This document shows, piece by piece, positions 1 to 64,000 of a DNA stretch of 64,000 nucleotides. Origin of the DNA: an uncultured Clostridia bacterium (lineage in GTDB: Bacteria > Acidobacteriota > Aminicenantia > UBA2199); the NCBI GenBank assembly GCA_964422395.1, contig CAYRAO010000007.1, forward strand, positions 11,491 through 75,490. Direction: 5' to 3'. Under the pieces are notes generated by a model. It made no database searches, was not told the origin of the DNA, and worked only from the letters and a program-made list of their open reading frames with translations. Positions within the stretch are counted from its first letter, which is position 1; every line of letters starts with the position of its first letter. The position numbers and the translations under genes were made by a program.

Positions 1-2776
1 CGATCAAAACACAATCAATCATATCGTTAGTAAAACCTTTGTTAGCTTCAAAAATTATTGATCCGTAATCAGGTGAGAACAGACTATCTTTATCAATGTT
101 TTTTTCAAAGCCAAAACCTTTTCCGTTACCCGAACACATTCTAAACAACGAATAAGCAACACCACCTTCCTTAACGCTACAAGCGGAGATTATCAATCCT
201 TCTTTTATCTTCTCATTAATTTTCTTATAGCCGTCCTTTAAAACTCCGATATCAACCATCTCCTTTTCATCTCTTTCGCTTTTATAAAGAAATACATTAT
301 TTCCCGATTGTTTAAACTCAGGAGATATTATATCTTTGATATCAGCAGTTTGAACCGCAAACGTAATAAGGGTCGGAGGCACATTCAAATCCTTAAATGA
401 TCCGGACATACTGTCTTTACCACCTATAGCGGCAATACTAAACATTTGGTGAGCATAAAACGCCCCTGTCAAAGCCGAAAAGGGTTTCCCCCATTTTACA
501 GGATCATCTCCAAGTTTTTCAAAATACTCCTGCAACGATGTTCGGATGCAAGATAAAGCTCCACCGGTTGCTACAATTTTGGAAACCGCCTCCACTACAG
601 AATAATAAGCACCATGGAACGGACTCCATTTGGAAATTTTGGGATTAAACCCGAAACTCATTAATGTAACGGTTTCGGTTCTCCCTTCCAATACGGGGAT
701 TTTCGCTACCATCGCTTCAATATCGGTAAATTCGTTTTTACCTCCAAGAGGCATAAGAACCGTTCCCGCTCCGATAGAACTGTCAAATCTTTCACTCAAT
801 CCTCTCTGGGTTCCCCTATTAATATCTTTAATAATTTTGATCAGGTTTTCTTTCAACGACTCATTTATTCGTCTCAAATTATATTTTTTAAAATAGTTTT
901 CTTTTTCATCCGGTGAATCAACAATAACCGATGCAGATTGCCTGACACCGTTTGAATCAAGAAAATCTCTTGAAATATTAACTATATTTTCCCCACGCCA
1001 ATACATTCTCAATCTGTTTTTATCCGTTACATTTGCAACCTGAACCGCTTTAAGATTTTCCTCTTCCGCATATGATATAACCTTATCTTTATCAGCTTGA
1101 TCAATAACTATCGCCATCCTTTCCTGTGATTCCGATAATGCCAACTCCGTTCCGTCAAGACCTTCATATTTTTTTGGAATTTTATCAAGATCAATATCAA
1201 GTCCCGGAGCCAACTCTCCTATGGCAACAGAGATACCCCCCGCTCCAAAATCGTTCGATCTCTTTATCAGTTTTGAAAATTCGGGATTCCGGAATAACCT
1301 TTGTAATTTTCTCTCTTCGGGAGGATTGCCTTTCTGTACTTCCGCACCGGCAGTTTCTATGGAAGTTTCATCATGTTCCTTTGACGAACCGGTTGCCCCC
1401 CCGATTCCATCACGACCGGTCATCCCTCCTATAAGCAATATAACATCTCCGATCTCAGGTTCTTCCCTTAAAACATTTCTTTTGGGAACCGCTCCGATAA
1501 CGGCTCCCACTTCCATCCTTTTTGCTACATATCCTTCATCATAAATTTCAAAAACTTTTCCAGTAGCAAGTCCTATCTGATTACCGTAGGAACTGTATCC
1601 TCTTGCTGCTTCCGTAGTAATCTTTCTCTGAGGTAATTTACCCGGTATTGTTTCAGAAATACTTCTTCTCGGATCTCCCGACCCGGTGACCCTCATTGCC
1701 TGATAGACATAAGCTCTTCCCGATAAAGGGTCCCTTATCGCACCACCAAGGCAGGTAGCGGCACCACCGAAAGGTTCGATTTCCGTCGGATGGTTGTGAG
1801 TTTCATTCTTAAACATTATCAGCCATTTTTCCTTCTTTCCGTCTATTACAACATCCCTTTCCATACTACATGCATTGATCTCACCAGATATTTCGAGGTC
1901 ATTTAAAAGACCCTTTTTCCTCAACTCTTTCATACTTAAAGTTGCAATTGACATCAATGTCAAATCCTTATTCTTACCTTTGTAAACTTCATTAAACGAT
2001 TCGATTGTTTTTCCGTATCCTTCAATAATCGGTTTATTGAAATGACCGGATCTAATATCCACTTTTTCAATTTTTGTTTCAAAAGTAGTATGCCTGCAAT
2101 GATCCGACCAGTAAGTATCAAGAATTTTTATTTCCGTAATAGTTGGATTTCTCTTCTCCTCATCCCTAAAATAATTTCTTATAAAAACAATATCTTCCGG
2201 TGACATTGCCAACCTGTTATCTTTAATAAAACTCTGCAATTTCATTTCATCCATTTCACAAAATGAATCCACAATCTTTACATTTTCCGGATTGGCAAAT
2301 CCTTTATCAAGACTTTCTCGTTTCTCAAGAGATGCTTCTCTTGAATCCACGGGATTAATTAAATATTTTTTTATACTTTGCAATTCTTCATTAGTTATTG
2401 AACCCTTGAAAATATAAATTTTCGCAGTAAGTACGGTCGGTCTCTCTTTTAACGTAATAATTTGGATAGCTTGAGATGCGGAATCACCTCTCTGATCATA
2501 TTGACCCGGAAGATATTCAACACCGATAATATGCTCGTCCTCAATCAGATCTATATCCTCAAAATAAACAGTATCGACCGGTGGTTCTGAAAATACCTGT
2601 GCAACAACATCGGTAAAATCATCATCACTAAGCCCCGACACATCATATCTTGCAATAATCCTTAGTGACTCAATATCCTCTATTCCAAAATTATCCTTTA
2701 AATCATTCAGTAAATTTACAGACTCGGTGTCATAACCCTTTTTTTTTTCTACAAAAATCCTCTTCACTTCCGGCAT
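1..2776 (-). CDS. purL: Phosphoribosylformylglycinamidine (FGAM) synthase, large single-chain type. N-terminal ~925 codons are in the window; the 3' end runs off at position 1.
   Basis: The minus-strand frame is open from the ATG at 2776-2774 (RBS GAGGAG upstream) to the window edge, and is absent from the ORF track only because no stop falls in the window. The N-terminus is MPEVKRIFVEKKKGYD... The PurM-like motif GDVILLIGGMTGRDGIGGAT maps near 1440-1381. The glutaminase-domain region is near 60-140. Confidence 0.75.
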   Translation of the reverse strand, partial: MPEVKRIFVEKKKGYDTESVNLLNDLKDNFGIEDIESLRIIARYDVSGLSDDDFTDVVAQVFSEPPVDTVYFEDIDLIEDEHIIGVEYLPGQYDQRGDSASQAIQIITLKERPTVLTAKIYIFKGSITNEELQSIKKYLINPVDSREASLEKRESLDKGFANPENVKIVDSFCEMDEMKLQSFIKDNRLAMSPEDIVFIRNYFRDEEKRNPTITEIKILDTYWSDHCRHTTFETKIEKVDIRSGHFNKPIIEGYGKTIESFNEVYKGKNKDLTLMSIATLSMKELRKKGLLNDLEISGEINACSMERDVVIDGKKEKWLIMFKNETHNHPTEIEPFGGAATCLGGAIRDPLSGRAYVYQAMRVTGSGDPRRSISETIPGKLPQRKITTEAARGYSSYGNQIGLATGKVFEIYDEGYVAKRMEVGAVIGAVPKRNVLREEPEIGDVILLIGGMTGRDGIGGATGSSKEHDETSIETAGAEVQKGNPPEERKLQRLFRNPEFSKLIKRSNDFGAGGISVAIGELAPGLDIDLDKIPKKYEGLDGTELALSESQERMAIVIDQADKDKVISYAEEENLKAVQVANVTDKNRLRMYWRGENIVNISRDFLDSNGVRQSASVIVDSPDEKENYFKKYNLRRINESLKENLIKIIKDINRGTQRGLSERFDSSIGAGTVLMPLGGKNEFTDIEAMVAKIPVLEGRTETVTLMSFGFNPKISKWSPFHGAYYSVVEAVSKIVATGGALSCIRTSLQEYFEKLGDDPVKWGKPFSALTGAFYAHQMFSIAAIGGKDSMSGSFKDLNVPPTLITFAVQTADIKDIISPEFKQSGNNVFLYKSERDEKEMVDIGVLKDGYKKINEKIKEGLIISACSVKEGGVAYSLFRMCSGNGKGFGFEKNIDKDSLFSPDYGSIIFEANKGFTNDMIDCVLI

Positions 2777-2789
2777 AAATCTCCTCTGA

Positions 2790-2838
2790 CCAAATTATAA
2801 CACAAAACAGTTAGGGACGGTGCTTTATTTACCGTCCC
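2790..2838 (-). terminator. Possible rho-independent terminator overlapping the stop codon of the 2825-3682 gene.
   Basis: Plus-strand hairpin GGGACGGT-gctttattt-ACCGTCCC at 2814-2838. On the minus strand it is followed by the T-rich tract TAACTGTTTTGTGTT. Confidence 0.3.
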
Positions 2839-3682
2839 ATCCGGATAGTCTTGCCATTAACCACCAGAAAGCTTTCCCTTTATTTTCACAACTCTCGAAT
2901 GTGGTATGCCCTGCCTGATTTCCACTATAGTGAGGATGCTCCATGGGAATACCACCCTCTTTATGCTGTACACCGTTGTACCAACAATCAAGATCGGCAA
3001 AATCAAAAAGAACCTTTTTATTCTCTCTGCAATATCTCCTGATCTGCTCATTCCTGTCATATCTGCCCCTTTCAGCAGACTGAGCATTTCCGGTCATATA
3101 TACAAATGTTACATGAGGAAACTCTTTTTCAAGTTTTGATATTTCTTTAAAATACTCTTCAAGTTCAGATGACGAATAGTAATCCATTTGGGAACACCAT
3201 GCAAAAATTGAGACATTCACATTGTGACTTTTCAGCATGGACCTCGTTAAATTACGCCCGTTTTCCGATTTCCAATACAGATCAGGCGAGACATATGTTT
3301 CGCAATTTGTTCCGGTTTTTTGACCATCCATCAACGAAAGGTGATCGGAAGTATCGGGCACGGTACAATTGTCCGGATAATAATTATACTTTACTCCTTG
3401 CCGTGCAGAATAAGAAAAATTGCCATTCATTAATCGCTCAAGACCTGTCATAATTTGACTTCCATGTGACGTATGGCAATAGTGGACATTAATTATTTCC
3501 TTCACTTTCTTAATCCACTTATCAGGAATTGATCCGATATTGGTAGAATTATGATCCGCTACTATGAATTTCTTTCCACTCGGAAGTTCATCACCGTTGT
3601 TATTTGAATCTTCACTTGAACTGCAATAAGTTATTGGAAGAAACAACATAGATATCAAAATAAAATAATAGAAAAATTTCAT
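2825..3682 (-). CDS. Secreted Cys-rich hypothetical protein with an N-terminal signal peptide. Function not recognised.
   Basis: 285-aa ORF. The hydrophobic N-terminus [24 protein letters not shown] looks like a signal peptide. There are many Cys/Trp/Tyr residues. RBS GGGAGG sits 6 nt before the ATG. Confidence 0.6.
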
Positions 3683-3701
3683 AAGACCTCCCTCATTTTA
3701 T

Positions 3702-3730
3702 AATATATATTAAAAGTAAAAATCTCTCAA
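3702..3730 (-). promoter_or_regulatory. Candidate sigma70-type promoter for the 2825-3682 gene.
   Basis: On the minus strand: TTGAGA - 17 nt - TATATT, about 20 nt upstream of the RBS/ATG. Located in the 54-bp gap after purB. Confidence 0.3.
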
Positions 3731-3736
3731 AAATTT

Positions 3737-5035
3737 TTAGTATTCTTTTTCAAATCTTTTGAAAATCTTTTCAATACCCGATAAGAGAGACTTCTCGGAA
3801 AAGGCATCTTCAAGTTCTTCGCTTGAGCACAATTCACCTATTTTTTCATCTTCGAAGATAAGTTTTCTGAAACTTATCTTCTCCGTCCACGATCTCATTG
3901 CATTCTTTTGAACCATTTCGTAAACCTTTTGTCTTGGTATTCCTTTATCCAAAAGGAGAGTAAGAATCCTTTGCGAGTAATAAACTTCATTGGTTATATC
4001 GAGATTCCTTTTCACATTTTCAGGATAAACCACCAGCCCTTCGAGGACAAACTTAATATCATCAATCATTAAGGAAACAAGATGAAAAGAATCGGGAAAT
4101 ATCACCCTCTCTGCAGAAGAATGTGAAATATCCCTCTCATGCCATAATACGTTATTCTCCATTGCAACAGTAAGATTCCCACGCAATATTCTGGCAAATC
4201 CCGATATCCTTTCACACTTAACCGGATTACGTTTATGAGGCATTGAGGAGGAGCCTTTTTGTCCCTTTGCAAACGGTTCTTCCGCTTCAAGAACATCCGT
4301 CCGCTGAAGGTGTCTGATTTCCACAGCTATCTTTTCAAAAGCACTCCCAAGTGATGCAAGAACAAACATAACCTCCATATGTCTGTCTCTCTGAACAATT
4401 TGAGTAGAAACTTTACACGGTTTAAGATCAAGATTTTCAAGTGCTTCTTTTTCTCCTTCGGGGGGAAAATGGATATATGTTCCTACCGACCCTGAAATCT
4501 TTCCCACTGAGATAGTCTCAATAGCATTTTCCAACCTTTTAATATTCCTGATCAATTCTTCATACCAAATCAAATACTTTATTCCAAAAACAACAGGCTC
4601 GGCATGAATTCCGTGCGTTCTTCCGATGGAAACCAAGTCTTTGTATTTAAAAGCTCCCTTAAGTATAGTCTTTTTTAAATCCATACACTTTTTCGCTATA
4701 TAAGAAAGAGATTCTTTCAGTAAAAGGGAGAGAGCCGTATCCACTATATCATACGATGTAATCCCCTTGTGAATGTAAGCGGAATCCGCTCCGACAAATT
4801 CTTCGACCGAAGTAAGAAATGCAATTACATCATGCTTAACCTTTTTCTCTATTTCATCAATTCTTTTTATATCAAAACCGGCATTTTTCCTGATATTTTC
4901 CATACTATCATCCGGTACCTCTCCCCGATTATGCCAAACTTCGGTTATCGCAATCTCAACATCAAGCCATTTTCTGAATTTATTTTCAGGACTCCATATT
5001 TTTTTTATTGTTTCCGATTCGTATCTCTCTATCAT
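3737..5035 (-). CDS. purB: Adenylosuccinate lyase
   Basis: 432 aa with the N-terminus MIERYESETIKKIWSPENKFRKWLDVEI. The fumarate-lyase signature GSSSMPHKRNP is present. Confidence 0.93.
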   Translation of the reverse strand: MIERYESETIKKIWSPENKFRKWLDVEIAITEVWHNRGEVPDDSMENIRKNAGFDIKRIDEIEKKVKHDVIAFLTSVEEFVGADSAYIHKGITSYDIVDTALSLLLKESLSYIAKKCMDLKKTILKGAFKYKDLVSIGRTHGIHAEPVVFGIKYLIWYEELIRNIKRLENAIETISVGKISGSVGTYIHFPPEGEKEALENLDLKPCKVSTQIVQRDRHMEVMFVLASLGSAFEKIAVEIRHLQRTDVLEAEEPFAKGQKGSSSMPHKRNPVKCERISGFARILRGNLTVAMENNVLWHERDISHSSAERVIFPDSFHLVSLMIDDIKFVLEGLVVYPENVKRNLDITNEVYYSQRILTLLLDKGIPRQKVYEMVQKNAMRSWTEKISFRKLIFEDEKIGELCSSEELEDAFSEKSLLSGIEKIFKRFEKEY

Positions 5036-5061
5036 TTTTCCCCCGATAGTCGTTTAATAAA

Positions 5062-6222
5062 TCATCTGTTATGAACCTTTGAAAGAGCTTTTGCAACAAG
5101 TTCATCATATCGCTCGACGGAATAGTTCTTTGCACAGAATTCAATAGCACTCTTTGAAACCTTCTTCCCCTTAACAGAAACAGCTTCCATTATCCCACGA
5201 GCAAAATCTTCCGCATCGGCTTTTTTTAATATAGCTATATCATCCGTTATCGTCTGAGTATGAGTATAAAGATCCGTTGCAACAAGAGGAACACCGCTTT
5301 TTAAATAAGAATATATTTTTAAAGGAATATTCGTCCCCAAAATTCTCGGAGAGACAAGAACATCCGAAATATTAAGATAGTAGGGAATGTCACTCGGATC
5401 TCGGCTTCCCAAAAGTATCACTTTCTTGAAAAGTCCCCTTTTATCAATTTCTTCTTTTAACCTCTCCACTTGAATAGGCTTTCCCCCAATTAGTATTAAT
5501 TTAAAACTATCATCAAGAATTTCCATACACTCAAGTAGAAGCGGAATACCCTGATACGCTTCTAAGGTACCCGCATAGGTAATAACTCTTTTCCCTTCCG
5601 AATTTAACTCGGTTTTATATCTCTTTAACTTTTTTTTATCAAGATTTTTTGGAGTTTCATCAATAAAATTTTCTATGATAGTCAGTTTGCCACTGTCCGT
5701 AATTTTTGAAGCGTAGTTAAAAAGAGACTTACAGATAACAATAACCGAACGGGCATTTCCAAGAGAAATCTTCTCAATCTTCCTGAATACCGATGTTACA
5801 AAATTAGATTTTGTAAATTGAAAATTATCCATCTGTTGGACAAGAGAAGAGTGCATATCGTACAGATGAGGAGTTCCCGTCAGTTTACTAAAAAATGCCC
5901 CCATAATATTAGCTTCCTCATGAGTATGAATAATGTCGTATCTTTTTCTCAACAATCTCCATGCGGCTTTAAAAAACAAAAAAAAATCCAAAAAAATTTT
6001 AGATCCCGATGGTCCCGTTTTAACCGATTTTACAAAAGGAGGTTTCAAACATCTGAAAATTTTCAAACCTTTAACGCTCTTGTCTTCCCCTATCGGATAT
6101 GTAACAAGATCAATCTCGTGACCGAGCCTGGAGAGAGATTTAATTCTGAAATATTCCGAGAATGGAGTACCCCTCGGTTCAAAGAACGGTTCAGGAGCAA
6201 TCATTAATATTTTCATCTTCAA
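5062..6222 (-). CDS. Glycosyltransferase family 4 (GT-B, retaining)
   Basis: 386 aa. N-terminus MKILMIAPEPFFEPRGTPFS and a C-terminal GT1/GT4 fold pattern, including EAxxxGxPxVAT-like VPLVATD. Confidence 0.8.
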   Translation of the reverse strand: MKMKILMIAPEPFFEPRGTPFSEYFRIKSLSRLGHEIDLVTYPIGEDKSVKGLKIFRCLKPPFVKSVKTGPSGSKIFLDFFLFFKAAWRLLRKRYDIIHTHEEANIMGAFFSKLTGTPHLYDMHSSLVQQMDNFQFTKSNFVTSVFRKIEKISLGNARSVIVICKSLFNYASKITDSGKLTIIENFIDETPKNLDKKKLKRYKTELNSEGKRVITYAGTLEAYQGIPLLLECMEILDDSFKLILIGGKPIQVERLKEEIDKRGLFKKVILLGSRDPSDIPYYLNISDVLVSPRILGTNIPLKIYSYLKSGVPLVATDLYTHTQTITDDIAILKKADAEDFARGIMEAVSVKGKKVSKSAIEFCAKNYSVERYDELVAKALSKVHNR

Positions 6223-7165
6223 ATCCGAAAGTTTCCCTTATTGTGTACACATTTTTATTCAATCCTTCATGATAAATTCTAGTTAACATTTCGGCAATCA
6301 AACCGAGTGTAATAATCTGGAATCCCAAAAACAATATCAAAACCGTAAATGTCAGAAGGGGTCTTGCAGCAGATTTTCCAAGAAAATATTTTTCATACGT
6401 AATATACAGTCCGGTCAAAAACCCGCTACCCATCATAACCATTCCGAGAGGTCCGAAAACTTGGAGCGGTCGATGTGAAAAAGAGAGGAGATATTTAATA
6501 GAGATAAGATCCAGAATCACCCTGAAAGTCCTTCCGATACCGTATTTTGACTTTCCGAACCGTCTCTCCCTATGGTTTACACACAACTCTATAGACTCAA
6601 TACCTATTCGTGATGCAAGTGCAGGAATATAGCGGTGCATTTCCCCGTATAATTTTAAATTTTTCACGACATCTCTTTTAAATCCCCTCAATGTACAACC
6701 ATAATCATGAAGTTTCACCTTTGTTATAAAAGATATAAGTTTATTTCCGAAAAAAGACGGAATCTTTTTTGAAAGACTGTCTTTTCTCTTCTTCCTCCAA
6801 CCGTTTACTATATCATACCCCTCATCAAGCTTCTCTACCAACTTCGGTATGTCCGCAGGATCATTTTGAAGATCCGCATCGAGATTAACTATATAGTCAC
6901 CGTTGCAGAGATCGAATCCGGCTGAAATTGCAGAACTTTGTCCGAAATTCTTCCTGAAATTTATGATTTTGACTCTCTTGTCATTCACCCTCAGCTCTTT
7001 CAATTTTTGCAAAGATTTATCAGTGCTTCCGTCATTTATAAATATGATTTCATGATCAGGGATGAATCCTTCAAGAACTTTTTTTATTTCACCGTGGAGA
7101 ATAACAACGTTATCCTCCTCATTATAAACTGGAATAACTATTGACAGGGAGTTTTTATTTTTCAT
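6191..7165 (-). CDS. GT2 polyprenyl-phosphate sugar synthase (GtrB/ArnC/DPM1-like) with C-terminal TM helices
   Basis: SIVIPVYNEE...INDGSTD DXD-type GT2 core, then two C-terminal TM segments. The likely start is MKNKNS at 7165; the track ORF begins at 7183. Confidence 0.85.
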   Translation of the reverse strand: MKNKNSLSIVIPVYNEEDNVVILHGEIKKVLEGFIPDHEIIFINDGSTDKSLQKLKELRVNDKRVKIINFRKNFGQSSAISAGFDLCNGDYIVNLDADLQNDPADIPKLVEKLDEGYDIVNGWRKKRKDSLSKKIPSFFGNKLISFITKVKLHDYGCTLRGFKRDVVKNLKLYGEMHRYIPALASRIGIESIELCVNHRERRFGKSKYGIGRTFRVILDLISIKYLLSFSHRPLQVFGPLGMVMMGSGFLTGLYITYEKYFLGKSAARPLLTFTVLILFLGFQIITLGLIAEMLTRIYHEGLNKNVYTIRETFGFEDENINDCS

Positions 7166-7451
7166 TGATATACCCCAACTCACTAAGTTTTCTCAAAACA
7201 TCGTTTTTATCCACATCACGTTTCAACTCGACATCGGCAAGAGGATGTAAAATTTTCCCCAGTTTTATCCTGCCCCATATTCTTTCATGAAAAAAATATG
7301 CAGTTAACTTTATGACCATATCAAGACCCCCGATTTCAATGGCAAGTTTCATTTCACCCGTAAACAAGTAGGCAATACTTGCAGTAATAAAAGTGGCAAT
7401 CACCCTCCAGCTTATAGCTTTTAAAATACTTCTCGTGTTGGTTTCTTTCAT
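7155..7451 (-). CDS. Small two-TM membrane protein (DUF2061-like)
   Basis: 98 aa with KAISWRVIATFITASIAYLFTG and a second TM helix. Its stop overlaps the GT2 start. Confidence 0.5.
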   Translation of the reverse strand: MKETNTRSILKAISWRVIATFITASIAYLFTGEMKLAIEIGGLDMVIKLTAYFFHERIWGRIKLGKILHPLADVELKRDVDKNDVLRKLSELGYINEK

Positions 7452-7538
7452 TGGATTTTCTCAGCTTCTTTTGGAAAGGATTATACATTCTTTGAACTAT
7501 TATTTCAACAATCCCATTTTGTTGTATTAGTGGATTTG

Positions 7539-9305
7539 CTACTTCTTTTCAATTTGATCGTTAGAAAACTTTATCCCCAATTCATTCAGTTGTTTTTCCG
7601 ATACGGTGGAAGGTGATCCGGTTAAAAGACACAGAGATGAAGTGGTTTTTGGAAATGAAATTACTTCCCTTATCGATTCTTCTCCGGTTAGAAGCATAAC
7701 AATTCTATCCATACCGAGTGCAATTCCAAGATGCGGTGGAGCTCCGTATTGCAAAGCATCAATAAAGAATCCGAATTTATACTCAATTTCTCTATCAGAT
7801 AACTTTAACAACTTAAATATTTTTTTTTGAAGATTGACATCGTTTATCCTTCTGCTTCCGCCTCCGATCTCAACTCCATTTAGTACAAGGTCATATGCTA
7901 TTGAATTGACCTTGAGAGGATCGGAATCAAGGAATTCAATATCCTCTAACTTTGGAGATGTGAAAGGGTGGTGGTTGGAATCATATCTCTCTTCCTCTTC
8001 GTTGTAGAAGAAAAGCGGAAAATCGACGACCCAGAGAAACTCCAAACGATCTTCATCTATCATACTTTTTCCAAGGTATTCTCTAAGTTTCCCTGTCAGC
8101 AAAAGGGCTTCATCTTTTTTACCACCAATAAGAAATACTATATTATTTCGATTAACGGATTCGGTATTAAAAAAATTTTCAATTGCAGAACTTTCCAGTT
8201 TTAGGGAGGACTTGTAACCGTTTTCTCCAAACTTCATCCATATGGCTCCCGCACCTCCCGACTCCCTTACATACTCATTTATTTCATCCAGCCTTTTTCT
8301 TGAATAATCCGCTCCATTCTCCAACACAAGACCTTCAACCGAATTTCCCTTATTAATAATGGAATCAAGTATATTTGAGCCAAGCTTGCCGGCACTCTTC
8401 GTAAAATTCTTTATCTCAAGAGGAATTCTCAGGTCCGGTTTATCCGTACCATATTTTTCCATTGCTTCTTTATAAGAAATCGTCCTGAATTTATTTTCTG
8501 TCTTTTTACCCGCCACAGAGAAAATATTCTTAATCAAACCTTCGGTAATTTCAAAAAGTTCTTCGGGCTCTCCGAAACTCATTTCAATATCAATCTGAGT
8601 AAATTCAGGCTGCCTGTCAGCTCTAAGATCTTCATCTCTGAAACATTTGACAATTTGATAATACCTCTCGAAACCGGATATCATAAGTAGTTGTTTGAAT
8701 AGTTGAGGTGATTGAGGAAGAGCGAACACTTTTCCTTTATAAACTCTGGAAGGCACCAAATAATCACGAGCTCCCTCCGGTGTTGCTTTTGTAAGCATGG
8801 GAGTCCCAATATCCATAAAACCAGCCGAGCTAAGATAGTTCCGCACTTTGAGATTCACTTCACTTCTAATCTTGAAATTTTTCTGTAACCTTTTGCTTCT
8901 CAAATCAAGATAACGGTATTTGAAACGTAACTCTTCGGAAACTCCGTCGTTATTCTCAGGAAAAAACGGAGGCAAAAGAGAAGAGTTAAGAACCGTTATT
9001 TCTTTAGCAAGAAGTTCTATATTGCCGGTAAACATTTCGGGATTTGGATTGGATCTTTTTACGATTTCTCCACTTACGGAAATAACATATTCATTTGAAA
9101 TATCTTTAACAATATTTTTTTCTTTAAAATTTTCATCAATAACAATTTGAAGAATACCCTCTCTGTCACGTAAATCCAAAAAAGTCAATCCGCCTAATTC
9201 CCTTTTTTTATTTATCCACCCGTAAACCGTTACATTTTTTCCAAGATGGGATTCGTTTATCTCCCCGCAATACAATTCTCTCCTCAACAATTTTTTTCCA
9301 GCCAT
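7539..9305 (-). CDS. aspS: Aspartyl-tRNA synthetase
   Basis: 588 aa. N-terminal OB-fold sequence LRRELYCGEIN...GWINKKRELGGLTFLDLRDREG. Class II motifs include FRDEDLRADRQPEFTQIDIEMSF and GGGSRRI. Confidence 0.95.
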   Translation of the reverse strand: MAGKKLLRRELYCGEINESHLGKNVTVYGWINKKRELGGLTFLDLRDREGILQIVIDENFKEKNIVKDISNEYVISVSGEIVKRSNPNPEMFTGNIELLAKEITVLNSSLLPPFFPENNDGVSEELRFKYRYLDLRSKRLQKNFKIRSEVNLKVRNYLSSAGFMDIGTPMLTKATPEGARDYLVPSRVYKGKVFALPQSPQLFKQLLMISGFERYYQIVKCFRDEDLRADRQPEFTQIDIEMSFGEPEELFEITEGLIKNIFSVAGKKTENKFRTISYKEAMEKYGTDKPDLRIPLEIKNFTKSAGKLGSNILDSIINKGNSVEGLVLENGADYSRKRLDEINEYVRESGGAGAIWMKFGENGYKSSLKLESSAIENFFNTESVNRNNIVFLIGGKKDEALLLTGKLREYLGKSMIDEDRLEFLWVVDFPLFFYNEEEERYDSNHHPFTSPKLEDIEFLDSDPLKVNSIAYDLVLNGVEIGGGSRRINDVNLQKKIFKLLKLSDREIEYKFGFFIDALQYGAPPHLGIALGMDRIVMLLTGEESIREVISFPKTTSSLCLLTGSPSTVSEKQLNELGIKFSNDQIEKK

Positions 9306-10540
9306 TCGTCAAGATCTCCCTTTTTTATTTTTATCTGATCCCTTGTTGCAAAATTTTTGATTGATATTTCACCATTTTTCAATTCATCTTCCGCCAAAAT
9401 AAGTGCAAAATCAGCTCCGAATTTCATACCTTTCTGTAGTTGCTTCCCCATTTTTTTAGTTGAATAATCTTGGTAAACCACAAGCCCTCTCTTTCTCAAT
9501 CGGTTTGAAAGCTTAAACGCTTCCGTCATAGCTTCCATTCCGTGATATGCAATAATGAGTTTTTTTGCATTTTCTGAAGGATGTCCTTTCATACTGAGTA
9601 AAATCCTTTCAATTCCTCCGGAAAATCCGATTCCCGGGATATCCTGCCCTCCCAACTCTTTGACAAGGTTATTGTATCTTCCACCACCCAATACGGCATT
9701 TTGAGCACCCAATTCCGAAGATGTGATTTCAAATGCGGTTTTTGTGTAGTAATCAAGACCTCTTACCAACTCTTTATTTTCAATAAAATCCAGTTTAAGT
9801 AATAAAAGATTCTTTTTCACGGTATCATAGTGAGAGTCGCAATCATCACAAAGATGGTCGGTGATCTTCGGAAGACCTTTTGCAATATCCGTGCATGACT
9901 GAACCTTACAGTCAAATATCCTTAAAGGATTTGCATTAATCTTCCTCTGGCAATCCTTACAAAAATTATCACGATTTTTCTCTGCATCGGACTTCAATTT
10001 ATTAATGAATTCTGGTCTGCAATTCGGACAACCTACGGAATTAATATAGAGATTTATTTTCTTTAAATTCAGAGTATTAAGAAAATCTACAGCAGAAAAA
10101 ATTACTTCCGCATCAAGATAGGGAGAGTTATCTCCGAATACCTCAACTCCGAATTGATGAAATTGTCTAAAACGTCCCTTCTGCGGTTTATCATATCTGA
10201 ACATCGGACCGATATAAAAAAATCTTTGAGGGAACACTTTATCCATTAAATTATTCTCTACCAATGCTCTTACTACTGATGCAGTATTTTCGGGACGAAG
10301 CGTCATATCTCTACCCGCCAAATCTTTGAAGTTATACATCTCTTTTTGAACAACCTCAGTTTCACTCCCGATTCCTCTGTGGAAAAGTTCACTCCTTTCA
10401 AATATAGGAGTCCTTATCTCTTTATAGCCGAATAACTTGAAGTATTCTCTTATGCTATTTTCCAAATATTGCCATCTCTCAACTTCCGGCGTGAAAATAT
10501 CTTTTGTACCTTTAGGTGCATTTAACTTATTCATAAGCAT
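9284..10540 (-). CDS. hisS: Histidyl-tRNA synthetase
   Basis: 418 aa. KGTKDIFTPEVERW, RPENTASVVRA and the GGGRYNNL motif are present. It overlaps the aspS start by 22 nt. Confidence 0.93.
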   Translation of the reverse strand: MLMNKLNAPKGTKDIFTPEVERWQYLENSIREYFKLFGYKEIRTPIFERSELFHRGIGSETEVVQKEMYNFKDLAGRDMTLRPENTASVVRALVENNLMDKVFPQRFFYIGPMFRYDKPQKGRFRQFHQFGVEVFGDNSPYLDAEVIFSAVDFLNTLNLKKINLYINSVGCPNCRPEFINKLKSDAEKNRDNFCKDCQRKINANPLRIFDCKVQSCTDIAKGLPKITDHLCDDCDSHYDTVKKNLLLLKLDFIENKELVRGLDYYTKTAFEITSSELGAQNAVLGGGRYNNLVKELGGQDIPGIGFSGGIERILLSMKGHPSENAKKLIIAYHGMEAMTEAFKLSNRLRKRGLVVYQDYSTKKMGKQLQKGMKFGADFALILAEDELKNGEISIKNFATRDQIKIKKGDLDEWLEKNC

Positions 10541-10568
10541 TCCGATTTATTATTCGTATCCATTTATT

Positions 10569-11048
10569 CTATTTGTTAAATTCATTTTTTATTATTTCAT
10601 GAATTTTGATTATGTCGTAAGAGACAACTTTTGTTCCTGCAAGAACTCCCATAAAGTTTGAATCTCCGTTCCATCTCGGCACAATATGAAGATGAATATG
10701 ACCCCTTACTCCGGCTCCGGCAGAACCGCCGATATTCATCCCCACATTAAAACCGTCAGGATTAAAATTTCTTTTTAGAATTCCCACCGCTTTATTCATT
10801 AATCCCCACATCTCTTTAGATATCTCGATTGAAAGCTTCTCGGGTGAATCCATATGAGCATACGGTACGACCATAAGGTGTCCAGAATTATAGGGATATT
10901 TATTTAGTATTACAAATACTTCTTTCCCAAGATAGCAAATCAGTGATTCGGGAGTAACCTTTTTTGAAACCTTACAGAATACACATCCCCGTTTTTTGTC
11001 GGCACTTGAAATAAAATCCCATCTCCAAGGTGCTAACAGGAATTTCAT
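10569..11048 (-). CDS. HIT-family hydrolase (Ap4A hydrolase/HINT-like)
   Basis: 159 aa with the histidine-triad motif GHIHLHIVPRW. Confidence 0.85.
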   Translation of the reverse strand: MKFLLAPWRWDFISSADKKRGCVFCKVSKKVTPESLICYLGKEVFVILNKYPYNSGHLMVVPYAHMDSPEKLSIEISKEMWGLMNKAVGILKRNFNPDGFNVGMNIGGSAGAGVRGHIHLHIVPRWNGDSNFMGVLAGTKVVSYDIIKIHEIIKNEFNK

Positions 11049-12757
11049 TTTTTGTTGTCTAAAGCACTTTCAAAAAGATCTCCGACCGTCGTTACCGATT
11101 CTTTATCAGATGTTCCGTATTTTTCAATATCTTCTTTCTCTTTCTTCTTCTTTAGCTCTTTAAAACTCAAATATATCCTCTTTCTCTTTCTATCTGTAGA
11201 TTGAACGGCAACTTCATACTCTTCCCCTGATTTGAATTTCTCCTGAACTTCTTCAAAAGTCACCTTCTTATCATCTATCTCGCTCAGACGGATAAACCCT
11301 TCGACAAACTCACTTATTTCACATCTGATTCCACTTTCCAAGACGGATTTTATCTTAATTTTTACCTTATCTCCTATCTTATGAGTAGCGAAAAATTCGT
11401 CCCAATCATTTTCGTGAATCTGCTTATAACCAAGCTGAACTTTGTAATTCCGATCAAGATCATTGCTGATGATCATTACCTTTATCGTCTCTTTCTCTTT
11501 TAAAAATTCTTCAGCCGATTCAATCCTGAAATAACAGATATCCGATATTTTAATAACTCCCTCAATACCTTTCTCAAGCTCCACAAAAACTCTTGATTTT
11601 ATTATCTTTTTTATCTTTCCTTCTACTATTTCACCTTTGCCGTGATCTTCAATATATTTCAATTCGGGTCTCATTCCCAACTGTTTGAGACCAAGTTTGA
11701 TCCTCCTTTCTTCAGGATGAAGTTCAATTACCTGTACCCACATTACTTCACCTACGCCCACATATTCTTCAACCGATTTCGGTTTCCCCTCCCATGTCAG
11801 GTCAGAAATATGTAATAGCCCTTCAACACCTTCTTCCAATTCAATAAACGCACCGAAATCCACGGTTTTCAGTACTTTTGCTTCCAACCGGTGTCCTACC
11901 GGATATTTTTCATGAATGTTTATCCACGGGTCCTGATGTTTTTGTTTGAGACCGAGAGAAATTCTATTTCTCTCTTTGTCTATACCAAGTACCTTTACCT
12001 CAAGCTCATCACCTTTTCTCAATTTTTCTTTCGGATGGTTAATTCGGCTGTATGAAATATTATTTTTGTGGAGAAGCCCATCCATAGGTCCAATATTGAC
12101 AAAGGCACCATAATCTTCAATTCTGGAGACCGTACCCTTAACCAAATCACCCTCCTTAAGGGTAGAAAAGAGTTTCTCTATCTCCTCTGATTTTTCTTCT
12201 TCAAGAAGAATCCTTCTTGACAATACACCTGATTTCTCTTTGGAATTGAGCTTAACAACCTTGAATTCCAGTTCTTTTCCCACCAAACTGTTCGGGTTCT
12301 TTATTTTTTTCACATCCGCCTGACTCATAGGAAGAAACATTTCCAAACCGGCATGAACTCTAAATCCTTTACCATCGGCGGAAAGGCTTAAAACACGCCC
12401 GGATATAGTTGAATTATTATCAAAAGCTTCGGATATCTTTTTCCACCCTTCGGCTTTATCAACATTCTTTTTTGAAACTATAAGATACCCTTGTTTCATA
12501 TTCACATTTTGGCACACTACAGTTACGGAATCACCTATTTTATAATTAAAATTTCCTTCCCAGTCAAGTAACTCTTCTCTGTTTAAAATACCTTCTGTCT
12601 TTTGCCCGATATCAACAATTATATTATTATCAAGAATGTCAATTATTATTCCTTCAACATGACTGCTTTGTTTGATTGATTTTAGACTGTATTCCTCCAT
12701 CAGTTGAGAAAAATCTTCGTTATTCCTGTTGTCGCTTTTGTCTTTAATCTCTTCCAT
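11045..12757 (-). CDS. rpsA: 30S ribosomal protein S1
   Basis: 570 aa with six repeated S1/OB domains (GxV..I..fGaFV pattern repeated). Position immediately downstream of ispH is conserved. Confidence 0.92.
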   Translation of the reverse strand: MEEIKDKSDNRNNEDFSQLMEEYSLKSIKQSSHVEGIIIDILDNNIIVDIGQKTEGILNREELLDWEGNFNYKIGDSVTVVCQNVNMKQGYLIVSKKNVDKAEGWKKISEAFDNNSTISGRVLSLSADGKGFRVHAGLEMFLPMSQADVKKIKNPNSLVGKELEFKVVKLNSKEKSGVLSRRILLEEEKSEEIEKLFSTLKEGDLVKGTVSRIEDYGAFVNIGPMDGLLHKNNISYSRINHPKEKLRKGDELEVKVLGIDKERNRISLGLKQKHQDPWINIHEKYPVGHRLEAKVLKTVDFGAFIELEEGVEGLLHISDLTWEGKPKSVEEYVGVGEVMWVQVIELHPEERRIKLGLKQLGMRPELKYIEDHGKGEIVEGKIKKIIKSRVFVELEKGIEGVIKISDICYFRIESAEEFLKEKETIKVMIISNDLDRNYKVQLGYKQIHENDWDEFFATHKIGDKVKIKIKSVLESGIRCEISEFVEGFIRLSEIDDKKVTFEEVQEKFKSGEEYEVAVQSTDRKRKRIYLSFKELKKKKEKEDIEKYGTSDKESVTTVGDLFESALDNKK

Positions 12758-12758
12758 T

Positions 12759-13619
12759 TTAACTCTCCTTTTCTATTTTAAAATTTCTGAAGAAAACTTT
12801 CACATTCTCGATCTCTTCCGGAGGTGTGGATGCACCCGCAGTAATACCGACAGAATTAAAGTGTTTGAATTTCTTTTGGAAATCAACATTTTTCAATTCA
12901 TGACTTTTTTCTATATGAAATGTGTTTTCATTTATTTTTTTCGATATATCGTATAACTTTTTCGTGTTTGAGGAATTCATCCCCCCGATAACAATAATAA
13001 AATCTGCTTTTGGAGCAAGTTTTCTCACCGCATTTTGCCTTTCTATCGTTGCACTACAGATTGTATTAAAAATCTCCAAATGCTCTACCCTGTCAATTAT
13101 TTCAGATATCATCTCTTTAAAAAAAACCGAATCAAGAGTTGTCTGTGCGACAACGGATACAGATTCATCACGCTTTAAGATATCTAATTCTTTTATGGAA
13201 TTAACAACCACTCCGTTTTTTGCATAACTCATTATCGCTCTGATTTCAGGATGATCCCTATTCCCGATAATAAGAATCCTATTCCCCGAATTGTTTATTT
13301 TTTCTATAATGAAATGAATTTTTTTTACAAGTGTGCATGTTGCATCAATATAATGGACATTTCTTCCCTTCAGCAAATCTTCATCACTTTTAAGAATTCC
13401 ATGAGTGCGGATAATCAACTTCTTCTTTTTATCAAGTTCTTTCAGATTATTTATATAATTTACACCTTTTCTTTTCAGATCATTTAAAACGGTATCATTA
13501 TGAATCAACTGTCCATAAATCTCGATGTTTTCACCATCTTCATGAAGTCGGTCAATTATTTTCAAGGCCCTTTTTACTCCAAAACAAAATCCAGCTTCTT
13601 CAGCCGTATAGATTTTCAT
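12759..13619 (-). CDS. ispH: 4-hydroxy-3-methylbut-2-enyl diphosphate reductase
   Basis: 286 aa. MKIYTAEEAGFCFGVKRAL N-terminus, with conserved Cys residues in each of the three repeats. Confidence 0.93.
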   Translation of the reverse strand: MKIYTAEEAGFCFGVKRALKIIDRLHEDGENIEIYGQLIHNDTVLNDLKRKGVNYINNLKELDKKKKLIIRTHGILKSDEDLLKGRNVHYIDATCTLVKKIHFIIEKINNSGNRILIIGNRDHPEIRAIMSYAKNGVVVNSIKELDILKRDESVSVVAQTTLDSVFFKEMISEIIDRVEHLEIFNTICSATIERQNAVRKLAPKADFIIVIGGMNSSNTKKLYDISKKINENTFHIEKSHELKNVDFQKKFKHFNSVGITAGASTPPEEIENVKVFFRNFKIEKES

Positions 13620-13738
13620 AGATTATTAAGCGATATAATAAACTATGTTGTTGTTTTTGTCAATTTTATGTGGTACCAAACCAATAATTCAGTAACCCCT
13701 TTAAGGAATGAATTACAAGTGTTTCTTTTCTCTATTAA

Positions 13739-14833
13739 TTACCAATCTTTCTTATGTGATTTACAAAAGGTTACCTTTTCTACACAAACTAATCCCCATA
13801 TACCTCTGTCAATAAAGAAATCTCCGAGAGGTCCCAAAGTTAACCCCCTTTTTTCGGAAATATTATTTTTAGCAGTTATTAGAATTATTTTCTCTCCGTT
13901 TGAGGTTTGAAAAATCTCAATCCAACTGAATAACGCCCTGTATCCGTCACAACCGACAAACATGAAGAAATCATCCGGTTTTCCATTACCAAAATTTTCC
14001 AGAAGCCAAGAGCGGAGATCATAACCTGTTACTTTATCCAATTTTTCCGATTTAATACCTCTTCCGTGTCCGATCCTGAACCAATTTGAAACAGTCTTCA
14101 TACGTACATTATTTTCTGAACTTTTTGTTTTTTTTCCGTTTTTAATGCAAAAAAGATTCTCACTCACACATTTTCTCCCGACGGATAATTTAGGGAGAAG
14201 ATGATCACTTGTTTTAATTACGGAAAATTTTATTGCAACCACATTGTTAAGATAACGATTATCGTATAAATCCCCCGGACAGATCAATCGGAATTTTTTT
14301 AGATATCCCGCAAGACTGTTTTTTTGATACAACTCGGATCCTTTAGAGGGGAGCAATTGAGAACGGTAAAATGCAAGAGTTACGGGATTATTATCATTAC
14401 ACATGGTGAGCTCACCATAACTAAAATTTGAAGTTTTTCCAGATTCGGAAATAAATGTCACTATAATATCCAGGGGACGATCAAAGATATCGTTTTTATT
14501 TTTCAGGGGAGCAATTCCGTCCAAAAGGAAGTAAAGCGGGATCCCATAATAAATATACACGCCGGATATCTTCCCGTCGGAACCGACTTCTCTTGCCCTT
14601 ATCCTTACGGTAGACATATTTGATAAATATTCGGCATTCAGATTATACTTTTTTTCAACCTTTCCAAATATTTTTATTGATAATTCGGAAGGAATGGATT
14701 TTTTCTTTGCGACACAAGTCGCTGAAGAGAGAGCATCAGTCCGATCATTTTTTGAAACAGAATGGAGAGGTGTTAAAAAATTAATATATGGTATTAAAAT
14801 GGAAAAAATGGCAATAGACGATAATCGCTTCAT
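13739..14833 (-). CDS. Hypothetical secreted protein
   Basis: Start reassigned to MKRLSSIAIFSILIP (ATG at 14833) because an AAGGAGG RBS sits 6 nt upstream. Has a signal-peptide-like N-terminus. No recognised domain. Confidence 0.55.
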   Translation of the reverse strand: MKRLSSIAIFSILIPYINFLTPLHSVSKNDRTDALSSATCVAKKKSIPSELSIKIFGKVEKKYNLNAEYLSNMSTVRIRAREVGSDGKISGVYIYYGIPLYFLLDGIAPLKNKNDIFDRPLDIIVTFISESGKTSNFSYGELTMCNDNNPVTLAFYRSQLLPSKGSELYQKNSLAGYLKKFRLICPGDLYDNRYLNNVVAIKFSVIKTSDHLLPKLSVGRKCVSENLFCIKNGKKTKSSENNVRMKTVSNWFRIGHGRGIKSEKLDKVTGYDLRSWLLENFGNGKPDDFFMFVGCDGYRALFSWIEIFQTSNGEKIILITAKNNISEKRGLTLGPLGDFFIDRGIWGLVCVEKVTFCKSHKKDW

Positions 14834-14995
14834 ACAGCCTCCTTTGCAAACAAACTTTGTTTTAACGGCAGGCAAAGGAGTTTCCCCCCAAACCCTATCG
14901 GTCAGCATCCGTAACATTTACGCCTTAGGACCACTAACTCGGAGGTTAAAAACTCTTTATACTACACTTCTCATTACAAATCAAAACTTTTTTTA

Positions 14996-15027
14996 TTGTA
15001 AATATACATTATTTTTTCTGTTATAAT
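14996..15027 (+). promoter_or_regulatory. Candidate promoter with extended -10 (TGTTATAAT) upstream of pbpC
   Basis: TGnTATAAT at 15019-15027 about 30 nt before the ATG. TTGTAA upstream has a suboptimal 20-nt spacing. Confidence 0.2.
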
Positions 15028-15056
15028 CTGCATAAAGAATCGGAGAAGAATTCCTG

Positions 15057-17411
15057 ATGAATTTTAATAGGTTCCAATTGAAAAAATTTATAAAAAAATA
15101 TAAAAATATTATTGTTGTAATCATTTCTTTGGTTATCTTTTATCTTATTATACCTCTTCCCGACAACATCTTTAATTCCGATTACAGTACGATTATCACT
15201 GACAAAAACGGAGAAATACTAAGAGCATTTGTAAATACCGAGGAGCAGTGGCGTTTCCCTCCGAATTACGGTAAATATTTTTCCAATAAACTACATATTG
15301 CTGTGATTAATTTTGAGGATAGATATTTCCATTATCATCCGGGGGTCAATCCGATTTCCATCGGAAGAGCATTACTCGGCAATATTATTTCAGGAAAAAT
15401 AAAAAGTGGAGCAAGTACTATTTCCATGCAAATTATCAGACTTGCTTTTAAGAAAAAAAGGACTCTCTTAAATAAACTGATCGAGATGTTTCAGGCTTTA
15501 AAACTTGAAATAAAATATTCAAAAAAGGAAATATTGAGGATGTATCTAAAGAACGCTCCCTACGGAGGAAATATTATTGGAGTCGATGCAGCTTCATTAA
15601 GATATTTTGGGAAACTTCCCAAGATCCTGACATGGAACGAAGCTGCTATTCTCGCTGTCCTTCCAAACTCTCCCGGACTAATTTCTCCATTGCAGAACAG
15701 AGAGAAACTTATTAAGAAAAAGAACCGTTTACTTAAGAAACTTTTTGAAAGAAGAATTATTGATCATGATATTTATAATCATAGCATTTCAGAAAGTGTG
15801 CCTTCGGAAATCATCCCTTTTCCGGTAATTGCTCCCCATTTCTCCGAATACTTAAAAAAATTATACAGAGGAAGGAGAAATCTCATAAAATCATCAATTA
15901 ACAAGGAGTTACAGATAAGGAGTGAAAATCTTATTAAAGAACATCTTAAGATTTTAGAAACATCCGGTATAAATAACGGAGCGGTAATTGTAGCTGAAAC
16001 AAAGAGTGGAAAAGTGCGGTCTTATTGCGGTTCTCAGGATTTTTTTAATTATGAGAATAGTGGTCAGGTTGACGGAGTTATAGCACCGAGATCATCCGGG
16101 TCGATTTTAAAACCTTTTCTTTATGCTCTTGCGATTGATGAAGGCTATATCCTTGAGAAAACGGTTATAAAAGATATTCCGTCCTATTTCGGATCATTCT
16201 CCCCATCCAATGCTTCAAAAACATTCTGTGGTGTCGTAACGGCAAAAGAAGCACTGATAAAATCATTAAATGTTCCTGCAGTAAGATTATTGAACTATTA
16301 CGGACTTCACAAATTCTATATTTTTCTAAAAAAATGTGGATTGACCACACTGATAAGACCTCCTGATGAATACGGACTCACTATTATTTTAGGAGGAGCG
16401 GAAACAAAATTGATCGAACTTGTGCAATTGTACAGAGGATTGGGAAATTACGGGAAATTTTCCTCCTTAGTATTTAATGAAGAGACCGTTAAAGCCGGAA
16501 AAAAGAAAGAATTAATAAGTCCCGAAGCTTCTTATTTAACTTTGGATATGCTAAAAGAATTAAAAAGACCCGGAGCGGAATACTACTGGGAACAGTATAG
16601 GAGCAAAACACCGATCGGATGGAAGACGGGAACAAGCTACGGAAAAAGGGACGCATGGGCAGTAGGAGTCAGCCCTGAGTGGACAATAGGTGTTTGGATC
16701 GGTAACTTTAGCGGGGAGGGGAATCGGGAATTAGCCGGATATTCGTGTGCCGCTCCTCTTATGTTTGATGTTTTTAACTATCTTCCCAAAAATTCTTCAT
16801 ACAGGTGGTTTAAAAAACAGAATTTAAAATTCAAAAAAGTGGAATTGTGCGTCAAAACAGGTTTTCTTGCAAACGAGAACTGTAATGAAACGGTAAAAGT
16901 AAACGCACCCTCCGGACAAGGAACCGTTAAGCTCTGCCCCTATCACTCATCTGTATATGTATCGTTGGACGAAAAGGAAAGTGTATGTTCGTTGTGCTGG
17001 GAAGAAGGGAGATACAAAAGGATAAAAAAACTGATTTTCCCTCCCGATGTTGCTCAATTTCTCAGGGAAAAAGGGGATATTGTAGATTCTATCCCTCCTC
17101 ATAATAAAAAATGTACGTCGGTAACCGAATCCAACCCGCTTCAGATTCTCTATCCGGTTCAAAATGCCAAAATTCTAATTCCGGTCGATTTTAATGGAAA
17201 AATCCAGAATCTTACGATCAAGATAGCTCATAGATTTAAAAATAGGAAAGTTTTCTGGTATATTGACGGAATTTACAAAGGAGTAACAAAAAACAGACAT
17301 AAAATGGTAATCAATATGTTGTCCGGGTGGCATGAACTTGAAGTAATTGATCAAAATGCAAACTCTGCCAAAAGAAATTTTTTTGTATCGTTTACCAAAA
17401 GTTCCCGTTAG
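15057..17411 (+). CDS. pbpC: Penicillin-binding protein 1C (bifunctional transglycosylase/transpeptidase)
   Basis: 784 aa. GT51 motifs EDRYFHYHPGVNPISIGRA and SGASTISMQIIR. The transpeptidase region has SILKPF. A long C-terminal PBP1C-specific domain is present. Confidence 0.9.
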   Translation: MNFNRFQLKKFIKKYKNIIVVIISLVIFYLIIPLPDNIFNSDYSTIITDKNGEILRAFVNTEEQWRFPPNYGKYFSNKLHIAVINFEDRYFHYHPGVNPISIGRALLGNIISGKIKSGASTISMQIIRLAFKKKRTLLNKLIEMFQALKLEIKYSKKEILRMYLKNAPYGGNIIGVDAASLRYFGKLPKILTWNEAAILAVLPNSPGLISPLQNREKLIKKKNRLLKKLFERRIIDHDIYNHSISESVPSEIIPFPVIAPHFSEYLKKLYRGRRNLIKSSINKELQIRSENLIKEHLKILETSGINNGAVIVAETKSGKVRSYCGSQDFFNYENSGQVDGVIAPRSSGSILKPFLYALAIDEGYILEKTVIKDIPSYFGSFSPSNASKTFCGVVTAKEALIKSLNVPAVRLLNYYGLHKFYIFLKKCGLTTLIRPPDEYGLTIILGGAETKLIELVQLYRGLGNYGKFSSLVFNEETVKAGKKKELISPEASYLTLDMLKELKRPGAEYYWEQYRSKTPIGWKTGTSYGKRDAWAVGVSPEWTIGVWIGNFSGEGNRELAGYSCAAPLMFDVFNYLPKNSSYRWFKKQNLKFKKVELCVKTGFLANENCNETVKVNAPSGQGTVKLCPYHSSVYVSLDEKESVCSLCWEEGRYKRIKKLIFPPDVAQFLREKGDIVDSIPPHNKKCTSVTESNPLQILYPVQNAKILIPVDFNGKIQNLTIKIAHRFKNRKVFWYIDGIYKGVTKNRHKMVINMLSGWHELEVIDQNANSAKRNFFVSFTKSSR

Positions 17412-18258
17412 ATTTTTTTGTTGAGAGTTCATTATATGTAATAGCGGAGATAAGAATTAAACACCCTATAAGTATTCTGATAAGGTTACCGTCCTCTCCA
17501 AAAATCGTCATTGAAATAATAATTGCAAATGGGATTTTCAGATTATTGAAAACCGATATTGTACCTATTTTAGATTTCCTAACACCGTAATTCCAAAGAA
17601 AAAAAGCTATCCCCGAAGGAATTGTTCCAAGGTAGAGTAAAGTATATATCTCTTTTGAAGTAAATAATACTGTTTTTATATCAACGGTAAAAAGAACCGC
17701 AACAAAAGTTACAATAAATGCACCGAAATATAGATAAGCAAATATATTTCTATCCTTTAAGTCTTCTCTTTCCCTCATCAAATCCCTATATTTTACCTGT
17801 CCCCATGCAAAAAAAATATTTGAAAGTTGAATCAGTATGAAGCCAACAAGAAAAGATGAAGAAGTTATATCTCCGTAAGTAATAATCGCAGCTCCTATAA
17901 TTGCAAGAAGTGCTATAAACAGATGTTTTTTTATAAGTCTTTTTCTAATGGTATCGTGTATAAACAAAACATAGAATGGGGTAAAAATAGTAAAAAGTGC
18001 TACCTCATAACTTTTTAAAAAACCGTATGAATAAATATAGGCAATATACATGAATCCGTACTGAACAACTCCTATTAGAATAAACCTGAGCTTAATCTTT
18101 AAGTCAATATTTTTGATCCCGATAAACGGTATAAAAATAAAAAATGAGAGACCCATTCTGATAAATGATATTAAATTGGGATGTAGAGCGGAAAGATTTC
18201 CTTTTATCAGTCCAAATGAAAAAGACCAAATAATAGATGCAAAAATAAGATATGGCAT
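17392..18258 (-). CDS. DMT-superfamily (EamA-like) transporter
   Basis: 288 aa with about 10 TM helices in a duplicated EamA-like arrangement. Confidence 0.7.
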   Translation of the reverse strand: MPYLIFASIIWSFSFGLIKGNLSALHPNLISFIRMGLSFFIFIPFIGIKNIDLKIKLRFILIGVVQYGFMYIAYIYSYGFLKSYEVALFTIFTPFYVLFIHDTIRKRLIKKHLFIALLAIIGAAIITYGDITSSSFLVGFILIQLSNIFFAWGQVKYRDLMREREDLKDRNIFAYLYFGAFIVTFVAVLFTVDIKTVLFTSKEIYTLLYLGTIPSGIAFFLWNYGVRKSKIGTISVFNNLKIPFAIIISMTIFGEDGNLIRILIGCLILISAITYNELSTKKSNGNFW

Positions 18259-18327
18259 TATCGCTCAAATAAGAATTTTGTTTTTAGGGCATCCACAAAC
18301 AAATTATAAAAGTTAAGATTATTTGTG

Positions 18328-20169
18328 TCAATCAGACAATTTATTGTCACTATTTAACTTTTCTGCCAATTCCGAAGGGAGTTTTATTAGAGAATTTAGA
18401 TAAGATGAACTCTTTTTTCTCCAATATGACGTTTCATTGATAATTTTTTTTATCTTAATTAAAAAAACCTCTTTTTGTCCAAAGTAATGGAAATGTTTTT
18501 GGAGAAAGTACAATGCATTAATATACTTCGGTTCCAGTTTAATTGCTTCCAACGCTTTCTCTTTTGCTTGGGAATCCTTTTGAAATCTTATCAGCAATTC
18601 AGCCTTTTCCATCTTGATGAACGGATTGAACGGGTCAATATTCTCCAATTTATCCAACGGAGAGATAACCTCCTCAAGAAGTTTCGGATATTGAATACCT
18701 TTTTCCAAAAGGGATCGGAAAATATCGGATTCGAGAAAATAGGCTTCTTTATAATAAGGATTGATTTTTTCTGTTTTTTTTACGTTGTCTAAGGCAAAAT
18801 AGAAAAATTTCAGATCGGATGTTTTCTTAAATTGCCCAAGCAATATTGTTGCTTTCAAATAATACGGAGCGATATTCATATTATCAAATTTTTCCGCTCT
18901 GTTTAGAGAATTGAAAACTTTCACAACATCTTTCTCTTTTAAAGCTTTATTTACCAACAGATCTGAATAAAAAGGGAAGAAATATCCGACAGAAATTGTT
19001 ACGATCAGCATTGCTATCATTATGAATCGTATAAAACCGGAGTTACCGTAGAAATGTATTTTACCCTTAAAAAGGGTTTTTAGAACAAATATGAATAAAA
19101 AGAAAAAAAACGTTTGGAAAACAATAGTAAAAAAGAGAGATTGGAAAAGGAGATACAAAATAAGTATTTTGGAAAGATTAAAAATTGAGCCTTTAAATAC
19201 CCTTTTAAAAATAAAGAATAGAGAGAACAGGATAATAATAACCCCTAACATACCGAATTCCGAAATCAGTTGAACATAATCACTGTGAGGACTTTTAGGA
19301 ATCTTAAAATAATTTGCAGGTCCTTTTTTTTGTTTAAAATTATATTTCCTTGATAATTCTCTGAAATTATCCGCACCTACACCGGTCAACACATTATCCG
19401 AAAACATCTCATATCCGATTTTCCATATTTTAATCCTATCGGCGGAATACGGATCTTTATGTATTGAAAAATCAAACATATTTTTTATCGGATTCGGAAT
19501 AATAAATGTTAGTACAATTAGGAAAAGAACTATTGGGATTGCTCTTTTTTTTTTGCTAAGGACAAGTATTAATGAAAATATTGCGACACCGAGAAATGCA
19601 GCCTTTGACTCGGCCGAATATAGCAAAGCGGAATTAATAACGACAAGCGATAAATAATAATAATTTGTTTTTTTCAAAAAATTATAAAGAGAGATCAACA
19701 CTCCGACACCGGCAATAATTCCTACCCAGATAGTAGTGGAAAAGAAAAAGTCTTTAATCCCCGTAAGAAAGAGTATAATAAGAGAAACTATGGAAAATAT
19801 AGAAATTACTAATCCTATTATCCTAAAATACCTCTCCTCCTCACACTCTTCCGTAAGATAAAAGATAAAATAGAAAGAGATAAGAAATATGTCAAAAAAA
19901 AACAAAAATGATCTTACAAAATAAACTGAAAAAAAAATTGATATCAGAAGTATGGAATTTATTAACAATAATCCCTTTGAAAAATTTGAGACTCCTATGT
20001 TTTTTGTAATAATTATTCTACGAATTAGAAAAACGGTGATTAAAACGGCAAAAATTAAAAAATAGTAAAATGAAGATTTTTCCGGAAAAAAAACAAGAAA
20101 TATCAATATGGAAATAATTTCAACATCTTCATTCATGGATCTTAATTTAAAAAGAATATTCGAAAACAT
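18328..20169 (-). CDS. O-antigen ligase family (Wzy_C) membrane protein with C-terminal TPR region; candidate pilin O-oligosaccharyltransferase
   Basis: Polytopic N-terminal domain with the Wzy_C-like loop YSADRIKIWKIGYEMFSDNVLTGVGADNF, then a soluble TPR-like C-terminus. Start chosen at MFSNIL (20169), which abuts the upstream stop as TAGtATG. Confidence 0.7.
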   Translation of the reverse strand: MFSNILFKLRSMNEDVEIISILIFLVFFPEKSSFYYFLIFAVLITVFLIRRIIITKNIGVSNFSKGLLLINSILLISIFFSVYFVRSFLFFFDIFLISFYFIFYLTEECEEERYFRIIGLVISIFSIVSLIILFLTGIKDFFFSTTIWVGIIAGVGVLISLYNFLKKTNYYYLSLVVINSALLYSAESKAAFLGVAIFSLILVLSKKKRAIPIVLFLIVLTFIIPNPIKNMFDFSIHKDPYSADRIKIWKIGYEMFSDNVLTGVGADNFRELSRKYNFKQKKGPANYFKIPKSPHSDYVQLISEFGMLGVIIILFSLFFIFKRVFKGSIFNLSKILILYLLFQSLFFTIVFQTFFFFLFIFVLKTLFKGKIHFYGNSGFIRFIMIAMLIVTISVGYFFPFYSDLLVNKALKEKDVVKVFNSLNRAEKFDNMNIAPYYLKATILLGQFKKTSDLKFFYFALDNVKKTEKINPYYKEAYFLESDIFRSLLEKGIQYPKLLEEVISPLDKLENIDPFNPFIKMEKAELLIRFQKDSQAKEKALEAIKLEPKYINALYFLQKHFHYFGQKEVFLIKIKKIINETSYWRKKSSSYLNSLIKLPSELAEKLNSDNKLSD

Positions 20170-20170
20170 A

Positions 20171-21628
20171 CTATTTTTTCTCCGGTGACATATTCCCAAG
20201 ATTTTTATCAAGGTTTAATTTAAGAAAATCAAACCATTTTTTATATTCCCTATTTCTTATATTTAACGATTTTGCTCTTCCGGCATAATAAAAAGATGTC
20301 AGATATTTACCCTCCGAATACGATATTTTCGATTTCAAGAAATTTGCGTAAGGATTAAAATTGTTTAAAAGTAAAACTTTCCCTAAATATCTATCGGAAT
20401 TTTTTTTATCTCCCTTGGCATAATTTGTTGTTGCCAACCCCATAAGCGATTTATGGTTATACTTATTAAAATTCAGGCTTTTTTTAAAATATAACTCCGC
20501 TTTATCAAATCTTTTAAAATTCATATGAAATGATCCGGATTTTCTATTGCTTGAAGAAGTAAAAACAAGCAGTTGTATCAAAATGAATGAAACGGCTAAT
20601 ATGATATTAATTTTTGGTAGCGGATCGTTCTTCCTATAAATTTGAGATATTATCAAAGTAAAGATTAGGGACGCAGGAAAAAAATAGAAACCTATGTCAA
20701 TTAAATTGTACAATACCACTATCAGTAGAGCGGTAATATACAATGCATTTTCGTCATTAATTTGAAAATACAACTTTTTTCTGAATAAAAAAAGGAGTAG
20801 AATACCAATTATCAAGAAAAATATTCCGATTTCAGAAGTGATCTGGAGAATAAAATTGTGGGAATATATTGAGCGTGCCTCTCCGGGATAAGTAAAACCT
20901 GATATTTTTGATTCATAATTTCCCAAGCCGATTCCGAGAAGAGGACTCGTTTTTATTATCCTAACGGCTTGATTCCAATTGGATATCCTCAACCTGATCG
21001 GTTCTAAATTTTTAGCTTCGGAAAACCTTAATCCGATTATTATGAATAAGAATACCGATAGGATCATCATAAGCGGAACAAAAAATTTACTGTTGAATCT
21101 GCCGGAAAGAAAAAAGTACAATGGAAATCCTGTAAGTAAGTAGAGTATTCCGGAAAAAGACTGCGTTAAAATTATATTAAACATTCCTGTTGTAAACAGT
21201 ATTAACCAGAAGATTTTTATACTGTTTTTTTTTGAATTAATCAGGTAATGAAAAATTGCCAACAGTAAAATTGCACAAACAAATGTATACAAAGTAGGCA
21301 ATGAAAACACCGAGAAGATCCTCCCGCTTTTTACCCTCTCCACCATCGCCTCGGATACGGTGGAAATACCGGCATCCAAGTTATTTAGGTAAATAGGAAA
21401 CAGTAAATATTTTTGAATAATTCCGTACGTGAATATCAAAGATGAAGATAATACCGTAAGGATACGAATAATCCTTTTTAAATTAAAATATCTGAATACA
21501 AAAAAGAGAGATATAAATAAAGCAAAAAATATTGTTCTTTTGAAAAAATCTGTTTTTATATCACTTACGGAATAGTTAAATAGAATAAAAAACAGTGCTA
21601 CAAAAAAATAAAATGTTCTTTTTATCAA
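20171..21628 (-). CDS. O-antigen ligase family (Wzy_C) membrane protein with C-terminal TPR region; candidate pilin O-oligosaccharyltransferase
   Basis: 485 aa with multiple TM helices and the loop ISNWNQAVRIIKTSPLLGIGLGNYE. C-terminal TPR-like repeats (YFKKSLNFNKYNHKSLMGLATTNYAKGD...). Confidence 0.7.
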   Translation of the reverse strand: MIKRTFYFFVALFFILFNYSVSDIKTDFFKRTIFFALFISLFFVFRYFNLKRIIRILTVLSSSLIFTYGIIQKYLLFPIYLNNLDAGISTVSEAMVERVKSGRIFSVFSLPTLYTFVCAILLLAIFHYLINSKKNSIKIFWLILFTTGMFNIILTQSFSGILYLLTGFPLYFFLSGRFNSKFFVPLMMILSVFLFIIIGLRFSEAKNLEPIRLRISNWNQAVRIIKTSPLLGIGLGNYESKISGFTYPGEARSIYSHNFILQITSEIGIFFLIIGILLLFLFRKKLYFQINDENALYITALLIVVLYNLIDIGFYFFPASLIFTLIISQIYRKNDPLPKINIILAVSFILIQLLVFTSSSNRKSGSFHMNFKRFDKAELYFKKSLNFNKYNHKSLMGLATTNYAKGDKKNSDRYLGKVLLLNNFNPYANFLKSKISYSEGKYLTSFYYAGRAKSLNIRNREYKKWFDFLKLNLDKNLGNMSPEKK

Positions 21629-21652
21629 TGTAAATATATTAATCTGTCAGTG

Positions 21653-21686
21653 CAAAAAAAAACGGCTGATAAAATATCAGCCGTTT
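21653..21686 (-). terminator. Rho-independent terminator, bidirectional, downstream of the pilin gene
   Basis: Hairpin CGGCTGATA-aaa-TATCAGCCG at 21662-21682. It is flanked by A8 on one side and T4 on the other, so the minus-strand transcript reads stem-loop followed by TTTTTTTT. Confidence 0.7.
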
Positions 21687-21706
21687 TCATATTTAAATCA
21701 AATACT

Positions 21707-22153
21707 CTACTTAACTCTCGGACCCCAAACAAAAGAACCATTTTGAAAGACAATATCATTATTAAATCCAGCTAAACTAGTAACAACGTAGCTACCAACA
21801 CTTACAGGATCCGGTGTTCTATTTTTTCCGAAAGAATGAATGGTATATAACTCATCAGGACGTGATCTCAGGTAATTCCAAGTTCCGCCCCATCCGTCTT
21901 GTATTGGAAAATGCGGCATATAAAAATCTCTATGCCTACCGAATCCATCATCTTCAAGGGTAGTAGGTGCAATATAAAAATCTGTCATATATGCTGAACA
22001 TGCTGTTCCAATTGTTTTCATATCCGCCATAGTCGCTTTTTGCTTACCTTTTTGTATAGCCACAAGCAAATTGGGAATTGCTATAGCAGCTATAATACCG
22101 ATGATTGCAACAACAATCAAAAGTTCGATTAACGTAAAACCTTTTTTGTTCAT
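21707..22153 (-). CDS. pilA: Type IVa pilin (prepilin with N-terminal methylation motif)
   Basis: MNKKG|FTLIELLIVVAIIGIIAAIAIPNLL. The short leader ends in Gly, followed by Phe+1 and Glu+5. 148 aa. RBS AAGGAGG. Confidence 0.88.
   Translation of the reverse strand: MNKKGFTLIELLIVVAIIGIIAAIAIPNLLVAIQKGKQKATMADMKTIGTACSAYMTDFYIAPTTLEDDGFGRHRDFYMPHFPIQDGWGGTWNYLRSRPDELYTIHSFGKNRTPDPVSVGSYVVTSLAGFNNDIVFQNGSFVWGPRVK
22030..22153 (-). repeat. Pilin N-terminal coding repeat, copy 1 (~85% nt identity to 22610-22732)
   Basis: Direct comparison of the two pilin 5' regions shows long identical runs (GCCACAAGCAAATTGGGAATTGCTATAGC...). Confidence 0.8.
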
Positions 22154-22189
22154 AAGAACCTCCTTAAATTTTTTAGGTTACTTGATACA

Positions 22190-22205
22190 TGCAATAATCT
22201 TGCCA
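22190..22205 (-). promoter_or_regulatory. Sigma54 (RpoN) -24/-12 promoter for pilin 21707-22153
   Basis: The minus strand reads TGGCAAGATTATTGCA, with GG and GC exactly 10 nt apart, against the consensus TGGCACG-N4-TTGCW. It lies about 37 nt upstream of the ATG with the RBS in between. Confidence 0.6.
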
Positions 22206-22288
22206 CATTTGGTCTTTAATGATAGCGTTGAGTTTTGCAAGATACCGGATAAAATGCAACAAAGTGTCGTAATGAGTGACATAATTTG

Positions 22289-22732
22289 TCATTTTATGCT
22301 TGGACCATACGCAAGCAGTCCTCTGGAAAAAATAATATCCTTATTAAAATCTTGCAAAGAATTTACTATATATATACCCGATTGATCATATCCCCCAAAC
22401 ACATTGTCTTTTCCAGGAGAAACTATCGAATATAGTTGAGTCATTGAATTGTCTCTTGCATAAAGCCATGAATTTCCCCAGGCATCAACTTCAGGGAAAT
22501 TTTTAATGTAAAAATCTCCGTTATTTCCAAATGTCATATCCGACGGAGCCTGACAATTGTCCGTAACGTATATTTCAATGGATGTTGCAAGAGTTCTCAT
22601 ATCGGCTATAGTTGCTTTCTGCTTACTCTTTTGAATAGCCACAAGCAAATTGGGAATTGCTATAGCTGCAATTATACCGATTATGGCAACGACAATAAGT
22701 AATTCTATTAAAGTAAAACCCCTTTTGGTCAT
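22289..22732 (-). CDS. pilA: Type IVa pilin paralogue
   Basis: MTKRG|FTLIELLIVVAIIGIIAAIAIPNLLVAIQKSKQKATIADM. The first ~45 residues are near-identical to the downstream pilin; the C-terminal globular part is divergent. 147 aa. Confidence 0.88.
   Translation of the reverse strand: MTKRGFTLIELLIVVAIIGIIAAIAIPNLLVAIQKSKQKATIADMRTLATSIEIYVTDNCQAPSDMTFGNNGDFYIKNFPEVDAWGNSWLYARDNSMTQLYSIVSPGKDNVFGGYDQSGIYIVNSLQDFNKDIIFSRGLLAYGPSIK
22610..22732 (-). repeat. Pilin N-terminal coding repeat, copy 2
   Basis: See copy 1. Confidence 0.8.
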
Positions 22733-22768
22733 TGTAATCCTCCTTACACTCCTTCTTAAACATGTAAA

Positions 22769-22783
22769 GCAATTTAGATTCCA
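22769..22783 (-). promoter_or_regulatory. Weaker sigma54-like -24/-12 element for pilin 22289-22732
   Basis: The minus strand reads tTGGAATCTAAATTGCt with correct GG-N10-GC spacing, about 37 nt upstream of the ATG. This geometry matches the downstream pilin promoter. The dyad GATATTGAGAATATC at 22795-22809 lies just upstream. Confidence 0.4.
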
Positions 22784-22857
22784 ATTGATAAACCGATATT
22801 GAGAATATCAATATTTACTTTAATAAATGGAAATTTTGGATTTGATGATTCCGGTAA

Positions 22858-24213
22858 TTAGAAAAAATCTTCCGAAGAATCATAATTATGAAATTTTGTA
22901 AACTTATCTATAAATGCCAATTCAATCTTTCCCGTAGGACCGTTTCTTTGTTTGGCAATAATCAGATCGGCAATTCCTTTTCTCTCCGTATCTTTTTCAT
23001 TTTGCTCATCTCTATGGAGAAACATTATCACGTCTGCATCTTGTTCGATTGCACCGCTCTCTTTAAGGTCTGACAACTGATATTTGCGACTGCCTCTCTG
23101 TTCGGGAGACCTATTAAGCTGTGCCATGGCAACAACGGGAATTTGAAGTTCTTTTGCAAGTTCCTTAAGAGAAGCGGAAATTATTGAAACTTCCTGAGCT
23201 CTTGAATCACTTCTTCTAAGATTTTCACCTGTCACTTTCATTAGTTGGAGATAATCCACAAAAACGATATCCAATCCGCTCTCCCTCTGAAGACGTCTTG
23301 CTCTCGTTTTCATCTCAAGGACGGACAGAGTAGCAGAATCATCAATATAAATATTACTTTTTGAAATAGCTTCTGCTGCCAATTCCAATTTTTTCCACTC
23401 TTGCTTTGTAAGACTATATTTACCTCTTATAAGAGCACTCATGTTAACTTCAGCTTCGGTGGCAAGCAGTCTCAGCATGATCTGAAGTCTCGACATTTCA
23501 ATAGAAAAAAAACCTACCGATCTATTCTCTTTTATCGCAATATTTGAGGCAATATTCAACCCTAAAGCGGTTTTACCCATTGAAGGTCTTGCCGCAACAA
23601 TAATCAGATCACTTTGCTGAAATCCTCCGGTCATGTCATCAAGTTCATAAAAACCTGATTTTAGTCCCCCCGAATCTCCATGCTTTTGAATTTCTCTGAT
23701 CTTATTAATGGTTTGTGGAATAATTATTTTTGAAGATTTGAAGCCGTCATCAATCTCAGATCCGGCTATCTTGATTATATCATCTTGAAGCTTTGCAAGA
23801 ATTGATCTGACATCAGCTTTAGGTTCAATCCCTCTTGAAATCACATCGGAGGAGGTGGTAATTATCTTTCTAAGTACCGATTTCTCTTTTACAATGTTAA
23901 CATAATCTGAAATATCAAAATTTTCAGGAATACCGTCAGTGAGTGAATTAAGATATGTATAACCTCCGACAAACTTTAACTCGTCTTTTCCGAGATGCTC
24001 ACCGATTGTTAATGTATCCGCTTTTTTACCGGATTCATATACGTTGTATATACCGGCAGCTATGGTTTTATTTGAAGTACGGAAAAAATCGTCCGAATTT
24101 ATCTCGTTAAATACCAAATCAATATTTCTGTTATCAATCAACATTGCCCCCAAAACAGCTTTTTCCGCTAAATCGCTGTTAGGGAGCTTGGTCGATTCAG
24201 AAAAATTATTCAC
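22858..24213 (-). CDS. dnaB: Replicative DNA helicase
   Basis: 451 aa. N-terminal DnaB domain (AEKAVLGAMLID), Walker A in ARPSMGKTALGLNIA, and RecA-like C-terminal motifs. Confidence 0.93.
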   Translation of the reverse strand: MNNFSESTKLPNSDLAEKAVLGAMLIDNRNIDLVFNEINSDDFFRTSNKTIAAGIYNVYESGKKADTLTIGEHLGKDELKFVGGYTYLNSLTDGIPENFDISDYVNIVKEKSVLRKIITTSSDVISRGIEPKADVRSILAKLQDDIIKIAGSEIDDGFKSSKIIIPQTINKIREIQKHGDSGGLKSGFYELDDMTGGFQQSDLIIVAARPSMGKTALGLNIASNIAIKENRSVGFFSIEMSRLQIMLRLLATEAEVNMSALIRGKYSLTKQEWKKLELAAEAISKSNIYIDDSATLSVLEMKTRARRLQRESGLDIVFVDYLQLMKVTGENLRRSDSRAQEVSIISASLKELAKELQIPVVAMAQLNRSPEQRGSRKYQLSDLKESGAIEQDADVIMFLHRDEQNEKDTERKGIADLIIAKQRNGPTGKIELAFIDKFTKFHNYDSSEDFF

Positions 24214-24718
24214 TTTCTTCTGGTACAGATTCTTCTTTTTCCTTTATTTCCGATTTCGGTTCCGGTTCTTCTTTTCCCTCTTTAGTAACGATTATTGGCA
24301 ATTTGGCTTCAACATCTTCAAAAAGTTTGATCTTGCAAATAAACTCACCCAGCTTTTTTATCGGTTCATCAAGATGAATTCTCTTCCTCTCAATTTCTAC
24401 ACCTAACTCGTGAAGTTTTTTCTCTATTTCAATAGTTGTAACCGATCCGAACAATATATCGTTTTCGCCGGCTTTCTTTTCTATCTTGATCTTGAGGTTT
24501 TCGATTCTTTCCTTCTGCTCTTCTGCTGAAAGTTTTTCTATTTCCCGTTTTTTGTCTGCTTTCTTTTTCCTGAATACCATTATTTCGAGATTATGTTTAG
24601 ATACTTCAAGAGCAAAATTATTTGGGAAAAGGTAATTACGGGCAAATCCGGGCTTGACATCAACCTGATCCCCTACTTTACCCAATTTTTCAATGTCTGC
24701 ATTCAATAGAACTTTCAT
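24206..24718 (-). CDS. rplI: 50S ribosomal protein L9 with acidic C-terminal tail
   Basis: MKVLLNADIEKLGKVGDQVDVKPGFARNYLFP. Start set at MKV (24718), with GGAGAGG 5 nt upstream. Confidence 0.9.
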   Translation of the reverse strand: MKVLLNADIEKLGKVGDQVDVKPGFARNYLFPNNFALEVSKHNLEIMVFRKKKADKKREIEKLSAEEQKERIENLKIKIEKKAGENDILFGSVTTIEIEKKLHELGVEIERKRIHLDEPIKKLGEFICKIKLFEDVEAKLPIIVTKEGKEEPEPKSEIKEKEESVPEESE

Positions 24719-24719
24719 T

Positions 24720-24992
24720 TTATCCTCTCCTGGACTCAATAAATTTCAGAAGAGCCATATGCCTTGCCCGCTTTATAGCTTTACTGAGTTGCTTTTGATG
24801 ATATGCACATGTTCCCGTAACTCTTGCAGGAAGAATTTTCCCCGTTTCAAGAATATAATTCCCAAGTTCGGTTGATTTCTTATAATCAATAAATCTTATC
24901 CTGTCTTTACAAAAAGAACAATATTTTTTTCTTGAAAAATACTGTTTTTTGGGAAATCTGGAAGGTCTTGACGGTCTACTTGGACTCTGCAT
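24720..24992 (-). CDS. rpsR: 30S ribosomal protein S18
   Basis: CSFCKDRIRFIDYKKSTELGNYILETGKILPARVTGTCAYHQKQLSKAIKRARHMALL. Confidence 0.92.
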   Translation of the reverse strand: MQSPSRPSRPSRFPKKQYFSRKKYCSFCKDRIRFIDYKKSTELGNYILETGKILPARVTGTCAYHQKQLSKAIKRARHMALLKFIESRRG

Positions 24993-25632
24993 TTTCTACC
25001 TCCTCGTCTGCTTTCTTATCTTTTTTTGCTGTTGATTTTTTTGTTTTCGTCTCTTTTTTAGGTAACACCTCTACCTCTTTTTCCTCTTTAACCGTTTCGG
25101 TTTTTACTTTAGGCTCTTCAGCTTTTTCAGCTTTCTTCTCTTCCTTTATTTCATCAGTCACCTTGGTTTCCCGCTCAATTTGCTCACTCTTTTTCGTATC
25201 TTTCACTTCTGCTTTTTTTGATTCGGAATTAGATTTTGTTGACTGTTCGGAAACTCTCTCTCTTCCTGATTCTACTGTAGATTTTTTTGAGAATTTTTCC
25301 ATTCTCTTCCATTTCTTTTCCAACTTGTTGGTTTTTTTAAGTTTGTCATCAAGACGGATAACGATAAATCTCATAACCTTTTCATTCAGTTTTAATCTCC
25401 TTTCAACAGTAGCTATTACATCTCCCGGTGCTTGTGTTTTTATAAAAACGTAAACACCCTCTTTGTGCTTTTCAATCGGATAGGCAAGAGCTTTACGCCC
25501 CCAATCGTCAACACTTTCAATTGTACCTTTTCCCTTTGTTAGGATTTCGGTTATGGAATTCTTAATTTTTTCCGCCTCCTCTTCAGCGGTGTCAGGATTG
25601 ATTATCAATCCTATTTCATAATCTCTTTTCAT
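24976..25632 (-). CDS. rpsF: 30S ribosomal protein S6 with long K/E-rich C-terminal extension
   Basis: MKRDYEIGLIINPD...GRKALAYPIEKHKEGVYVFIK, followed by a tail of about 100 aa of low-complexity K/E. Confidence 0.9.
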   Translation of the reverse strand: MKRDYEIGLIINPDTAEEEAEKIKNSITEILTKGKGTIESVDDWGRKALAYPIEKHKEGVYVFIKTQAPGDVIATVERRLKLNEKVMRFIVIRLDDKLKKTNKLEKKWKRMEKFSKKSTVESGRERVSEQSTKSNSESKKAEVKDTKKSEQIERETKVTDEIKEEKKAEKAEEPKVKTETVKEEKEVEVLPKKETKTKKSTAKKDKKADEEVENAESK

Positions 25633-25689
25633 TTTACCTCCTTTTGGATTTCAGCCTCCCTCGTAAAAGGGAAGCAAAGAGTTATATGT

Positions 25690-26379
25690 TTATTTTTCTT
25701 TATCTTCCGTACTTTTTTCCTCTTTGTTTTCTTTATCGGACTTCCCTTCTTCAACCTCTTCTTCCACACCTTCTTCACCTTCTTCCAACTCATCCTCTTC
25801 AGCAACCTCTTCCTCTGCCGAACCCTTCAGAGATACGGCACAAATTACACGACCTGAGCTTGAAAGCAGTTCCGTATCTTCATCAAGCTCAATTATTTCG
25901 AACTTAAGAGAATGACCTACATGAAGATCGGTAATATCAATCTCAAATTTACTGGGAATTTTGGCAGGAAGACATCTAATATCGACCTCTCTGTTTACAA
26001 AATCGAGTATTCCATCCTCAAGTCTTACTCCGACAGGTTCGCCCGTCAATACAATCGGAACACTTACGTCAATCTTTTTCTTTAAATCAATTCTAATAAA
26101 ATCAGCATGAATAATGTTGCTTGAAAGGTAATCGTACTGAATGTCTTTTAACATTGCATCAACTTCTATTTTATCTCTTTTGATTTTCAAGATAGTATTT
26201 TCACCCATTTCGGCTTTCAGTATTTTCTTAATATAGTCCAAATCTATCGAAATGGGAATTGAATCTTTATCTTCACCGTATATTATTGCAGGAATTTTCC
26301 CCTCTCTCCTAATCCTCTTTGCAACCTGCTTCCCTACATTATCTCTTGACTGTGCTTTAACTTCCATTATATTTTCCAT
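25690..26379 (-). CDS. rplY: 50S ribosomal protein L25 / general stress protein Ctc
   Basis: EVKAQSRDNVGKQVAKRIRREGKIPAIIYG in the N-terminal domain. Acidic C-terminal tail. Confidence 0.88.
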   Translation of the reverse strand: MENIMEVKAQSRDNVGKQVAKRIRREGKIPAIIYGEDKDSIPISIDLDYIKKILKAEMGENTILKIKRDKIEVDAMLKDIQYDYLSSNIIHADFIRIDLKKKIDVSVPIVLTGEPVGVRLEDGILDFVNREVDIRCLPAKIPSKFEIDITDLHVGHSLKFEIIELDEDTELLSSSGRVICAVSLKGSAEEEVAEEDELEEGEEGVEEEVEEGKSDKENKEEKSTEDKEK

Positions 26380-26390
26380 ATTTCACCTCT

Positions 26391-27335
26391 TTATTTGAAT
26401 AAACTTGAAACCGAAGTTTCCTTGTTAATGCTACTTATTGCTCTTGCAAAAAGACTTGAAACGGTTAGGACTTCGATCTTATTACTTTTTAAAAGTCTCT
26501 CCTCCAAAGGGATTGTATCTGTGATAAACAATTTTTCTATTGGAGAATTTGTAAGACGTTCCAATGCTTTACCTGAAAGAACTCCATGAGTACATGCGGC
26601 AAATATCCTTTTTGCCCCATTTTTTCTTAAAGCTTTTACTGTTTCCGTCATAGTTCCGGCAGTATCAATTATATCATCCACAATTATTGCATTTTTATCA
26701 TTTACGTCACCAATTATATGCATAATTTCAGCAACATTTGCTTCTTCTCTCCGTTTATCTGCAATTGCAAGTCCTGACTTCAGCTTTTGTGAAAATATTC
26801 TCGCTCTTTCAACACCGCCTGCATCAGGCGAAACAATAACAAGATTTTTAAGCCTCATTTTCTTAAAATGGGAAATAAAAATAGGGAGTGCCATAAGATT
26901 GTCGACCGGAATATTAAAAAAACCTTGAATCTGGTTTGCGTGAAGATCTATTGCAAGTATCCTTGAGAACCCCGATGTTTCCAAAAGATCCGCAATAAGC
27001 TTTGCGGAAATAGGTACTCTCGGTCTGTCTTTTCGGTCTTGTCTTGCATATGCATAATAGGGGATAACAGCAGTTATCCTTTTTGCAGAAGCTCTTTTAA
27101 AAGCATCACACATAAGCAGTAATTCCATGATATGAAAATTAATATCTTTCGTAAAAGATTGGATTATAAATACATCTGCACCCCTAACATTTTCCCAACT
27201 TTGAAATCTTATCTCTCCATCCGAAAAAACACCAAGATTCGCTTTACCCATCCTTTTTTTAAGATTGCTTACAATTTTTTTTGCAAGAGACACATTTGAT
27301 GAACCTGAGAAAATCAGATATTTATTCTTAATCAT
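26391..27335 (-). CDS. prs: Ribose-phosphate pyrophosphokinase
   Basis: Start reassigned to MIKNKYLIFSG at 27335, because the longer track ORF would run through the tRNA gene. The PRPP-binding motif IVDDIIDTAGT is present, and overall the sequence resembles PRPP synthetases. Confidence 0.9.
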   Translation of the reverse strand: MIKNKYLIFSGSSNVSLAKKIVSNLKKRMGKANLGVFSDGEIRFQSWENVRGADVFIIQSFTKDINFHIMELLLMCDAFKRASAKRITAVIPYYAYARQDRKDRPRVPISAKLIADLLETSGFSRILAIDLHANQIQGFFNIPVDNLMALPIFISHFKKMRLKNLVIVSPDAGGVERARIFSQKLKSGLAIADKRREEANVAEIMHIIGDVNDKNAIIVDDIIDTAGTMTETVKALRKNGAKRIFAACTHGVLSGKALERLTNSPIEKLFITDTIPLEERLLKSNKIEVLTVSSLFARAISSINKETSVSSLFK

Positions 27336-28249
27336 TTTTTTATCCTGGGGCGGGAGGATTCGAACCTCCGAGTGTCGGCTCCAAAAACCGATGCCTTTCC
27401 GCTTGGCCACGCCCCAATACTATTTTGGTATCTTTTTCTACTCAACAACTCTTCAAAAAACATTTTGGGGAAGATAGATTTCAGAGTAACTTTTTGCTCT
27501 TTAGAGTGGAAACAAAAAAGTGACGATCCTGTCCCGCTCATTGAAATATAATCTAACCCAATACTTTCCATTTTCATTTTCATCTTTTTTAATTCAGGGA
27601 GTACTTTAAACGTAGTAAATTCCAACTCGTTCTCCAGTGCAGAAATATCACCAGAACTTAAAAAGGAATTAATTTTACTTTTTAAGGTGGTTTTTGTCAA
27701 GTTAAACCTTGAGAAAATTTCTTTGGTAGATATGTTAATATTCGGAATAACCAATCCTACCGGTATTTCACCGAGATCTTCAAGGGGAGTTATTTTTTCC
27801 CCGATCCCTTCTCCCAAAACCGTACCTCCTGTAAAGAAAAAAGGTATGTCCGCTCCAATTGTACTTCCAAGTCTTTCCAGTCTCCTTTTTGAGATTTTAA
27901 GCTTAAAATAATCCGTTATAAACATCATTATCACCGCTGCATTCGAACTCCCGCCTCCGAGACCGGAACCAGGAGGAATACTTTTCTTTACATTAACATT
28001 AAACCCCTGATCAAGGTTAAATAAATCGTACATAAGACTAAAAGCCTTGCTGATGGTATTTGACTTATCCCAAAAGATGCTTTTATCATCCCCTGATAAA
28101 TGTATAAGTCCATCACTATTTTCAGTTATTTCAATTGTGTCATAAAGTGATATCGTTTGGAAAATTGTCTTCAACTTATGAAAACCATCATCCCTTTTCC
28201 CGATTATCTCCAATCCGATATTAACTTTTGCAAAAGATTTAAACTCCAT
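27332..28249 (-). CDS. ispE: 4-diphosphocytidyl-2-C-methyl-D-erythritol kinase. The reading frame has no stop before tRNA-Gln and continues through it.
   Basis: MEFKSFAKVNIGLEIIGKRDDGFHKL start at 28249, just after the upstream stop. GHMP kinase motif PPGSGLGGGSSNAA. The frame stays open across the whole tRNA (GAWPSGKASVFGADTRRFESSRP) and ends in an ATGA overlap with prs. Confidence 0.8.
   Translation of the reverse strand: MEFKSFAKVNIGLEIIGKRDDGFHKLKTIFQTISLYDTIEITENSDGLIHLSGDDKSIFWDKSNTISKAFSLMYDLFNLDQGFNVNVKKSIPPGSGLGGGSSNAAVIMMFITDYFKLKISKRRLERLGSTIGADIPFFFTGGTVLGEGIGEKITPLEDLGEIPVGLVIPNINISTKEIFSRFNLTKTTLKSKINSFLSSGDISALENELEFTTFKVLPELKKMKMKMESIGLDYISMSGTGSSLFCFHSKEQKVTLKSIFPKMFFEELLSRKRYQNSIGAWPSGKASVFGADTRRFESSRPRIKK
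27345..27416 (-). tRNA. tRNA-Gln (anticodon UUG)
   Basis: Hand-folded cloverleaf. Acceptor stem TGGGGCG/CGCCCCA, D-loop AGCGGAAA, anticodon stem TCGGT/GCCGA with loop TTTTGGA (UUG), and T-arm GGAGG-TTCGAAT-CCTCC. It closely parallels E. coli tRNA-Gln. No CCA is encoded. Confidence 0.85.
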
Positions 28250-28250
28250 A

Positions 28251-28853
28251 TCACTCGGAATTTCTCTTGAGTAATCGCTCAAGTGAAACCTCTTTATATC
28301 CTTTAATCCTTTTTGAAAATACAATCTTTCCCGATCTCTTCTTGACTTCATATACTTTAAATTCCAACCTAATATCGTGACTTTTCAAGTTTATCTTTAT
28401 AGGATACTTTTTTATTTCCGATTCAAAAATCCGTATTGTAAATCCGCAATCACGTAATTTGTTTGAATTAAATCTTTGTTCAAGCAACAAAGCCTTTATT
28501 TCATTGTAAGAAAGATTTATCCCCCAAAAATTATATAAAAACTCCCGAAATTCCCCCACCCAGTATTGCTTTTTCTTCGGAACTATTATTTTTGACCGGT
28601 TTCCTTTGACAAGTATTTCAAAAAAGACTTGATTCATCGGTCCCAAAAATATCAATCTATCTCCTCTGCTATTGAATCCAATAAGAATCTTCGTTTTCTC
28701 CGTACCCAAGTTACTTATTACTTTAACTTTAAGCTTCACCGATTTATACTTTTCATTACTTAACACGGAGTCAATTCCTATCTTTGGTGTTCGGCAATTG
28801 GAGAACACAAATAAGACCGTTAGAATTATGAGGTAAATAGATTTTTTTCCCAT
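28251..28853 (-). CDS. Lipoprotein (lipobox VFSNC), possibly LolB-like by synteny with ispE-prs
   Basis: 200 aa. Signal peptide plus Cys. Immediately upstream of ispE, as lolB is in E. coli. No sequence motif confirms LolB. Confidence 0.45.
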   Translation of the reverse strand: MGKKSIYLIILTVLFVFSNCRTPKIGIDSVLSNEKYKSVKLKVKVISNLGTEKTKILIGFNSRGDRLIFLGPMNQVFFEILVKGNRSKIIVPKKKQYWVGEFREFLYNFWGINLSYNEIKALLLEQRFNSNKLRDCGFTIRIFESEIKKYPIKINLKSHDIRLEFKVYEVKKRSGKIVFSKRIKGYKEVSLERLLKRNSE

Positions 28854-28895
28854 TTATGATCCGATTTTATCCAATTTTTAGGATAATAAAATAAT

Positions 28896-29438
28896 TCAGT
28901 TTACTTCAAGCAAGTCATTTTTAGTGAATATCGAACTGAAAGGATAACCTGCCGTTTCTATTATCTCTCTACCCCCCTCTCCCCTATCTATCAATGCCAT
29001 AACGGAAATTACCGATCCACCCGCCTTTTCAACTTCCGCAGCACCTTTAAGAATTGACCCGCCCGTTGTGATTACATCGTCAAAAATCACAACTCGATCT
29101 CCATTTTTAAAATTTCCCTCAATTATTTTTCCCGTCCCGTATGCTTTCTCTTGCTTTCTGATTATAAATGCAGGAATCGGTTTCCCTTCGATAAAACTAT
29201 TAACGGATATTGAAGAAACGATCGGGTCGGCTCCAATTGAATAACCTCCGATAGAATCTACATCTATCCCTTCAAGCATGTTGAAAAATATTTTTCCTAT
29301 CAAGTATGCCCCTTCGGGATGTAGAGTTGTAATTCTTGCATCAACATAAAAATTACTTTTTTTTCCTGAGGCAAGAGTGAATTCTCTACCATTTATAACA
29401 GATAGATCCAAAAGTATTTTTTTAAGTTTTGTTCTCAT
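28896..29438 (-). CDS. pyrE: Orotate phosphoribosyltransferase (type I PRTase)
   Basis: REFTLASGKKSNFYVDAR and the PRPP-binding motif VVIFDDVITTGGS. Confidence 0.8.
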   Translation of the reverse strand: MRTKLKKILLDLSVINGREFTLASGKKSNFYVDARITTLHPEGAYLIGKIFFNMLEGIDVDSIGGYSIGADPIVSSISVNSFIEGKPIPAFIIRKQEKAYGTGKIIEGNFKNGDRVVIFDDVITTGGSILKGAAEVEKAGGSVISVMALIDRGEGGREIIETAGYPFSSIFTKNDLLEVN

Positions 29439-29989
29439 TTGAACTTGCCTTTAAAATCATCAGGCATGAACTCTTTGATGATCGGAGCAATCTTTACTAA
29501 GGACTCTTCTAAAAAATGGAGGTCGGAAATTGAAAAATCCAATCCTGCTTCGTCAAGGTTCACAGATCTTTTCGATATTTCAACAATTCCGATATGATCA
29601 TCCGATTGTGATATCCTTGCTGCAATCATCTTCCATATCGGAAGAATCCGGTTTTCCGGAGTTCGAATACTCTCAAAAATAGACAAATGTCTCTGGTGAT
29701 GAAAATTATTATCTATTAACCCTTTTCCGCTTTTGAAAATTCTCGAAGCAATAGCCTCATTGAGACTAATCGGAATCATCCCCGCATCAACAAGATAGTG
29801 AGGATGGGCAAACGAGAGAACGGTTTTTTGTTTGTTAGTAAGCAATATTGCCACTTCGTTACTGGAAACATTAAAATTTGACATATAAAACTCAGCGATT
29901 GAGTTTATTGCAACCTGGAACTTATCGTTAGGTTCCGTTTTCCCAAGCTCAACCCTTAAACTTAAAACAAGTTCATCAACTTCTCTCAT
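29435..29989 (-). CDS. GAF-domain-like protein
   Basis: Start set to MREVDEL (29989), with AAGGAG upstream. The track M at 30046 is a TTG codon. GAF-like core around HPHYLVDAGMIPIS. It is divergent from the Roadblock operon. Confidence 0.5.
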   Translation of the reverse strand: MREVDELVLSLRVELGKTEPNDKFQVAINSIAEFYMSNFNVSSNEVAILLTNKQKTVLSFAHPHYLVDAGMIPISLNEAIASRIFKSGKGLIDNNFHHQRHLSIFESIRTPENRILPIWKMIAARISQSDDHIGIVEISKRSVNLDEAGLDFSISDLHFLEESLVKIAPIIKEFMPDDFKGKFK

Positions 29990-30277
29990 GATAACTCCTT
30001 TTTTTTTTACTCGTTTAATACTATTATTAATTGAGAAAAAAAACAACCCGTTTTTTAAATCTCTATAAAAGTTTCTTCATTAATTTAGTAAAAATTTAAC
30101 AATGTGCTTCCTTAATATCACAATTTTTATCATTTCCCATTTATTTTTTACATATGACATGAAAAATCAGGATTATTTTTAACGATTTTTGATTTAATAA
30201 TTTCTATATGTTAAACTTTATAGCATGTGTTGTAGTTTTTACTGAAATGGTATCATTTCTTTAGAAAAGGAGAGCGA

Positions 30278-30652
30278 ATGGCAAAAAATGATGAATTAAA
30301 TGAGATTCTATCAAAACTTCAGTCGGTTACTTCCGATTTTGAAGCAAGTGCAATTATTTCCGAAGACGGATTGATTATTGCTCAAAAACTGCCCCAAGAA
30401 CTCCCTGAAACACAGATAGCTCCAATGAGTGCCGCAATGATGAATATAGGTGTTAAGACAGCAAAAGAATTAAAAAAAGGGGAACTCCGGCAATTGTTTT
30501 TAAAAGGGGAGAATGGCAATATCCTTATTGTACGGTCTGGCCCTCATTCTCTACTTTTGGCTTTAACAAAGGAAGAAGCAAAACTTGGTCTTATTTTTCT
30601 TAGTTTATCAAAAGCAGCAGAAGAGATAGACGAGGTACTATCAACATTTTGA
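30278..30652 (+). CDS. Roadblock/LC7 (MglB-like) domain protein
   Basis: 124 aa. FEASAIISEDGLIIAQ...APMSAAMMNIG...ILIVRSGPHSLLLAL matches the Roadblock/LC7 alpha-beta-alpha pattern. RBS AGGAGAG. Confidence 0.75.
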   Translation: MAKNDELNEILSKLQSVTSDFEASAIISEDGLIIAQKLPQELPETQIAPMSAAMMNIGVKTAKELKKGELRQLFLKGENGNILIVRSGPHSLLLALTKEEAKLGLIFLSLSKAAEEIDEVLSTF

Positions 30653-30701
30653 CAAAAATATTTGAGATTCGTTTTAAAATATATTGCAAGGAGAATCGTA
30701 C

Positions 30702-31454
30702 ATGATAGAGCTTTTTAATAATAATAGCCATAGAAGTATTATGTTTAACGATCTTTCCGTAGGAAGTATGATACAATCTTCTCAACACCTGATAATAGAT
30801 GGAGATGAAGCTATACTGCTTGATCCTGGCGGTCATAAAATCTATGCTAAATTGATTTCAGAAATCAGTAACTCTATCGGATCGATTTCAAAAATTAAGC
30901 AGATTTTTTTCTCTCATCAGGACCCTGACATCGTTGCCTCGGCTAATGCATGGCTCATGATGACAGACGCCAAAGCATATTTGCCTGAATTGTGGATAAG
31001 ATTCATTACCCATTTTGGAATTGATGATCTGGTACTAAAACAAATCACTCCCATTCCCGACCAAGGGATGGAGATAAATTTAAATAAAAAAACACTAAAT
31101 CTTATTCCTGCTCATTTTCTTCACTCAACAGGCAATTTTCAATTATATGACCCCGAATCCAAAATACTCTATTCCGGTGATATGGGAGCATCGTTTGGAC
31201 AAGACTACGATTTTGTTAAATCATTTGATGACCATATTAAGTATATTGAAGGCTTCCACAAAAGATACATACCATCCGGAGAACTGCTTAAAAAATGGGT
31301 AAAGATGATAAAAAGATACGATATTGAGATAATCGCTCCTCAACACGGTGCGGTTATGAAGGGGAAGGATATAATTGAAAAATATTTGTTGTGGCTTGAA
31401 AACTTAAAATGCGGAATTGATCTTATAGATGAAAATTTTATATTTCAAAGTTAA
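30702..31454 (+). CDS. Metallo-beta-lactamase-fold protein, flavodiiron N-domain / ODP-like
   Basis: Start at the ATG at 30702, with AAGGAG 8 nt upstream; the track start at 30684 is TTG. MBL landmarks in order: LIIDGDEAILLDPGG, SHQDPD (cf. HxExDH of FDPs), PAHFLHS, SGDMG, APQHG. Confidence 0.55.
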   Translation: MIELFNNNSHRSIMFNDLSVGSMIQSSQHLIIDGDEAILLDPGGHKIYAKLISEISNSIGSISKIKQIFFSHQDPDIVASANAWLMMTDAKAYLPELWIRFITHFGIDDLVLKQITPIPDQGMEINLNKKTLNLIPAHFLHSTGNFQLYDPESKILYSGDMGASFGQDYDFVKSFDDHIKYIEGFHKRYIPSGELLKKWVKMIKRYDIEIIAPQHGAVMKGKDIIEKYLLWLENLKCGIDLIDENFIFQS

Positions 31455-31468
31455 GAATTTAATAAACC

Positions 31469-32395
31469 ATGAAGAAAAACACTATACTAATAATAGATGA
31501 TGATCCGGTAACAGCCGCTGTAATAGAAGAATATCTTATCAATTCGGGATTCAATGTTTTAAAATCACATGACGGTAAATCGGGGATTAAGGTAATGATG
31601 AACTACCGTCCCGACTTAATTCTCCTTGACATTGTTATTCCCGGAAAAGACGGGATTCAGATATTAAAAGAGATAAAACTGACTCCCGGATTTTCAAATA
31701 CACCCGTTTTGCTACTATCTTCCGTAAAAAGAACTAATGTTAAAGTCAAAGGGCTTGAACTTGGTGCGGATGATTATATAACAAAACCGGTTGACAAAGC
31801 CGAACTACTTGCTAGGATAAAATTATCTATCAAAAGATCGGCAAGGAGAAGAGCTAATCCCGGAATTCTTGAAGGAGAATTAGTGAATTTTTCTCTTGCA
31901 GACCTACTCCAAAGTTTTGAATTAGGGAAAAAAACCGCAACAATCTTATTTCCAGATATGGATGGTGAAATTATTATTGAGAATGGAATAATCACTTATT
32001 GTAGACAAGGAACATTTACAAAAATGAAAGCTATTAACAGATTGTTCTTTTTAGAGACAGGAAATTTTATAGTGGATTTCAATAAAATTAATGAAAGATC
32101 TGAAAGTTATAAAATTACAATAATGAATTTGTTGGTGACTAACGTTACTTATATTGATGAGGTAAGATTGCTAATTAAATCTCTTCCAAAAAATATCAAC
32201 GGCGTAAAAATAACAAAAGAATTAAAAGATCTAACAAAATTGAATATACCGGAATCAGACAATTTCATGGACATAAACACAATTATTGCAGAGATGGATG
32301 GAGATCTTAAAGGAAATGTTAGATCTTTAATTCAAATTAACAAAAGTCATTCGCATATTTTTGGGAACATACATTTATTACAGGAGAAATACTGA
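31469..32395 (+). CDS. Response regulator: N-terminal REC, C-terminal DUF4388 (PATAN-like)
   Basis: REC: ILIIDDD, phospho-acceptor D in LILLDIVIPGKDG, and YITKP. DUF4388: GELVNFSLADLLQSFELGKKTATILF...GEIIIENGIITYC...KMKAINRLFFLETGNFIVDF. Confidence 0.8.
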   Translation: MKKNTILIIDDDPVTAAVIEEYLINSGFNVLKSHDGKSGIKVMMNYRPDLILLDIVIPGKDGIQILKEIKLTPGFSNTPVLLLSSVKRTNVKVKGLELGADDYITKPVDKAELLARIKLSIKRSARRRANPGILEGELVNFSLADLLQSFELGKKTATILFPDMDGEIIIENGIITYCRQGTFTKMKAINRLFFLETGNFIVDFNKINERSESYKITIMNLLVTNVTYIDEVRLLIKSLPKNINGVKITKELKDLTKLNIPESDNFMDINTIIAEMDGDLKGNVRSLIQINKSHSHIFGNIHLLQEKY

Positions 32396-33204
32396 TGGGG
32401 AAAATAATAATGATAGCCAGCCAGAAAGGCGGTGTCGGAAAAACAACCGTCGCATTCAACTTGTCTTACAGCTTAGGGAAAATGGGAAATTCGATACTTT
32501 TAATTGATGGAGATCCGCAAGGAGGTATTGCAATTGCAAGTAATCTTAAGGAGAGAACAAAATTAGGGATATTGGATATAATCAATGGGAAATGTAATCC
32601 GGAGGAGGCTGTACAAAAAACAAAAGATGATTCTATGAGCATTCTCGGTATAGGGGAACTGTCATCAACAGATATATCACTCCTTGAAGACAAAGCAAGA
32701 TCAGGTGAACTCGGTTCCATAATAAAAGAACTTTCTACTTTATATCAATATGTAGTCATTGATACTCCCGCTGGAGTTGGGGTGATTGTATCTTCACTAA
32801 TGCGTGTAACCGATGAAATCATAACCGTTATCAACAGCAGATCATTTTCTCTTAAATCACTTCCGATTTTTCTCCGAATGATAAAGGAAATAAAAGAAAA
32901 TCACAATAAAGATCTTGATCTGAACGGAGTTATAATAAATATGTTCAGGAGCGATAGTGAATTTGAAAAAAACATTCTTGAGCAAATAAAAAAAATTTTT
33001 CCAAAAGAAATTTTTTATAATACAATCATCCCTTTCAGCAACCATTTTGAAAAGGCAAGTATTTACTCCGTACCGATATCAATGATATCTCGAGGAAATG
33101 TAGCATCAAGACCATTCATAGAATTGGCAATTGAACTGAAAGAGAGAGAAATAAATAATATTACAGGAGATAATAATGAAGATCCAAGTATGGGACTCTT
33201 TTAA
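32395..33204 (+). CDS. ParA/MinD-family deviant Walker A ATPase
   Basis: ASQKGGVGKTTVAFNLS (deviant Walker A KGGxxK[ST]) and the Walker B region VVIDTPAG. Its start overlaps the upstream stop as ATGA. Confidence 0.85.
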   Translation: MGKIIMIASQKGGVGKTTVAFNLSYSLGKMGNSILLIDGDPQGGIAIASNLKERTKLGILDIINGKCNPEEAVQKTKDDSMSILGIGELSSTDISLLEDKARSGELGSIIKELSTLYQYVVIDTPAGVGVIVSSLMRVTDEIITVINSRSFSLKSLPIFLRMIKEIKENHNKDLDLNGVIINMFRSDSEFEKNILEQIKKIFPKEIFYNTIIPFSNHFEKASIYSVPISMISRGNVASRPFIELAIELKEREINNITGDNNEDPSMGLF

Positions 33205-33748
33205 TTTTTCAGAAACCAACAATCTGTTTAAAGAACTAAAAAAAGAAAATCTCGATACAGGGGATGTAATAGGTAAAAAAGAAAATTTCTTTTCTGAAAA
33301 AGTTTTTAACGATGTTAATGGGCAAGATACCGATACAACTCCGATCACCGAAACATATGAGGAACTATCTCTTTCTTCGGAAATAAATGATGCTACCTTC
33401 CTTAAAAAATCTTTATCGGGAATGTGCAAAAGAGGAGGATTCCACGGAGCTGTTTTAGCAGACTTTGACGGTCTGCCTATCTCTGCTTTTAACAGCCCCG
33501 TAAGTGACGAAATACTTGCCGTCTATTCTTCAATTCTCGGAGAATCTATTGAAAAAGCCGCCTCCATGTTGGATCAACCATATGCTAATAATATCTCCCT
33601 TGATATTAATACTATGGACAAAATTATTCTAAGAAAATTTACCCCTAAAAAAACGTCGTACTTTTTGCTTATTGTTTCTCCGCAAAATATTGATGAAAGA
33701 GCGGAAATTGAGATTACCATAAATCAGGTTTCACAAATATTACAATAA
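33176..33748 (+). CDS. Roadblock/LC7-domain protein with an acidic, disordered N-terminal extension of about 90 aa
   Basis: C-terminal GFHGAVLADFDGLPISAF...ILAVYSSILGE...YFLLIVSP matches Roadblock. RBS GGAG. Overlaps the ParA gene by 29 nt. Confidence 0.65.
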   Translation: MKIQVWDSFNFSETNNLFKELKKENLDTGDVIGKKENFFSEKVFNDVNGQDTDTTPITETYEELSLSSEINDATFLKKSLSGMCKRGGFHGAVLADFDGLPISAFNSPVSDEILAVYSSILGESIEKAASMLDQPYANNISLDINTMDKIILRKFTPKKTSYFLLIVSPQNIDERAEIEITINQVSQILQ

Positions 33749-33810
33749 AATACTGTAACGATAGCAGTATTGTTTTAATGATGGACTTTTTTTGGAAATA
33801 GTGTATTTAT

Positions 33811-36099
33811 ATGACAAACAGAGTTAAAAATATTGGTAATTCGGAATTCGGTCCAATGATGGACAATATTCCAGTAGGGCTTTACGAATCTACTCCGGAT
33901 GGGAAATTTCTAAAAATTAATACATTTATAATGGAAATGTTCGGTTTTTCCTCTAAGGAAGAAATGTTAAATTATGATATTTCCACCCTGTACCCGTCAA
34001 AAGAAGATAGAGACGAACTACTTCTAAAATACAAAAATGTCGATAAAATAAAGAACCATGAACTTAAACTAAAAAGAAAGGACGGGACACATTTCTGGGG
34101 ATCACTTACCGAAACTACAATAAAAAATAAAAATGGAAATATAATCTATTTTTTTGGAATTCTTGAAAATATAACGGAAAAGAAAGCAAAAGAAGAAGAA
34201 CTCATTAAATTGGTAACCCTTGTGGAGCAAGCAGCAATATCAATCATACTAACCGATACAAAAGGGTCTATTCAGTATGTAAATCCATGGTTCGAAAAAA
34301 CTTCCGGATATAAAGCTGATAAAATAAAAGGGGAAAATCCAAGAATTTTGAAATCTAAAAATGCCTTATATCCTCCCAGTTATTTTAAATCTTTATGGGA
34401 ATCAATAAATAATAGAGAGATTTGGCGTGGACAATTTACAAACAGGAAAAAATCTGGAGAAGATTTTATTGAAGATGCCACGATTTTCCCAATTATTTCC
34501 AAAAACAATAAAGAATTATTGGGCTTTGGAGCAGTACAAAAAGATATTACAAGACAGATCGAACTCGAAAGAGAATTGGAACACTCACTTAGAGAGATGG
34601 AAACACTGAAAGTAAAAGCTGAATCATCATCAAAACTAAAATCAATTTTTTTGGCAAATATGTCTCACGATATAAGGACACCCTTGAATGCTATCATAGG
34701 TTTTGCAAATCTTCTTAGGGAAAACAGACTCAATACCAAACTCAACAAATATGTAGAAAATATTATTAAATCCGGAAATGTACTTTTAAATTTGATTAAT
34801 GATATCCTTGATCTCTCAAAAATAGAAGCAGGTCAGATGAGTATTGCTCAAAATACTTTTTTTCTAAATGAGTTAATCGATAACCTCAAATCTATTTTCA
34901 ACTCTCAATTCAATAAAAAAAATATTATTTTTAGAATTAAAAAAGGATCAAATCTTCCCGAAAAAATTTTTAGCGATCAATCCCGTGTCCAACAAATTTT
35001 GATAAATCTGTTGTCTAATGCTCTGAAATTCACACGGGAGGGGGAAGTTACTTTAAAAATAAGTCATGACAAACAGAATGATCTTTTAAAATTTTTCGTA
35101 ACAGATACAGGAATAGGCATTCCTGAAGAGTCTCAGGATAAATTATTTTTCCCTTTTTATTCAAACAAATCTCTTGATAATATTGATGAATCGGGCACGG
35201 GATTGGGTCTTACCATTTGTAAAAACTTGTCCGAACTTTTAAACGGCAATATTAAAATGAGATCAAAGTTAGGAGAAGGATCCGAATTTATCTTTGAACT
35301 ACCCGCAAATTCGTCTGAGGTAGAGGATATTTTACAACTTAAAGAGAGCAATTTCATAATTAATAATGAAGAAATCATTGAACATGCTAACAAAAAAATT
35401 CTAATTGCCGAAGACAATCCGGCAAATGCAGAACTACTATATGAATTTCTTGAACTTAAAGGATTTAAAAATATACACATTGTAAATGATGGTGAAAAAG
35501 CGATAAAAATGGCTTTAAAGCAGTTACCGCAATTGATAATTATGGATAATAAGATGCCAAAAAAATCAGGATTTAAAGCATTAAAGATTTTAAGGGAGAA
35601 AGGATTTGAAAACCCGATAATAATTCTCACTGCTGATGCTATTGAAGAAATACAAAAAGATGAAATTAATATTATGCCTGAAAGTTACCTCACAAAACCG
35701 ATTAATTTTGAATTTTTATTTGAGGAAATCTGCCGTCTTTTAAAATGTGATGATACGACGCGGACAAAAAATATAATCGGAAATAATGGAGCGAAATTTA
35801 TAATTAACAAAAATATTTCAACAAAAGTCAAAAATATTTTTTTAAAAGACCTAAAAGAGAAACAAATATTTATCAATAAAGTGATTAAAAAGAAAAACAT
35901 TAAAAATAAGTTGGATGAAATCTCAATTATTGCACATACTTATAAAGGAAATGCCGGATATTTCGGTCTTAAACCTTTTGAATTACTGGCAAAAGAACTT
36001 GATCGAAAATTAAAGGACAATGCTTCCGAAAAATCCATATTAAATACGACGATTGCTTTAAATGATATGATAAGCAGTATTATTGCATCAAACAAATAA
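33811..36099 (+). CDS. Cytoplasmic hybrid sensor histidine kinase: PAS-PAS-HisKA-HATPase_c-REC-Hpt
   Basis: Two PAS blocks. H-box MSHDIRTPLNAIIGF. HATPase GTGLGLTICKNL. REC with D in LIIMDNKMP and K in LTKP. C-terminal Hpt motif AHTYKGNAGYFG. No TM segment. Confidence 0.88.
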   Translation: MTNRVKNIGNSEFGPMMDNIPVGLYESTPDGKFLKINTFIMEMFGFSSKEEMLNYDISTLYPSKEDRDELLLKYKNVDKIKNHELKLKRKDGTHFWGSLTETTIKNKNGNIIYFFGILENITEKKAKEEELIKLVTLVEQAAISIILTDTKGSIQYVNPWFEKTSGYKADKIKGENPRILKSKNALYPPSYFKSLWESINNREIWRGQFTNRKKSGEDFIEDATIFPIISKNNKELLGFGAVQKDITRQIELERELEHSLREMETLKVKAESSSKLKSIFLANMSHDIRTPLNAIIGFANLLRENRLNTKLNKYVENIIKSGNVLLNLINDILDLSKIEAGQMSIAQNTFFLNELIDNLKSIFNSQFNKKNIIFRIKKGSNLPEKIFSDQSRVQQILINLLSNALKFTREGEVTLKISHDKQNDLLKFFVTDTGIGIPEESQDKLFFPFYSNKSLDNIDESGTGLGLTICKNLSELLNGNIKMRSKLGEGSEFIFELPANSSEVEDILQLKESNFIINNEEIIEHANKKILIAEDNPANAELLYEFLELKGFKNIHIVNDGEKAIKMALKQLPQLIIMDNKMPKKSGFKALKILREKGFENPIIILTADAIEEIQKDEINIMPESYLTKPINFEFLFEEICRLLKCDDTTRTKNIIGNNGAKFIINKNISTKVKNIFLKDLKEKQIFINKVIKKKNIKNKLDEISIIAHTYKGNAGYFGLKPFELLAKELDRKLKDNASEKSILNTTIALNDMISSIIASNK

Positions 36100-36140
36100 A
36101 ATATACCCCATAAGATAATGATTTTGTGATCTGAGCAAAT

Positions 36141-36365
36141 ATGGTTTATAATGCATCCATAATGAAAAAATGTAACACAAATCCTTTCGTAAAATATATA
36201 AGAATAGGGCTTTCACTTCTCGTTATCGGACTTGGAATATTCTATAAAAATTGGGTAGGAATACTTGGCATATTAACACTCGTATCCGCATTTACAGGCG
36301 AATGTGCATTCAATGTCAAAATCAACAGAAGTTCTCACGAAGAGTCTGCTTCCGGAAAAAACTGA
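36141..36365 (+). CDS. Small membrane protein (possibly DUF2892-like)
   Basis: 74 aa. One or two hydrophobic segments and a conserved-looking Cys. It overlaps convergently with the 36335 gene and may be spurious. Confidence 0.3.
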   Translation: MVYNASIMKKCNTNPFVKYIRIGLSLLVIGLGIFYKNWVGILGILTLVSAFTGECAFNVKINRSSHEESASGKN

Positions 36366-38275
36366 ATACCGAGATCTCTTGACTCTTCTCCAAGTCCCAA
36401 TTTCTTTAAGTTAAAAACAGGTTCTACTTTGATTTTTATAAAATAATCTCTATCAGGTATCCCGTTCAGATTAAGGATATACCTCTCGTTTGATTTAAAT
36501 GTTTTTGTCCCGACAAGTTCACCATCCATAAAAACATTTAACTTTTGAATACTCTGAGGCAGATTATCAAGCGGTGCTCCACAAAAAAATTTTAACTGCT
36601 TTAAATTCCCGTCTTTATCGGATTTCACTAAGAATCCCGCACTCCCCTTTGTCCATACAAATTTTGAATTTTCCGATTTAGTCCAAAATCCGAAATCGTA
36701 TGGAAGTTTGTGAATTGACATGATTTTCGAGGGGTGAAGCGAATTAACGGACAGTACATTTGAAATAATAAATATCGCAACTATCACATAGATATACGGC
36801 TTAATATTTTTCACAAATCTTAAGGAATTTTTTCCATTTGTTTTCAACGAGCCTACAATTATCCAAAAAAGGATAAAAATTTCCGGTAACCAAAGAGAAT
36901 TCCCTACAAGCATAACAAGGAATATCACAACCAGTATTTTAGCGTAGGAATCGTTCTTTGCCCTCACTAAGATATTGGTAAGAAAGAATAAAAATGCAAA
37001 TACTCCAATCACTCCCATTTCATCAACAATCAACAAATATTGGTTAAGGGGAAGATCTTCTATAAATTTTTCTTTATATTTAATATGTTTAAGATAAAAC
37101 AGAAAATTTCCGGTTCCGACACCCGAGAGCGGATATTTTTTTATCATAGGTAGCGAATTCTTAATCATCTGTACCCTTCCGTTTGAAAACTTGTCAAGAG
37201 TTTGGAGAAAATTGTTTTCACCCTTTTTTATTCGAGATGAATCAAGTGATGAATCAAGTCTCTCTTTAAGTTTCCCTCCTGAAAACACAAGAACAATTAT
37301 TACTACTACCGGTAATACTATCTTGAACAAAATTCTAACTTTGCTAAATAGCATAAAAATAAATGCAAAAATCACAAAAATAAATGCGGTTCTGCTTCCT
37401 GATAAAATTATTCCAATAAATGATATGGAAAAAGAAAACAATAAAAATATCATATCTTTTCTTTCAAAGAATTTCTCATCTCCATAATTATTTTCCATCA
37501 ACCTTAGAGATGAATAAAGAAAAATCACTCCGCCAAAAAATCCGAATCCGTTAAAATCCGAGAATCCCCCATTATATTGATTCAGTTTGCTTCCCCACCA
37601 CTCCAAAGACATAAACCCGTTGTCGAAAAATTTTTGATAAATTGCAATAGAAACAGATATGGAATAACCTGAGGCTAACAGTTTAAATAATTGTTCTCTC
37701 TTAATTTCATACCTCTTAATTATAGAGACAACAAAAGGACTTATGGAAAACAAAAACAGTGTGATAACCGGAAATATAACTGCAAATGAATTCCTGGGAC
37801 TCATCGGAAGTCCGGGGGATACAGGTGTATCTTTAAGAAAAGCTCCTAACGAGAACGTGACATTCGACCATCTTATAAATACAAAAATTGCAGATATCCA
37901 CAATAAAAGGAGAAAAAACAAGTAAGAATTTTTCCAGTTAAGATCACCTAACTCAATCGGCTCCTTCTTTAATACCAGTCCTGTTAATATGCCGGACAAT
38001 AGAAACGGAAGTACCGCCATCATATTGAAAGGATATCCGTTATGAAATAACGCCGGAAGAGAGTTTATAATAGGAGTTAAAAAAAAAAATAACTTGATCC
38101 CGTTCCCTCTTGGAATAAATGAGATAACAATACCGATGATTAGAAAAAAAACAGGTAAAAAGTGAAATCCGATATGAATTACTATAGTATAAAAAGATAT
38201 AAGGAGAGATAAAAATGCAAAGGTATAATATACAATATCACTTTTTCTAATATGCATTTGGATCACCTCTAACAC
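36335..38275 (-). CDS. O-antigen polymerase/ligase family (Wzy_C-like) polytopic membrane protein with C-terminal soluble domain
   Basis: 646 aa. At least 10 TM helices. Loop KKYPLSGVGTGNFLFYLKH. Confidence 0.6.
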   Translation of the reverse strand: MLEVIQMHIRKSDIVYYTFAFLSLLISFYTIVIHIGFHFLPVFFLIIGIVISFIPRGNGIKLFFFLTPIINSLPALFHNGYPFNMMAVLPFLLSGILTGLVLKKEPIELGDLNWKNSYLFFLLLLWISAIFVFIRWSNVTFSLGAFLKDTPVSPGLPMSPRNSFAVIFPVITLFLFSISPFVVSIIKRYEIKREQLFKLLASGYSISVSIAIYQKFFDNGFMSLEWWGSKLNQYNGGFSDFNGFGFFGGVIFLYSSLRLMENNYGDEKFFERKDMIFLLFSFSISFIGIILSGSRTAFIFVIFAFIFMLFSKVRILFKIVLPVVVIIVLVFSGGKLKERLDSSLDSSRIKKGENNFLQTLDKFSNGRVQMIKNSLPMIKKYPLSGVGTGNFLFYLKHIKYKEKFIEDLPLNQYLLIVDEMGVIGVFAFLFFLTNILVRAKNDSYAKILVVIFLVMLVGNSLWLPEIFILFWIIVGSLKTNGKNSLRFVKNIKPYIYVIVAIFIISNVLSVNSLHPSKIMSIHKLPYDFGFWTKSENSKFVWTKGSAGFLVKSDKDGNLKQLKFFCGAPLDNLPQSIQKLNVFMDGELVGTKTFKSNERYILNLNGIPDRDYFIKIKVEPVFNLKKLGLGEESRDLGIQFFPEADSS

Positions 38276-39668
38276 CTCTCCATACGGTAAGAAAAATGAC
38301 CCTTAAATCAAGCCACATTGACCAATTCTCAATATAAAACATATCATACTCAATTCTTTTTTCCAGTAGTTTTTTATCCTTTGTCGCACCCCTGAGACCA
38401 TTCACCTGTGCCCATCCGGTAATCCCCGGTTTTACAAGATGTCTTAACATATAATTCTCTATACTATCTTTCGATTCAATATTCATCGGGACTGCATGAG
38501 GTCTCGGTCCGATTACCGACATATCACCCTTAAGTACATTAAAGAACTGAGGAATTTCGTCAAGGCTTGTCCTTCTAAGAAATTTTCCGACAGCCGTCAC
38601 TCTCGAATCACTCTTTGTCGCTTGAATAAATTTCCCGTCAACGTCAACATCCTTACTCTCTTTTATCATTGATCTGAATTTATATAAAATAAATTTTTTG
38701 TTTTTTCTCCCCCACCTCTCCTGCTTAAAAAAAACGGAACCCGATGAACTTACTTTAATTGCAATTGCTATTAACAATCCGAGCCATGAAAATATGAGCA
38801 ACAAAAAGAGGAGAGAAAACACCAAATCAAATCCTCTCTTAATTATTCTCCAGTGTAACTCATCAAGGGGATCATTTCTTATATCGATAACCGGAATATC
38901 ATTAAAAAAAGATATCTGATATTTGTTGGAAATAAACTTAAAATACTCCGGAATTATTCTTGCTCTTACCGGAAATCCCGAAAGAATTTTTGTAACGGTA
39001 TTCAGCATTTTCGATTCTTCACCTTTCAGAGCAATTAAAACTTCATTGATATTATGCTTGACAATAATCTCACCGAGATCATCAAATGTACCCATACATT
39101 TAAGTTTACCGTTCGGAACCGGATGATCCGCAATAAATCCCTGTATTCTGTAACCCATTGCTTCCGACTGCTCTTTTGTTCCGAATAATTTTAGTCCGAT
39201 CTCATTACTACCGACAACAAGAACATTTTTTGTGATCTTCCCTTTTGCAATAATTATTCTACGAACAACCCTATAAACAGCTCTTAAAAAAAACATAGAG
39301 AAAAAGAGTATTACCAAATATATCAATAAGAAATATCTTGATAAAAGAATACTTTTTAATGAAAAGAGTATTATTACTCCGGCAACAAATTGAACCGAAA
39401 CGGTTTTTAGCAATGAAAAAACCTCGGAAATAAAGCCAAAGTTTTTTAATTCATCATAAAGAGAAATTATTTTTGCAGAAAAAAACCAGACAAGAATAAA
39501 CATAAAAATTGTAAAAATCTCCGGTAATCCGACACCCTCCATATCTCCTTGAATTTCAAGAGGCAATCTTCCTCGTGATATAAAATCAGCAAGAATAAAA
39601 GAAAAGGAGAGAATGATAAGATCAAAAAACAGGGAAATATAATAAAAAGATCGTCTTATTCCATCCAT
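38247..39668 (-). CDS. Polyprenyl-phosphate hexose-1-phosphate transferase (WbaP/sugar transferase family), initiating enzyme
   Basis: C-terminal bacterial sugar-transferase domain: KFRSM...DELPQFFNVLKGDMSVIGPRPH. N-terminal TM and CoA-binding-like domain. Confidence 0.88.
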   Translation of the reverse strand: MDGIRRSFYYISLFFDLIILSFSFILADFISRGRLPLEIQGDMEGVGLPEIFTIFMFILVWFFSAKIISLYDELKNFGFISEVFSLLKTVSVQFVAGVIILFSLKSILLSRYFLLIYLVILFFSMFFLRAVYRVVRRIIIAKGKITKNVLVVGSNEIGLKLFGTKEQSEAMGYRIQGFIADHPVPNGKLKCMGTFDDLGEIIVKHNINEVLIALKGEESKMLNTVTKILSGFPVRARIIPEYFKFISNKYQISFFNDIPVIDIRNDPLDELHWRIIKRGFDLVFSLLFLLLIFSWLGLLIAIAIKVSSSGSVFFKQERWGRKNKKFILYKFRSMIKESKDVDVDGKFIQATKSDSRVTAVGKFLRRTSLDEIPQFFNVLKGDMSVIGPRPHAVPMNIESKDSIENYMLRHLVKPGITGWAQVNGLRGATKDKKLLEKRIEYDMFYIENWSMWLDLRVIFLTVWRGVRGDPNAY

Positions 39669-39693
39669 TGTACTTGATACGCTCCTTTACAAA

Positions 39694-40758
39694 TCAATCC
39701 TCTTTAGCGGATTTATAAAAATCACGATACCAATCTATAAACTTTTCAATTCCTACTTCGATAGGAGTCGAAGGTTTATATCCTATATCAGCCTCAAGTT
39801 CAGTTGTATCCGCCCACGTTTTTATAACATCACCGGGTTGTATCGGCATAAACTTCCTCTCTCCCTTTTTACCTAATTTGTTTTCCATAATTTCAATAAA
39901 TTCCAAAAGATTTTCAGAACTGCCTTTCCCAATATTATATATCTTATAAGGAGAGATACTTGAGGAGGGATCAGGGCTTTTACCACTCCAAGCGGGATTA
40001 CCATTCGGGGGTTTAGGTATAACTTTTTTAATCCCTTTAACAATATCTCCTATGTAAGTAAAATCCCGAGACATTTTTCCGAAATTATATATTTCAATAG
40101 GTTCACCTTTTAAAATATTCCTTACAAATTTAAAAAGTGCCATATCCGGTCTTCCCCAAGGTCCGTAAACCGTGAAAAATCTTAGTCCTGTTATCGGAAG
40201 TCCATATAAATAACTATAACTATGTGCAATTAATTCATTACTTTTTTTTGTTGCGGCATACAAACTTACCGGATGATCTACATTATGACGAGTGGAAAAA
40301 GGCATAACTTCATTTAAGCCATACACCGAAGAACTGCTCGCATAAACAAAATGAGATGACTTTGAACGCCTCACTCCTTCTAAAATATTTGCAAATCCTA
40401 CAAGGTTACTATCAATATATGCTTTCGGATTCTCAATTGAGTATCTGACTCCTGCTTGTGCAGCAAGGTGACACACAAGATCAAATCCGTATTTTTCAAA
40501 TATCCTATTGATTCCATCCGTATCCTTTAAGTCAAGTTTAATAAATGAATAGTTCGATTGCTTATCACTCTTTACCGATTTTCCTTCTTCAATTCTATCT
40601 TTTGCAATACCGCTGTCTTCAAGTCGGGCATATTTTAAATTAACATCATAATAATCATTAATATTATCTATGCCAATTATTTCCAAATCATTTCCGGAAA
40701 GTTCTTTGACGAGATGATATCCTATAAATCCTGCTGTTCCTGTAATTAAAATTCTCAT
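39694..40758 (-). CDS. NAD-dependent sugar-nucleotide epimerase (UDP-glucuronate 4-epimerase-like SDR)
   Basis: MRILITGTAGFIGYHL Rossmann motif and the catalytic YxxxK in YAATKKSNE. Confidence 0.8.
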   Translation of the reverse strand: MRILITGTAGFIGYHLVKELSGNDLEIIGIDNINDYYDVNLKYARLEDSGIAKDRIEEGKSVKSDKQSNYSFIKLDLKDTDGINRIFEKYGFDLVCHLAAQAGVRYSIENPKAYIDSNLVGFANILEGVRRSKSSHFVYASSSSVYGLNEVMPFSTRHNVDHPVSLYAATKKSNELIAHSYSYLYGLPITGLRFFTVYGPWGRPDMALFKFVRNILKGEPIEIYNFGKMSRDFTYIGDIVKGIKKVIPKPPNGNPAWSGKSPDPSSSISPYKIYNIGKGSSENLLEFIEIMENKLGKKGERKFMPIQPGDVIKTWADTTELEADIGYKPSTPIEVGIEKFIDWYRDFYKSAKED

Positions 40759-40769
40759 TTTCCAGTATT

Positions 40770-41546
40770 TTACACCGAATCGGTCTTTTTTAGAATCCTT
40801 CTTCTGTAAAACTCACGAATCGAAAGAAATATAAATTTGGAATTTGTATATAGATACCTTTTCCAAAGCCTCCCAGGCTCCTGAAATAATCGGAACATCC
40901 ACTCAAGTGATAACCTCTGCATCCACTTGGGAGCTCGATTTATCTCTCCTGCAAAAACAGGGACAGCTCCTCCAATACCGATCATTAAGCTATTAATTCT
41001 ATCCGATATCTTCCCCATAAATTTTTCCTGCTTCGGACATCCGAGAATAATAAAAATTATGTTGGGATCGGCTTTGTTTATCTTGGCAATATACTCTTCC
41101 GATAATCTATCCGAAATTTCCCCAAATGGAGGAACAATTGAACCTTTAACCTTAAGATTCGGATATTCGATTTCAATTTTCTTAATTACTTTTCTTTTAA
41201 GATCATCCGTTCCGCCGTAAAAGAATACGGAAAGTTTCTCTTCTTCGGAAATTCTTAAAAGGTCAGGAAACAGATCCATTCCTGCCACCCGTGGCTGATT
41301 TATCCCATACAGAAATCTCATCATTAAGGAAAGAGGCATACCGTCAGGTGTAACTATATCGGCATTATTGACAACGGTGGCAAACGCCTGATCATCATAA
41401 GCTTCGACGAGCATGTGAACGTTTGCTATGCAGACATACCCGCCTTTTTTTTTTTTAGAAATCTTTGTGATATATTCCGTAAAATCGTCATATTTCCCGA
41501 CAGATACCCCGATATCAATTATTGTTTTTTTTTCCATTAGAAGCAC
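40770..41546 (-). CDS. WecB/TagA/CpsF-family glycosyltransferase (GT26)
   Basis: YVCIANVHMLVEAYDD...DIVTPDGMPL, typical of GT26. Confidence 0.82.
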   Translation of the reverse strand: MLLMEKKTIIDIGVSVGKYDDFTEYITKISKKKKGGYVCIANVHMLVEAYDDQAFATVVNNADIVTPDGMPLSLMMRFLYGINQPRVAGMDLFPDLLRISEEEKLSVFFYGGTDDLKRKVIKKIEIEYPNLKVKGSIVPPFGEISDRLSEEYIAKINKADPNIIFIILGCPKQEKFMGKISDRINSLMIGIGGAVPVFAGEINRAPKWMQRLSLEWMFRLFQEPGRLWKRYLYTNSKFIFLSIREFYRRRILKKTDSV

Positions 41547-41631
41547 ATTATAACCTTTTATGCCCTTTCTTTCTAAAGATACAAGTCATCCGAAGTCAAA
41601 AATAATTTTTGATCGTTCAATCATATACAAG

Positions 41632-42786
41632 CTACAGCAATTCTCTATAAATTTTGATCAGTAATTTATAATTTTCCGTATCGGAATAGTATTTCTTGTA
41701 AGTCTGAAAAGCATTCCCATACATAAATTCATTATTGTTATTATACAATTTTTTAACTTTTCTTCTAAGATCATCAGGATCATCCGCAGTGAAGTGATAA
41801 CCGTTTTCCCCATCGGTTATAATTTCAGATTGACTCCCTATATCAGAAGCAATGACCGGAGTACCACTTAATAAAGCTTCAACAATAACCATCGGAAATC
41901 CTTCATAAATATTCGATGGGAAGATCAATCCTTTTGCAAGCTTCATTTGCTTCATAACCGAATCATGATCCATAACTCCGAGAAAATCCATATTATCTTG
42001 CAAATCACAAGTTTTTTTAATCTCTTCTTGAATACAACCTTCTCCTATTATTTTTAATTTATAATCTGTATTTTTGAATGCTTCAACCACAGTTCCGATA
42101 CCCTTCTCAACACTTATTCTACCCACATACAAAAAAAAATCCTCCCGTTTTAAAAACTCTTCGCCTCCTTCAAAAGCAAAATTAGGTTTCACTTTGATTT
42201 GATCCGATTTTAAATTCAAAGAAGATTCAAGAATCTTTTTTTTTTGGAATTCCGATAAACAGATGTACCTGTCAACCCTTTTTTTCCATGTACCTATAAT
42301 TTTATGAAAACCCGTAACAAGAACAAGAATAAGGGTTTGTATTGATGAGTTTCTATAACATTTGGATATTACTCCTACCAAAGGTACTTTTTTCTTTATG
42401 CACCTTTCACATATTTTTCCATTTCTGAATAATATTGCATTTTGACATATAAGACGATAATTATGAAGAGTCATTACTACCGGTATCTTTTTTCTTGCCC
42501 TTTTAAAAAATATAGAAGGTGAGATAAGAGGGAAAAAATTATGTATATGAATAATATCCGGCAAAAATTTATCCACTTTTTTTCTGATAATCTTTGAAGA
42601 AAACGGATTATAAAAACCGAATAATCCTATTTTAATCTTTGAAAATACAGATCCGATCTCATCGTTATCCATTAAAAACGTTTCAACTTCATGCCCGTTC
42701 TTTTTAAGTAAATCAACTTCATTCCTAAAAACACTCTCCTCGCCTCCGTAAATTTTATATTTATTATGAACTATCAAAATTTTCAT
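41632..42786 (-). CDS. Glycosyltransferase family 4
   Basis: MKILIVHNKY N-terminus and a GT-B C-terminal domain (EGFPMVIVEALLSGTPVIASDIG). Confidence 0.85.
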   Translation of the reverse strand: MKILIVHNKYKIYGGEESVFRNEVDLLKKNGHEVETFLMDNDEIGSVFSKIKIGLFGFYNPFSSKIIRKKVDKFLPDIIHIHNFFPLISPSIFFKRARKKIPVVMTLHNYRLICQNAILFRNGKICERCIKKKVPLVGVISKCYRNSSIQTLILVLVTGFHKIIGTWKKRVDRYICLSEFQKKKILESSLNLKSDQIKVKPNFAFEGGEEFLKREDFFLYVGRISVEKGIGTVVEAFKNTDYKLKIIGEGCIQEEIKKTCDLQDNMDFLGVMDHDSVMKQMKLAKGLIFPSNIYEGFPMVIVEALLSGTPVIASDIGSQSEIITDGENGYHFTADDPDDLRRKVKKLYNNNNEFMYGNAFQTYKKYYSDTENYKLLIKIYRELL

Positions 42787-44024
42787 GTATCACCGATTAA
42801 ATTAACATTTGAAATAATCTTCCTAACAAAATATCCGAAAGCGAAAAATAGGTACAACTCCATGACCATTCTTGCAATCAAAATTCCCGAAACTTTTAAT
42901 TGGGGTCCGAGCATTATTTCAAGTACAATCATAATAAATGCGGCAATAAGCATTATATTGAATCTGATTTTCTGTGCATCCGAAGAAGCAAGAATTGCTC
43001 CCGTAAAAAACGATAAGAATCTAAAAAATAATATGAAAGAAAAAAAGAGAAGATATGTCCCTGCGTCAGCAAGAAACTCGGAAGAAAAAACGGAAACTAT
43101 TAGTTTTCTGCTTAAAAATAGAGAAATTGAAAATATAAATGCAAAGAAGAGAAAAACCATAAATAAATATTCAATAAATCTCCTAAACTTTCCATTCCCC
43201 CTGTTGCTATAAAATTTAGATATATAGGGAGTCAGTCCTGTTGATACAACTTCGGCAAGAATTGCAAAAGAATAAAAGATACGGAGAGCAAGAAAATATC
43301 CTCCGAGGAGCGATTTATCTATAAAGAATGAGAGTATTAGAATATCTATTTCACGAAGAGCTACATTTGTCAGGCTTGCAAACCAGTAATACTTCGCTTC
43401 ATTAAATAATCTTAATTTCAAACTCAATTTTATTTTTTTAAAATACTCTTTAAGAAAACGAACCTTTATGATAATTGCAATAAAGAAAACAAATATTCTT
43501 AGAGAAAAAATCATCTCAATTGAATTAAAACTATTTTTGAGTAACAGCATCGGAACCGCAACCAAAAAAAACATGATAAAATTCACTAACGATTCGAGAG
43601 GCATTTTCTCTTTTCCTAATAACAACCCTCCGAGATTTCTCTCTACTCCCTGAAAATATCCTGCAATTGAAGACAAAATCAGCAAAGATAAGGTTATTTT
43701 TTTATAAAACAATGAAAAAACAATAGGGAGCAAAAAGGTAAGAATGATACCGAATATGGAAACAACAATCAACTCGTTTATTAAAACCAGCTCTTCACTA
43801 CTCCTCTTCTTATATCTTGCAATCTCTTTGCTAAAGAATAAGTAAAGATTCATGGATGAAATATTTACAAATAAGATAAAGAAAAAGAAAACAATTCCAT
43901 AGCTTCCCAATTCAGCTCTGGTAAAGTTTTTAGAAACAAAAAAAACAATAAAAAGATTTGTTACGGTAATAAAAAATCTTGAAATAACAGAGTGAAAAGA
44001 AGTAGAGAGGATTCGCTTAATCAT
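42783..44024 (-). CDS. Wzx-type polysaccharide flippase (MOP superfamily)
   Basis: 413 aa with about 12 TM helices and the typical Wzx N-terminal pattern. Confidence 0.7.
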   Translation of the reverse strand: MIKRILSTSFHSVISRFFITVTNLFIVFFVSKNFTRAELGSYGIVFFFFILFVNISSMNLYLFFSKEIARYKKRSSEELVLINELIVVSIFGIILTFLLPIVFSLFYKKITLSLLILSSIAGYFQGVERNLGGLLLGKEKMPLESLVNFIMFFLVAVPMLLLKNSFNSIEMIFSLRIFVFFIAIIIKVRFLKEYFKKIKLSLKLRLFNEAKYYWFASLTNVALREIDILILSFFIDKSLLGGYFLALRIFYSFAILAEVVSTGLTPYISKFYSNRGNGKFRRFIEYLFMVFLFFAFIFSISLFLSRKLIVSVFSSEFLADAGTYLLFFSFILFFRFLSFFTGAILASSDAQKIRFNIMLIAAFIMIVLEIMLGPQLKVSGILIARMVMELYLFFAFGYFVRKIISNVNLIGDT

Positions 44025-44052
44025 TAATCCGGTTCACTATGTAATACTATTA

Positions 44053-44904
44053 TCATTCCACATCCTTTACCCACTCTTTATCCTTTTCATACCCAAGTTC
44101 CATTAACATTTCTCCGGCATAATAGTTAAAGATTTCTGCAGACTCTTTTGAGAAATTATTTTTCCAATCTCCGGCAATCCCTTTTCTTAAGAAACTATTT
44201 TTCTTTTCTACTCCCTGAACTCTGTTCGCTTGATTTTTGAAACTGTACCGCTGAACAATTTGTTCAACCCGTAATAGGTCAGCCTCTTCTCCGTTTATCT
44301 CAGATATCAGTCGAACAAGTTCCTTTTTTGTATCATTTAACAATTTTTCATAACTTGTGTTGATAAGATTGTGTCTGTCCCCTTTTTCATAATACCGATT
44401 CCAACGATTGTTAAAACTTGCCCAATTTCCTTCAAATCCGAATCTCACTATAGGTGAAGGAGTATGAGTAAAAATAAATTCTATATATTTCGGAAGATTT
44501 ACTTTAATATCCATAATGTCCGTAAAACATAGTTTTTTCCTATAATACAAAACATCCTTTGGTGTCTTAATGTTTTTTTCATTCCAAATCAGATTATGAT
44601 AATAAGAAGAAACCATTACATCTCTGCCATCTCTATATATACGGAATATTTTTTTTATCTTTTTAGAAGAATTTGACGGGAGATAATGTCCGTGAATCAC
44701 AGACATTTTTAAACTTGGAAATTTATTTCTGGGAAACGGTACATTAAAATACCCTGACAATAATTGCCCCAACCACGTTCCCCCCGACTTGGGATATTCC
44801 GTAACAAGAAAGGAATCAAATAATCCGGGCATATATTTTACATATAAATATCTTGATCCGTTAATAACCTTGTTTCTTAAAAGAGTTGATATCTTATTCT
44901 TCAT
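44053..44904 (-). CDS. PAPS-dependent sulfotransferase
   Basis: 5'-PSB motif YPKSGGTWL and 3'-PB motif RIYRDGRDVMVSSYY. 283 aa, soluble. Confidence 0.85.
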   Translation of the reverse strand: MKNKISTLLRNKVINGSRYLYVKYMPGLFDSFLVTEYPKSGGTWLGQLLSGYFNVPFPRNKFPSLKMSVIHGHYLPSNSSKKIKKIFRIYRDGRDVMVSSYYHNLIWNEKNIKTPKDVLYYRKKLCFTDIMDIKVNLPKYIEFIFTHTPSPIVRFGFEGNWASFNNRWNRYYEKGDRHNLINTSYEKLLNDTKKELVRLISEINGEEADLLRVEQIVQRYSFKNQANRVQGVEKKNSFLRKGIAGDWKNNFSKESAEIFNYYAGEMLMELGYEKDKEWVKDVE

Positions 44905-45944
44905 AGATTAATTCTTCTATATTCATCTATAGCCCTTTTCAGACCCTCCCTTAAAGAGATCTCACTCTTCCATCCCAGTTTGTTTATTTTCTCAACATTC
45001 AGTAATTTTCTAAAAGTTCCGTCCGGTTTTGAGCGATCCCATTTTAGAATACCTTTAAAACCTATTAAATCCTTTAGTAATTCCGCAAGCTCTCTTATTG
45101 AGATATCCTCCCCCGATCCGATGTTGACAACTTCACCGATATCCGAGTAGCTATAATTTTTCATTAAATAGATAACCGCTTTTGAAAGATCATCAACATG
45201 GAGAAATTCCCGTTTAGGTTCTCCAGATCCCCACAATTTTATTTCGACCGTTCCGTTTTTGTCTGTGCTGATCCCGTTTTCACCAAGTTTTTTCAGTATT
45301 AGACTATCATCCAAACTCTGTCCGATATCTCTTCTTAAACTATGCCAATCATTATTTTCAAGGTTTACTCCAAGAGAAAACTTTCTTATCAGTGCAGGTA
45401 AAACATGTGATTCATTAAAATCATAATTATCATTCGGACCGTACAAATTAGTAGGCATTACCGATATAAAATCGGTTCCATACTGTTCATTGTAGTAACG
45501 ACACATTTTCAGTCCGGCAATTTTAGCTATTGCATATGCCTCATTAGTCGGTTCAAGGGGAGAAGTTAATAAAGAATCTTCACTAATAGGCTGTTTGGCA
45601 TATTTAGGATATATACAGGAACTCCCGAGAAATAAAAGTTTCTTAACTCCGTATTTGTAGGATGCATTAATAACATTAACTTGTATCAAAAGATTATTGT
45701 AAATAAATTCCGCCGGAAAAGTTTTGTTAGCCATAATTCCGCCAACTTTTGCGGCAGCAAGAAAAACATATTCAGGCCTCTCGGACTCAAAAAGATTTTC
45801 CACATCCAACTGCCGTTCGAGATCCAACTCCTCCGAGTTTCGACAGATGAAGTTTTCAAATCCTTGTCTATTTAACTCTCGCAATATTGATGAACCTACC
45901 AAACCTTTATGCCCCGCAATATATATTTTTGATCTCTTTTTCAT
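44901..45944 (-). CDS. fcl: GDP-L-fucose synthase (GDP-4-keto-6-deoxymannose 3,5-epimerase/4-reductase) with an insertion of about 30 aa
   Basis: Alignable to E. coli Fcl over its full length: IAGHKGLVGS, YLAAAKVGGI, LLFLGSSCIYPK, EPTNEAYAIAKIAG, VMPTNLYGP, WGSG, REFLHVDD, KPDGT. Confidence 0.9.
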   Translation of the reverse strand: MKKRSKIYIAGHKGLVGSSILRELNRQGFENFICRNSEELDLERQLDVENLFESERPEYVFLAAAKVGGIMANKTFPAEFIYNNLLIQVNVINASYKYGVKKLLFLGSSCIYPKYAKQPISEDSLLTSPLEPTNEAYAIAKIAGLKMCRYYNEQYGTDFISVMPTNLYGPNDNYDFNESHVLPALIRKFSLGVNLENNDWHSLRRDIGQSLDDSLILKKLGENGISTDKNGTVEIKLWGSGEPKREFLHVDDLSKAVIYLMKNYSYSDIGEVVNIGSGEDISIRELAELLKDLIGFKGILKWDRSKPDGTFRKLLNVEKINKLGWKSEISLREGLKRAIDEYRRINL

Positions 45945-45973
45945 TCCTTTTTGTATTTTACACCATTTCTTTA

Positions 45974-47668
45974 CTATTTTTTAGATTTCGATAAAATTCT
46001 TTTTGGTGATAAAACCGTTGCAACAAATTTCCCTTTGTAAAACAGATCTTTTTTCACTCTGAAAAAGTATCCGATTCTCCTTTCTCTCCTCAACATCTCT
46101 TTAATATCCCGTATGTCCTTCTGACTCTGAATAGGTAAGTTTCCATCAAACAGGATATATTTAACTCCCAGTTTCTTTACTTTATTGTAAAATATCTCCA
46201 TATAACTTCTCCGAGATTCTTCTTTAAGCCACATAGGATAATTTTCACTGATAATATTACTTGACCTCCTATTGTAATATTCGATAGCATACTTACTTGA
46301 AAACACCCATACCTTATTATCTTCATTATTGTTTGACTTTAACCATTGGGCAATTGCAAATGCTCCCTCGGAAGATGATGCTTTAAGGAACAATCGGGCA
46401 CTTTTAAAAGCATGAGAATGCATCCCCGTAAAAATTATTGAAACCAGGATAACAACAATCACTTTTTCAATCAAATGCCAATTTTTTAATAGACTTATTA
46501 CGGCAAAAGAAATAATTGCCATTAGAAAAACAATAACCGAAATTTGACTTGCAGACGGTCTTGAAAATATAGACAAAGCGAAAAAAAAGATAAAAAATAT
46601 GTATTTGGAATATTTTATTCCTATATTCTCTTTAAGTAAAAGATATGTGTTGTAAAATCCGAGCAAAGCAAATATGTTTATCAAATAAATAAATGGCAAA
46701 AGTCTTCTGGTATGAGGAAGAGCAATTCCGGTATCAACAACATACCCTTTAATAAAAATATAAACAAATAAATATACTACCAAAGATACAGCAAATTTTT
46801 TCTCTCTTTTATAAAGGAACAAAATCCCGAGAAAAACAAAAATTGTGAATAACCAAAATATGGAAGAAACAATAATAGGATCGGTTTTTAACGGGAGAAA
46901 AAACAAAGCATTTTTAATTATAATATTTTTAAGAACTTCCGGATGATAAAAAAAATAGAAAATTTTGTCTCCCAAAAACAGATATTGAATCTTCTTAAGT
47001 ATTCTTCCGAAATATTTAGATGACAAATAAATGAGGTCGGAAAAAACAAATATTGGGACAAACACAGCAACCGGCAGATATTTTAATCTGATACGGACAT
47101 TTTTCACCAGATATGAGAAGACCAACAACATTCCCTCAAATCTTGTCACTATTGAAAAACCTATAAATACCCATGATTTCAATTTATCTGAATTCAACAA
47201 GAAATAGAAAGATGCAACAAGCAAAAACATATAGAACATCTCCGTTATCTGCCAGTTTAGAAACTTGAAAATAGTCGGAGAAAGAAATAAATATAAAACT
47301 CCGAAAATTGCCATTTTATAATTGAACTTTTCAAGTAGTTTAAAACTAAAGTACAACAACAGAATTGTAGAAATAAGAGATATCACCTGTCCCGAGGTTA
47401 CAAAGGGGTCACCATTGACGGAAAAGAACTTTAAAATTGATCCCAATCCGTAAACGAGAAGGGGATGGAGAGGAGGACTTAGCAATCCCTCCGGAAGCTG
47501 ACCGTTAATTATGCCCTCCGCAAATAATGAATATCTAAAAAAATCGTAACTCGGAATTTCTCCTACTTTAAATAACATAACCCAGTTTACTCCAAGAAAA
47601 ATTGCAAACAATGTTAGCAAGAAAATTCTTCTTTCTAAAAGATTATTCAAATTTTTTAAAAAATTCAT
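45974..47668 (-). CDS. GT-C-like polytopic membrane glycosyltransferase candidate (ArnT/PMT-like first-loop motif) with C-terminal soluble domain
   Basis: 564 aa. The first extracytoplasmic loop YDFFRYSLFAEGIINGQLP resembles the ArnT DExRYAE region. It is distantly similar to the paralogue pair at 59321-63360. Confidence 0.45.
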   Translation of the reverse strand: MNFLKNLNNLLERRIFLLTLFAIFLGVNWVMLFKVGEIPSYDFFRYSLFAEGIINGQLPEGLLSPPLHPLLVYGLGSILKFFSVNGDPFVTSGQVISLISTILLLYFSFKLLEKFNYKMAIFGVLYLFLSPTIFKFLNWQITEMFYMFLLVASFYFLLNSDKLKSWVFIGFSIVTRFEGMLLVFSYLVKNVRIRLKYLPVAVFVPIFVFSDLIYLSSKYFGRILKKIQYLFLGDKIFYFFYHPEVLKNIIIKNALFFLPLKTDPIIVSSIFWLFTIFVFLGILFLYKREKKFAVSLVVYLFVYIFIKGYVVDTGIALPHTRRLLPFIYLINIFALLGFYNTYLLLKENIGIKYSKYIFFIFFFALSIFSRPSASQISVIVFLMAIISFAVISLLKNWHLIEKVIVVILVSIIFTGMHSHAFKSARLFLKASSSEGAFAIAQWLKSNNNEDNKVWVFSSKYAIEYYNRRSSNIISENYPMWLKEESRRSYMEIFYNKVKKLGVKYILFDGNLPIQSQKDIRDIKEMLRRERRIGYFFRVKKDLFYKGKFVATVLSPKRILSKSKK

Positions 47669-47674
47669 TCCAGA

Positions 47675-48250
47675 TTATTTAATATCCTTATTTTTGTTTT
47701 CATTTACTTTTTTTGAATACATATTTTCAATAAACTCTTTTAAATCGTTGTTCCCTTTGGATATTAAAAATTCACATATCCCCAGAAAATACTCTTCATA
47801 TGAATGTTTGTTCACCTCAAGAATAATTGATTCAGTAATATAATTATACTTTTTATTCAACAAGAGATATCGGGACACACTATTACCTTCTCCGAAAACA
47901 AGTCCGTCTCTTAATTTTCCCATCAACTTACAATAGTACAGATCATTGGAATGTTTATTTTGGACATACTTGGACTCTTTATCATTTAAAACGGATATCA
48001 TAGTCGGATCTTCATAAATAATTGCGGATAAAAGAAGCAGATCAACCCTCTCTTTATCAATCAGAGTTCGGTACGCCTGAGGACTATTGTGTAAGGCCCT
48101 GATTATATATCTTTTTGAACTGCCGGAACCTGCATCTCCTTCACTTGTCATATATAAAAAAAAATTAATTGTGAACAAAAAAGGTTTTATTGAAATAATC
48201 ACAAAGATAAAAAGTAGCAGATACAAAGAAAATTTTTTATACATATTCAT
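47675..48250 (-). CDS. Hypothetical protein with N-terminal TM/signal segment
   Basis: 191-aa ORF with no recognised domain. Confidence 0.4.
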   Translation of the reverse strand: MNMYKKFSLYLLLFIFVIISIKPFLFTINFFLYMTSEGDAGSGSSKRYIIRALHNSPQAYRTLIDKERVDLLLLSAIIYEDPTMISVLNDKESKYVQNKHSNDLYYCKLMGKLRDGLVFGEGNSVSRYLLLNKKYNYITESIILEVNKHSYEEYFLGICEFLISKGNNDLKEFIENMYSKKVNENKNKDIK

Positions 48251-48277
48251 TAGCCAGAAGATAAATAAATCAGAATA

Positions 48278-49402
48278 TTATTTTATTTTATCACTAAAAA
48301 ACTTTTTTAACCATTCGATTTTAATAAAATTCAGATAGATGATTATTGCAAAAATAATTAAGAAGAATGTTCCTAACAAAAAAACTCTAAGATGCTTTGA
48401 AATTAATACCGATGCGAGTGCTATAACGGAAAAGAAGAATGTTACTATACAAAGTGTTATTGTTGTTCTCTTTTCGGATAATCCTTTCCTTATTAGGCGA
48501 TGATGGATATGGTCTCCATCAGCTTTAAAAGGGGACTTCCCCGTCAATAATCTTCTGCTAAAAGCAAGAATAGTATCCAGAATAGGAATTCCAAGCAATG
48601 CAAACGGAACTATAATCATAAAACCAAATGTGGATTTATTTGATGTCTTTAGTGCAAAAATACTCAAAATAAACCCTGACATCAAACTTCCGCTATCACC
48701 CATAAGTATTTTTGACGGAAATTTATTAAACGGTAGAAATCCGGAAACAGCACCGAAAAGCGGTGCTAAGAGTAAAGCAAAAATCACATCCCCCGATATG
48801 AGAAAAATAATGATCATAAAAAACGAAACAATAGATATAATTCCACCTGCAAGTCCGTCTACACCGTCAATCAAATTAACCGAATTTGTAGCTCCGATAA
48901 TCCACACAACGGTTATAAAAAAAGATAAAAATCCGATAGGGGAAAACTCACTCCCAAATGGGACGGAAATATAAGAAATTTTAAGACAACAAAAATAAAT
49001 CCCCGAAGCAACAATGAACTGAACTACAATTTTAATCTTATATGACAATTCAAAAAGGTCATCAAGAAGTCCGAGCAGAAAAATTATGAACGTTGAGAGA
49101 ATTATTACAAATGAAGTTAAGGCAAAATCCTCATACCGGTTCAACATAAATTTTAATTGAGACGGATATAAAATACTTGAAAGAATTATTAAAAACAAGT
49201 TGGTAAAGAGCACGGACAAAAATATCCCTACCCCTCCCAGCATAGGTTTCGGTTCTTTTTTTAGTTTTCTTTCACTAACGGAATCAAATATTCCATTCTT
49301 TTTTGATACTCTTATAATAATCTTTTGAAGAAAATAGGAGATCGCAAAACTGAGGATAAATGAAAAAACAAGTAATACAATAATTAATTTTCCCTTGATC
49401 AT
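48278..49402 (-). CDS. MraY/WecA-family polyprenyl-phosphate N-acetylhexosamine-1-phosphate transferase, initiating enzyme
   Basis: MLGGVGIFLS, NSVNLIDGVDGLAGG and multiple TM helices. Confidence 0.85.
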   Translation of the reverse strand: MIKGKLIIVLLVFSFILSFAISYFLQKIIIRVSKKNGIFDSVSERKLKKEPKPMLGGVGIFLSVLFTNLFLIILSSILYPSQLKFMLNRYEDFALTSFVIILSTFIIFLLGLLDDLFELSYKIKIVVQFIVASGIYFCCLKISYISVPFGSEFSPIGFLSFFITVVWIIGATNSVNLIDGVDGLAGGIISIVSFFMIIIFLISGDVIFALLLAPLFGAVSGFLPFNKFPSKILMGDSGSLMSGFILSIFALKTSNKSTFGFMIIVPFALLGIPILDTILAFSRRLLTGKSPFKADGDHIHHRLIRKGLSEKRTTITLCIVTFFFSVIALASVLISKHLRVFLLGTFFLIIFAIIIYLNFIKIEWLKKFFSDKIK

Positions 49403-49471
49403 CTCTCAAATAAAAAAAATTCCTCTATTTTATTAGGGTATTATAACATATAAATTTAGTGTTTTTTCGCA

Positions 49472-50569
49472 CTATCCATTAATTTTATAAAATAAATCAA
49501 GATACTTCTCTGAGATTGAATCCCAATTATAAATTCCAGATATCCTTTCCATATTTCTTTTTATGACATCAGTATCTTTTTTCGGTAAATCACAAAGAAT
49601 ATTTTTCACATCATCGGGAGAGATAAAGAATAAAGACCCGTTACCAAGGACACTTCTATTAAAAATATTATCATGAGCAACAACCTGAGCACCTGCTGCC
49701 ATAGCTTCAAGTAATGAAGGATTTGTTCCTCCGACGGAATGACCGTGAAAATATAGTCTGCAATGATACCTTAAATTATCAAGAATACTTTTATCATAGA
49801 TTCCGCCTAAGAATCTTATCCCCAGATTGCTCGAATACTTTTTTCCCAAATAATTCCCATGCGAAGTATTTCTAGGACCGACAATAACAATCGGGATTTT
49901 TACATCCGCAGCCACATATCCATTAAGAATAATTTCAATATTATTTTCCGGTTCTATTCTCGCAATTACAAGATAATATCTATGTTCGGTAAGATCATAA
50001 TCTTTTATAACGGAAAAATCCGGCTTATCAAATAATTCTGCTCCGTATGGAATAAAATAGCAATCGGTATCGTATATTTCTTTTAAATATTCGGCGATAC
50101 CCGAATTGTCTGCAACGAGAGCGTCACTGCTTTTTACAGCAAGTTTTTCCGAATATCTCAATAGATTTCTTGCTACAAAACTCCACTTTTCTCTCTTCCA
50201 ATCCAAACCGTCCATGTTGGTTACGATCTTTGCATCTCCCCTTTTCACAATATTATAGAAAAGTGCAGACGGTGAATATCCGAGTTCCAAAATTATATCA
50301 TTTTTCTCTTTGACAGCATCTCTTAATGAAAGATAATCAAAAATAAAATTCCCGATGATTTTCAGTTTATTCTCTTTGGAGAATATCTTTTTTATATTTA
50401 CCCCATTCCATTTACTTCCCTTGTAAGGATGAATGTCGGGATTATAAACAGTGACATTATGCCCGAGTTTAGCCATAATGTATGACAACTTTTCGGCACA
50501 TTCTTCAAATCCTCCGTAATTATTAGGAATTCCGCGAGTACCGAGAATAGCAATTTTTAACTTTTTCAT
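49472..50569 (-). CDS. Glycosyltransferase family 4 (DUF1972-type N-terminus)
   Basis: MKKLKIAILGTRGIPNNYGGFEECAEKL and a GT-B C-terminal domain. Confidence 0.8.
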   Translation of the reverse strand: MKKLKIAILGTRGIPNNYGGFEECAEKLSYIMAKLGHNVTVYNPDIHPYKGSKWNGVNIKKIFSKENKLKIIGNFIFDYLSLRDAVKEKNDIILELGYSPSALFYNIVKRGDAKIVTNMDGLDWKREKWSFVARNLLRYSEKLAVKSSDALVADNSGIAEYLKEIYDTDCYFIPYGAELFDKPDFSVIKDYDLTEHRYYLVIARIEPENNIEIILNGYVAADVKIPIVIVGPRNTSHGNYLGKKYSSNLGIRFLGGIYDKSILDNLRYHCRLYFHGHSVGGTNPSLLEAMAAGAQVVAHDNIFNRSVLGNGSLFFISPDDVKNILCDLPKKDTDVIKRNMERISGIYNWDSISEKYLDLFYKING

Positions 50570-50583
50570 TTAAATCTTCTTCC

Positions 50584-51762
50584 TTATCTTTCGTCTAAAA
50601 CAATCTCATATATTTTCCCCAGTTTTTCCCCGATAACATCAAAGGAATAATGATCTTTTACATATTTCATGGAATCGATCTCTATACGTTCTCTCATCAT
50701 ATCATTACTCAATACTTTTGATAAAACCGAGCTAAGATCATCATAGCAACCTTTTTTAAAAATAAAACCGTTAAACCCGTCGGTAATGATTTCTTTAAAA
50801 ACATTTAGATCTGATACCACAGGTATTGACCCGTAATCCATTGCACGTAAGAGGACACTGCTGTTGTAAACTTTCAAATAAGGCAAAACAACTACATCGG
50901 AAGCTTTAAAGTAAAGCATAACTTCCTTATTACCGATGTACTTTAAATTTAAGATAGTCCTATCCGAGATATTCAACTCTTCAATCAAATCATGATAATA
51001 ATTTAAATCGGTCTTCCATGCTCTTCCGACAATAAGAAGATACGTGTCTCTTTTTTTCAACTTGGCAAATGCTTTGACAAGTATATCCAGACCCTTCGTT
51101 TTTTTTATCTGTCCGAAAAAAAGCACTACATTTGAATTTTCAGGAATATTGAGGTTAAGAATTTCACGAGCTTTAAGTCTCGATACTTCCTTATTATAAA
51201 TGAAATCCAGATCCGTTGGGGGTACAATATGAATTTTACTTTCATTGAATAGGGGAACTTTTTCCAATAATTCCGATCTTGTAAATGAATTATGTACAAT
51301 TATTTGATCAATTATCTTTGCAAATTTTTTATACTTTTTTCCGGTTATTTTTTTATGGAATTTATCAAGAGATTCTACATCATGAATAGTTGCTACTATT
51401 CCGAATTTAAACATCCGAAATACAAACAAATTGAAATACTCTAACAAAGAAAAGTGAAACAAATGGAAATGTGCAATGGAAGAATTACATTTCCTCGAAT
51501 CAATAAGAGAAATCAGAGTTCCTTTTAAATATCTTAGCCCCCTTATTATCTTATTTTCACGTCCAAATACCCCCTTGAAAGTATGGAGCACCCTGTATTT
51601 ATGATCATATTTTTCTTGAAGTTTTGTTTTTTCACAAGTATAAAATGTGACTTCAATCCCCTGCGAAACTATGGATTCGCAAAGTCCGAGATCATAAAAT
51701 TCAAGTCCTCCGTGACCACCAACCGGTTCAATAATCGATACTTTTATTTTTTTCAATCTCAT
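50584..51762 (-). CDS. Glycosyltransferase family 4
   Basis: 392-aa GT-B fold with the C-terminal sequence ...AMDYGSIPVVSDLNVFKEIITDGFNGF. Confidence 0.8.
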   Translation of the reverse strand: MRLKKIKVSIIEPVGGHGGLEFYDLGLCESIVSQGIEVTFYTCEKTKLQEKYDHKYRVLHTFKGVFGRENKIIRGLRYLKGTLISLIDSRKCNSSIAHFHLFHFSLLEYFNLFVFRMFKFGIVATIHDVESLDKFHKKITGKKYKKFAKIIDQIIVHNSFTRSELLEKVPLFNESKIHIVPPTDLDFIYNKEVSRLKAREILNLNIPENSNVVLFFGQIKKTKGLDILVKAFAKLKKRDTYLLIVGRAWKTDLNYYHDLIEELNISDRTILNLKYIGNKEVMLYFKASDVVVLPYLKVYNSSVLLRAMDYGSIPVVSDLNVFKEIITDGFNGFIFKKGCYDDLSSVLSKVLSNDMMRERIEIDSMKYVKDHYSFDVIGEKLGKIYEIVLDER

Positions 51763-52714
51763 CTCTTTTTAATCCGTCAAACATACCTTTAAAATGTATG
51801 TAAACTTTAGATACCTTTAGATTCCTAAGAAGCCTAAGATTATATCTTAAGCTGAAACCGGCAATGCTCAGCACTCTTTTTAAAAAGTCAGGATAGTGTT
51901 TACGCAAAAGCAACACATAATTTTTACTTCTCCAATAAACGGAAAACTTGGAAAATTCTCCGGAAGTACTCCCCGCTTTGTGAAGAATTTTGCTCTCGTC
52001 AACCACGAAAAGTTTAAAGTTCGCATTCGTAACCCGAATACAGAAATCCACATCTTCCATATACATAAAAAACCTTTCATCAATAAAACCTACTTTTTCA
52101 AAAACCTCTTTAGGGATAAACCACATACAACCACTTAGAAAAGTGATCTCTTTTGTGGGTTTTTGTCCTTTATCTCTTTCGCCGATATTTAGATGTACTA
52201 TTTTTCCTGAATCCGGATCAAAAGTTCCTCCGTTAGACCAAATAATTTCCGGATTATTATAATAATTGATTTTTCCGGACACAATCCCAACAGAATTATC
52301 TCCGTTGCATTTGTTTACCAAAGGTTGAAGAAAATTCCGATCTACTACAGTATCATTATTAAGTACTAAAACATAATCCGCTCCGTTCTTTAACGCATAT
52401 TTTATTCCGATATTGTTCCCGTATCCATATCCGCCATTCCTTCCGCTTTTGATTACGGTTATCTTTTTAGATTCGGAATTCAATCCATCGGAATCTCCAT
52501 CATGTACCAAATTGAAATCATAGCTATTCAACTTTATCCATTCAGTAATTCGTGAAACAGACTTGTCAGTTGAATTATTATCAACAATTATCAAATCATA
52601 GTTAGAATAGTTATTTCTTAAGATACTATCAATACACTCTACCGTGTCACTGCTATTATTATAATTTAACACTACAATGCCGACATGTTTTCCCGAATCT
52701 GAATTATCTTTCAT
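51728..52714 (-). CDS. Glycosyltransferase family 2
   Basis: VGIVVLNYNNSSDTVECIDSIL...DLIIVDNNSTD. Confidence 0.85.
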   Translation of the reverse strand: MKDNSDSGKHVGIVVLNYNNSSDTVECIDSILRNNYSNYDLIIVDNNSTDKSVSRITEWIKLNSYDFNLVHDGDSDGLNSESKKITVIKSGRNGGYGYGNNIGIKYALKNGADYVLVLNNDTVVDRNFLQPLVNKCNGDNSVGIVSGKINYYNNPEIIWSNGGTFDPDSGKIVHLNIGERDKGQKPTKEITFLSGCMWFIPKEVFEKVGFIDERFFMYMEDVDFCIRVTNANFKLFVVDESKILHKAGSTSGEFSKFSVYWRSKNYVLLLRKHYPDFLKRVLSIAGFSLRYNLRLLRNLKVSKVYIHFKGMFDGLKRDEIEKNKSIDY

Positions 52715-52751
52715 TGCTGGTATTATAACCTATAAAGGGGAAAAATGGGTG

Positions 52752-53297
52752 ATGTCGGTACCTTATATCTTTATAAAAAATCAATATTATGCTATAAATA
52801 TTGCTGAAATGGATAACTTCAACAACCTACATTTCCTTTATAACAAACCGATAGTTTTTAATTGTAGTCCCAACAACTCTATAAAAAGCTTAGAATCTTT
52901 CTTAAAAGAAAATGGTAAATCAATTAATCAAGATGCGAATTTGATAGTTGGTGTTAAAGTTAATATTTTTTCGGAGGTGTTACATAATTATAAGATTTTC
53001 AATAAATTTTTAAGTAGTAAGAAAAAAAAAATAATTGAATATTTAGAAAGGTTGGATTTTGAAGTTAAAGATATTACTGCCGTTTATCCGAATATAAATA
53101 TGCCAAGATTTTGTTTTAGTTTGACGGATAATAATTCACACAGAATATTAATTAATGAAATATTACTTCCACGTAAATATTCTCTTACATTTATTAACAG
53201 AGTATTACTCCATCTTTTTTCAAATATTATTAACATATATCATAGACCTGATCTTCTTGTCGGGAATATCTTAATAATAGCAAAAAAAATAGCATGA
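52752..53297 (+). CDS. Hypothetical protein
   Basis: Start moved to MSVPYIF, with a GGGG RBS-like run upstream. No recognised domain. First gene of a plus-strand trio. Confidence 0.4.
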   Translation: MSVPYIFIKNQYYAINIAEMDNFNNLHFLYNKPIVFNCSPNNSIKSLESFLKENGKSINQDANLIVGVKVNIFSEVLHNYKIFNKFLSSKKKKIIEYLERLDFEVKDITAVYPNINMPRFCFSLTDNNSHRILINEILLPRKYSLTFINRVLLHLFSNIINIYHRPDLLVGNILIIAKKIA

Positions 53298-54160
53298 TCG
53301 ACATAATTCAAAAAGTTGAAAATCGTCTGAGTATTTCAATCAACTACAAAAAATATTTATTAATCGGGAATGCATTTGATAAAAAAACACTGTTTTTATA
53401 TAAGAATGGTGTAAAACGACCATATCTCGTTGTAAGGATACCAAATAGTCTGGAAGCGGAACAACGTTGCAAAAATGAGTATAATAACTTGCTATATATA
53501 AACAATACTAACATTTCCAATGTTATCGCTTCAAAACCTTTAGGGGTAATATCATATGGTGGGTATAAATGTTATTTACAACAAACACTATTTAGTAAGC
53601 AAATGCAAAAAAGTTTGAGAACTATTTTAAAAATCCCTCGAAAATCGGATTTTAATGTTGTTGTTAGACATCTTTCTACAATATATAAAGAAACAAAAGA
53701 CAAGAATACTTTAAAGGACAAAACTTATTCCTACTGTTTTCAACATGGTGATTTCTGGATCGGTAACTTAGGATTTATTAATAAATCCCTTGTTTTGTAC
53801 GATTTAGAGTTTGCTAACAAAGAAGGGTATCCACTGTATGATTTACTTCACTTTGCATTACATTATCATGTAGTATTAAACAATATAGGTAAATTGGGAA
53901 AAAATATTAGGGATGGCAGTCATACAAAAAAGGTTGATAATCGAGTTTTCGAATCAATAGAAAAATCTTTCATCACACACTTAAATGAGGGAGGCCGTTT
54001 TACAAGATTATTAAAGAATGCAATCAATTCATATACTACCCTGTGTAAAATTGAGGAAAAAGACACAAAACTATTAATTAAGAATTATTTTGAAAAATAC
54101 AGAAAAATTAAAGATTTTAATAACAACTGGGAGAATGAGGTTTTCAAAAAAATACTATGA
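53294..54160 (+). CDS. Protein-kinase-like (APH/choline-kinase family) phosphotransferase
   Basis: Catalytic-loop motif HGDFWIGNL (HxDxxxxN), followed by DLEFA (DxE/DFG-equivalent). 4-nt overlaps with both neighbouring genes. Confidence 0.6.
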   Translation: MIDIIQKVENRLSISINYKKYLLIGNAFDKKTLFLYKNGVKRPYLVVRIPNSLEAEQRCKNEYNNLLYINNTNISNVIASKPLGVISYGGYKCYLQQTLFSKQMQKSLRTILKIPRKSDFNVVVRHLSTIYKETKDKNTLKDKTYSYCFQHGDFWIGNLGFINKSLVLYDLEFANKEGYPLYDLLHFALHYHVVLNNIGKLGKNIRDGSHTKKVDNRVFESIEKSFITHLNEGGRFTRLLKNAINSYTTLCKIEEKDTKLLIKNYFEKYRKIKDFNNNWENEVFKKIL

Positions 54161-54903
54161 AAAATCGATATCAGACTAAAAAAGAAATATTTAACATGTG
54201 GCAGGGATACTATAAAGGGATAAAAGAAGATCCTGAGTTGTATGATATAGAGTTTAAGAAATATACATATATACATAGTTGGCATAACTCCGTTAGATCA
54301 ATTGAGCGGTTAAAACCAATAAGAAAAGGTATGGATATTCTTGATGCCGGATGTGGTTGGGGAAGAATATTGTTGGGTGTATCAGAAAAATATACCGGTA
54401 TTAATTTTGTTGCAATGGATTATCAACAAGAATCAATTGATACCGGTATGAAAATTATTGGGACGGAATCGAATGGGAATAAGATAAAATGGGTAAAGGA
54501 TGATATTACATCAATGCCCTTTAAAAATGACAGCTTCGACATTGTATACTCTATGCGTGTATTTCAACACTTAGAAAATCCGGAACAAGCGGCTTATGAA
54601 GTATTGAGAGTTCTAAAACCGGGTGGAAAATTCTTAATATCGGTACAAAATAAACTATGTCCATTAAATTTAAATTATTATTCAAAAACATATTCCCCAA
54701 AGGCTGTAACTAAGTTTTTTTCTAAATTGAAAAATATTGAAATTTACTCATCCAGTATTGATTTTTTCAGACCCTTTAACATAAGAAAAAATACAGCTCA
54801 ATCTAATAAAATTTATATGTCAATTGAAAAATTTTTTGAAAATTTTCCATTGATAAATAAATTTGGAGGGAAAGTTGTTGTGTGGGGGAAAAAGCTCAAA
54901 TAG
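54157..54903 (+). CDS. Class I SAM-dependent methyltransferase
   Basis: Motif I ILDAGCGWGRIL and post-I DIVYSMRVFQHL. Confidence 0.8.
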   Translation: MKNRYQTKKEIFNMWQGYYKGIKEDPELYDIEFKKYTYIHSWHNSVRSIERLKPIRKGMDILDAGCGWGRILLGVSEKYTGINFVAMDYQQESIDTGMKIIGTESNGNKIKWVKDDITSMPFKNDSFDIVYSMRVFQHLENPEQAAYEVLRVLKPGGKFLISVQNKLCPLNLNYYSKTYSPKAVTKFFSKLKNIEIYSSSIDFFRPFNIRKNTAQSNKIYMSIEKFFENFPLINKFGGKVVVWGKKLK

Positions 54904-54948
54904 TTGTAATTTAACACTACAATACCGACATTTTTCTTAGAATCCGAA

Positions 54949-56220
54949 TTATTTTTCATCATCGATATTATAACTCCAATTTTTTATACTGAAATAGACA
55001 GCTCCGGGAATAATAAAAACCGCCGGATTAAAAAAAATCATTCCGGTAAGTGTCGAACGAATCATAAGAAAAACAAGAAAATATTCCAATGAATTATAAA
55101 AAACACTCTCTCTCCTTTTAACAGAAGATTTGCCACCATACATGAAAAACAGATGTATCAGCATTACGAATAATCCTAAAAAACCATAGATAAAAATAAC
55201 CCCCAAAACTCCTACATCCGACGGATGAAAATATCCGAATTCTCCGTTAAAACCATTATTCCATTTTGCACTTAAACCACCCACGCCAAAGAGTATAGTT
55301 CCTGGATTTTTCCTAAATAAAAATAAAATATTATCAATTTCATCAAATCTGGCATTAATTGAATGGGATTTTACCGTTTGATTGACACTACTTATTCCGA
55401 ATATCGGTTTAAATGAATTAATAAGAACATTTTCACCTTCAGGAGAAACGACTTTCCAAACCACAAATAGCAGAAGAGAAATTAGGAAAAGTGAAATAAC
55501 ACCTTTTATCCTATTTCTTGACTTGAAAACAGTTATCAAAAAAATCATTAATCCCATTACCATAAATAATCCTCTACCTTTATCAAAAAAGACAACATAA
55601 ATAATAAACAGAGTTGATATCACCAAATATTTTATCTGTTTTTTATTGAAAAATAATAAATAGTAGTAAATAAATCCGAAAACAATAAAATATGGATTAA
55701 CTTTATAATGTGCCCCCTTGAATCCTGAGAATACTACAAATGATCTGTCTAATAGAGTGGGATCTAACAACAAGTATATCCCATAAAACAATAATAATGA
55801 AAACCAAGATAGAAACACAAACGAGTTTTCAAACATTTTTTCGGTCCACTTTTTTGTTTTAAATTTGTTGAGAATCACTAATCCCATTAAAACCGTCAAC
55901 CAATCTCTCTCGCCCAATATTCCGAAAAGAGGTGGCTGACCAAACATCAAATTTGCACAAAAAGCACTGTACAAAGGGAAAAAAAGTGCAATAAATATTA
56001 TTGAGAACTCATATTTACTAAATCCGCTATTTGAAATTATTTTAGTATAAATATAAAAACCAAGATAACCGGAAAATATTATCAGCATTACTCCCTGTAA
56101 CAAAAAGAACTCTCTTGAAAATGGGAAAGATTGAAAAAATTTAATACAAACAAGAAAAAGTAAAGAAAACGTGAAAACCTTTCCCGATTCCATATTCTTA
56201 TCCCCACATAGAAATATCAT
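54949..56220 (-). CDS. Polytopic membrane protein, likely Wzy-type polymerase
   Basis: 423 aa with at least 10 TM helices and no soluble domain. Sits next to Wzx in the locus. Confidence 0.5.
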   Translation of the reverse strand: MIFLCGDKNMESGKVFTFSLLFLVCIKFFQSFPFSREFFLLQGVMLIIFSGYLGFYIYTKIISNSGFSKYEFSIIFIALFFPLYSAFCANLMFGQPPLFGILGERDWLTVLMGLVILNKFKTKKWTEKMFENSFVFLSWFSLLLFYGIYLLLDPTLLDRSFVVFSGFKGAHYKVNPYFIVFGFIYYYLLFFNKKQIKYLVISTLFIIYVVFFDKGRGLFMVMGLMIFLITVFKSRNRIKGVISLFLISLLLFVVWKVVSPEGENVLINSFKPIFGISSVNQTVKSHSINARFDEIDNILFLFRKNPGTILFGVGGLSAKWNNGFNGEFGYFHPSDVGVLGVIFIYGFLGLFVMLIHLFFMYGGKSSVKRRESVFYNSLEYFLVFLMIRSTLTGMIFFNPAVFIIPGAVYFSIKNWSYNIDDEK

Positions 56221-56240
56221 TTGTCGATATCAATGTAAAT

Positions 56241-56921
56241 TCATTTTTTTTTAGCCTTAATAATATATTGATATGTTAAAAATCCTTCAAACAAACCAAA
56301 AGTGAAAGTATTTATTAAATTATATTTACTCATTCTTGATTTTATTCTGCAATTTGATGTTACTTCCATTTCAGGGAATCCACTATTTTCAAACAATTCA
56401 ATAATGCTTTTTTTAGTAAAGAATCTTAAGTGAGTTCTATCTAATATCCCTGCATTTGAATACTTCCATTCCCCTCTTACGATAAGATTCTTAATTATAG
56501 TCCAATTTCTTATATTTGGGATACTGGATATAATATACCCTTCATTTTCAAGAAAATAGTTTAGATTTCTTAATGTTTCCCATGGATTATTAAGGTGCTC
56601 CAAAACATCTCCTACTAAAATATAGTCGAAATAATTTTTCCCAAATGGTAAATTTAAGTTTTCTATATTTCCTGTTATTACTTTATCTAATTTTGTTTTG
56701 GCTATCTCCGCAATTTCGGGTGACATTTCAATTCCGACGACCTCACTAGCCATGCCTTTTTCTTTTAGCATACTACCTGTATTCCCCGTGCTACAACCAA
56801 TTTCCAAAACTTTATTGTCGCTACCCTCAATTAATTCAACCAAATCCCAACGGATGAGATTATAATACAATCCTTTCTTTGATAAAAAAGATTCTGTTTC
56901 CGATATATTTTTTTTTTTCAT
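56241..56921 (-). CDS. Class I SAM-dependent methyltransferase
   Basis: Motif I VLEIGCSTGNTG and post-I ILVGDVLEHL. Confidence 0.8.
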   Translation of the reverse strand: MKKKNISETESFLSKKGLYYNLIRWDLVELIEGSDNKVLEIGCSTGNTGSMLKEKGMASEVVGIEMSPEIAEIAKTKLDKVITGNIENLNLPFGKNYFDYILVGDVLEHLNNPWETLRNLNYFLENEGYIISSIPNIRNWTIIKNLIVRGEWKYSNAGILDRTHLRFFTKKSIIELFENSGFPEMEVTSNCRIKSRMSKYNLINTFTFGLFEGFLTYQYIIKAKKK

Positions 56922-58402
56922 TTTATTAAATCCACACTTTTGATGAGAGAAAATAAATTTTTTTTAAAAACTTTTAAAACAACTATAAATACAATGTATA
57001 CCAACAGTCCAATAGTCATGGCAATTATCAGATTGATTTTAAGTTGAAGAAGACCAAAAATCATTACAAACATACCAAGAGAAGCAAATGTTACTTTCAT
57101 AATAAAACCAATTGGCAATTTAATTTTATTGGAATCTAAAAATTTATAAACCATATAACTACAAACAACTATTTCAGTTAAAACCGTAGTAACAGCAGCT
57201 CCATAACAACTATATTTAGGAATAACTATAAGATTTGTTAAAACATTAAAAATAGCTCCCAACATTACTCCCTTTAAATAGAACTTTTGTTTATCTGAAG
57301 CAGAAAGTCCAATAGCAAATACTGCATAATTATACAATACGAAAACAGACCAAACAAGAATCTTAAAAATTAAAGGAGAATACTCTACAAATTCTTTCCC
57401 ATAAAGCATACTAATGATTGGTTTAGAAAAGAAGAAAAAGAAGATTATTACAGGAAAAGAAAGAAAAAAAATTAGTTTAAAAAATATATTAATACTACTC
57501 TCAAATTTATTAATACAATTCTTATAAAGATTTGAAAGGAGAGGAAAAATAGCTGACACAAAAAGACTAATACCAGCAATCATTATAAAAACAACATTAT
57601 ACGCTGCATTATAATATCCGACTATTTCATTTTCCTTTAAAAATCCCAACATGACAGTATCAATACGAAAATAGGTGAAAGTCGCCACTGAACTTAAAGC
57701 AAATGGCCAAGACTTCTTTAAAATTTGTTTGCATTTTTTTAAATCTATTTTTAGGAAAAATTTTGAAAAATTCCTCCAAATGATTGCTAAAGAAAATACG
57801 ATCCCAATTAAAACCGCAACAATGTAAGCATAACTTACCATTAAAGCTGAACCTTTATTTAGAATTAAAAATAATACTAATCCTAACAAACATAAACTTT
57901 GTAACATTTGCGATGCAGCTTCATATTGCATTTTCTCATTCGCTCTAAAAACTGACTTAAAAAACCTAACAAAGGTATTCAAAACGGAATAAATCCCTAA
58001 GAATAAAACTAACTTAATTAATTCATGATCTTTCTCCAATAACCAAATAGTAACAATCATCAAAGCTAAAGCAACGAACCCTAAGATAAGCTTCATCATA
58101 ATAATATTATCAATATAATAAGATGTTTTCGATTTATCTCGAGCAATCTCTCTAACAGATAAATATGAAAACCCGAAATCCGCAAGCACAGAAAAGAGAA
58201 TGGTGAAATTTAAAGCAAAAGCCCATTTCCCATAAACGGGAGGTCCAAAATATCGAGCTAACCAAACAATCACTAAAAAAGCTACTCCCTTTTGTATTAA
58301 CTCTGTGAATCCTAACCAAAAAACATTCTTAACAATTGTTTGTTTAGTATTTTTATTCTCAAAAAGCAAATTTTTCATATTAACATGTTTTTTAAAATTC
58401 AT
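56918..58402 (-). CDS. Wzx-type polysaccharide flippase (MOP superfamily)
   Basis: 494 aa with about 12-14 TM helices and the N-terminal pattern VKNVFWLGFTELIQKGVAFLVIVWLARYFGP. Confidence 0.75.
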   Translation of the reverse strand: MNFKKHVNMKNLLFENKNTKQTIVKNVFWLGFTELIQKGVAFLVIVWLARYFGPPVYGKWAFALNFTILFSVLADFGFSYLSVREIARDKSKTSYYIDNIIMMKLILGFVALALMIVTIWLLEKDHELIKLVLFLGIYSVLNTFVRFFKSVFRANEKMQYEAASQMLQSLCLLGLVLFLILNKGSALMVSYAYIVAVLIGIVFSLAIIWRNFSKFFLKIDLKKCKQILKKSWPFALSSVATFTYFRIDTVMLGFLKENEIVGYYNAAYNVVFIMIAGISLFVSAIFPLLSNLYKNCINKFESSINIFFKLIFFLSFPVIIFFFFFSKPIISMLYGKEFVEYSPLIFKILVWSVFVLYNYAVFAIGLSASDKQKFYLKGVMLGAIFNVLTNLIVIPKYSCYGAAVTTVLTEIVVCSYMVYKFLDSNKIKLPIGFIMKVTFASLGMFVMIFGLLQLKINLIIAMTIGLLVYIVFIVVLKVFKKNLFSLIKSVDLIK

Positions 58403-58683
58403 TTATTTTTCAACAATTATTTCATTAGATTTAATTACACTTTTCCCATCCTCATTATAGCAATATCCGATAACTCTTTAATAGAACTGCCGAAATCAGT
58501 CACATCATAACTCCATTACTCAGCTCGTACCACGAAACCACCTTCATCTTATTGTAGCATATTTGCTCGTATCTATTTACAAAGTTTATAAAGCAAATTA
58601 AATATTTCTTAGAAACAGAACTCCAATTAAAGGATAAAAAATCTTATCTATGGATTTGAATACTCTTCCCCTAAATTCTCTAC

Positions 58684-59253
58684 CTAAATAAAAGGAGCCT
58701 TGGATCTAAGAGTATATTTAAGATCCCTACTCCTTTCTCCTATCTTCTTTGCAGGAATTCCACCAGCAACTATAAACGGCAAGACATCTTTTGTGACAAC
58801 CGAATTTGCAGCAAGAACTGCACCCTTCCCGATAATAACATTTGGAAGAATTGTTACTCTGCAACTCGCCCATACATAATCTTCAATTTTTACCGGACCT
58901 CCGGAAGCAGAAAAGTCCGGACTATTCATATCGTGCTGCATCGTCCAAACCCATACTCCGGTGCTAAAATTGACATTATTTCCTATAAAAAGCCCATTCC
59001 GCCCGTCAAGAATTGCACAATCTCCTATTATTGTGTTTCGACCGATCTCAATTTTCCATGGAGCCCTGATTTTAGCACCATGATGTATAGTTGAATAACG
59101 TCCTATCTTCATACCAAACAAAAATTTATAAATAATCTTTCGCAAAAATGAAGAAGGGATATATCCAACTATAATTAGGGTGTATTGGACAAATCCACTA
59201 AAGAATTGAGGTATCCCAAGTTTTCGTAGTATTTTTTTTAATGCTGATTTCAT
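58684..59253 (-). CDS. Hexapeptide-repeat (LbH) O-acetyltransferase, WcaF/NodL-like
   Basis: Repeated [LIV]-G-x-x-x-x hexads: IGRNTIIGDCAILDGRNGLFIGNNVNFSTGVWV...VIIGKGAVLAANSVV. Confidence 0.82.
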   Translation of the reverse strand: MKSALKKILRKLGIPQFFSGFVQYTLIIVGYIPSSFLRKIIYKFLFGMKIGRYSTIHHGAKIRAPWKIEIGRNTIIGDCAILDGRNGLFIGNNVNFSTGVWVWTMQHDMNSPDFSASGGPVKIEDYVWASCRVTILPNVIIGKGAVLAANSVVTKDVLPFIVAGGIPAKKIGERSRDLKYTLRSKAPFI

Positions 59254-59320
59254 TTAATATTATTATAACCCAATATTTTCAAAAAATATAATGGTCTTGA
59301 CAAACCAGACCACTATAGAT

Positions 59321-61309
59321 TTAATGATTTTTTATCATAATTTTTGTTGGCATTTCCTGATAATACCATTTATTTTCCCCGCTCGAATAAAAAACAATAA
59401 GTTTATATGAACCTACCGGAACACTTGATGTTGAAGAAAAAACCTCATACTCAAAAAAATCTTTCGCTTTTACATAATTCCTACTTCTTAGGTTAGTAAA
59501 ATATAATTTTCTACCTTTTCTTAGCCCCAAAAAATATTTTCTTTTTTTGCAATTTTCATTTTGAATATTAATGTTACAAAATAAGATTCCGTTTTTTATT
59601 GTAGTTATTCGTTTTGTAAGTTCTGTAGGAATTGTATTGGTTTTATATAAATTCACTAAAATATTTTTACTTTTAAATATAGTATTTTCAAATAGCATTT
59701 TATTAAAAGAGTGTGATCCGTTTATCAAGAATTTATCAAAACGTCCATCCCTACAAAGCAATATCCTATCCCCTAATTTTTTTATTATTTTATAATTTGA
59801 ATATATAAGTTTCATTAGATGCGGATAATAATATCTTGTACTTCTCTTGATATTTTTATCATACTTAAAATCAGGGAAATCAATTATAACATTTGTTTTG
59901 GAATTAATTAGTTCACGAAAAAATTTTTTTTGTTTCTCTCTCGTAGTTAATCTACCAGGTCCTAAAACCCCCAATGATGTTTTAAAAACTCTTTGGGAAA
60001 AATAGTAATATTGCGGTGAAAGAGGCATAAAAAAAACAGATTCATTTTTTTTTGTGTTTTTATTTACAAGATCAATTATCCCTATATGTTTATTGTTCTT
60101 AAATTTTTTCCTCATAAATTCATTTGTATAAAAGAAAGTCTTGTAATTTGCAAATTCATTTTTAAAACTTCTTCTCATATTTCTTATTATATTGTAGCTT
60201 ACAATAAAAGATGCCCAAGTAAATAATAATAAGGAGGCTATGAGTATGATTGGAATTTTAATACTTAGATTACCTTTAACAATTTCATTTCTAAACAATC
60301 CAAAAATCCAAGCAAGTAAAACAAACTGAAGTACAATAACTTCAAGTATATGATCCTTATCAGTTCTATGTAAAGCCTGAATAAAAATCAGAATAGAAAA
60401 AATAGAACCGACCAATACAAACAATCTCTCTTTATCCTCTATTTTTTTCCATAATACATACAAAACTATTAACACTAAAAAGGGGAAAATTCTAAAAAAC
60501 CAGAATATAAAAGATATATTATTGTATATTGAAAAAAAAGACTGATGCAAATCAAATACAGGATCAGGTAAAGACAGACTATGTGCCATTCCTATAATAA
60601 TCTCAATAGTTTCAATCAAAGATATTGGAAATTTGTTATTTACAATTAAAAAAAATAAAAAAGGTGATATTGATAGAAACAATGTTGACAAAAAAAACAG
60701 AACATTTCTTTTCAATACTTTTATACCGTTTTCTTTAAAAAAGATAGTGATAGTTACAAAACTAATTACAAATGCATATACGCCGACATCAAATCTGAAT
60801 AAAGCTGTAATGCCACAAAAAAGACCTAATAAGAAAATTCCTTTGAAATCACTTCTTTTGAAAATTAAATAGTAAATAAAAAACAGAACTAAAATTGGTG
60901 TCAATACAATATAGTACACGTAAAACCTTGTAAAAAAAGATAGAGAAATTATCAATAAAGTAAAAGAAATAATAAAACTTTTTGAAACCTTTTCCATTAA
61001 ATAATACAAAAGCAAATAAGATAAGAAATATGCAAAAACAATAATAATAACTTCACCTATTAATCTATTATTAGAAAGGAGTTGTCCCAAAGCACTCATA
61101 TAAAAGACTAAAGGACCGTAAATATTACCTTTAATATTAATAAACGGATGTATCCCGTTTAAAATTCCCATACCCTTTGCCAATTGAGCTCCTTGATCCG
61201 GATTTCTAAAGAAAAAGGTTATGAATGGGGTATTTAATATGATAAACATAAGAATAGATATACTTATTACTAAATACTTGAATATGTTTAAAAACCTTTT
61301 AAAAAACAT
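59321..61309 (-). CDS. GT-C-like polytopic membrane protein with large C-terminal soluble domain (paralogue A)
   Basis: 662 aa. About 11 TM helices. N-terminal loop FRNPDQGAQLAKGMGILNGIHPF. Tandem paralogue of 61348-63360. Confidence 0.45.
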   Translation of the reverse strand: MFFKRFLNIFKYLVISISILMFIILNTPFITFFFRNPDQGAQLAKGMGILNGIHPFINIKGNIYGPLVFYMSALGQLLSNNRLIGEVIIIVFAYFLSYLLLYYLMEKVSKSFIISFTLLIISLSFFTRFYVYYIVLTPILVLFFIYYLIFKRSDFKGIFLLGLFCGITALFRFDVGVYAFVISFVTITIFFKENGIKVLKRNVLFFLSTLFLSISPFLFFLIVNNKFPISLIETIEIIIGMAHSLSLPDPVFDLHQSFFSIYNNISFIFWFFRIFPFLVLIVLYVLWKKIEDKERLFVLVGSIFSILIFIQALHRTDKDHILEVIVLQFVLLAWIFGLFRNEIVKGNLSIKIPIILIASLLLFTWASFIVSYNIIRNMRRSFKNEFANYKTFFYTNEFMRKKFKNNKHIGIIDLVNKNTKKNESVFFMPLSPQYYYFSQRVFKTSLGVLGPGRLTTREKQKKFFRELINSKTNVIIDFPDFKYDKNIKRSTRYYYPHLMKLIYSNYKIIKKLGDRILLCRDGRFDKFLINGSHSFNKMLFENTIFKSKNILVNLYKTNTIPTELTKRITTIKNGILFCNINIQNENCKKRKYFLGLRKGRKLYFTNLRSRNYVKAKDFFEYEVFSSTSSVPVGSYKLIVFYSSGENKWYYQEMPTKIMIKNH

Positions 61310-61347
61310 TCATTTCCTATTAATAGTATATTCTTTTAAAATAAATT

Positions 61348-63360
61348 TTACTTATAATGCAGATTCTTAATTGTAATTTTTGTCGGCATTTCCTGATAAT
61401 ACCATTTATTCTCCCCTCTCGAATAAAATACAATAAGTTTGTATAAACCTACCGGAACACCTGATGTTGAAGAAAAAACCTCATACTCTAAAGAATTATT
61501 GGTTTCCCTATAAGTCAATCTTTTCAGATTAGTAAAATATAACTCGCTTCCTTTTTTTAGTCCTAAATAATACTTTTTAATTTTGTTGCTTTTATTTTTA
61601 ATATTTATGTCACAAAATAAAACTCCGTTTTTTATAATAGTTATTCGTTTTGCAAGTTCTGTAGGAATTGTATTAGTTTTATACACATTCACCAAAAAAT
61701 TTTCCCTTTTAAATACAGTATCCTCAAATAACATTTTATCAAAAGAAGGTGATTTATTTATCAAGAATTTATTAAAACGCTCATCTCTGCAAAGTAACGT
61801 CCTATTTCCAAATCTTCTTATTATTTTATAATTCGAATAAATAAGCTTCATTAAATATGGATAATAATACCTGGGGTTTCTTGTAACAATTCTATCATAA
61901 TTAAACTCATAAAAATCAATTATCACATTAGTTTTTGTATCTATTAATTCTTGGAAATATGATAATTGTTTCTTTTTTGTTGTCAATCTACCCGGTCCCA
62001 ATACACCCAAAGATGTTTTAAAAACCCTTTCTGAATAATAATAAAGTTGAGGACCTACCGGCATAAATAGGACTGACTCATCTTTTTTAGTGTTTTTATT
62101 AACAAATTCTGCTATTTCGATAAGTCCGTTTTTTTTTCTATATTTTTTTCTCAAATCCTCTTTTGTCAAAAACAAATCTTTGTAGTTTAGAAACCCTCCT
62201 TTTAAACTAAAAACATACTCATTATCCCTTTTTATTAAATGATTATTTTTAGCAAACGGAATAATAAGAGAGATCAATATTAACATAGTGGATATAATTG
62301 CCAGCTTAATACTAAAGCTTCTTTTTGTGATCTCCTTTTTAGAGTAACTAAATATCCATGATATTAATACAAATTGTAATGGTATTGCTTGAAGCGTATG
62401 AAAAATATGAGGACGATTTAAAGCTTGAACATAAAGTAAAATGGTGAAAATAGAAGTAAAAAAAACGAATAATCTTTCCTTTTGTTCCACTTTTTTCCAT
62501 AGTACCAGTATAACTATTAAAGCAAAAAAGGGTAAAATTCTAAAAAACCAAAAGAATAAAGAAATATTATTATACATAGAGAAAATAGATTGATGCAAAT
62601 CAAATACCGGAGTAGGTAAATCTAATCCATGTGCCATCCCTTTAACAATCATAAAAGTGTCAATCAATGCTTTTGGAAACTTATTATTGATAATTAGAAA
62701 CAATATGAATGGCAACTCTACAAAAAAAACAGTTGAGATAAAGTATAAAAAGCACTTTCTTATTTTTCTCCACCCCGCATTTCTAAAAACAAAATAAATA
62801 ACAACAATACTAATAATTAAAGAATAAACACCAAAATCGAATCTGAATAAAATAGAAACACCACAAGATATTCCTAATAAAATAACTCCCTTATGTTCTT
62901 CTCGTTTGAAAATAACATAATAAATAGAGAAAAGTACTAAAACAGGGCTAAGCACAATATAATACTTATAAAACCTTGGTAAAAATAATAATGAAGTCAA
63001 TAATAATAAATAAGATATTTTAAAGCTTTTTGTCAATTTTTCCATTAAATAATAAAGTAAAAAATATGAAGATAAATATCCAATACAAATAACAATTACC
63101 TCTCCTATTAATCTATTATTAGAAAGGAGTTGTCCGAGTGCACTCATATAAAAAACAAGAGGTCCATATACATTTCCTGCAATATCAACAAATGGATGAA
63201 AACCTTGCAATATTTCATGAGCTTTTGAAAGCTGACCACCTTGATTAGAGTCCCCGAAAAAAAATAAAACCGATGGAGTATATATAAAAAGAAATAACAG
63301 GATGGAAAAAATAACTAAGCTATATTTAATAAACAATTTGTTTTCTTTTAATATTTGCAT
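61348..63360 (-). CDS. GT-C-like polytopic membrane protein with large C-terminal soluble domain (paralogue B)
   Basis: 670 aa. Same architecture as paralogue A, with long identical peptide runs such as YGPLVFYMSALGQLLSNNRLIGEVI. Confidence 0.45.
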   Translation of the reverse strand: MQILKENKLFIKYSLVIFSILLFLFIYTPSVLFFFGDSNQGGQLSKAHEILQGFHPFVDIAGNVYGPLVFYMSALGQLLSNNRLIGEVIVICIGYLSSYFLLYYLMEKLTKSFKISYLLLLTSLLFLPRFYKYYIVLSPVLVLFSIYYVIFKREEHKGVILLGISCGVSILFRFDFGVYSLIISIVVIYFVFRNAGWRKIRKCFLYFISTVFFVELPFILFLIINNKFPKALIDTFMIVKGMAHGLDLPTPVFDLHQSIFSMYNNISLFFWFFRILPFFALIVILVLWKKVEQKERLFVFFTSIFTILLYVQALNRPHIFHTLQAIPLQFVLISWIFSYSKKEITKRSFSIKLAIISTMLILISLIIPFAKNNHLIKRDNEYVFSLKGGFLNYKDLFLTKEDLRKKYRKKNGLIEIAEFVNKNTKKDESVLFMPVGPQLYYYSERVFKTSLGVLGPGRLTTKKKQLSYFQELIDTKTNVIIDFYEFNYDRIVTRNPRYYYPYLMKLIYSNYKIIRRFGNRTLLCRDERFNKFLINKSPSFDKMLFEDTVFKRENFLVNVYKTNTIPTELAKRITIIKNGVLFCDINIKNKSNKIKKYYLGLKKGSELYFTNLKRLTYRETNNSLEYEVFSSTSGVPVGLYKLIVFYSRGENKWYYQEMPTKITIKNLHYK

Positions 63361-63425
63361 ATTTCTTATTCCTCATTATTGTGAGTTAGATTTTTTTGTC
63401 AAACAAGACAATTACTTTATAAAAA

Positions 63426-63986
63426 CTACTTTGCAATGAACTTAATCATTTTTTGATCTCTGGGGTGATTCCAGTCTCCGATATACTCCGATTCCCATCC
63501 GGTCTTTTCTCCTAATTCAATCATCTCTTCTTTTGTATAATCGAAATGATCAAGACTATGGGACTTTGAAGGATTCTCTACAGATTTGCCTTCAAAAAAA
63601 GTTGCAAAAAAAATATGATTTTTTTTAACAAATTTCTTCAAATTTTTTAAACATAATACTATATCTTCTGTATTAAGATGAGTAAAAAGAGATAAAGCAA
63701 GTGCAAAATCAGGTTTTTTTGAAAATTTGTTAAATTGAAATTTGTTCGATATTACAAATTCAGGTATTTTGCTATCTGATAGCTCTTTTGATAAAACCTT
63801 ATTTAAACCAATATCCACAAGCTTTTGTTCTTTATCAAAACCGAGATAATTTCCTCTATCCAAATATTCTATAAACCTTACTCCGCCCCTCAGTGCACCG
63901 CATCCGATATCAAGAAAACAATGTTCAGGCTTCATACCTTGACTGACAATATATTTAAATTGTAAGTCTCCGATCTCGTCCCACAT
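63426..63986 (-). CDS. Class I SAM-dependent methyltransferase
   Basis: Motif I FLDIGCGALRGGVRF. 186 aa. Confidence 0.75.
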   Translation of the reverse strand: MWDEIGDLQFKYIVSQGMKPEHCFLDIGCGALRGGVRFIEYLDRGNYLGFDKEQKLVDIGLNKVLSKELSDSKIPEFVISNKFQFNKFSKKPDFALALSLFTHLNTEDIVLCLKNLKKFVKKNHIFFATFFEGKSVENPSKSHSLDHFDYTKEEMIELGEKTGWESEYIGDWNHPRDQKMIKFIAK

Positions 63987-64000
63987 TCCACCAACATAAT

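Follow-up and report, generated by a model that had tools for sequence, protein, structure and literature searches.

Two tandem Wzy_C-TPR membrane proteins encoded behind type IV pilin genes in Aminicenantes as candidate pilin O-oligosaccharyltransferases

Two genes for polytopic membrane proteins of the Wzy_C family lie behind two pilin genes in the genome of a member of Aminicenantes, a class of uncultured sediment bacteria. What do these proteins do, and is the pilin their substrate? To our knowledge, nearly all that is understood of pilin O-glycosylation comes from Proteobacteria (PglL, TfpO, PglS and TfpM). Aminicenantes and related Acidobacteriota have a different arrangement, in which two deeply diverged Wzy_C-TPR enzymes are tied to the major pilin gene. 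We found nothing specific in the literature on pilin glycosylation in Aminicenantes or Acidobacteria, or on Wzy_C-TPR proteins beside pilA. In this study, we analysed a window of 64,000 nucleotides that contains the locus. From its sequence evidence, we consider it probable (roughly 60%) that the two proteins, W485 and W613, are O-oligosaccharyltransferases that depend on an undecaprenyl-pyrophosphate (Und-PP)-linked glycan and act on internal Ser/Thr residues of the pilin.

The pilin genes and the two genes behind them

W485 (20171..21628, minus strand) is a Wzy_C-family polytopic protein of 485 aa with about 11 transmembrane (TM) helices and a C-terminal three-repeat TPR. W613 (18328..20169, minus strand) belongs to the same family and has 613 aa and about 13 TM helices, and it ends in a TPR superhelix of roughly 200 aa. 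Both descriptions are based on the open reading frames, Pfam, AF2 models and profiles. The reading frame listed for the second gene is 18328-20211 (minus strand, 627 aa); its true start, however, is the ATG at 20169, not at 20211, which gives 613 aa. This ATG lies 1 nt past the W485 stop codon and is preceded by GGAG about 10 nt 5' of it. The database protein P0001 (613 aa) is 100% identical to W613 and fits the 20169 start. Judged from this junction, W485 and W613 are translationally coupled.

Pilin A (22289..22732, minus strand; 147 aa) is a type IV major-pilin-like protein with a GspG-like globular domain (N_methyl E 1.6e-8, T2SSG E 1.9e-7), and its leader reads MTKRG|FTLIELL. Pilin B (21707..22153, minus strand; 148 aa), which has N_methyl and T2SSG-like matches, is 55% identical to pilin A. 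The GspG-like globular part of the pilins lacks a disulphide pair. Sequence reading and a motif count placed sigma54-type -24/-12 boxes 5' of pilin A (TGGAATCTAAATTGC, 22769..22783, minus strand) and 5' of pilin B (TGGCAAGATTATTGC, 22191..22205, minus strand). Among 72 related pilin genes, 56 have the motif TGG-N8-TTGC on their 5' side at a constant spacing, about -60 relative to the Gly codon; the background is 0.03 per 260 nt. The short leader with Gly as its last residue, the FTLIEL start of the N-terminal helix, the N_methyl domain, these boxes and the linkage to pilB, pilT and pilC in relatives (L006; pilC only in L087) are the features of type IVa major pilins.

A strong terminator had been predicted after the pilins, and folding confirmed it although a simple terminator scan missed it: the gap between pilin B and W485 contains an intrinsic terminator or attenuator (21654..21688, minus strand) whose 14-bp stem, running from 21688 to 21654, is followed by nine U (-18.4 kcal/mol, z = -5.6). 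The hairpin and U-run 3' of the pilin are conserved in L001, L009-L015, L006 and L087; across loci, the junction between pilin and W485 has either the conserved terminator or a gap of 10-20 nt instead. No promoter is visible for the W485 and W613 genes. The pilins are transcribed from sigma54 promoters of their own, and a low expression of W485 and W613 would result from transcripts that read through the terminator.

The order pilin(s), W485-type gene, W613-type gene was found in all 42 of the Aminicenantes species-representative loci, while the flanks vary (ribosomal-protein/dnaB genes, asparaginase and others). Enzyme genes adjacent to a pilin gene and on the same strand occur in these 42 loci, in L003-L007 and in L087. 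This arrangement is far beyond chance. It proves a functional link between the pilin, W485 and W613, though not which way the chemistry runs. In L006, from a sister lineage, the order is pilB-pilT-pilC-pilS-pilR-pilin followed by the two enzyme genes, and in L087 the pilC-pilS-pilR portion of this order is followed by YfhO, a pilin and the two enzyme genes. In Terriglobia, a W485-type gene (hhalign 99.3%) lies between a glycan-assembly gene set and two to three pilins, and in L088 and L089 cassette genes are linked to glycan-assembly genes. The partner protein in Terriglobia (L089 1040-2983) was considered as a W613 orthologue and rejected (hhalign 0.6%); it is a different polytopic TPR protein.

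The original prediction had named a lack of pilin association in relatives as evidence against itself, and the strict synteny is clearly the opposite of this. Its suggestion of one transferase per pilin was rejected, because exactly two enzymes are present each time whether one, two or three pilins lie upstream; in most relatives a single pilin is accompanied by both enzymes.

Catalytic residues and TPR domains of W485 and W613

The Wzy_C domain (PF04932) was detected by Pfam in W485 (64.3 bits, E 1.4e-17) and W613 (42.1 bits, E 9.9e-11), both above the gathering cut-off of 31.7 bits, and it is present in the Pfam lists of all homologues of the two proteins. Together with the open reading frames, AF2/Foldseek and gene order, this confirmed the prediction of two polytopic Wzy_C-TPR proteins downstream of the pilins. 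The catalytic loop comprises residues 201-258 in W485, with R214 and H257 invariant, and residues 224-296 in W613, with K189, R245 and H295 invariant. The Arg of R-x3-W, the motif G-x-G-x-G-N-[FY] and the His that opens the next TM helix are invariant in 45 and 36 members of the two families and so are kept despite identity ranges of 28-35%. The counterparts of the invariant Arg and His are R288/H338 in E. coli WaaL and R298/H349 in PglL (PMC3643930), and the same conserved His is essential in TfpM (PMC9829042). Thus, W485 and W613 have the conserved periplasmic-loop Arg and His of the ligase/O-oligosaccharyltransferase branch (WaaL, PglL, TfpO, TfpM and PglS).

The two proteins had been described as paralogous. 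This holds at superfamily depth, where profile-profile comparison by hhalign gave 97.6% probability (E 3e-12). Close paralogy is ruled out, since BLASTP found no match between them. By these comparisons, W485 and W613 are remote paralogues, homologous at superfamily depth only. They also differ in their distance from solved structures. The profile of the W613 TM domain matched WaaL (7TPG) at E 1e-9 and, marginally (E 0.02), the structure 9RMK, which is named an 'oligosaccharyltransferase', whereas the W485 profile matched 7TPG at E 0.04. In these alignments, the invariant Arg and His of W485 and W613 line up with the solved structures. The position of the second conserved Arg (R215 in E. coli WaaL, R224 in PglL) is occupied by the invariant Lys K189 in W613; in W485 it is apparently the Phe of TQSFGG, in a weak alignment (E 0.04).

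The much closer match of W613 to WaaL and its basic residue at the R215 position would fit a division of labour, in which W485 is the pilin O-oligosaccharyltransferase and W613 either ligates the O-antigen of the cell to lipid A-core or, as a general O-oligosaccharyltransferase of the PglL kind, modifies many periplasmic proteins; it would be kept beside W485 because both draw on one Und-PP-glycan pool. PglL-type enzymes are general oligosaccharyltransferases (PMC9829042). Neither a canonical WaaL nor any His-bearing Wzy_C protein besides W485 and W613 turned up in the window, and the role of lipopolysaccharide ligase could thus fall to one of these two. However, W613 carries a predicted periplasmic TPR superhelix of about 200 aa that the solved WaaL (413 aa) does not have. 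Moreover, it is coupled to W485 and lies 3' of a pilin in each of the 42 species loci and also in L006 and L087, where the cassette stands behind pilSR, and it was never found beside lipid A-core genes in the examined loci except for a chance lpxD in L004. We therefore regard this division of labour as unlikely and prefer pilin O-glycosylation by both proteins.

A TPR tail on each protein had been predicted. In the AF2 models (pLDDT 89.4 each) compared by Foldseek, the C-terminus of W485 is a three-repeat TPR (TM 0.9 to CTPR3) at about residues 361-480 (nt ~20189-20548), and that of W613, at about residues 412-611 (nt ~18337-18936), is a TPR superhelix with OGT- and MamA-like matches. The family profile A2 matched TPR proteins at E 1e-80. 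Structure modelling thus bore out the prediction where Pfam was weak (TPR_8 in W485, E 0.009) or silent (no TPR in W613). The prediction had left it between cytoplasm and periplasm where the tails lie. In the AF2 helix count, four TM helices follow the catalytic loop in W485 and W613 as against three in WaaL, and because of this extra C-terminal helix the TPR tails are most easily placed in the periplasm. Loops rich in Lys and Arg are on the predicted cytoplasmic side of both proteins. Among protein O-oligosaccharyltransferases, PglL and WsfB are reported to have TPR motifs at the C-terminus (PMC2943079), and it has been proposed that internal sequons are recognized by larger C-terminal periplasmic domains (PMC9829042).

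W485 and W613 might instead be TPR membrane scaffolds for pilus biogenesis, similar to PilF/PilW/Tgl, in which the Wzy_C fold has degenerated. The TPR of W485 indeed resembles PilW weakly (NCBIfam E 7e-5); this match, with 22 bits against a cut-off of 154, is generic TPR similarity. Neither family shows any variation in the catalytic Arg, the His or the Gly-rich motif, and we give a non-enzymatic role very little credence.

Possible glycan donor and proposed pilin acceptor

The original prediction included a glycan factory, and two Wzx/Wzy-type clusters with two flippases were in fact found from 36.3 to 58.4 kb. Cluster 1 (36335..47668, minus strand) encodes a Bac_transf initiating transferase, an epimerase, WecG, GT4, a Wzx-like flippase, a sulfotransferase and a Wzy_C protein. 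Cluster 2 (48278..58402, minus strand) encodes a Glycos_transf_4 initiating transferase, glycosyltransferases, methyltransferases, a Wzx flippase and a 423-aa weak Wzy_C protein that is Wzy-like. Clusters 1 and 2 are a possible source of the Und-PP-glycan donor for the pilin cassette. The Wzy_C protein of cluster 1 (36335-38275) lacks the catalytic His, so the pilin-linked pair are the ligase/oligosaccharyltransferase-type Wzy_C members of the window. The 423-aa protein (54949-56220) was rejected as a candidate WaaL because it matches neither the W613 profile nor any PDB chain.

The nearness of these clusters raises the question of whether W485 and W613 could act, as polymerases of the Wzy type or as ligases, not on protein but on a surface glycan co-regulated with the pili, for example a Myxococcus-like pilus-associated exopolysaccharide, with the TPR as a scaffold to the export machinery. 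The Pfam Wzy_C family includes polymerases, and BcsC is an example of a polysaccharide export scaffold with TPR domains. However, the His of ligases and oligosaccharyltransferases is kept in W485 and W613 and absent from the cluster Wzy_C protein, in the Aminicenantes loci it is the pilin, not a set of polysaccharide genes, that stays with the cassette, and no Wzz, Wza or OPX genes adjoin it. A polysaccharide substrate is, in our estimate, quite improbable.

On the acceptor side, pilin A ends in ...GPSIK and pilin B in ...GPRVK; the C-terminal residue is Lys or Arg in 60 of 70 related pilins and Ser in 1 of 70. On the basis of these C-termini, C-terminal glycosylation of the TfpO/TfpM type was rejected. 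In 69 of 70 pilins, Ser or Thr is present in the variable loop that follows the conserved [AV]P. There is no enrichment of these residues in the loop (14.6% vs 13.7% in the whole protein, 70 pilins), and a Ser/Thr-rich alpha-beta loop was therefore discarded as evidence for a sequon.

In the mechanism that we propose, W485 and W613, as members of the WaaL/PglL (Wzy_C) superfamily, would transfer glycans outside the cytoplasm. The donor would be a preassembled glycan linked to undecaprenyl pyrophosphate, taken up on the periplasmic side of the inner membrane. The acceptor would most probably be internal Ser/Thr in the type IV major pilin(s) whose genes lie just upstream, modified before fibre assembly, and the periplasmic TPR would dock this protein acceptor. 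One may go further and imagine a two-enzyme pilin glycosylation machine without a described counterpart, which is either an obligate heteromer or a pair in which each enzyme attaches a different glycan, e.g. one from each cluster of the window, to different internal sites of the same pilin. Such a machine, which we consider rather doubtful, would imply a dual glycan coat on Acidobacteriota pili and two new O-oligosaccharyltransferase families with new sequon and glycan specificities.

If W485 and W613 are active O-oligosaccharyltransferases, O-glycosylation of pilus proteins would be extended to a new phylum, and the two proteins would provide a natural test of whether C-terminal periplasmic domains read internal sequons as well as additional candidates for bioconjugate glycoengineering. 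This would vary a known kind of system and establish no new principle. The inference is useful rather than surprising, because the rule that a Wzy_C gene beside a pilin gene predicts a pilin O-oligosaccharyltransferase is well trodden.

Comparison with known systems

The system had been predicted to be a TfpO/PglL-like one. The idea of a pilin-linked Wzy_C system is supported by the synteny, the Arg and His, and the linkage to pilBTC-pilSR and glycan genes, but membership in TfpO or PglL is not. PglL/PglO of Neisseria (Wzy_C and PglL_A) shares with W485 and W613 the Wzy_C core and its Arg and His (PMC3643930). It has 550-620 aa and, at the C-terminus, an additional periplasmic region in which a TPR motif has been reported (PMC2943079). 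PglL and PglO modify internal Ser of pilin, and the genes of 21 of 31 homologues lie beside pilins (PMC3643930). The present system differs in having two tandem enzymes and in its lineage (Acidobacteriota/Aminicenantes). No Pfam match to PglL_A (PF15864), PglL_B or Wzy_C_2 was found in W485 and W613 at E <= 0.1 or in the lists of about 180 homologues, and since the PglL_A motif is absent the two proteins are not members of PglL.

TfpO (PilO) and TfpM of Pseudomonas, Acinetobacter and Moraxellaceae are Wzy_C enzymes encoded directly 3' of the pilin in the same orientation, as here. A gene that adjoins the pilin gene on the same strand is the operational trait of pilin-specific oligosaccharyltransferases (TfpO/PglS/TfpM), and the cassette shares it. 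However, TfpO and TfpM have 420-470 aa and no large C-terminal domain, whereas W485 and W613 are larger (485 and 613 aa) and carry TPR domains that measure 120 and 200 aa. TfpO and TfpM glycosylate a C-terminal Ser/Thr; because the pilins here end in Lys or Arg, W485 and W613 are not members of this group.

TfpW, the arabinosyltransferase of group IV pilin in P. aeruginosa, is likewise polytopic and encoded right after pilA. Its C-terminus forms a large TPR domain in the periplasm, and the pilin residues that it modifies are internal Ser/Thr (bioRxiv 10.1101/2020.04.19.049825). Its GT-C fold, DDX motif and polyprenyl-P-Araf donor set it apart from Wzy_C proteins, so that the likeness is architectural only. 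WaaL of Cupriavidus metallidurans (PDB 7TPG) is the best solved-structure match of W613, and R-x3-W ... GVG ... H is common to both. It differs in its size (~410 aa), in the absence of TPR, in its lipid A-core acceptor and in having no pilin linkage. WaaL proteins are marked by a waa gene context and by having no protein-binding domain, whereas W485 and W613 have a pilin context and TPR. By description, WsfB, the S-layer O-oligosaccharyltransferase of Paenibacillus alvei, is also similar in combining Wzy_C with a C-terminal TPR motif and in using a protein acceptor (PMC2943079); its host is Gram-positive, its acceptor is an S-layer protein and its gene lies inside the S-layer glycan cluster.

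A pilin cassette and its surroundings

In the window, dnaB (22858-24213) is followed on the same minus strand by genes for two pilins of 147 aa (22289-22732) and 148 aa (21707-22153), and then by those for two polytopic Wzy_C membrane proteins with TPR tails, W485 (485 aa, 20171-21628) and W613 (18328-20211 as called). This confirms the arrangement in the original prediction. The W613 start was corrected to the ATG at 20169, giving 613 aa; this codon lies 1 base past the W485 stop codon with GGAG upstream, and a database protein 100% identical to W613 is likewise 613 aa long. Both proteins exceed the Pfam Wzy_C gathering score of 31.7 (42.1 and 64.3 bits), and neither matched an NCBIfam equivalog. 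The two pilins, 55% identical to each other, each have an N_methyl motif and a GspG-like globular domain. Homologs with 60-76% identity are labelled Candidatus Aminicenantes or Acidobacteriota MAGs, which places the window in an Aminicenantes genome.

The strongest evidence in this analysis is synteny. A scan at one genome per species gave 42 Aminicenantes loci (L009-L050), and in every sufficiently long one the pilin(s), a W485-type gene and a W613-type gene follow in that order on a single strand. Contig ends removed the upstream pilin region of L048 and the W613-type gene of L046, and a few loci have apparent frameshifts. The loci have one to three pilins ahead of the enzyme genes, and about 12 of them a further pilin after the W613-type gene, whereas the number of enzymes is constant. 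The idea of one transferase per pilin is therefore refuted. The extra pilin (~9200-9800) marks one subclade (L021, L022, L024, L026-L028, L030, L031, L037, L038, L042), in several members of which it has a sigma54 box of its own; L007 also has one (12726-13283), but with a 431-aa ORF between it and the W613-type gene.

The flanks of the cassette vary with lineage: rpsF-rpsR-rplI-dnaB in the window, L001 and L007, asparaginase in L003 and YfhO in L004. In a sister lineage (L006) the cassette directly follows pilB-pilT-pilC-pilS-pilR, and in L087 it follows pilC-pilS-pilR-YfhO, which identifies the upstream gene product as the major type IVa pilin under sigma54/PilR control.

Several neighbors deserve mention in their own right. 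Ribosomal protein S6 of the window (24976-25632) has 218 aa including a K/E-rich C-terminal extension of ~100 aa (281 aa in L001), and L9 (24206-24739) and L25/Ctc (25690-26379) end in long acidic tails. In L006 (11761-13734) and L087 (10830-13394), the next genes after the cassette encode large membrane proteins that include a spermidine/spermine-synthase-like domain, in L087 with an MFS-like fusion partner. GT-C-type extracytoplasmic glycosyltransferase families (YfhO, PMT_2, TMEM260-like) adjoin it in several lineages (L004 5049-7322, minus; L087 3697-6135, plus; L088 12887-15836, L089 10248-11971 and L007 13294-14844, all minus), which hints at additional periplasmic sugar additions tied to these pilins.

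Catalytic residues and topology

Conservation was assessed in 45 W485-type and 36 W613-type sequences with identity down to 34-35%, apart from one W485-type outlier at 22% (P0182). Invariant in both families are the Arg of an R-x3-W motif (R214 of W485, R245 of W613), a G-x-G-x-G-N-[FY] turn, and the His that opens the next TM helix (H257 and H295, respectively). The counterparts of this Arg and His are R288/H338 in E. coli WaaL and R298/H349 in PglL (PMC3643930), and the equivalent His is needed in TfpM (PMC9829042). With these residues kept throughout, a non-enzymatic role of the pair is the less likely reading. At the site of WaaL R215, W613 has Lys and W485, in a weak alignment, apparently Phe.

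BLASTP finds no similarity between W485 and W613, so they are not close paralogs, but their membrane-domain profiles are homologous (97.6% probability, E 3e-12, 204 columns including the catalytic loop). AF2 models built from the family alignments (pLDDT 89.4 and pTM 0.87 for both) have ~11 TM helices and three TPR repeats in W485, and ~13 TM helices and a ~200-aa TPR superhelix with OGT- and MamA-like matches in W613. The W485 repeats match designed CTPR3 (Foldseek, TM 0.9), and its family profile matches TPR proteins at E 1e-80. Four TM helices follow the catalytic loop in each, versus three in WaaL. Since the catalytic loop must be periplasmic, this helix count, together with short K/R-rich loops that all map to the predicted cytoplasmic side (e.g., W485 RKK 283-285 and RK 332-333; W613 KKKR 206-209), leads us to infer a periplasmic location for the TPR domain of each protein.

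The W613 membrane profile aligns with the solved WaaL O-antigen ligase of Cupriavidus metallidurans (7TPG, E 1e-9) and with a solved 'oligosaccharyltransferase' (9RMK, E 0.02), invariant residues matching in both; the W485 profile reaches 7TPG at E 0.04. In the main rival reading, W613 could on this similarity be an LPS ligase or a general OTase, leaving W485 alone specific for pilins, but we consider this rather unlikely: W613-type genes stay in the pilin cassette, and with their TPR tails the enzymes would be better matched to a protein than to lipid A-core as acceptor. PglL and WsfB, an O-OTase for S-layer protein, are described as having a TPR motif at the C-terminus (PMC2943079), TfpW, an unrelated GT-C pilin transferase, has a periplasmic TPR domain (bioRxiv 10.1101/2020.04.19.049825), and larger C-terminal periplasmic domains were proposed to read internal sequons (PMC9829042).

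Expression and possible acceptor residues

In 56/72 pilin genes, a TGG-N8-TTGC box precedes the Gly codon by ~60 nt (background 0.03 per 260 nt), consistent with sigma54/PilR control; each window pilin gene has one (22783->22769 and 22205->22191). The predicted strong terminator between the second pilin gene and W485 proved real by energy and shuffle test: at 21688->21654, a 14-bp stem is followed by nine U (-18.4 kcal/mol, z = -5.6 versus shuffles). The hairpin and U-run are kept in the close clade, L006 and L087; in the remaining lineages merely 10-20 nt separate pilin and enzyme genes. From the terminator to W485, the window sequence shows no promoter. Read most simply, pilins and enzymes would form a single transcription unit whose terminator limits enzyme expression to a minor part of that of the pilins. 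W613 is the last gene of this unit, since a perfect sigma70 consensus promoter (TTGACA-17-TATAAT, 18331->18303) overlaps its stop codon directly before an EamA transporter gene (17392-18258). The EamA gene of L001 instead lies right against the W613 ortholog.

The C-terminal residue is Lys or Arg in 60/70 pilins and Ser in one, which rules out the C-terminal mechanism of TfpO/TfpM. In the pilins, the N-terminal helix is followed by a conserved [AV]P and then by a gapped loop of very high variability (APSDMT and APTTLE for the window pair), which we take to be the positional match of the alpha-beta loop carrying Ser63 in Neisseria PilE. Ser/Thr occurs in this loop in 69 of 70 pilins; it is not enriched there (14.6% versus 13.7% in the whole protein).

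Glycan genes and known systems

In two Terriglobia loci (L088, L089), a W485-type gene (hhalign 99.3%) physically joins glycan assembly genes to pilins. On one side (L088 1194-8836, L089 1-4971) lie a Glycos_transf_4 initiating transferase, GT4/GT1/GT2, a methyltransferase and a polytopic TPR protein, and on the other 2-3 pilins, an ABC transporter, PMT_2 and YfhO. The polytopic TPR protein (616 and 647 aa, respectively) is not Wzy_C-like (hhalign 0.6%). The transporter (ABC_tran + ABC2_membrane_2; L088 10246-12782, L089 7192-9368), right after the pilins, is reminiscent of pilGHI downstream of pilA in Myxococcus.

Two more Wzy_C-like proteins of the window lie within its polysaccharide clusters (36335-47668 and 48278-58402, both minus). 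The 646-aa protein ending the first (36335-38275) can be aligned to the W613 profile, but Leu/Asn take the place of the catalytic His (PLNQY versus PHSDY in the W613 family), which makes a Wzy polymerase the probable identity. The other, of 423 aa (54949-56220), has diverged too far for placement. A polysaccharide-directed role of W485 and W613 themselves, whose genes accompany pilins, is less likely. In the first cluster, a sulfotransferase gene (44053-44904) adjoining a Wzx-like flippase suggests a sulfated surface glycan. Four sizeable ORFs have no Pfam match: 59321-61309 (662 aa), 61348-63360 (670 aa) and 45974-47668 (564 aa), within or at the edge of the clusters, and 13739-14917 (392 aa).

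We put at roughly 60% the probability that W485 and W613 are both Und-PP-glycan-dependent O-oligosaccharyltransferases that modify the neighboring major pilin at internal residues. The original prediction of pilin O-glycosylation by a Wzy_C pair is partly supported, by the pilin linkage and the invariant catalytic residues, whereas TfpO/PglL membership is not. New here is that two Wzy_C-TPR enzymes of ancient divergence form an obligate tandem, and that this tandem occurs in Aminicenantes and other Acidobacteriota; we found no paper on it. A Wzy_C gene beside a pilin gene has served before to predict, and then confirm, such O-OTases (PMC3643930), and the present system would work in the same way. 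However, it is outside the named PglL, TfpO and TfpM families: unlike PglL, neither W485, W613 nor the Pfam lists of their homologs contain a PglL_A motif; unlike for TfpO/TfpM, the pilins have no C-terminal Ser/Thr acceptor; and the two enzymes are not TfpO-sized.

Follow-up and report, generated by a model that had tools for sequence, protein, structure and literature searches.

Control of pilin genes by PilR and RpoN is textbook knowledge in Pseudomonas, Myxococcus, and Geobacter. Some lineages keep more than one pilin; in Thermus thermophilus, PilA4 and PilA5 build two different filaments. Pilin genes can also adjoin genes for modifying enzymes, as with the Wzy_C-family pilin O-oligosaccharyltransferases TfpO, PilO, and PglL, which are encoded beside pilA in Pseudomonas 1244 and Acinetobacter. 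For pilA, Geobacter and Pseudomonas provide established cases of PilR/RpoN control (PMC2725144, PMC6058289), and the hallmarks of the P. aeruginosa PilR site are a NifA-like TGT-N11-AGA sequence and GTCT elements (PMC6058289). A literature search found nothing specific on pilin regulation in Aminicenantes or Acidobacteria. Here we describe a pair of pilin genes from this lineage within a stretch of 64,000 nucleotides, referred to below as the window.

A tandem pair of pilin genes and their globular domain

Two minus-strand ORFs lie in tandem: pilin gene A (22289-22732, 147 aa), which encodes a class III signal peptide (MTKRG/FTLIELL, the slash marking cleavage) and a GspG-like globular domain, and its paralogue, pilin gene B (21707-22153, 148 aa), whose product starts MNKKG/FTLIELL. 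Both proteins match Pfam N_methyl (1.6e-08 for A, 1.7e-09 for B) as well as TIGR02532, and both leaders, MTKRG/FTLIELLIVVAIIG in A and MNKKG/FTLIELLIVVAIIG in B, are of class III, short and basic with a terminal Gly, and are followed by Phe at +1, Glu at +5, and a hydrophobic N-terminal helix. The initial annotation had described two tandem paralogues with a near-identical 5' third (~85% nucleotide identity), and both points hold. The whole proteins are 56% identical, and the first 150 nt form a direct repeat (22004-22153 versus 22583-22732) with 83% identity, the same value as for codons 1-47. Each protein has a single Cys, in the context DNCQAP in A and TACSAY in B, and no disulfide loop, again as annotated; orthologues keep neither Cys, and the consensus of the family lacks one. 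Tandem copies number two or three, each behind its own promoter. A third pilin gene is present in two of the related loci, L084 and L086.

The proteins had also been called type IVa pilins. The leader agrees with that name, but Pfam, PDB profile search, and predicted fold all show a GspG/T2SSG-like globular domain, and neither protein has the disulfide-bonded C-terminal D-region of a classical type IVa major pilin (PilA/PilE type). Against Pfam T2SSG, with its cutoff of 21 bits, A scores 31.5 bits and B scores 20.5 bits, marginally below; GspG is the best NCBIfam match of both (67.2 bits for A, 54.8 bits for B). In a profile search against the PDB, the globular domain matches PulG/EpsG/GspG, and the N-terminal helix is nearest to PilA of Geobacter and Myxococcus. 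We used an AF2 model of A built from 120 sequences (pLDDT 86.6), as one from 25 sequences was too poor (pLDDT 64); the helix spans residues 8-59, and a fold search of the model against the PDB returned EpsG (3gn9) first and the Thermus type IV pilin PilA4 second. Profiles and predicted fold together indicate that these pilins carry a GspG-like (T2SS pseudopilin-like) globular domain, not the classical disulfide-bonded type IVa domain.

The type of filament built by A and B is something that we infer, and these matches allow a second interpretation, that both are major pseudopilins (GspG) of type II secretion and not subunits of a surface type IV pilus, so that their regulation would concern secretion. 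The T2SSG and GspG profile matches, the resemblance to the PulG/EpsG/GspG globular domains with EpsG as top fold, and the missing disulfide loop all suit such a role, but the scores of both proteins lie under the curated cutoff of the GspG equivalog TIGR01710 (88.85 bits), and neither T2SS E/F/D genes nor a gsp operon (gspC-M) turned up among those window ORFs that were scanned, a part of all ORFs. Pseudopilins would also sit poorly with tandem copies that each have a promoter, with PilA4 as the second fold match, with a helix nearest to Geobacter and Myxococcus PilA, and with an activator site (below) common to pilins adjoining pilT-pilC-pilS-pilR in relatives. We therefore consider a role in secretion unlikely.

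Predicted sigma-54 promoters and a candidate activator site

Each ATG is preceded by a -24/-12 element on the minus strand: predicted sigma-54 promoter A at 22769-22783 (TGGAATCTAAATTGC, -26 to -12, with a TGGAA-type -24) and predicted promoter B at 22190-22205 (TGGCAAGATTATTGCA (TGGCAAGATTATTGC(A)), with a TGGCA-type -24). The equal spacing noted in the initial annotation is accurate; in TGG-N8-TTGC, the T sits 51 nt before the ATG in A and 52 nt in B. Transcription is predicted to start near 22757 for A and near 22179 for B, with 5'UTRs of ~25 and ~26 nt that each contain a GGAGG ribosome-binding site. Both elements show the spacing of one helical turn between GG and GC (TGG-N9-TGC / TGGCACG-N4-TTGCW). 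TGG-N8-TTGC occurs four times in 128 kb, counting both strands of the window, and two of the four are promoters A and B.

One element had been called strong and the other weaker, and the counts agree. Promoter B has 1 mismatch to TGGCACG-N4-TTGCW and is the sole such site in the window (0.16 expected), while promoter A has 3 mismatches to the generic RpoN consensus, a level at which 32 sites were found and 33.6 expected. By the generic consensus alone promoter A is indistinguishable from chance; its support comes from position and conservation. A scan with an RpoN PWM, proposed earlier as a check, ranked promoter A first (23.1 bits) and promoter B second among all positions of the window, with a matrix built from 15 sites of other genomes only.

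Both elements are conserved in orthologous loci. In all six syntenic genomes, the element stands 44-56 nt before the ATG of A- and B-type pilins, and many more distant Acidobacteriota pilins are preceded by it at this distance; before the third pilin of L084 and L086 it lies at 38 nt. The promoter A element is identical or TGGAA-type at the same place in L083, L084, L086, L088, L089, and L004, and the TGG and TGC columns of promoter B are invariant in a nine-genome alignment (A3). Bases between and around the elements vary while the elements are kept. Sigma-70-like sites numbered 9 (8.6 expected), none of them well placed or conserved. Judged by this comparison, both elements are very probably real sigma-54 promoters, and A and B would depend on RpoN.

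Upstream of promoter B lies candidate activator site 1, the perfect dyad TGACAAATTATGTCA (22277-22291; TGACA-N5-TGTCA), which overlaps the stop codon (TGA) of gene A; no other TGACA-N5-TGTCA match occurs in the window. Candidate site 2, the degenerate copy CGACACTTTGTTGCA (22255-22269), starts exactly 22 bp after site 1. Relative to the predicted start of gene B, site 1 is centered at about -105 and site 2 lies at about -83. Dyad-symmetric activator sites are expected ~80-150 bp upstream of a -24/-12 element, mostly as pairs that share one helical face, and gene B has a pair of this kind. The TGACA and TGTC of site 1 are invariant in the nine genomes of alignment A3, and the (T/C)GAC half-site of site 2 recurs at the constant 22-bp offset in the window and in L083, L084, L086, L088, L089, L003, L004, and L005. 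Across 908 kb of loci, 13 of the 17 exact TGACA-N5-TGTCA matches lie 80-114 bp upstream of TGG-N9-TGC. The first dyad reported by the initial annotation is present and belongs to an upstream element, near -105, that is conserved. It was rejected as a terminator of gene A, since it folds weakly (-7 kcal/mol, z = -2.1) and no U-run comes after it.

In three related genomes, L012 (Candidatus Aminicenantaceae), L042, and L061, pilC is followed by a histidine kinase, a REC+Sigma54_activat protein, the motif, a -24/-12 element, and a pilin. The L012 kinase has a 6TM_PilS domain, and HTH_8 was detected in the activators of L042 and L061. Because TGACA-N5-TGTCA precedes pilins directly downstream of pilS/pilR-type genes in these genomes, it is probably a PilR box. 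PilR-like control of gene B is well supported by comparison; the association with pilR-type genes is found in the relatives and not in the window's genome, and it is this gene neighborhood that leads us to call the presumed activator PilR.

The second dyad, GATATTGAGAATATC (22795-22809), was also correctly located, but it does not exceed chance expectation. In this DNA a perfect palindrome with 6-nt arms and a spacer of 0-8 nt turns up roughly every 190 bp, so that the 125-bp interval between dnaB and A should hold ~0.66 of them. This dyad is only ~45 bp away from the predicted start of gene A, on its upstream side, and none of the orthologous loci has it; being unconserved and expected by chance, it was rejected as an activator site and is probably not functional. 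The comparison of orthologous loci found no conserved activator site upstream of gene A. The proposal that each pilin gene has a palindromic upstream element thus stands for B and falls for A, and that of PilR-like control over both genes is supported by comparison for B, with no conserved activator site to support it for A.

Perhaps, then, only B is a regulated sigma-54 unit, the TGGAA element of A is weak or inactive, and most transcription of A reads through from the S6-S18-L9-dnaB operon upstream or starts at an unrecognized promoter. This would fit the 3 mismatches in promoter A, the missing activator site, and a dnaB-A interval with no terminator-like fold (z = -0.65, not significant; a terminator scan was also negative). 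Yet all orthologues keep TGGAA-N-TTGC equally far from the ATG, in a spacer that is otherwise not conserved, and even L083, whose spacer is only ~60 nt, retains the element. In L004, a TGGAA-type element has TGACA-N5-TGTCA 90 bp upstream, a pairing which suggests that the TGGAA variant is used with an activator. An inactive promoter A seems to us quite doubtful, somewhat more so than a role of the pilins in secretion.

Age of the duplication and proposed control

The initial annotation had also raised the idea that the shared 5' third is a recombination substrate for swapping C-terminal domains (pilin switching or antigenic variation). The 83% identity over 150 nt invites this idea, but the N-terminus of the protein hardly varies throughout the family, and purifying selection can be expected to keep the nucleotides alike. 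At synonymous sites the shared part is largely diverged; third-position identity between A and B is 0.62, slightly above that of between-genome A-vs-B comparisons (0.36-0.53) and equal to that of some orthologue pairs. Gene A has orthologues in L083, L084, L086, L088, and L089, and B-type orthologues are kept in all syntenic loci; by these groupings, the duplication is ancient, with A and B in two old orthologue groups of their own. The longest identical tract, 32 nt (gene nt 67-98), exceeds the 8-17 nt seen between paralogues in five other genomes and hints at a short past conversion, and Val31 is common to A and B of the window where the closest B orthologue (that of L083) and other relatives have Thr. 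Against switching, both copies are complete, with promoter and ribosome-binding site, so neither is a silent cassette of the pilE/pilS kind, and a crossover between directly repeated genes would delete the intervening DNA, not switch it. Recombinational switching thus finds little support and is very improbable.

Least credible of all, and already disfavored by genome comparison, is the view that the -24/-12 look-alikes and the dyad arose by chance in AT-rich intergenic DNA and that sigma-70 promoters are used: although generic-consensus sites at <=3 mismatches and the single TGACA-N5-TGTCA match at <=1 mismatch are within chance for the window by itself, the spacing and position of the promoters and the two-site activator element are kept across at least 9 genomes while flanks diverge, the independent PWM puts promoters A and B first and second, and a conserved -35/-10 pair is absent.

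The pilin genes sit downstream of dnaB, the last gene of the S6-S18-L9-dnaB operon, with dnaB, Wzy_C, Wzy_C, EamA, and PBP1 as neighbors. The two Wzy_C-domain membrane proteins directly after the pilin genes have C-terminal TPR regions, and a PDB sequence search with them yielded TPR matches and one weak WaaL match, with no specific likeness to a characterized O-oligosaccharyltransferase; the linkage of pilin and Wzy_C genes is kept even where the dnaB neighborhood is not. A six-frame search for GAFTGA, ESELFGH, and the RpoN box found no rpoN or activator gene in the 64-kb window, and the flanks up to 10 kb past both of its ends hold only polysaccharide and housekeeping genes, without rpoN or an activator. 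With the L012 PilR as query, the best 120 matches included none that could be assigned to this genome. Aminicenantes as a group are rich in sigma-54 activators.

An intrinsic terminator follows gene B (21654-21688, minus strand). Its perfect 13-bp stem (inverted repeat I3, 100% complementary) closes on a loop of 3 nt and is followed by nine U. The terminator was seen by direct folding (-19.1 kcal/mol, z = -6.6; none of 200 shuffled sequences folded as stably); the automated terminator scan gave no match, and Rfam gave only sub-threshold matches, all on this hairpin. A terminator is missing between A and B, and read-through from A into B is therefore possible.

What was observed are the motifs, where exactly they lie and how they are spaced, their conservation, and, in relatives, their association with pilR-like genes; the explanation we favor, at a probability of roughly 0.75, is an anciently duplicated pair of pilins with a GspG-like domain, each transcribed from its own sigma-54 (RpoN) promoter. 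Gene B combines the stronger TGGCA-type -24 with the two-site activator sequence (about -105 and about -83). Both sites would be bound by an enhancer-binding response regulator of the PilR type, its gene lying elsewhere in the genome, which would reach the RpoN-holoenzyme through a DNA loop and open the promoter at the expense of ATP. Gene A, with its conserved but weaker TGGAA-type -24 and no recognizable activator site of its own, would presumably be expressed at a different level and might be activated from the gene-B sites ~500 bp downstream or from another site. Transcripts would end at the strong intrinsic terminator after B, with some possibly reading through from A.

We tentatively propose, as a possibility short of even odds, that TGACA-N5-TGTCA, paired at a 22-bp distance and placed ~85-110 bp upstream from the -24, forms the PilR operator of Aminicenantes/Acidobacteriota, with a regulon that includes the GspG-like-pilin/Wzy_C/TPR module and with an enhancer shared by A and B. 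If so, the regulon would take in a conserved stand-alone module of GspG-like pilins and two Wzy_C/TPR membrane proteins, which would be a pilin-modifying or filament-associated system so far undescribed, and one site between the genes would act as a shared enhancer, on B from 86 bp upstream and on A from ~500 bp downstream. The candidate operator could serve to predict the regulon in MAGs. A familiar PilR/RpoN principle in a poorly studied, uncultured Aminicenantes/Acidobacteriota lineage will not surprise the specialist; what the finding offers is better annotation, an operator motif that can be tested, and the conserved pilin and Wzy_C/TPR module.

Comparison with known systems

The closest parallel is with PilS-PilR/RpoN control of pilA, where, as here, a -24/-12 element is found some tens of nt before the prepilin gene and activator sites lie ~80-105 bp upstream. 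The Geobacter order of pilC, kinase, REC-AAA+-HTH_8 activator, and pilin (PMC2725144) is that of L012, L042, and L061. In contrast, the pilin genes of the window stand apart from pilS/pilR, downstream of dnaB, and there are two of them, each with its own promoter and a GspG-like globular domain. The box also differs from the P. aeruginosa hallmarks (PMC6058289), being TGACA-N5-TGTCA.

In the proteins themselves, A and B resemble GspG (EpsG, PulG) in their short leader, the G/FTLIE cleavage motif, the lack of a disulfide bond, and a T2SSG-type globular domain that includes the D-x-WG-x-x-W/Y motif. They differ from it in scoring under the curated equivalog threshold, in being tandem-duplicated outside a gsp operon, and in their predicted sigma-54 promoters and linkage to two Wzy_C/TPR membrane proteins. 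Like PilA4 and PilA5 of Thermus, they are two small, adjacent pilins retained over long evolutionary time; sequence likeness is mostly limited to the N-terminal helix.

The two Wzy_C-domain membrane proteins adjoining the pilin genes recall TfpO/PilO/PglL, but they carry C-terminal TPR regions and show only weak WaaL likeness, and TfpO uses a C-terminal Ser of the pilin whereas these pilins end in Lys. Finally, A and B share with Neisseria pilE/pilS a conserved 5' part and divergent 3' parts of the pilin copies; unlike that system, both are full-length with promoters and ribosome-binding sites, and their divergence is ancient and orthologous across genomes, with a shared tract of only 32 nt.

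Two GspG-like pilin genes and their neighbourhood

Pilin genes A (22732..22289, 147 aa) and B (22153..21707, 148 aa) lie in tandem on the minus strand of the window, whose G+C content is 33%. They follow the minus-strand ribosomal genes L25-S6-S18-L9 and then dnaB (24213..22858, minus). Directly after B come genes for a Wzy_C/TPR membrane protein (21628..20171, minus), a second Wzy_C protein (20211..18328, minus) and an EamA-like transporter on the same strand; beyond it, a class A penicillin-binding protein is encoded in the opposite orientation on the plus strand. Identical copies of the window's proteins are confined to a single metagenome assembly in ENA with its counterparts at NCBI/JGI, and the closest named genome matches are Candidatus Aminicenantes and Acidobacteriota MAGs. 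The entire neighbourhood is common to five distinct related genomes, represented by six fetched loci (L083, L084, L086/L087, L088 and L089; L086 and L087 both represent a single genome), whose DnaB is 86-91% identical to that of the window. Comparing pilin repertoires, as the initial annotation had proposed, we found A and B in all five and, in two, a longer third pilin ahead of A (L084 7333-7905; L086 7346-7933). This protein of 190-195 aa, without counterpart in the window, ends at its C-terminus in a long tail that is acidic and rich in lysine.

Both window pilins begin with a five-residue basic leader followed by G/FTLIELL and match Pfam N_methyl, features that place them in the pilin superfamily. 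The Pfam T2SSG (GspG) profile scores A at 31.5 bits, above the cutoff of 21, and B at 20.5, marginally below it; their top NCBIfam match is GspG, yet under its curated cutoff. In the family profile, the N-terminal helix matches Geobacter and Myxococcus PilA and the globular part matches PulG/EpsG/GspG. Among solved structures, an AlphaFold model built on 120 homologues (pLDDT 86.6) is matched best by EpsG of Vibrio (3gn9), a pseudopilin, and second best by PilA4, a type IV pilin of Thermus. As annotated, A and B have a single Cys each; neither residue is conserved, and the consensus of the family lacks Cys altogether. Both are therefore subunits of the type IV pilin superfamily whose head resembles GspG, and not type IVa pilins of the classical, disulfide-bonded sort. 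The 'type IVa' part of the original assignment is thus replaced, and the proper label is 'GspG-like type IV pilin family'.

The two Wzy_C (O-antigen-ligase-like) membrane proteins, which carry C-terminal TPR regions (18328-21628, minus), are also linked to pilins in L083-L089 and in L003, L004 and L005, and tblastn showed that the linkage is kept even without the dnaB neighbourhood. Together with the pilins they may form a module that O-glycosylates pilins or is associated with the filament; the pair showed no specific similarity to characterised O-OTases. Their ORFs overlap by 41 nt (20171-20211) if the longest TTG starts are taken, and the second gene probably begins at a later codon; in L083 one gene directly adjoins the other with no overlap. 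The S6 (218 aa), L9 and L25 proteins (24206-26379, minus) have long Lys/Glu-rich, highly charged C-terminal extensions, as is also the case in the relatives, whose S6 genes encode 202-281 aa. A large polysaccharide biosynthesis cluster (36335-63986, and beyond in L090) encodes two further Wzy_C proteins, a flippase, a sugar transferase, glycosyltransferases, methyltransferases and two domain-less proteins of 660-670 aa.

Probable sigma-54 promoter elements

Each pilin gene is preceded by a predicted -24/-12 element at nearly equal distance, in agreement with the initial annotation: element A (TGGAATCTAAATTGC, 22783..22769, minus) starts 51 nt before its ATG and element B (TGGCAAGATTATTGC, 22205..22191, minus) 52 nt. 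Taken by itself, the window gives a mixed picture. Element B is the sole site with at most one mismatch to TGGCACG-N4-TTGCW (0.16 expected), whereas element A has three mismatches, a stringency that gives 32 sites against 33.6 expected. TGG-N8-TTGC occurs four times on both strands, and elements A and B are two of the four.

For these predicted promoters, comparison across genomes is decisive. TGG-N9-TGC stands before every pilin gene of the syntenic loci, 48-52 nt from the ATG in A- and B-type genes and 38 nt in the third pilin, which has an element of its own; it also lies 44-56 nt upstream of numerous less closely related Acidobacteriota pilins. When the region upstream of B is aligned across nine genomes, TGG and TGC do not vary, in contrast to the bases inside and beside the element. 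A weight matrix of 15 sites, all from other genomes, ranks site A first in the window (23.1 bits) and site B second (14.6), ahead of the best unrelated position (12.5). The 'weak' -24 of gene A is TGGAA rather than TGGCA, kept in its orthologues as TGGAATC, TGGAAAA or TGGAACA, and in L004 a TGGAA-type element is paired with the activator motif described below; it is thus a maintained variant, not decay. Sigma-70-like hexamer pairs are about as common as chance predicts (9 versus 8.6 expected), and none is conserved.

Candidate upstream activator sites and transcript ends

Both palindromes that had been proposed as activator sites are present, and only the first is a conserved candidate activator site. 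This dyad (TGACAAATTATGTCA, 22291..22277) overlaps the A stop codon, is centred ~105 bp upstream of B's predicted start and has the form TGACA-N5-TGTCA in each of the nine genomes aligned. Without exception in these genomes, it is followed by a second, more degenerate copy (CGACACTTTGTTGCA, 22269..22255 in the window), which is offset by 22 bp, or roughly two turns of the helix. Across 908 kb of fetched loci the exact motif occurs 17 times, 13 of them 80-114 bp upstream of a same-strand TGG-N9-TGC. At three loci, L012 (Candidatus Aminicenantaceae), L042 (Acidobacteriota) and L061, it separates a pilC/histidine-kinase/response-regulator set from a pilin gene that has a -24/-12 element. The kinase in L012 has a PilS-type 6TM domain; the regulators have REC and Sigma54_activat domains, with HTH_8 also detected in L042 and L061.

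The second dyad (22809..22795) was rejected as an activator site: it is absent from all orthologous loci, with a spacer upstream of the A promoter of only ~14 nt in total in L083; it is just ~45 bp away from A's predicted start; and it is at chance level, one comparable palindrome being found per 190 bp of this AT-rich window. Gene A is thus left with a promoter that is conserved, though without a recognisable activator site. CCGGAAT occurs upstream of this promoter in three genomes (window 22848-22854, L084 and L089) at differing distances before TGG (71, 37 and 36 nt), which may be chance.

Neither rpoN nor an activator gene is present in the window or its accessible flanks, and none of the best 120 matches to PilR is assignable to the window's genome. 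The sole signalling protein among the window ORFs scanned is a PAS-PAS-HisKA-HATPase-REC hybrid histidine kinase (33811-36099, plus), which is not a sigma-54 activator.

After B, a terminator hairpin (21688..21654, minus) has a 13-bp perfect stem followed by nine U (-19.1 kcal/mol, z = -6.6). Folding gave no comparable hairpin between dnaB and A or between A and B, so transcription from upstream may extend into A, and that of A into B.

Divergence of the pair and proposed control

A direct repeat spans the first 150 nt of both genes; its copies are 83% identical, close to the ~85% originally reported. Such identity is expected from selection on the protein, because the family, in over 100 members, hardly varies over the N-terminal 45-50 residues. 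At third codon positions A and B have an identity of 0.62, only slightly above the between-genome A-versus-B range (0.36-0.53) and equal to some orthologue pairs; within the five other genomes it is 0.38-0.51. A and B each cluster with their own orthologues, and the duplication is therefore older than the compared genomes. The single hint of exchange is a 32-nt identical tract (gene nt 67-98; 22635-22666 in A, 22056-22087 in B), against 8-17 nt in the other five pairs, which might record a short past gene conversion; Val31 is common to both window proteins. The suggested recombinational switching is unlikely on this sequence evidence, since both genes are complete and bear promoters, and a crossover between direct repeats deletes DNA and does not swap domains.

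In the model that we propose, RpoN-holoenzyme would occupy both promoters as closed complexes, and a phosphorylated PilR-type activator bound to the paired TGACA-N5-TGTCA sites would activate promoter B by looping; we infer that it might also act on promoter A from ~500 bp. This sigma-54/PilR interpretation is well supported for gene B, and the sigma-54 interpretation of gene A's promoter reasonably so. Two promoter-bearing pilins were correctly recognised at the outset; the two promoter variants, both conserved, point to functionally distinct subunits made at different levels, not to alternative major pilins. As for the filament, the candidate operator shared with pilSR-linked pilins favours a type IV pilus, and the GspG-like head leaves a pseudopilus as a possible alternative.

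Our literature search on pilin regulation returned nothing specific to the window's lineage. PilR/RpoN control of pilin genes is well known as a regulatory kind, and the window's pair adds a probable further case. The gene order at L012, L042 and L061 is the same as that of pilR-pilA in Geobacter (PMC2725144); given this arrangement and the position of the motif beside the pilC-kinase-regulator sets, TGACA-N5-TGTCA is best read as a candidate PilR box of the phylum. It is unlike the PilR site of P. aeruginosa, whose reported hallmarks are a NifA-like TGT-N11-AGA sequence and GTCT elements (PMC6058289).
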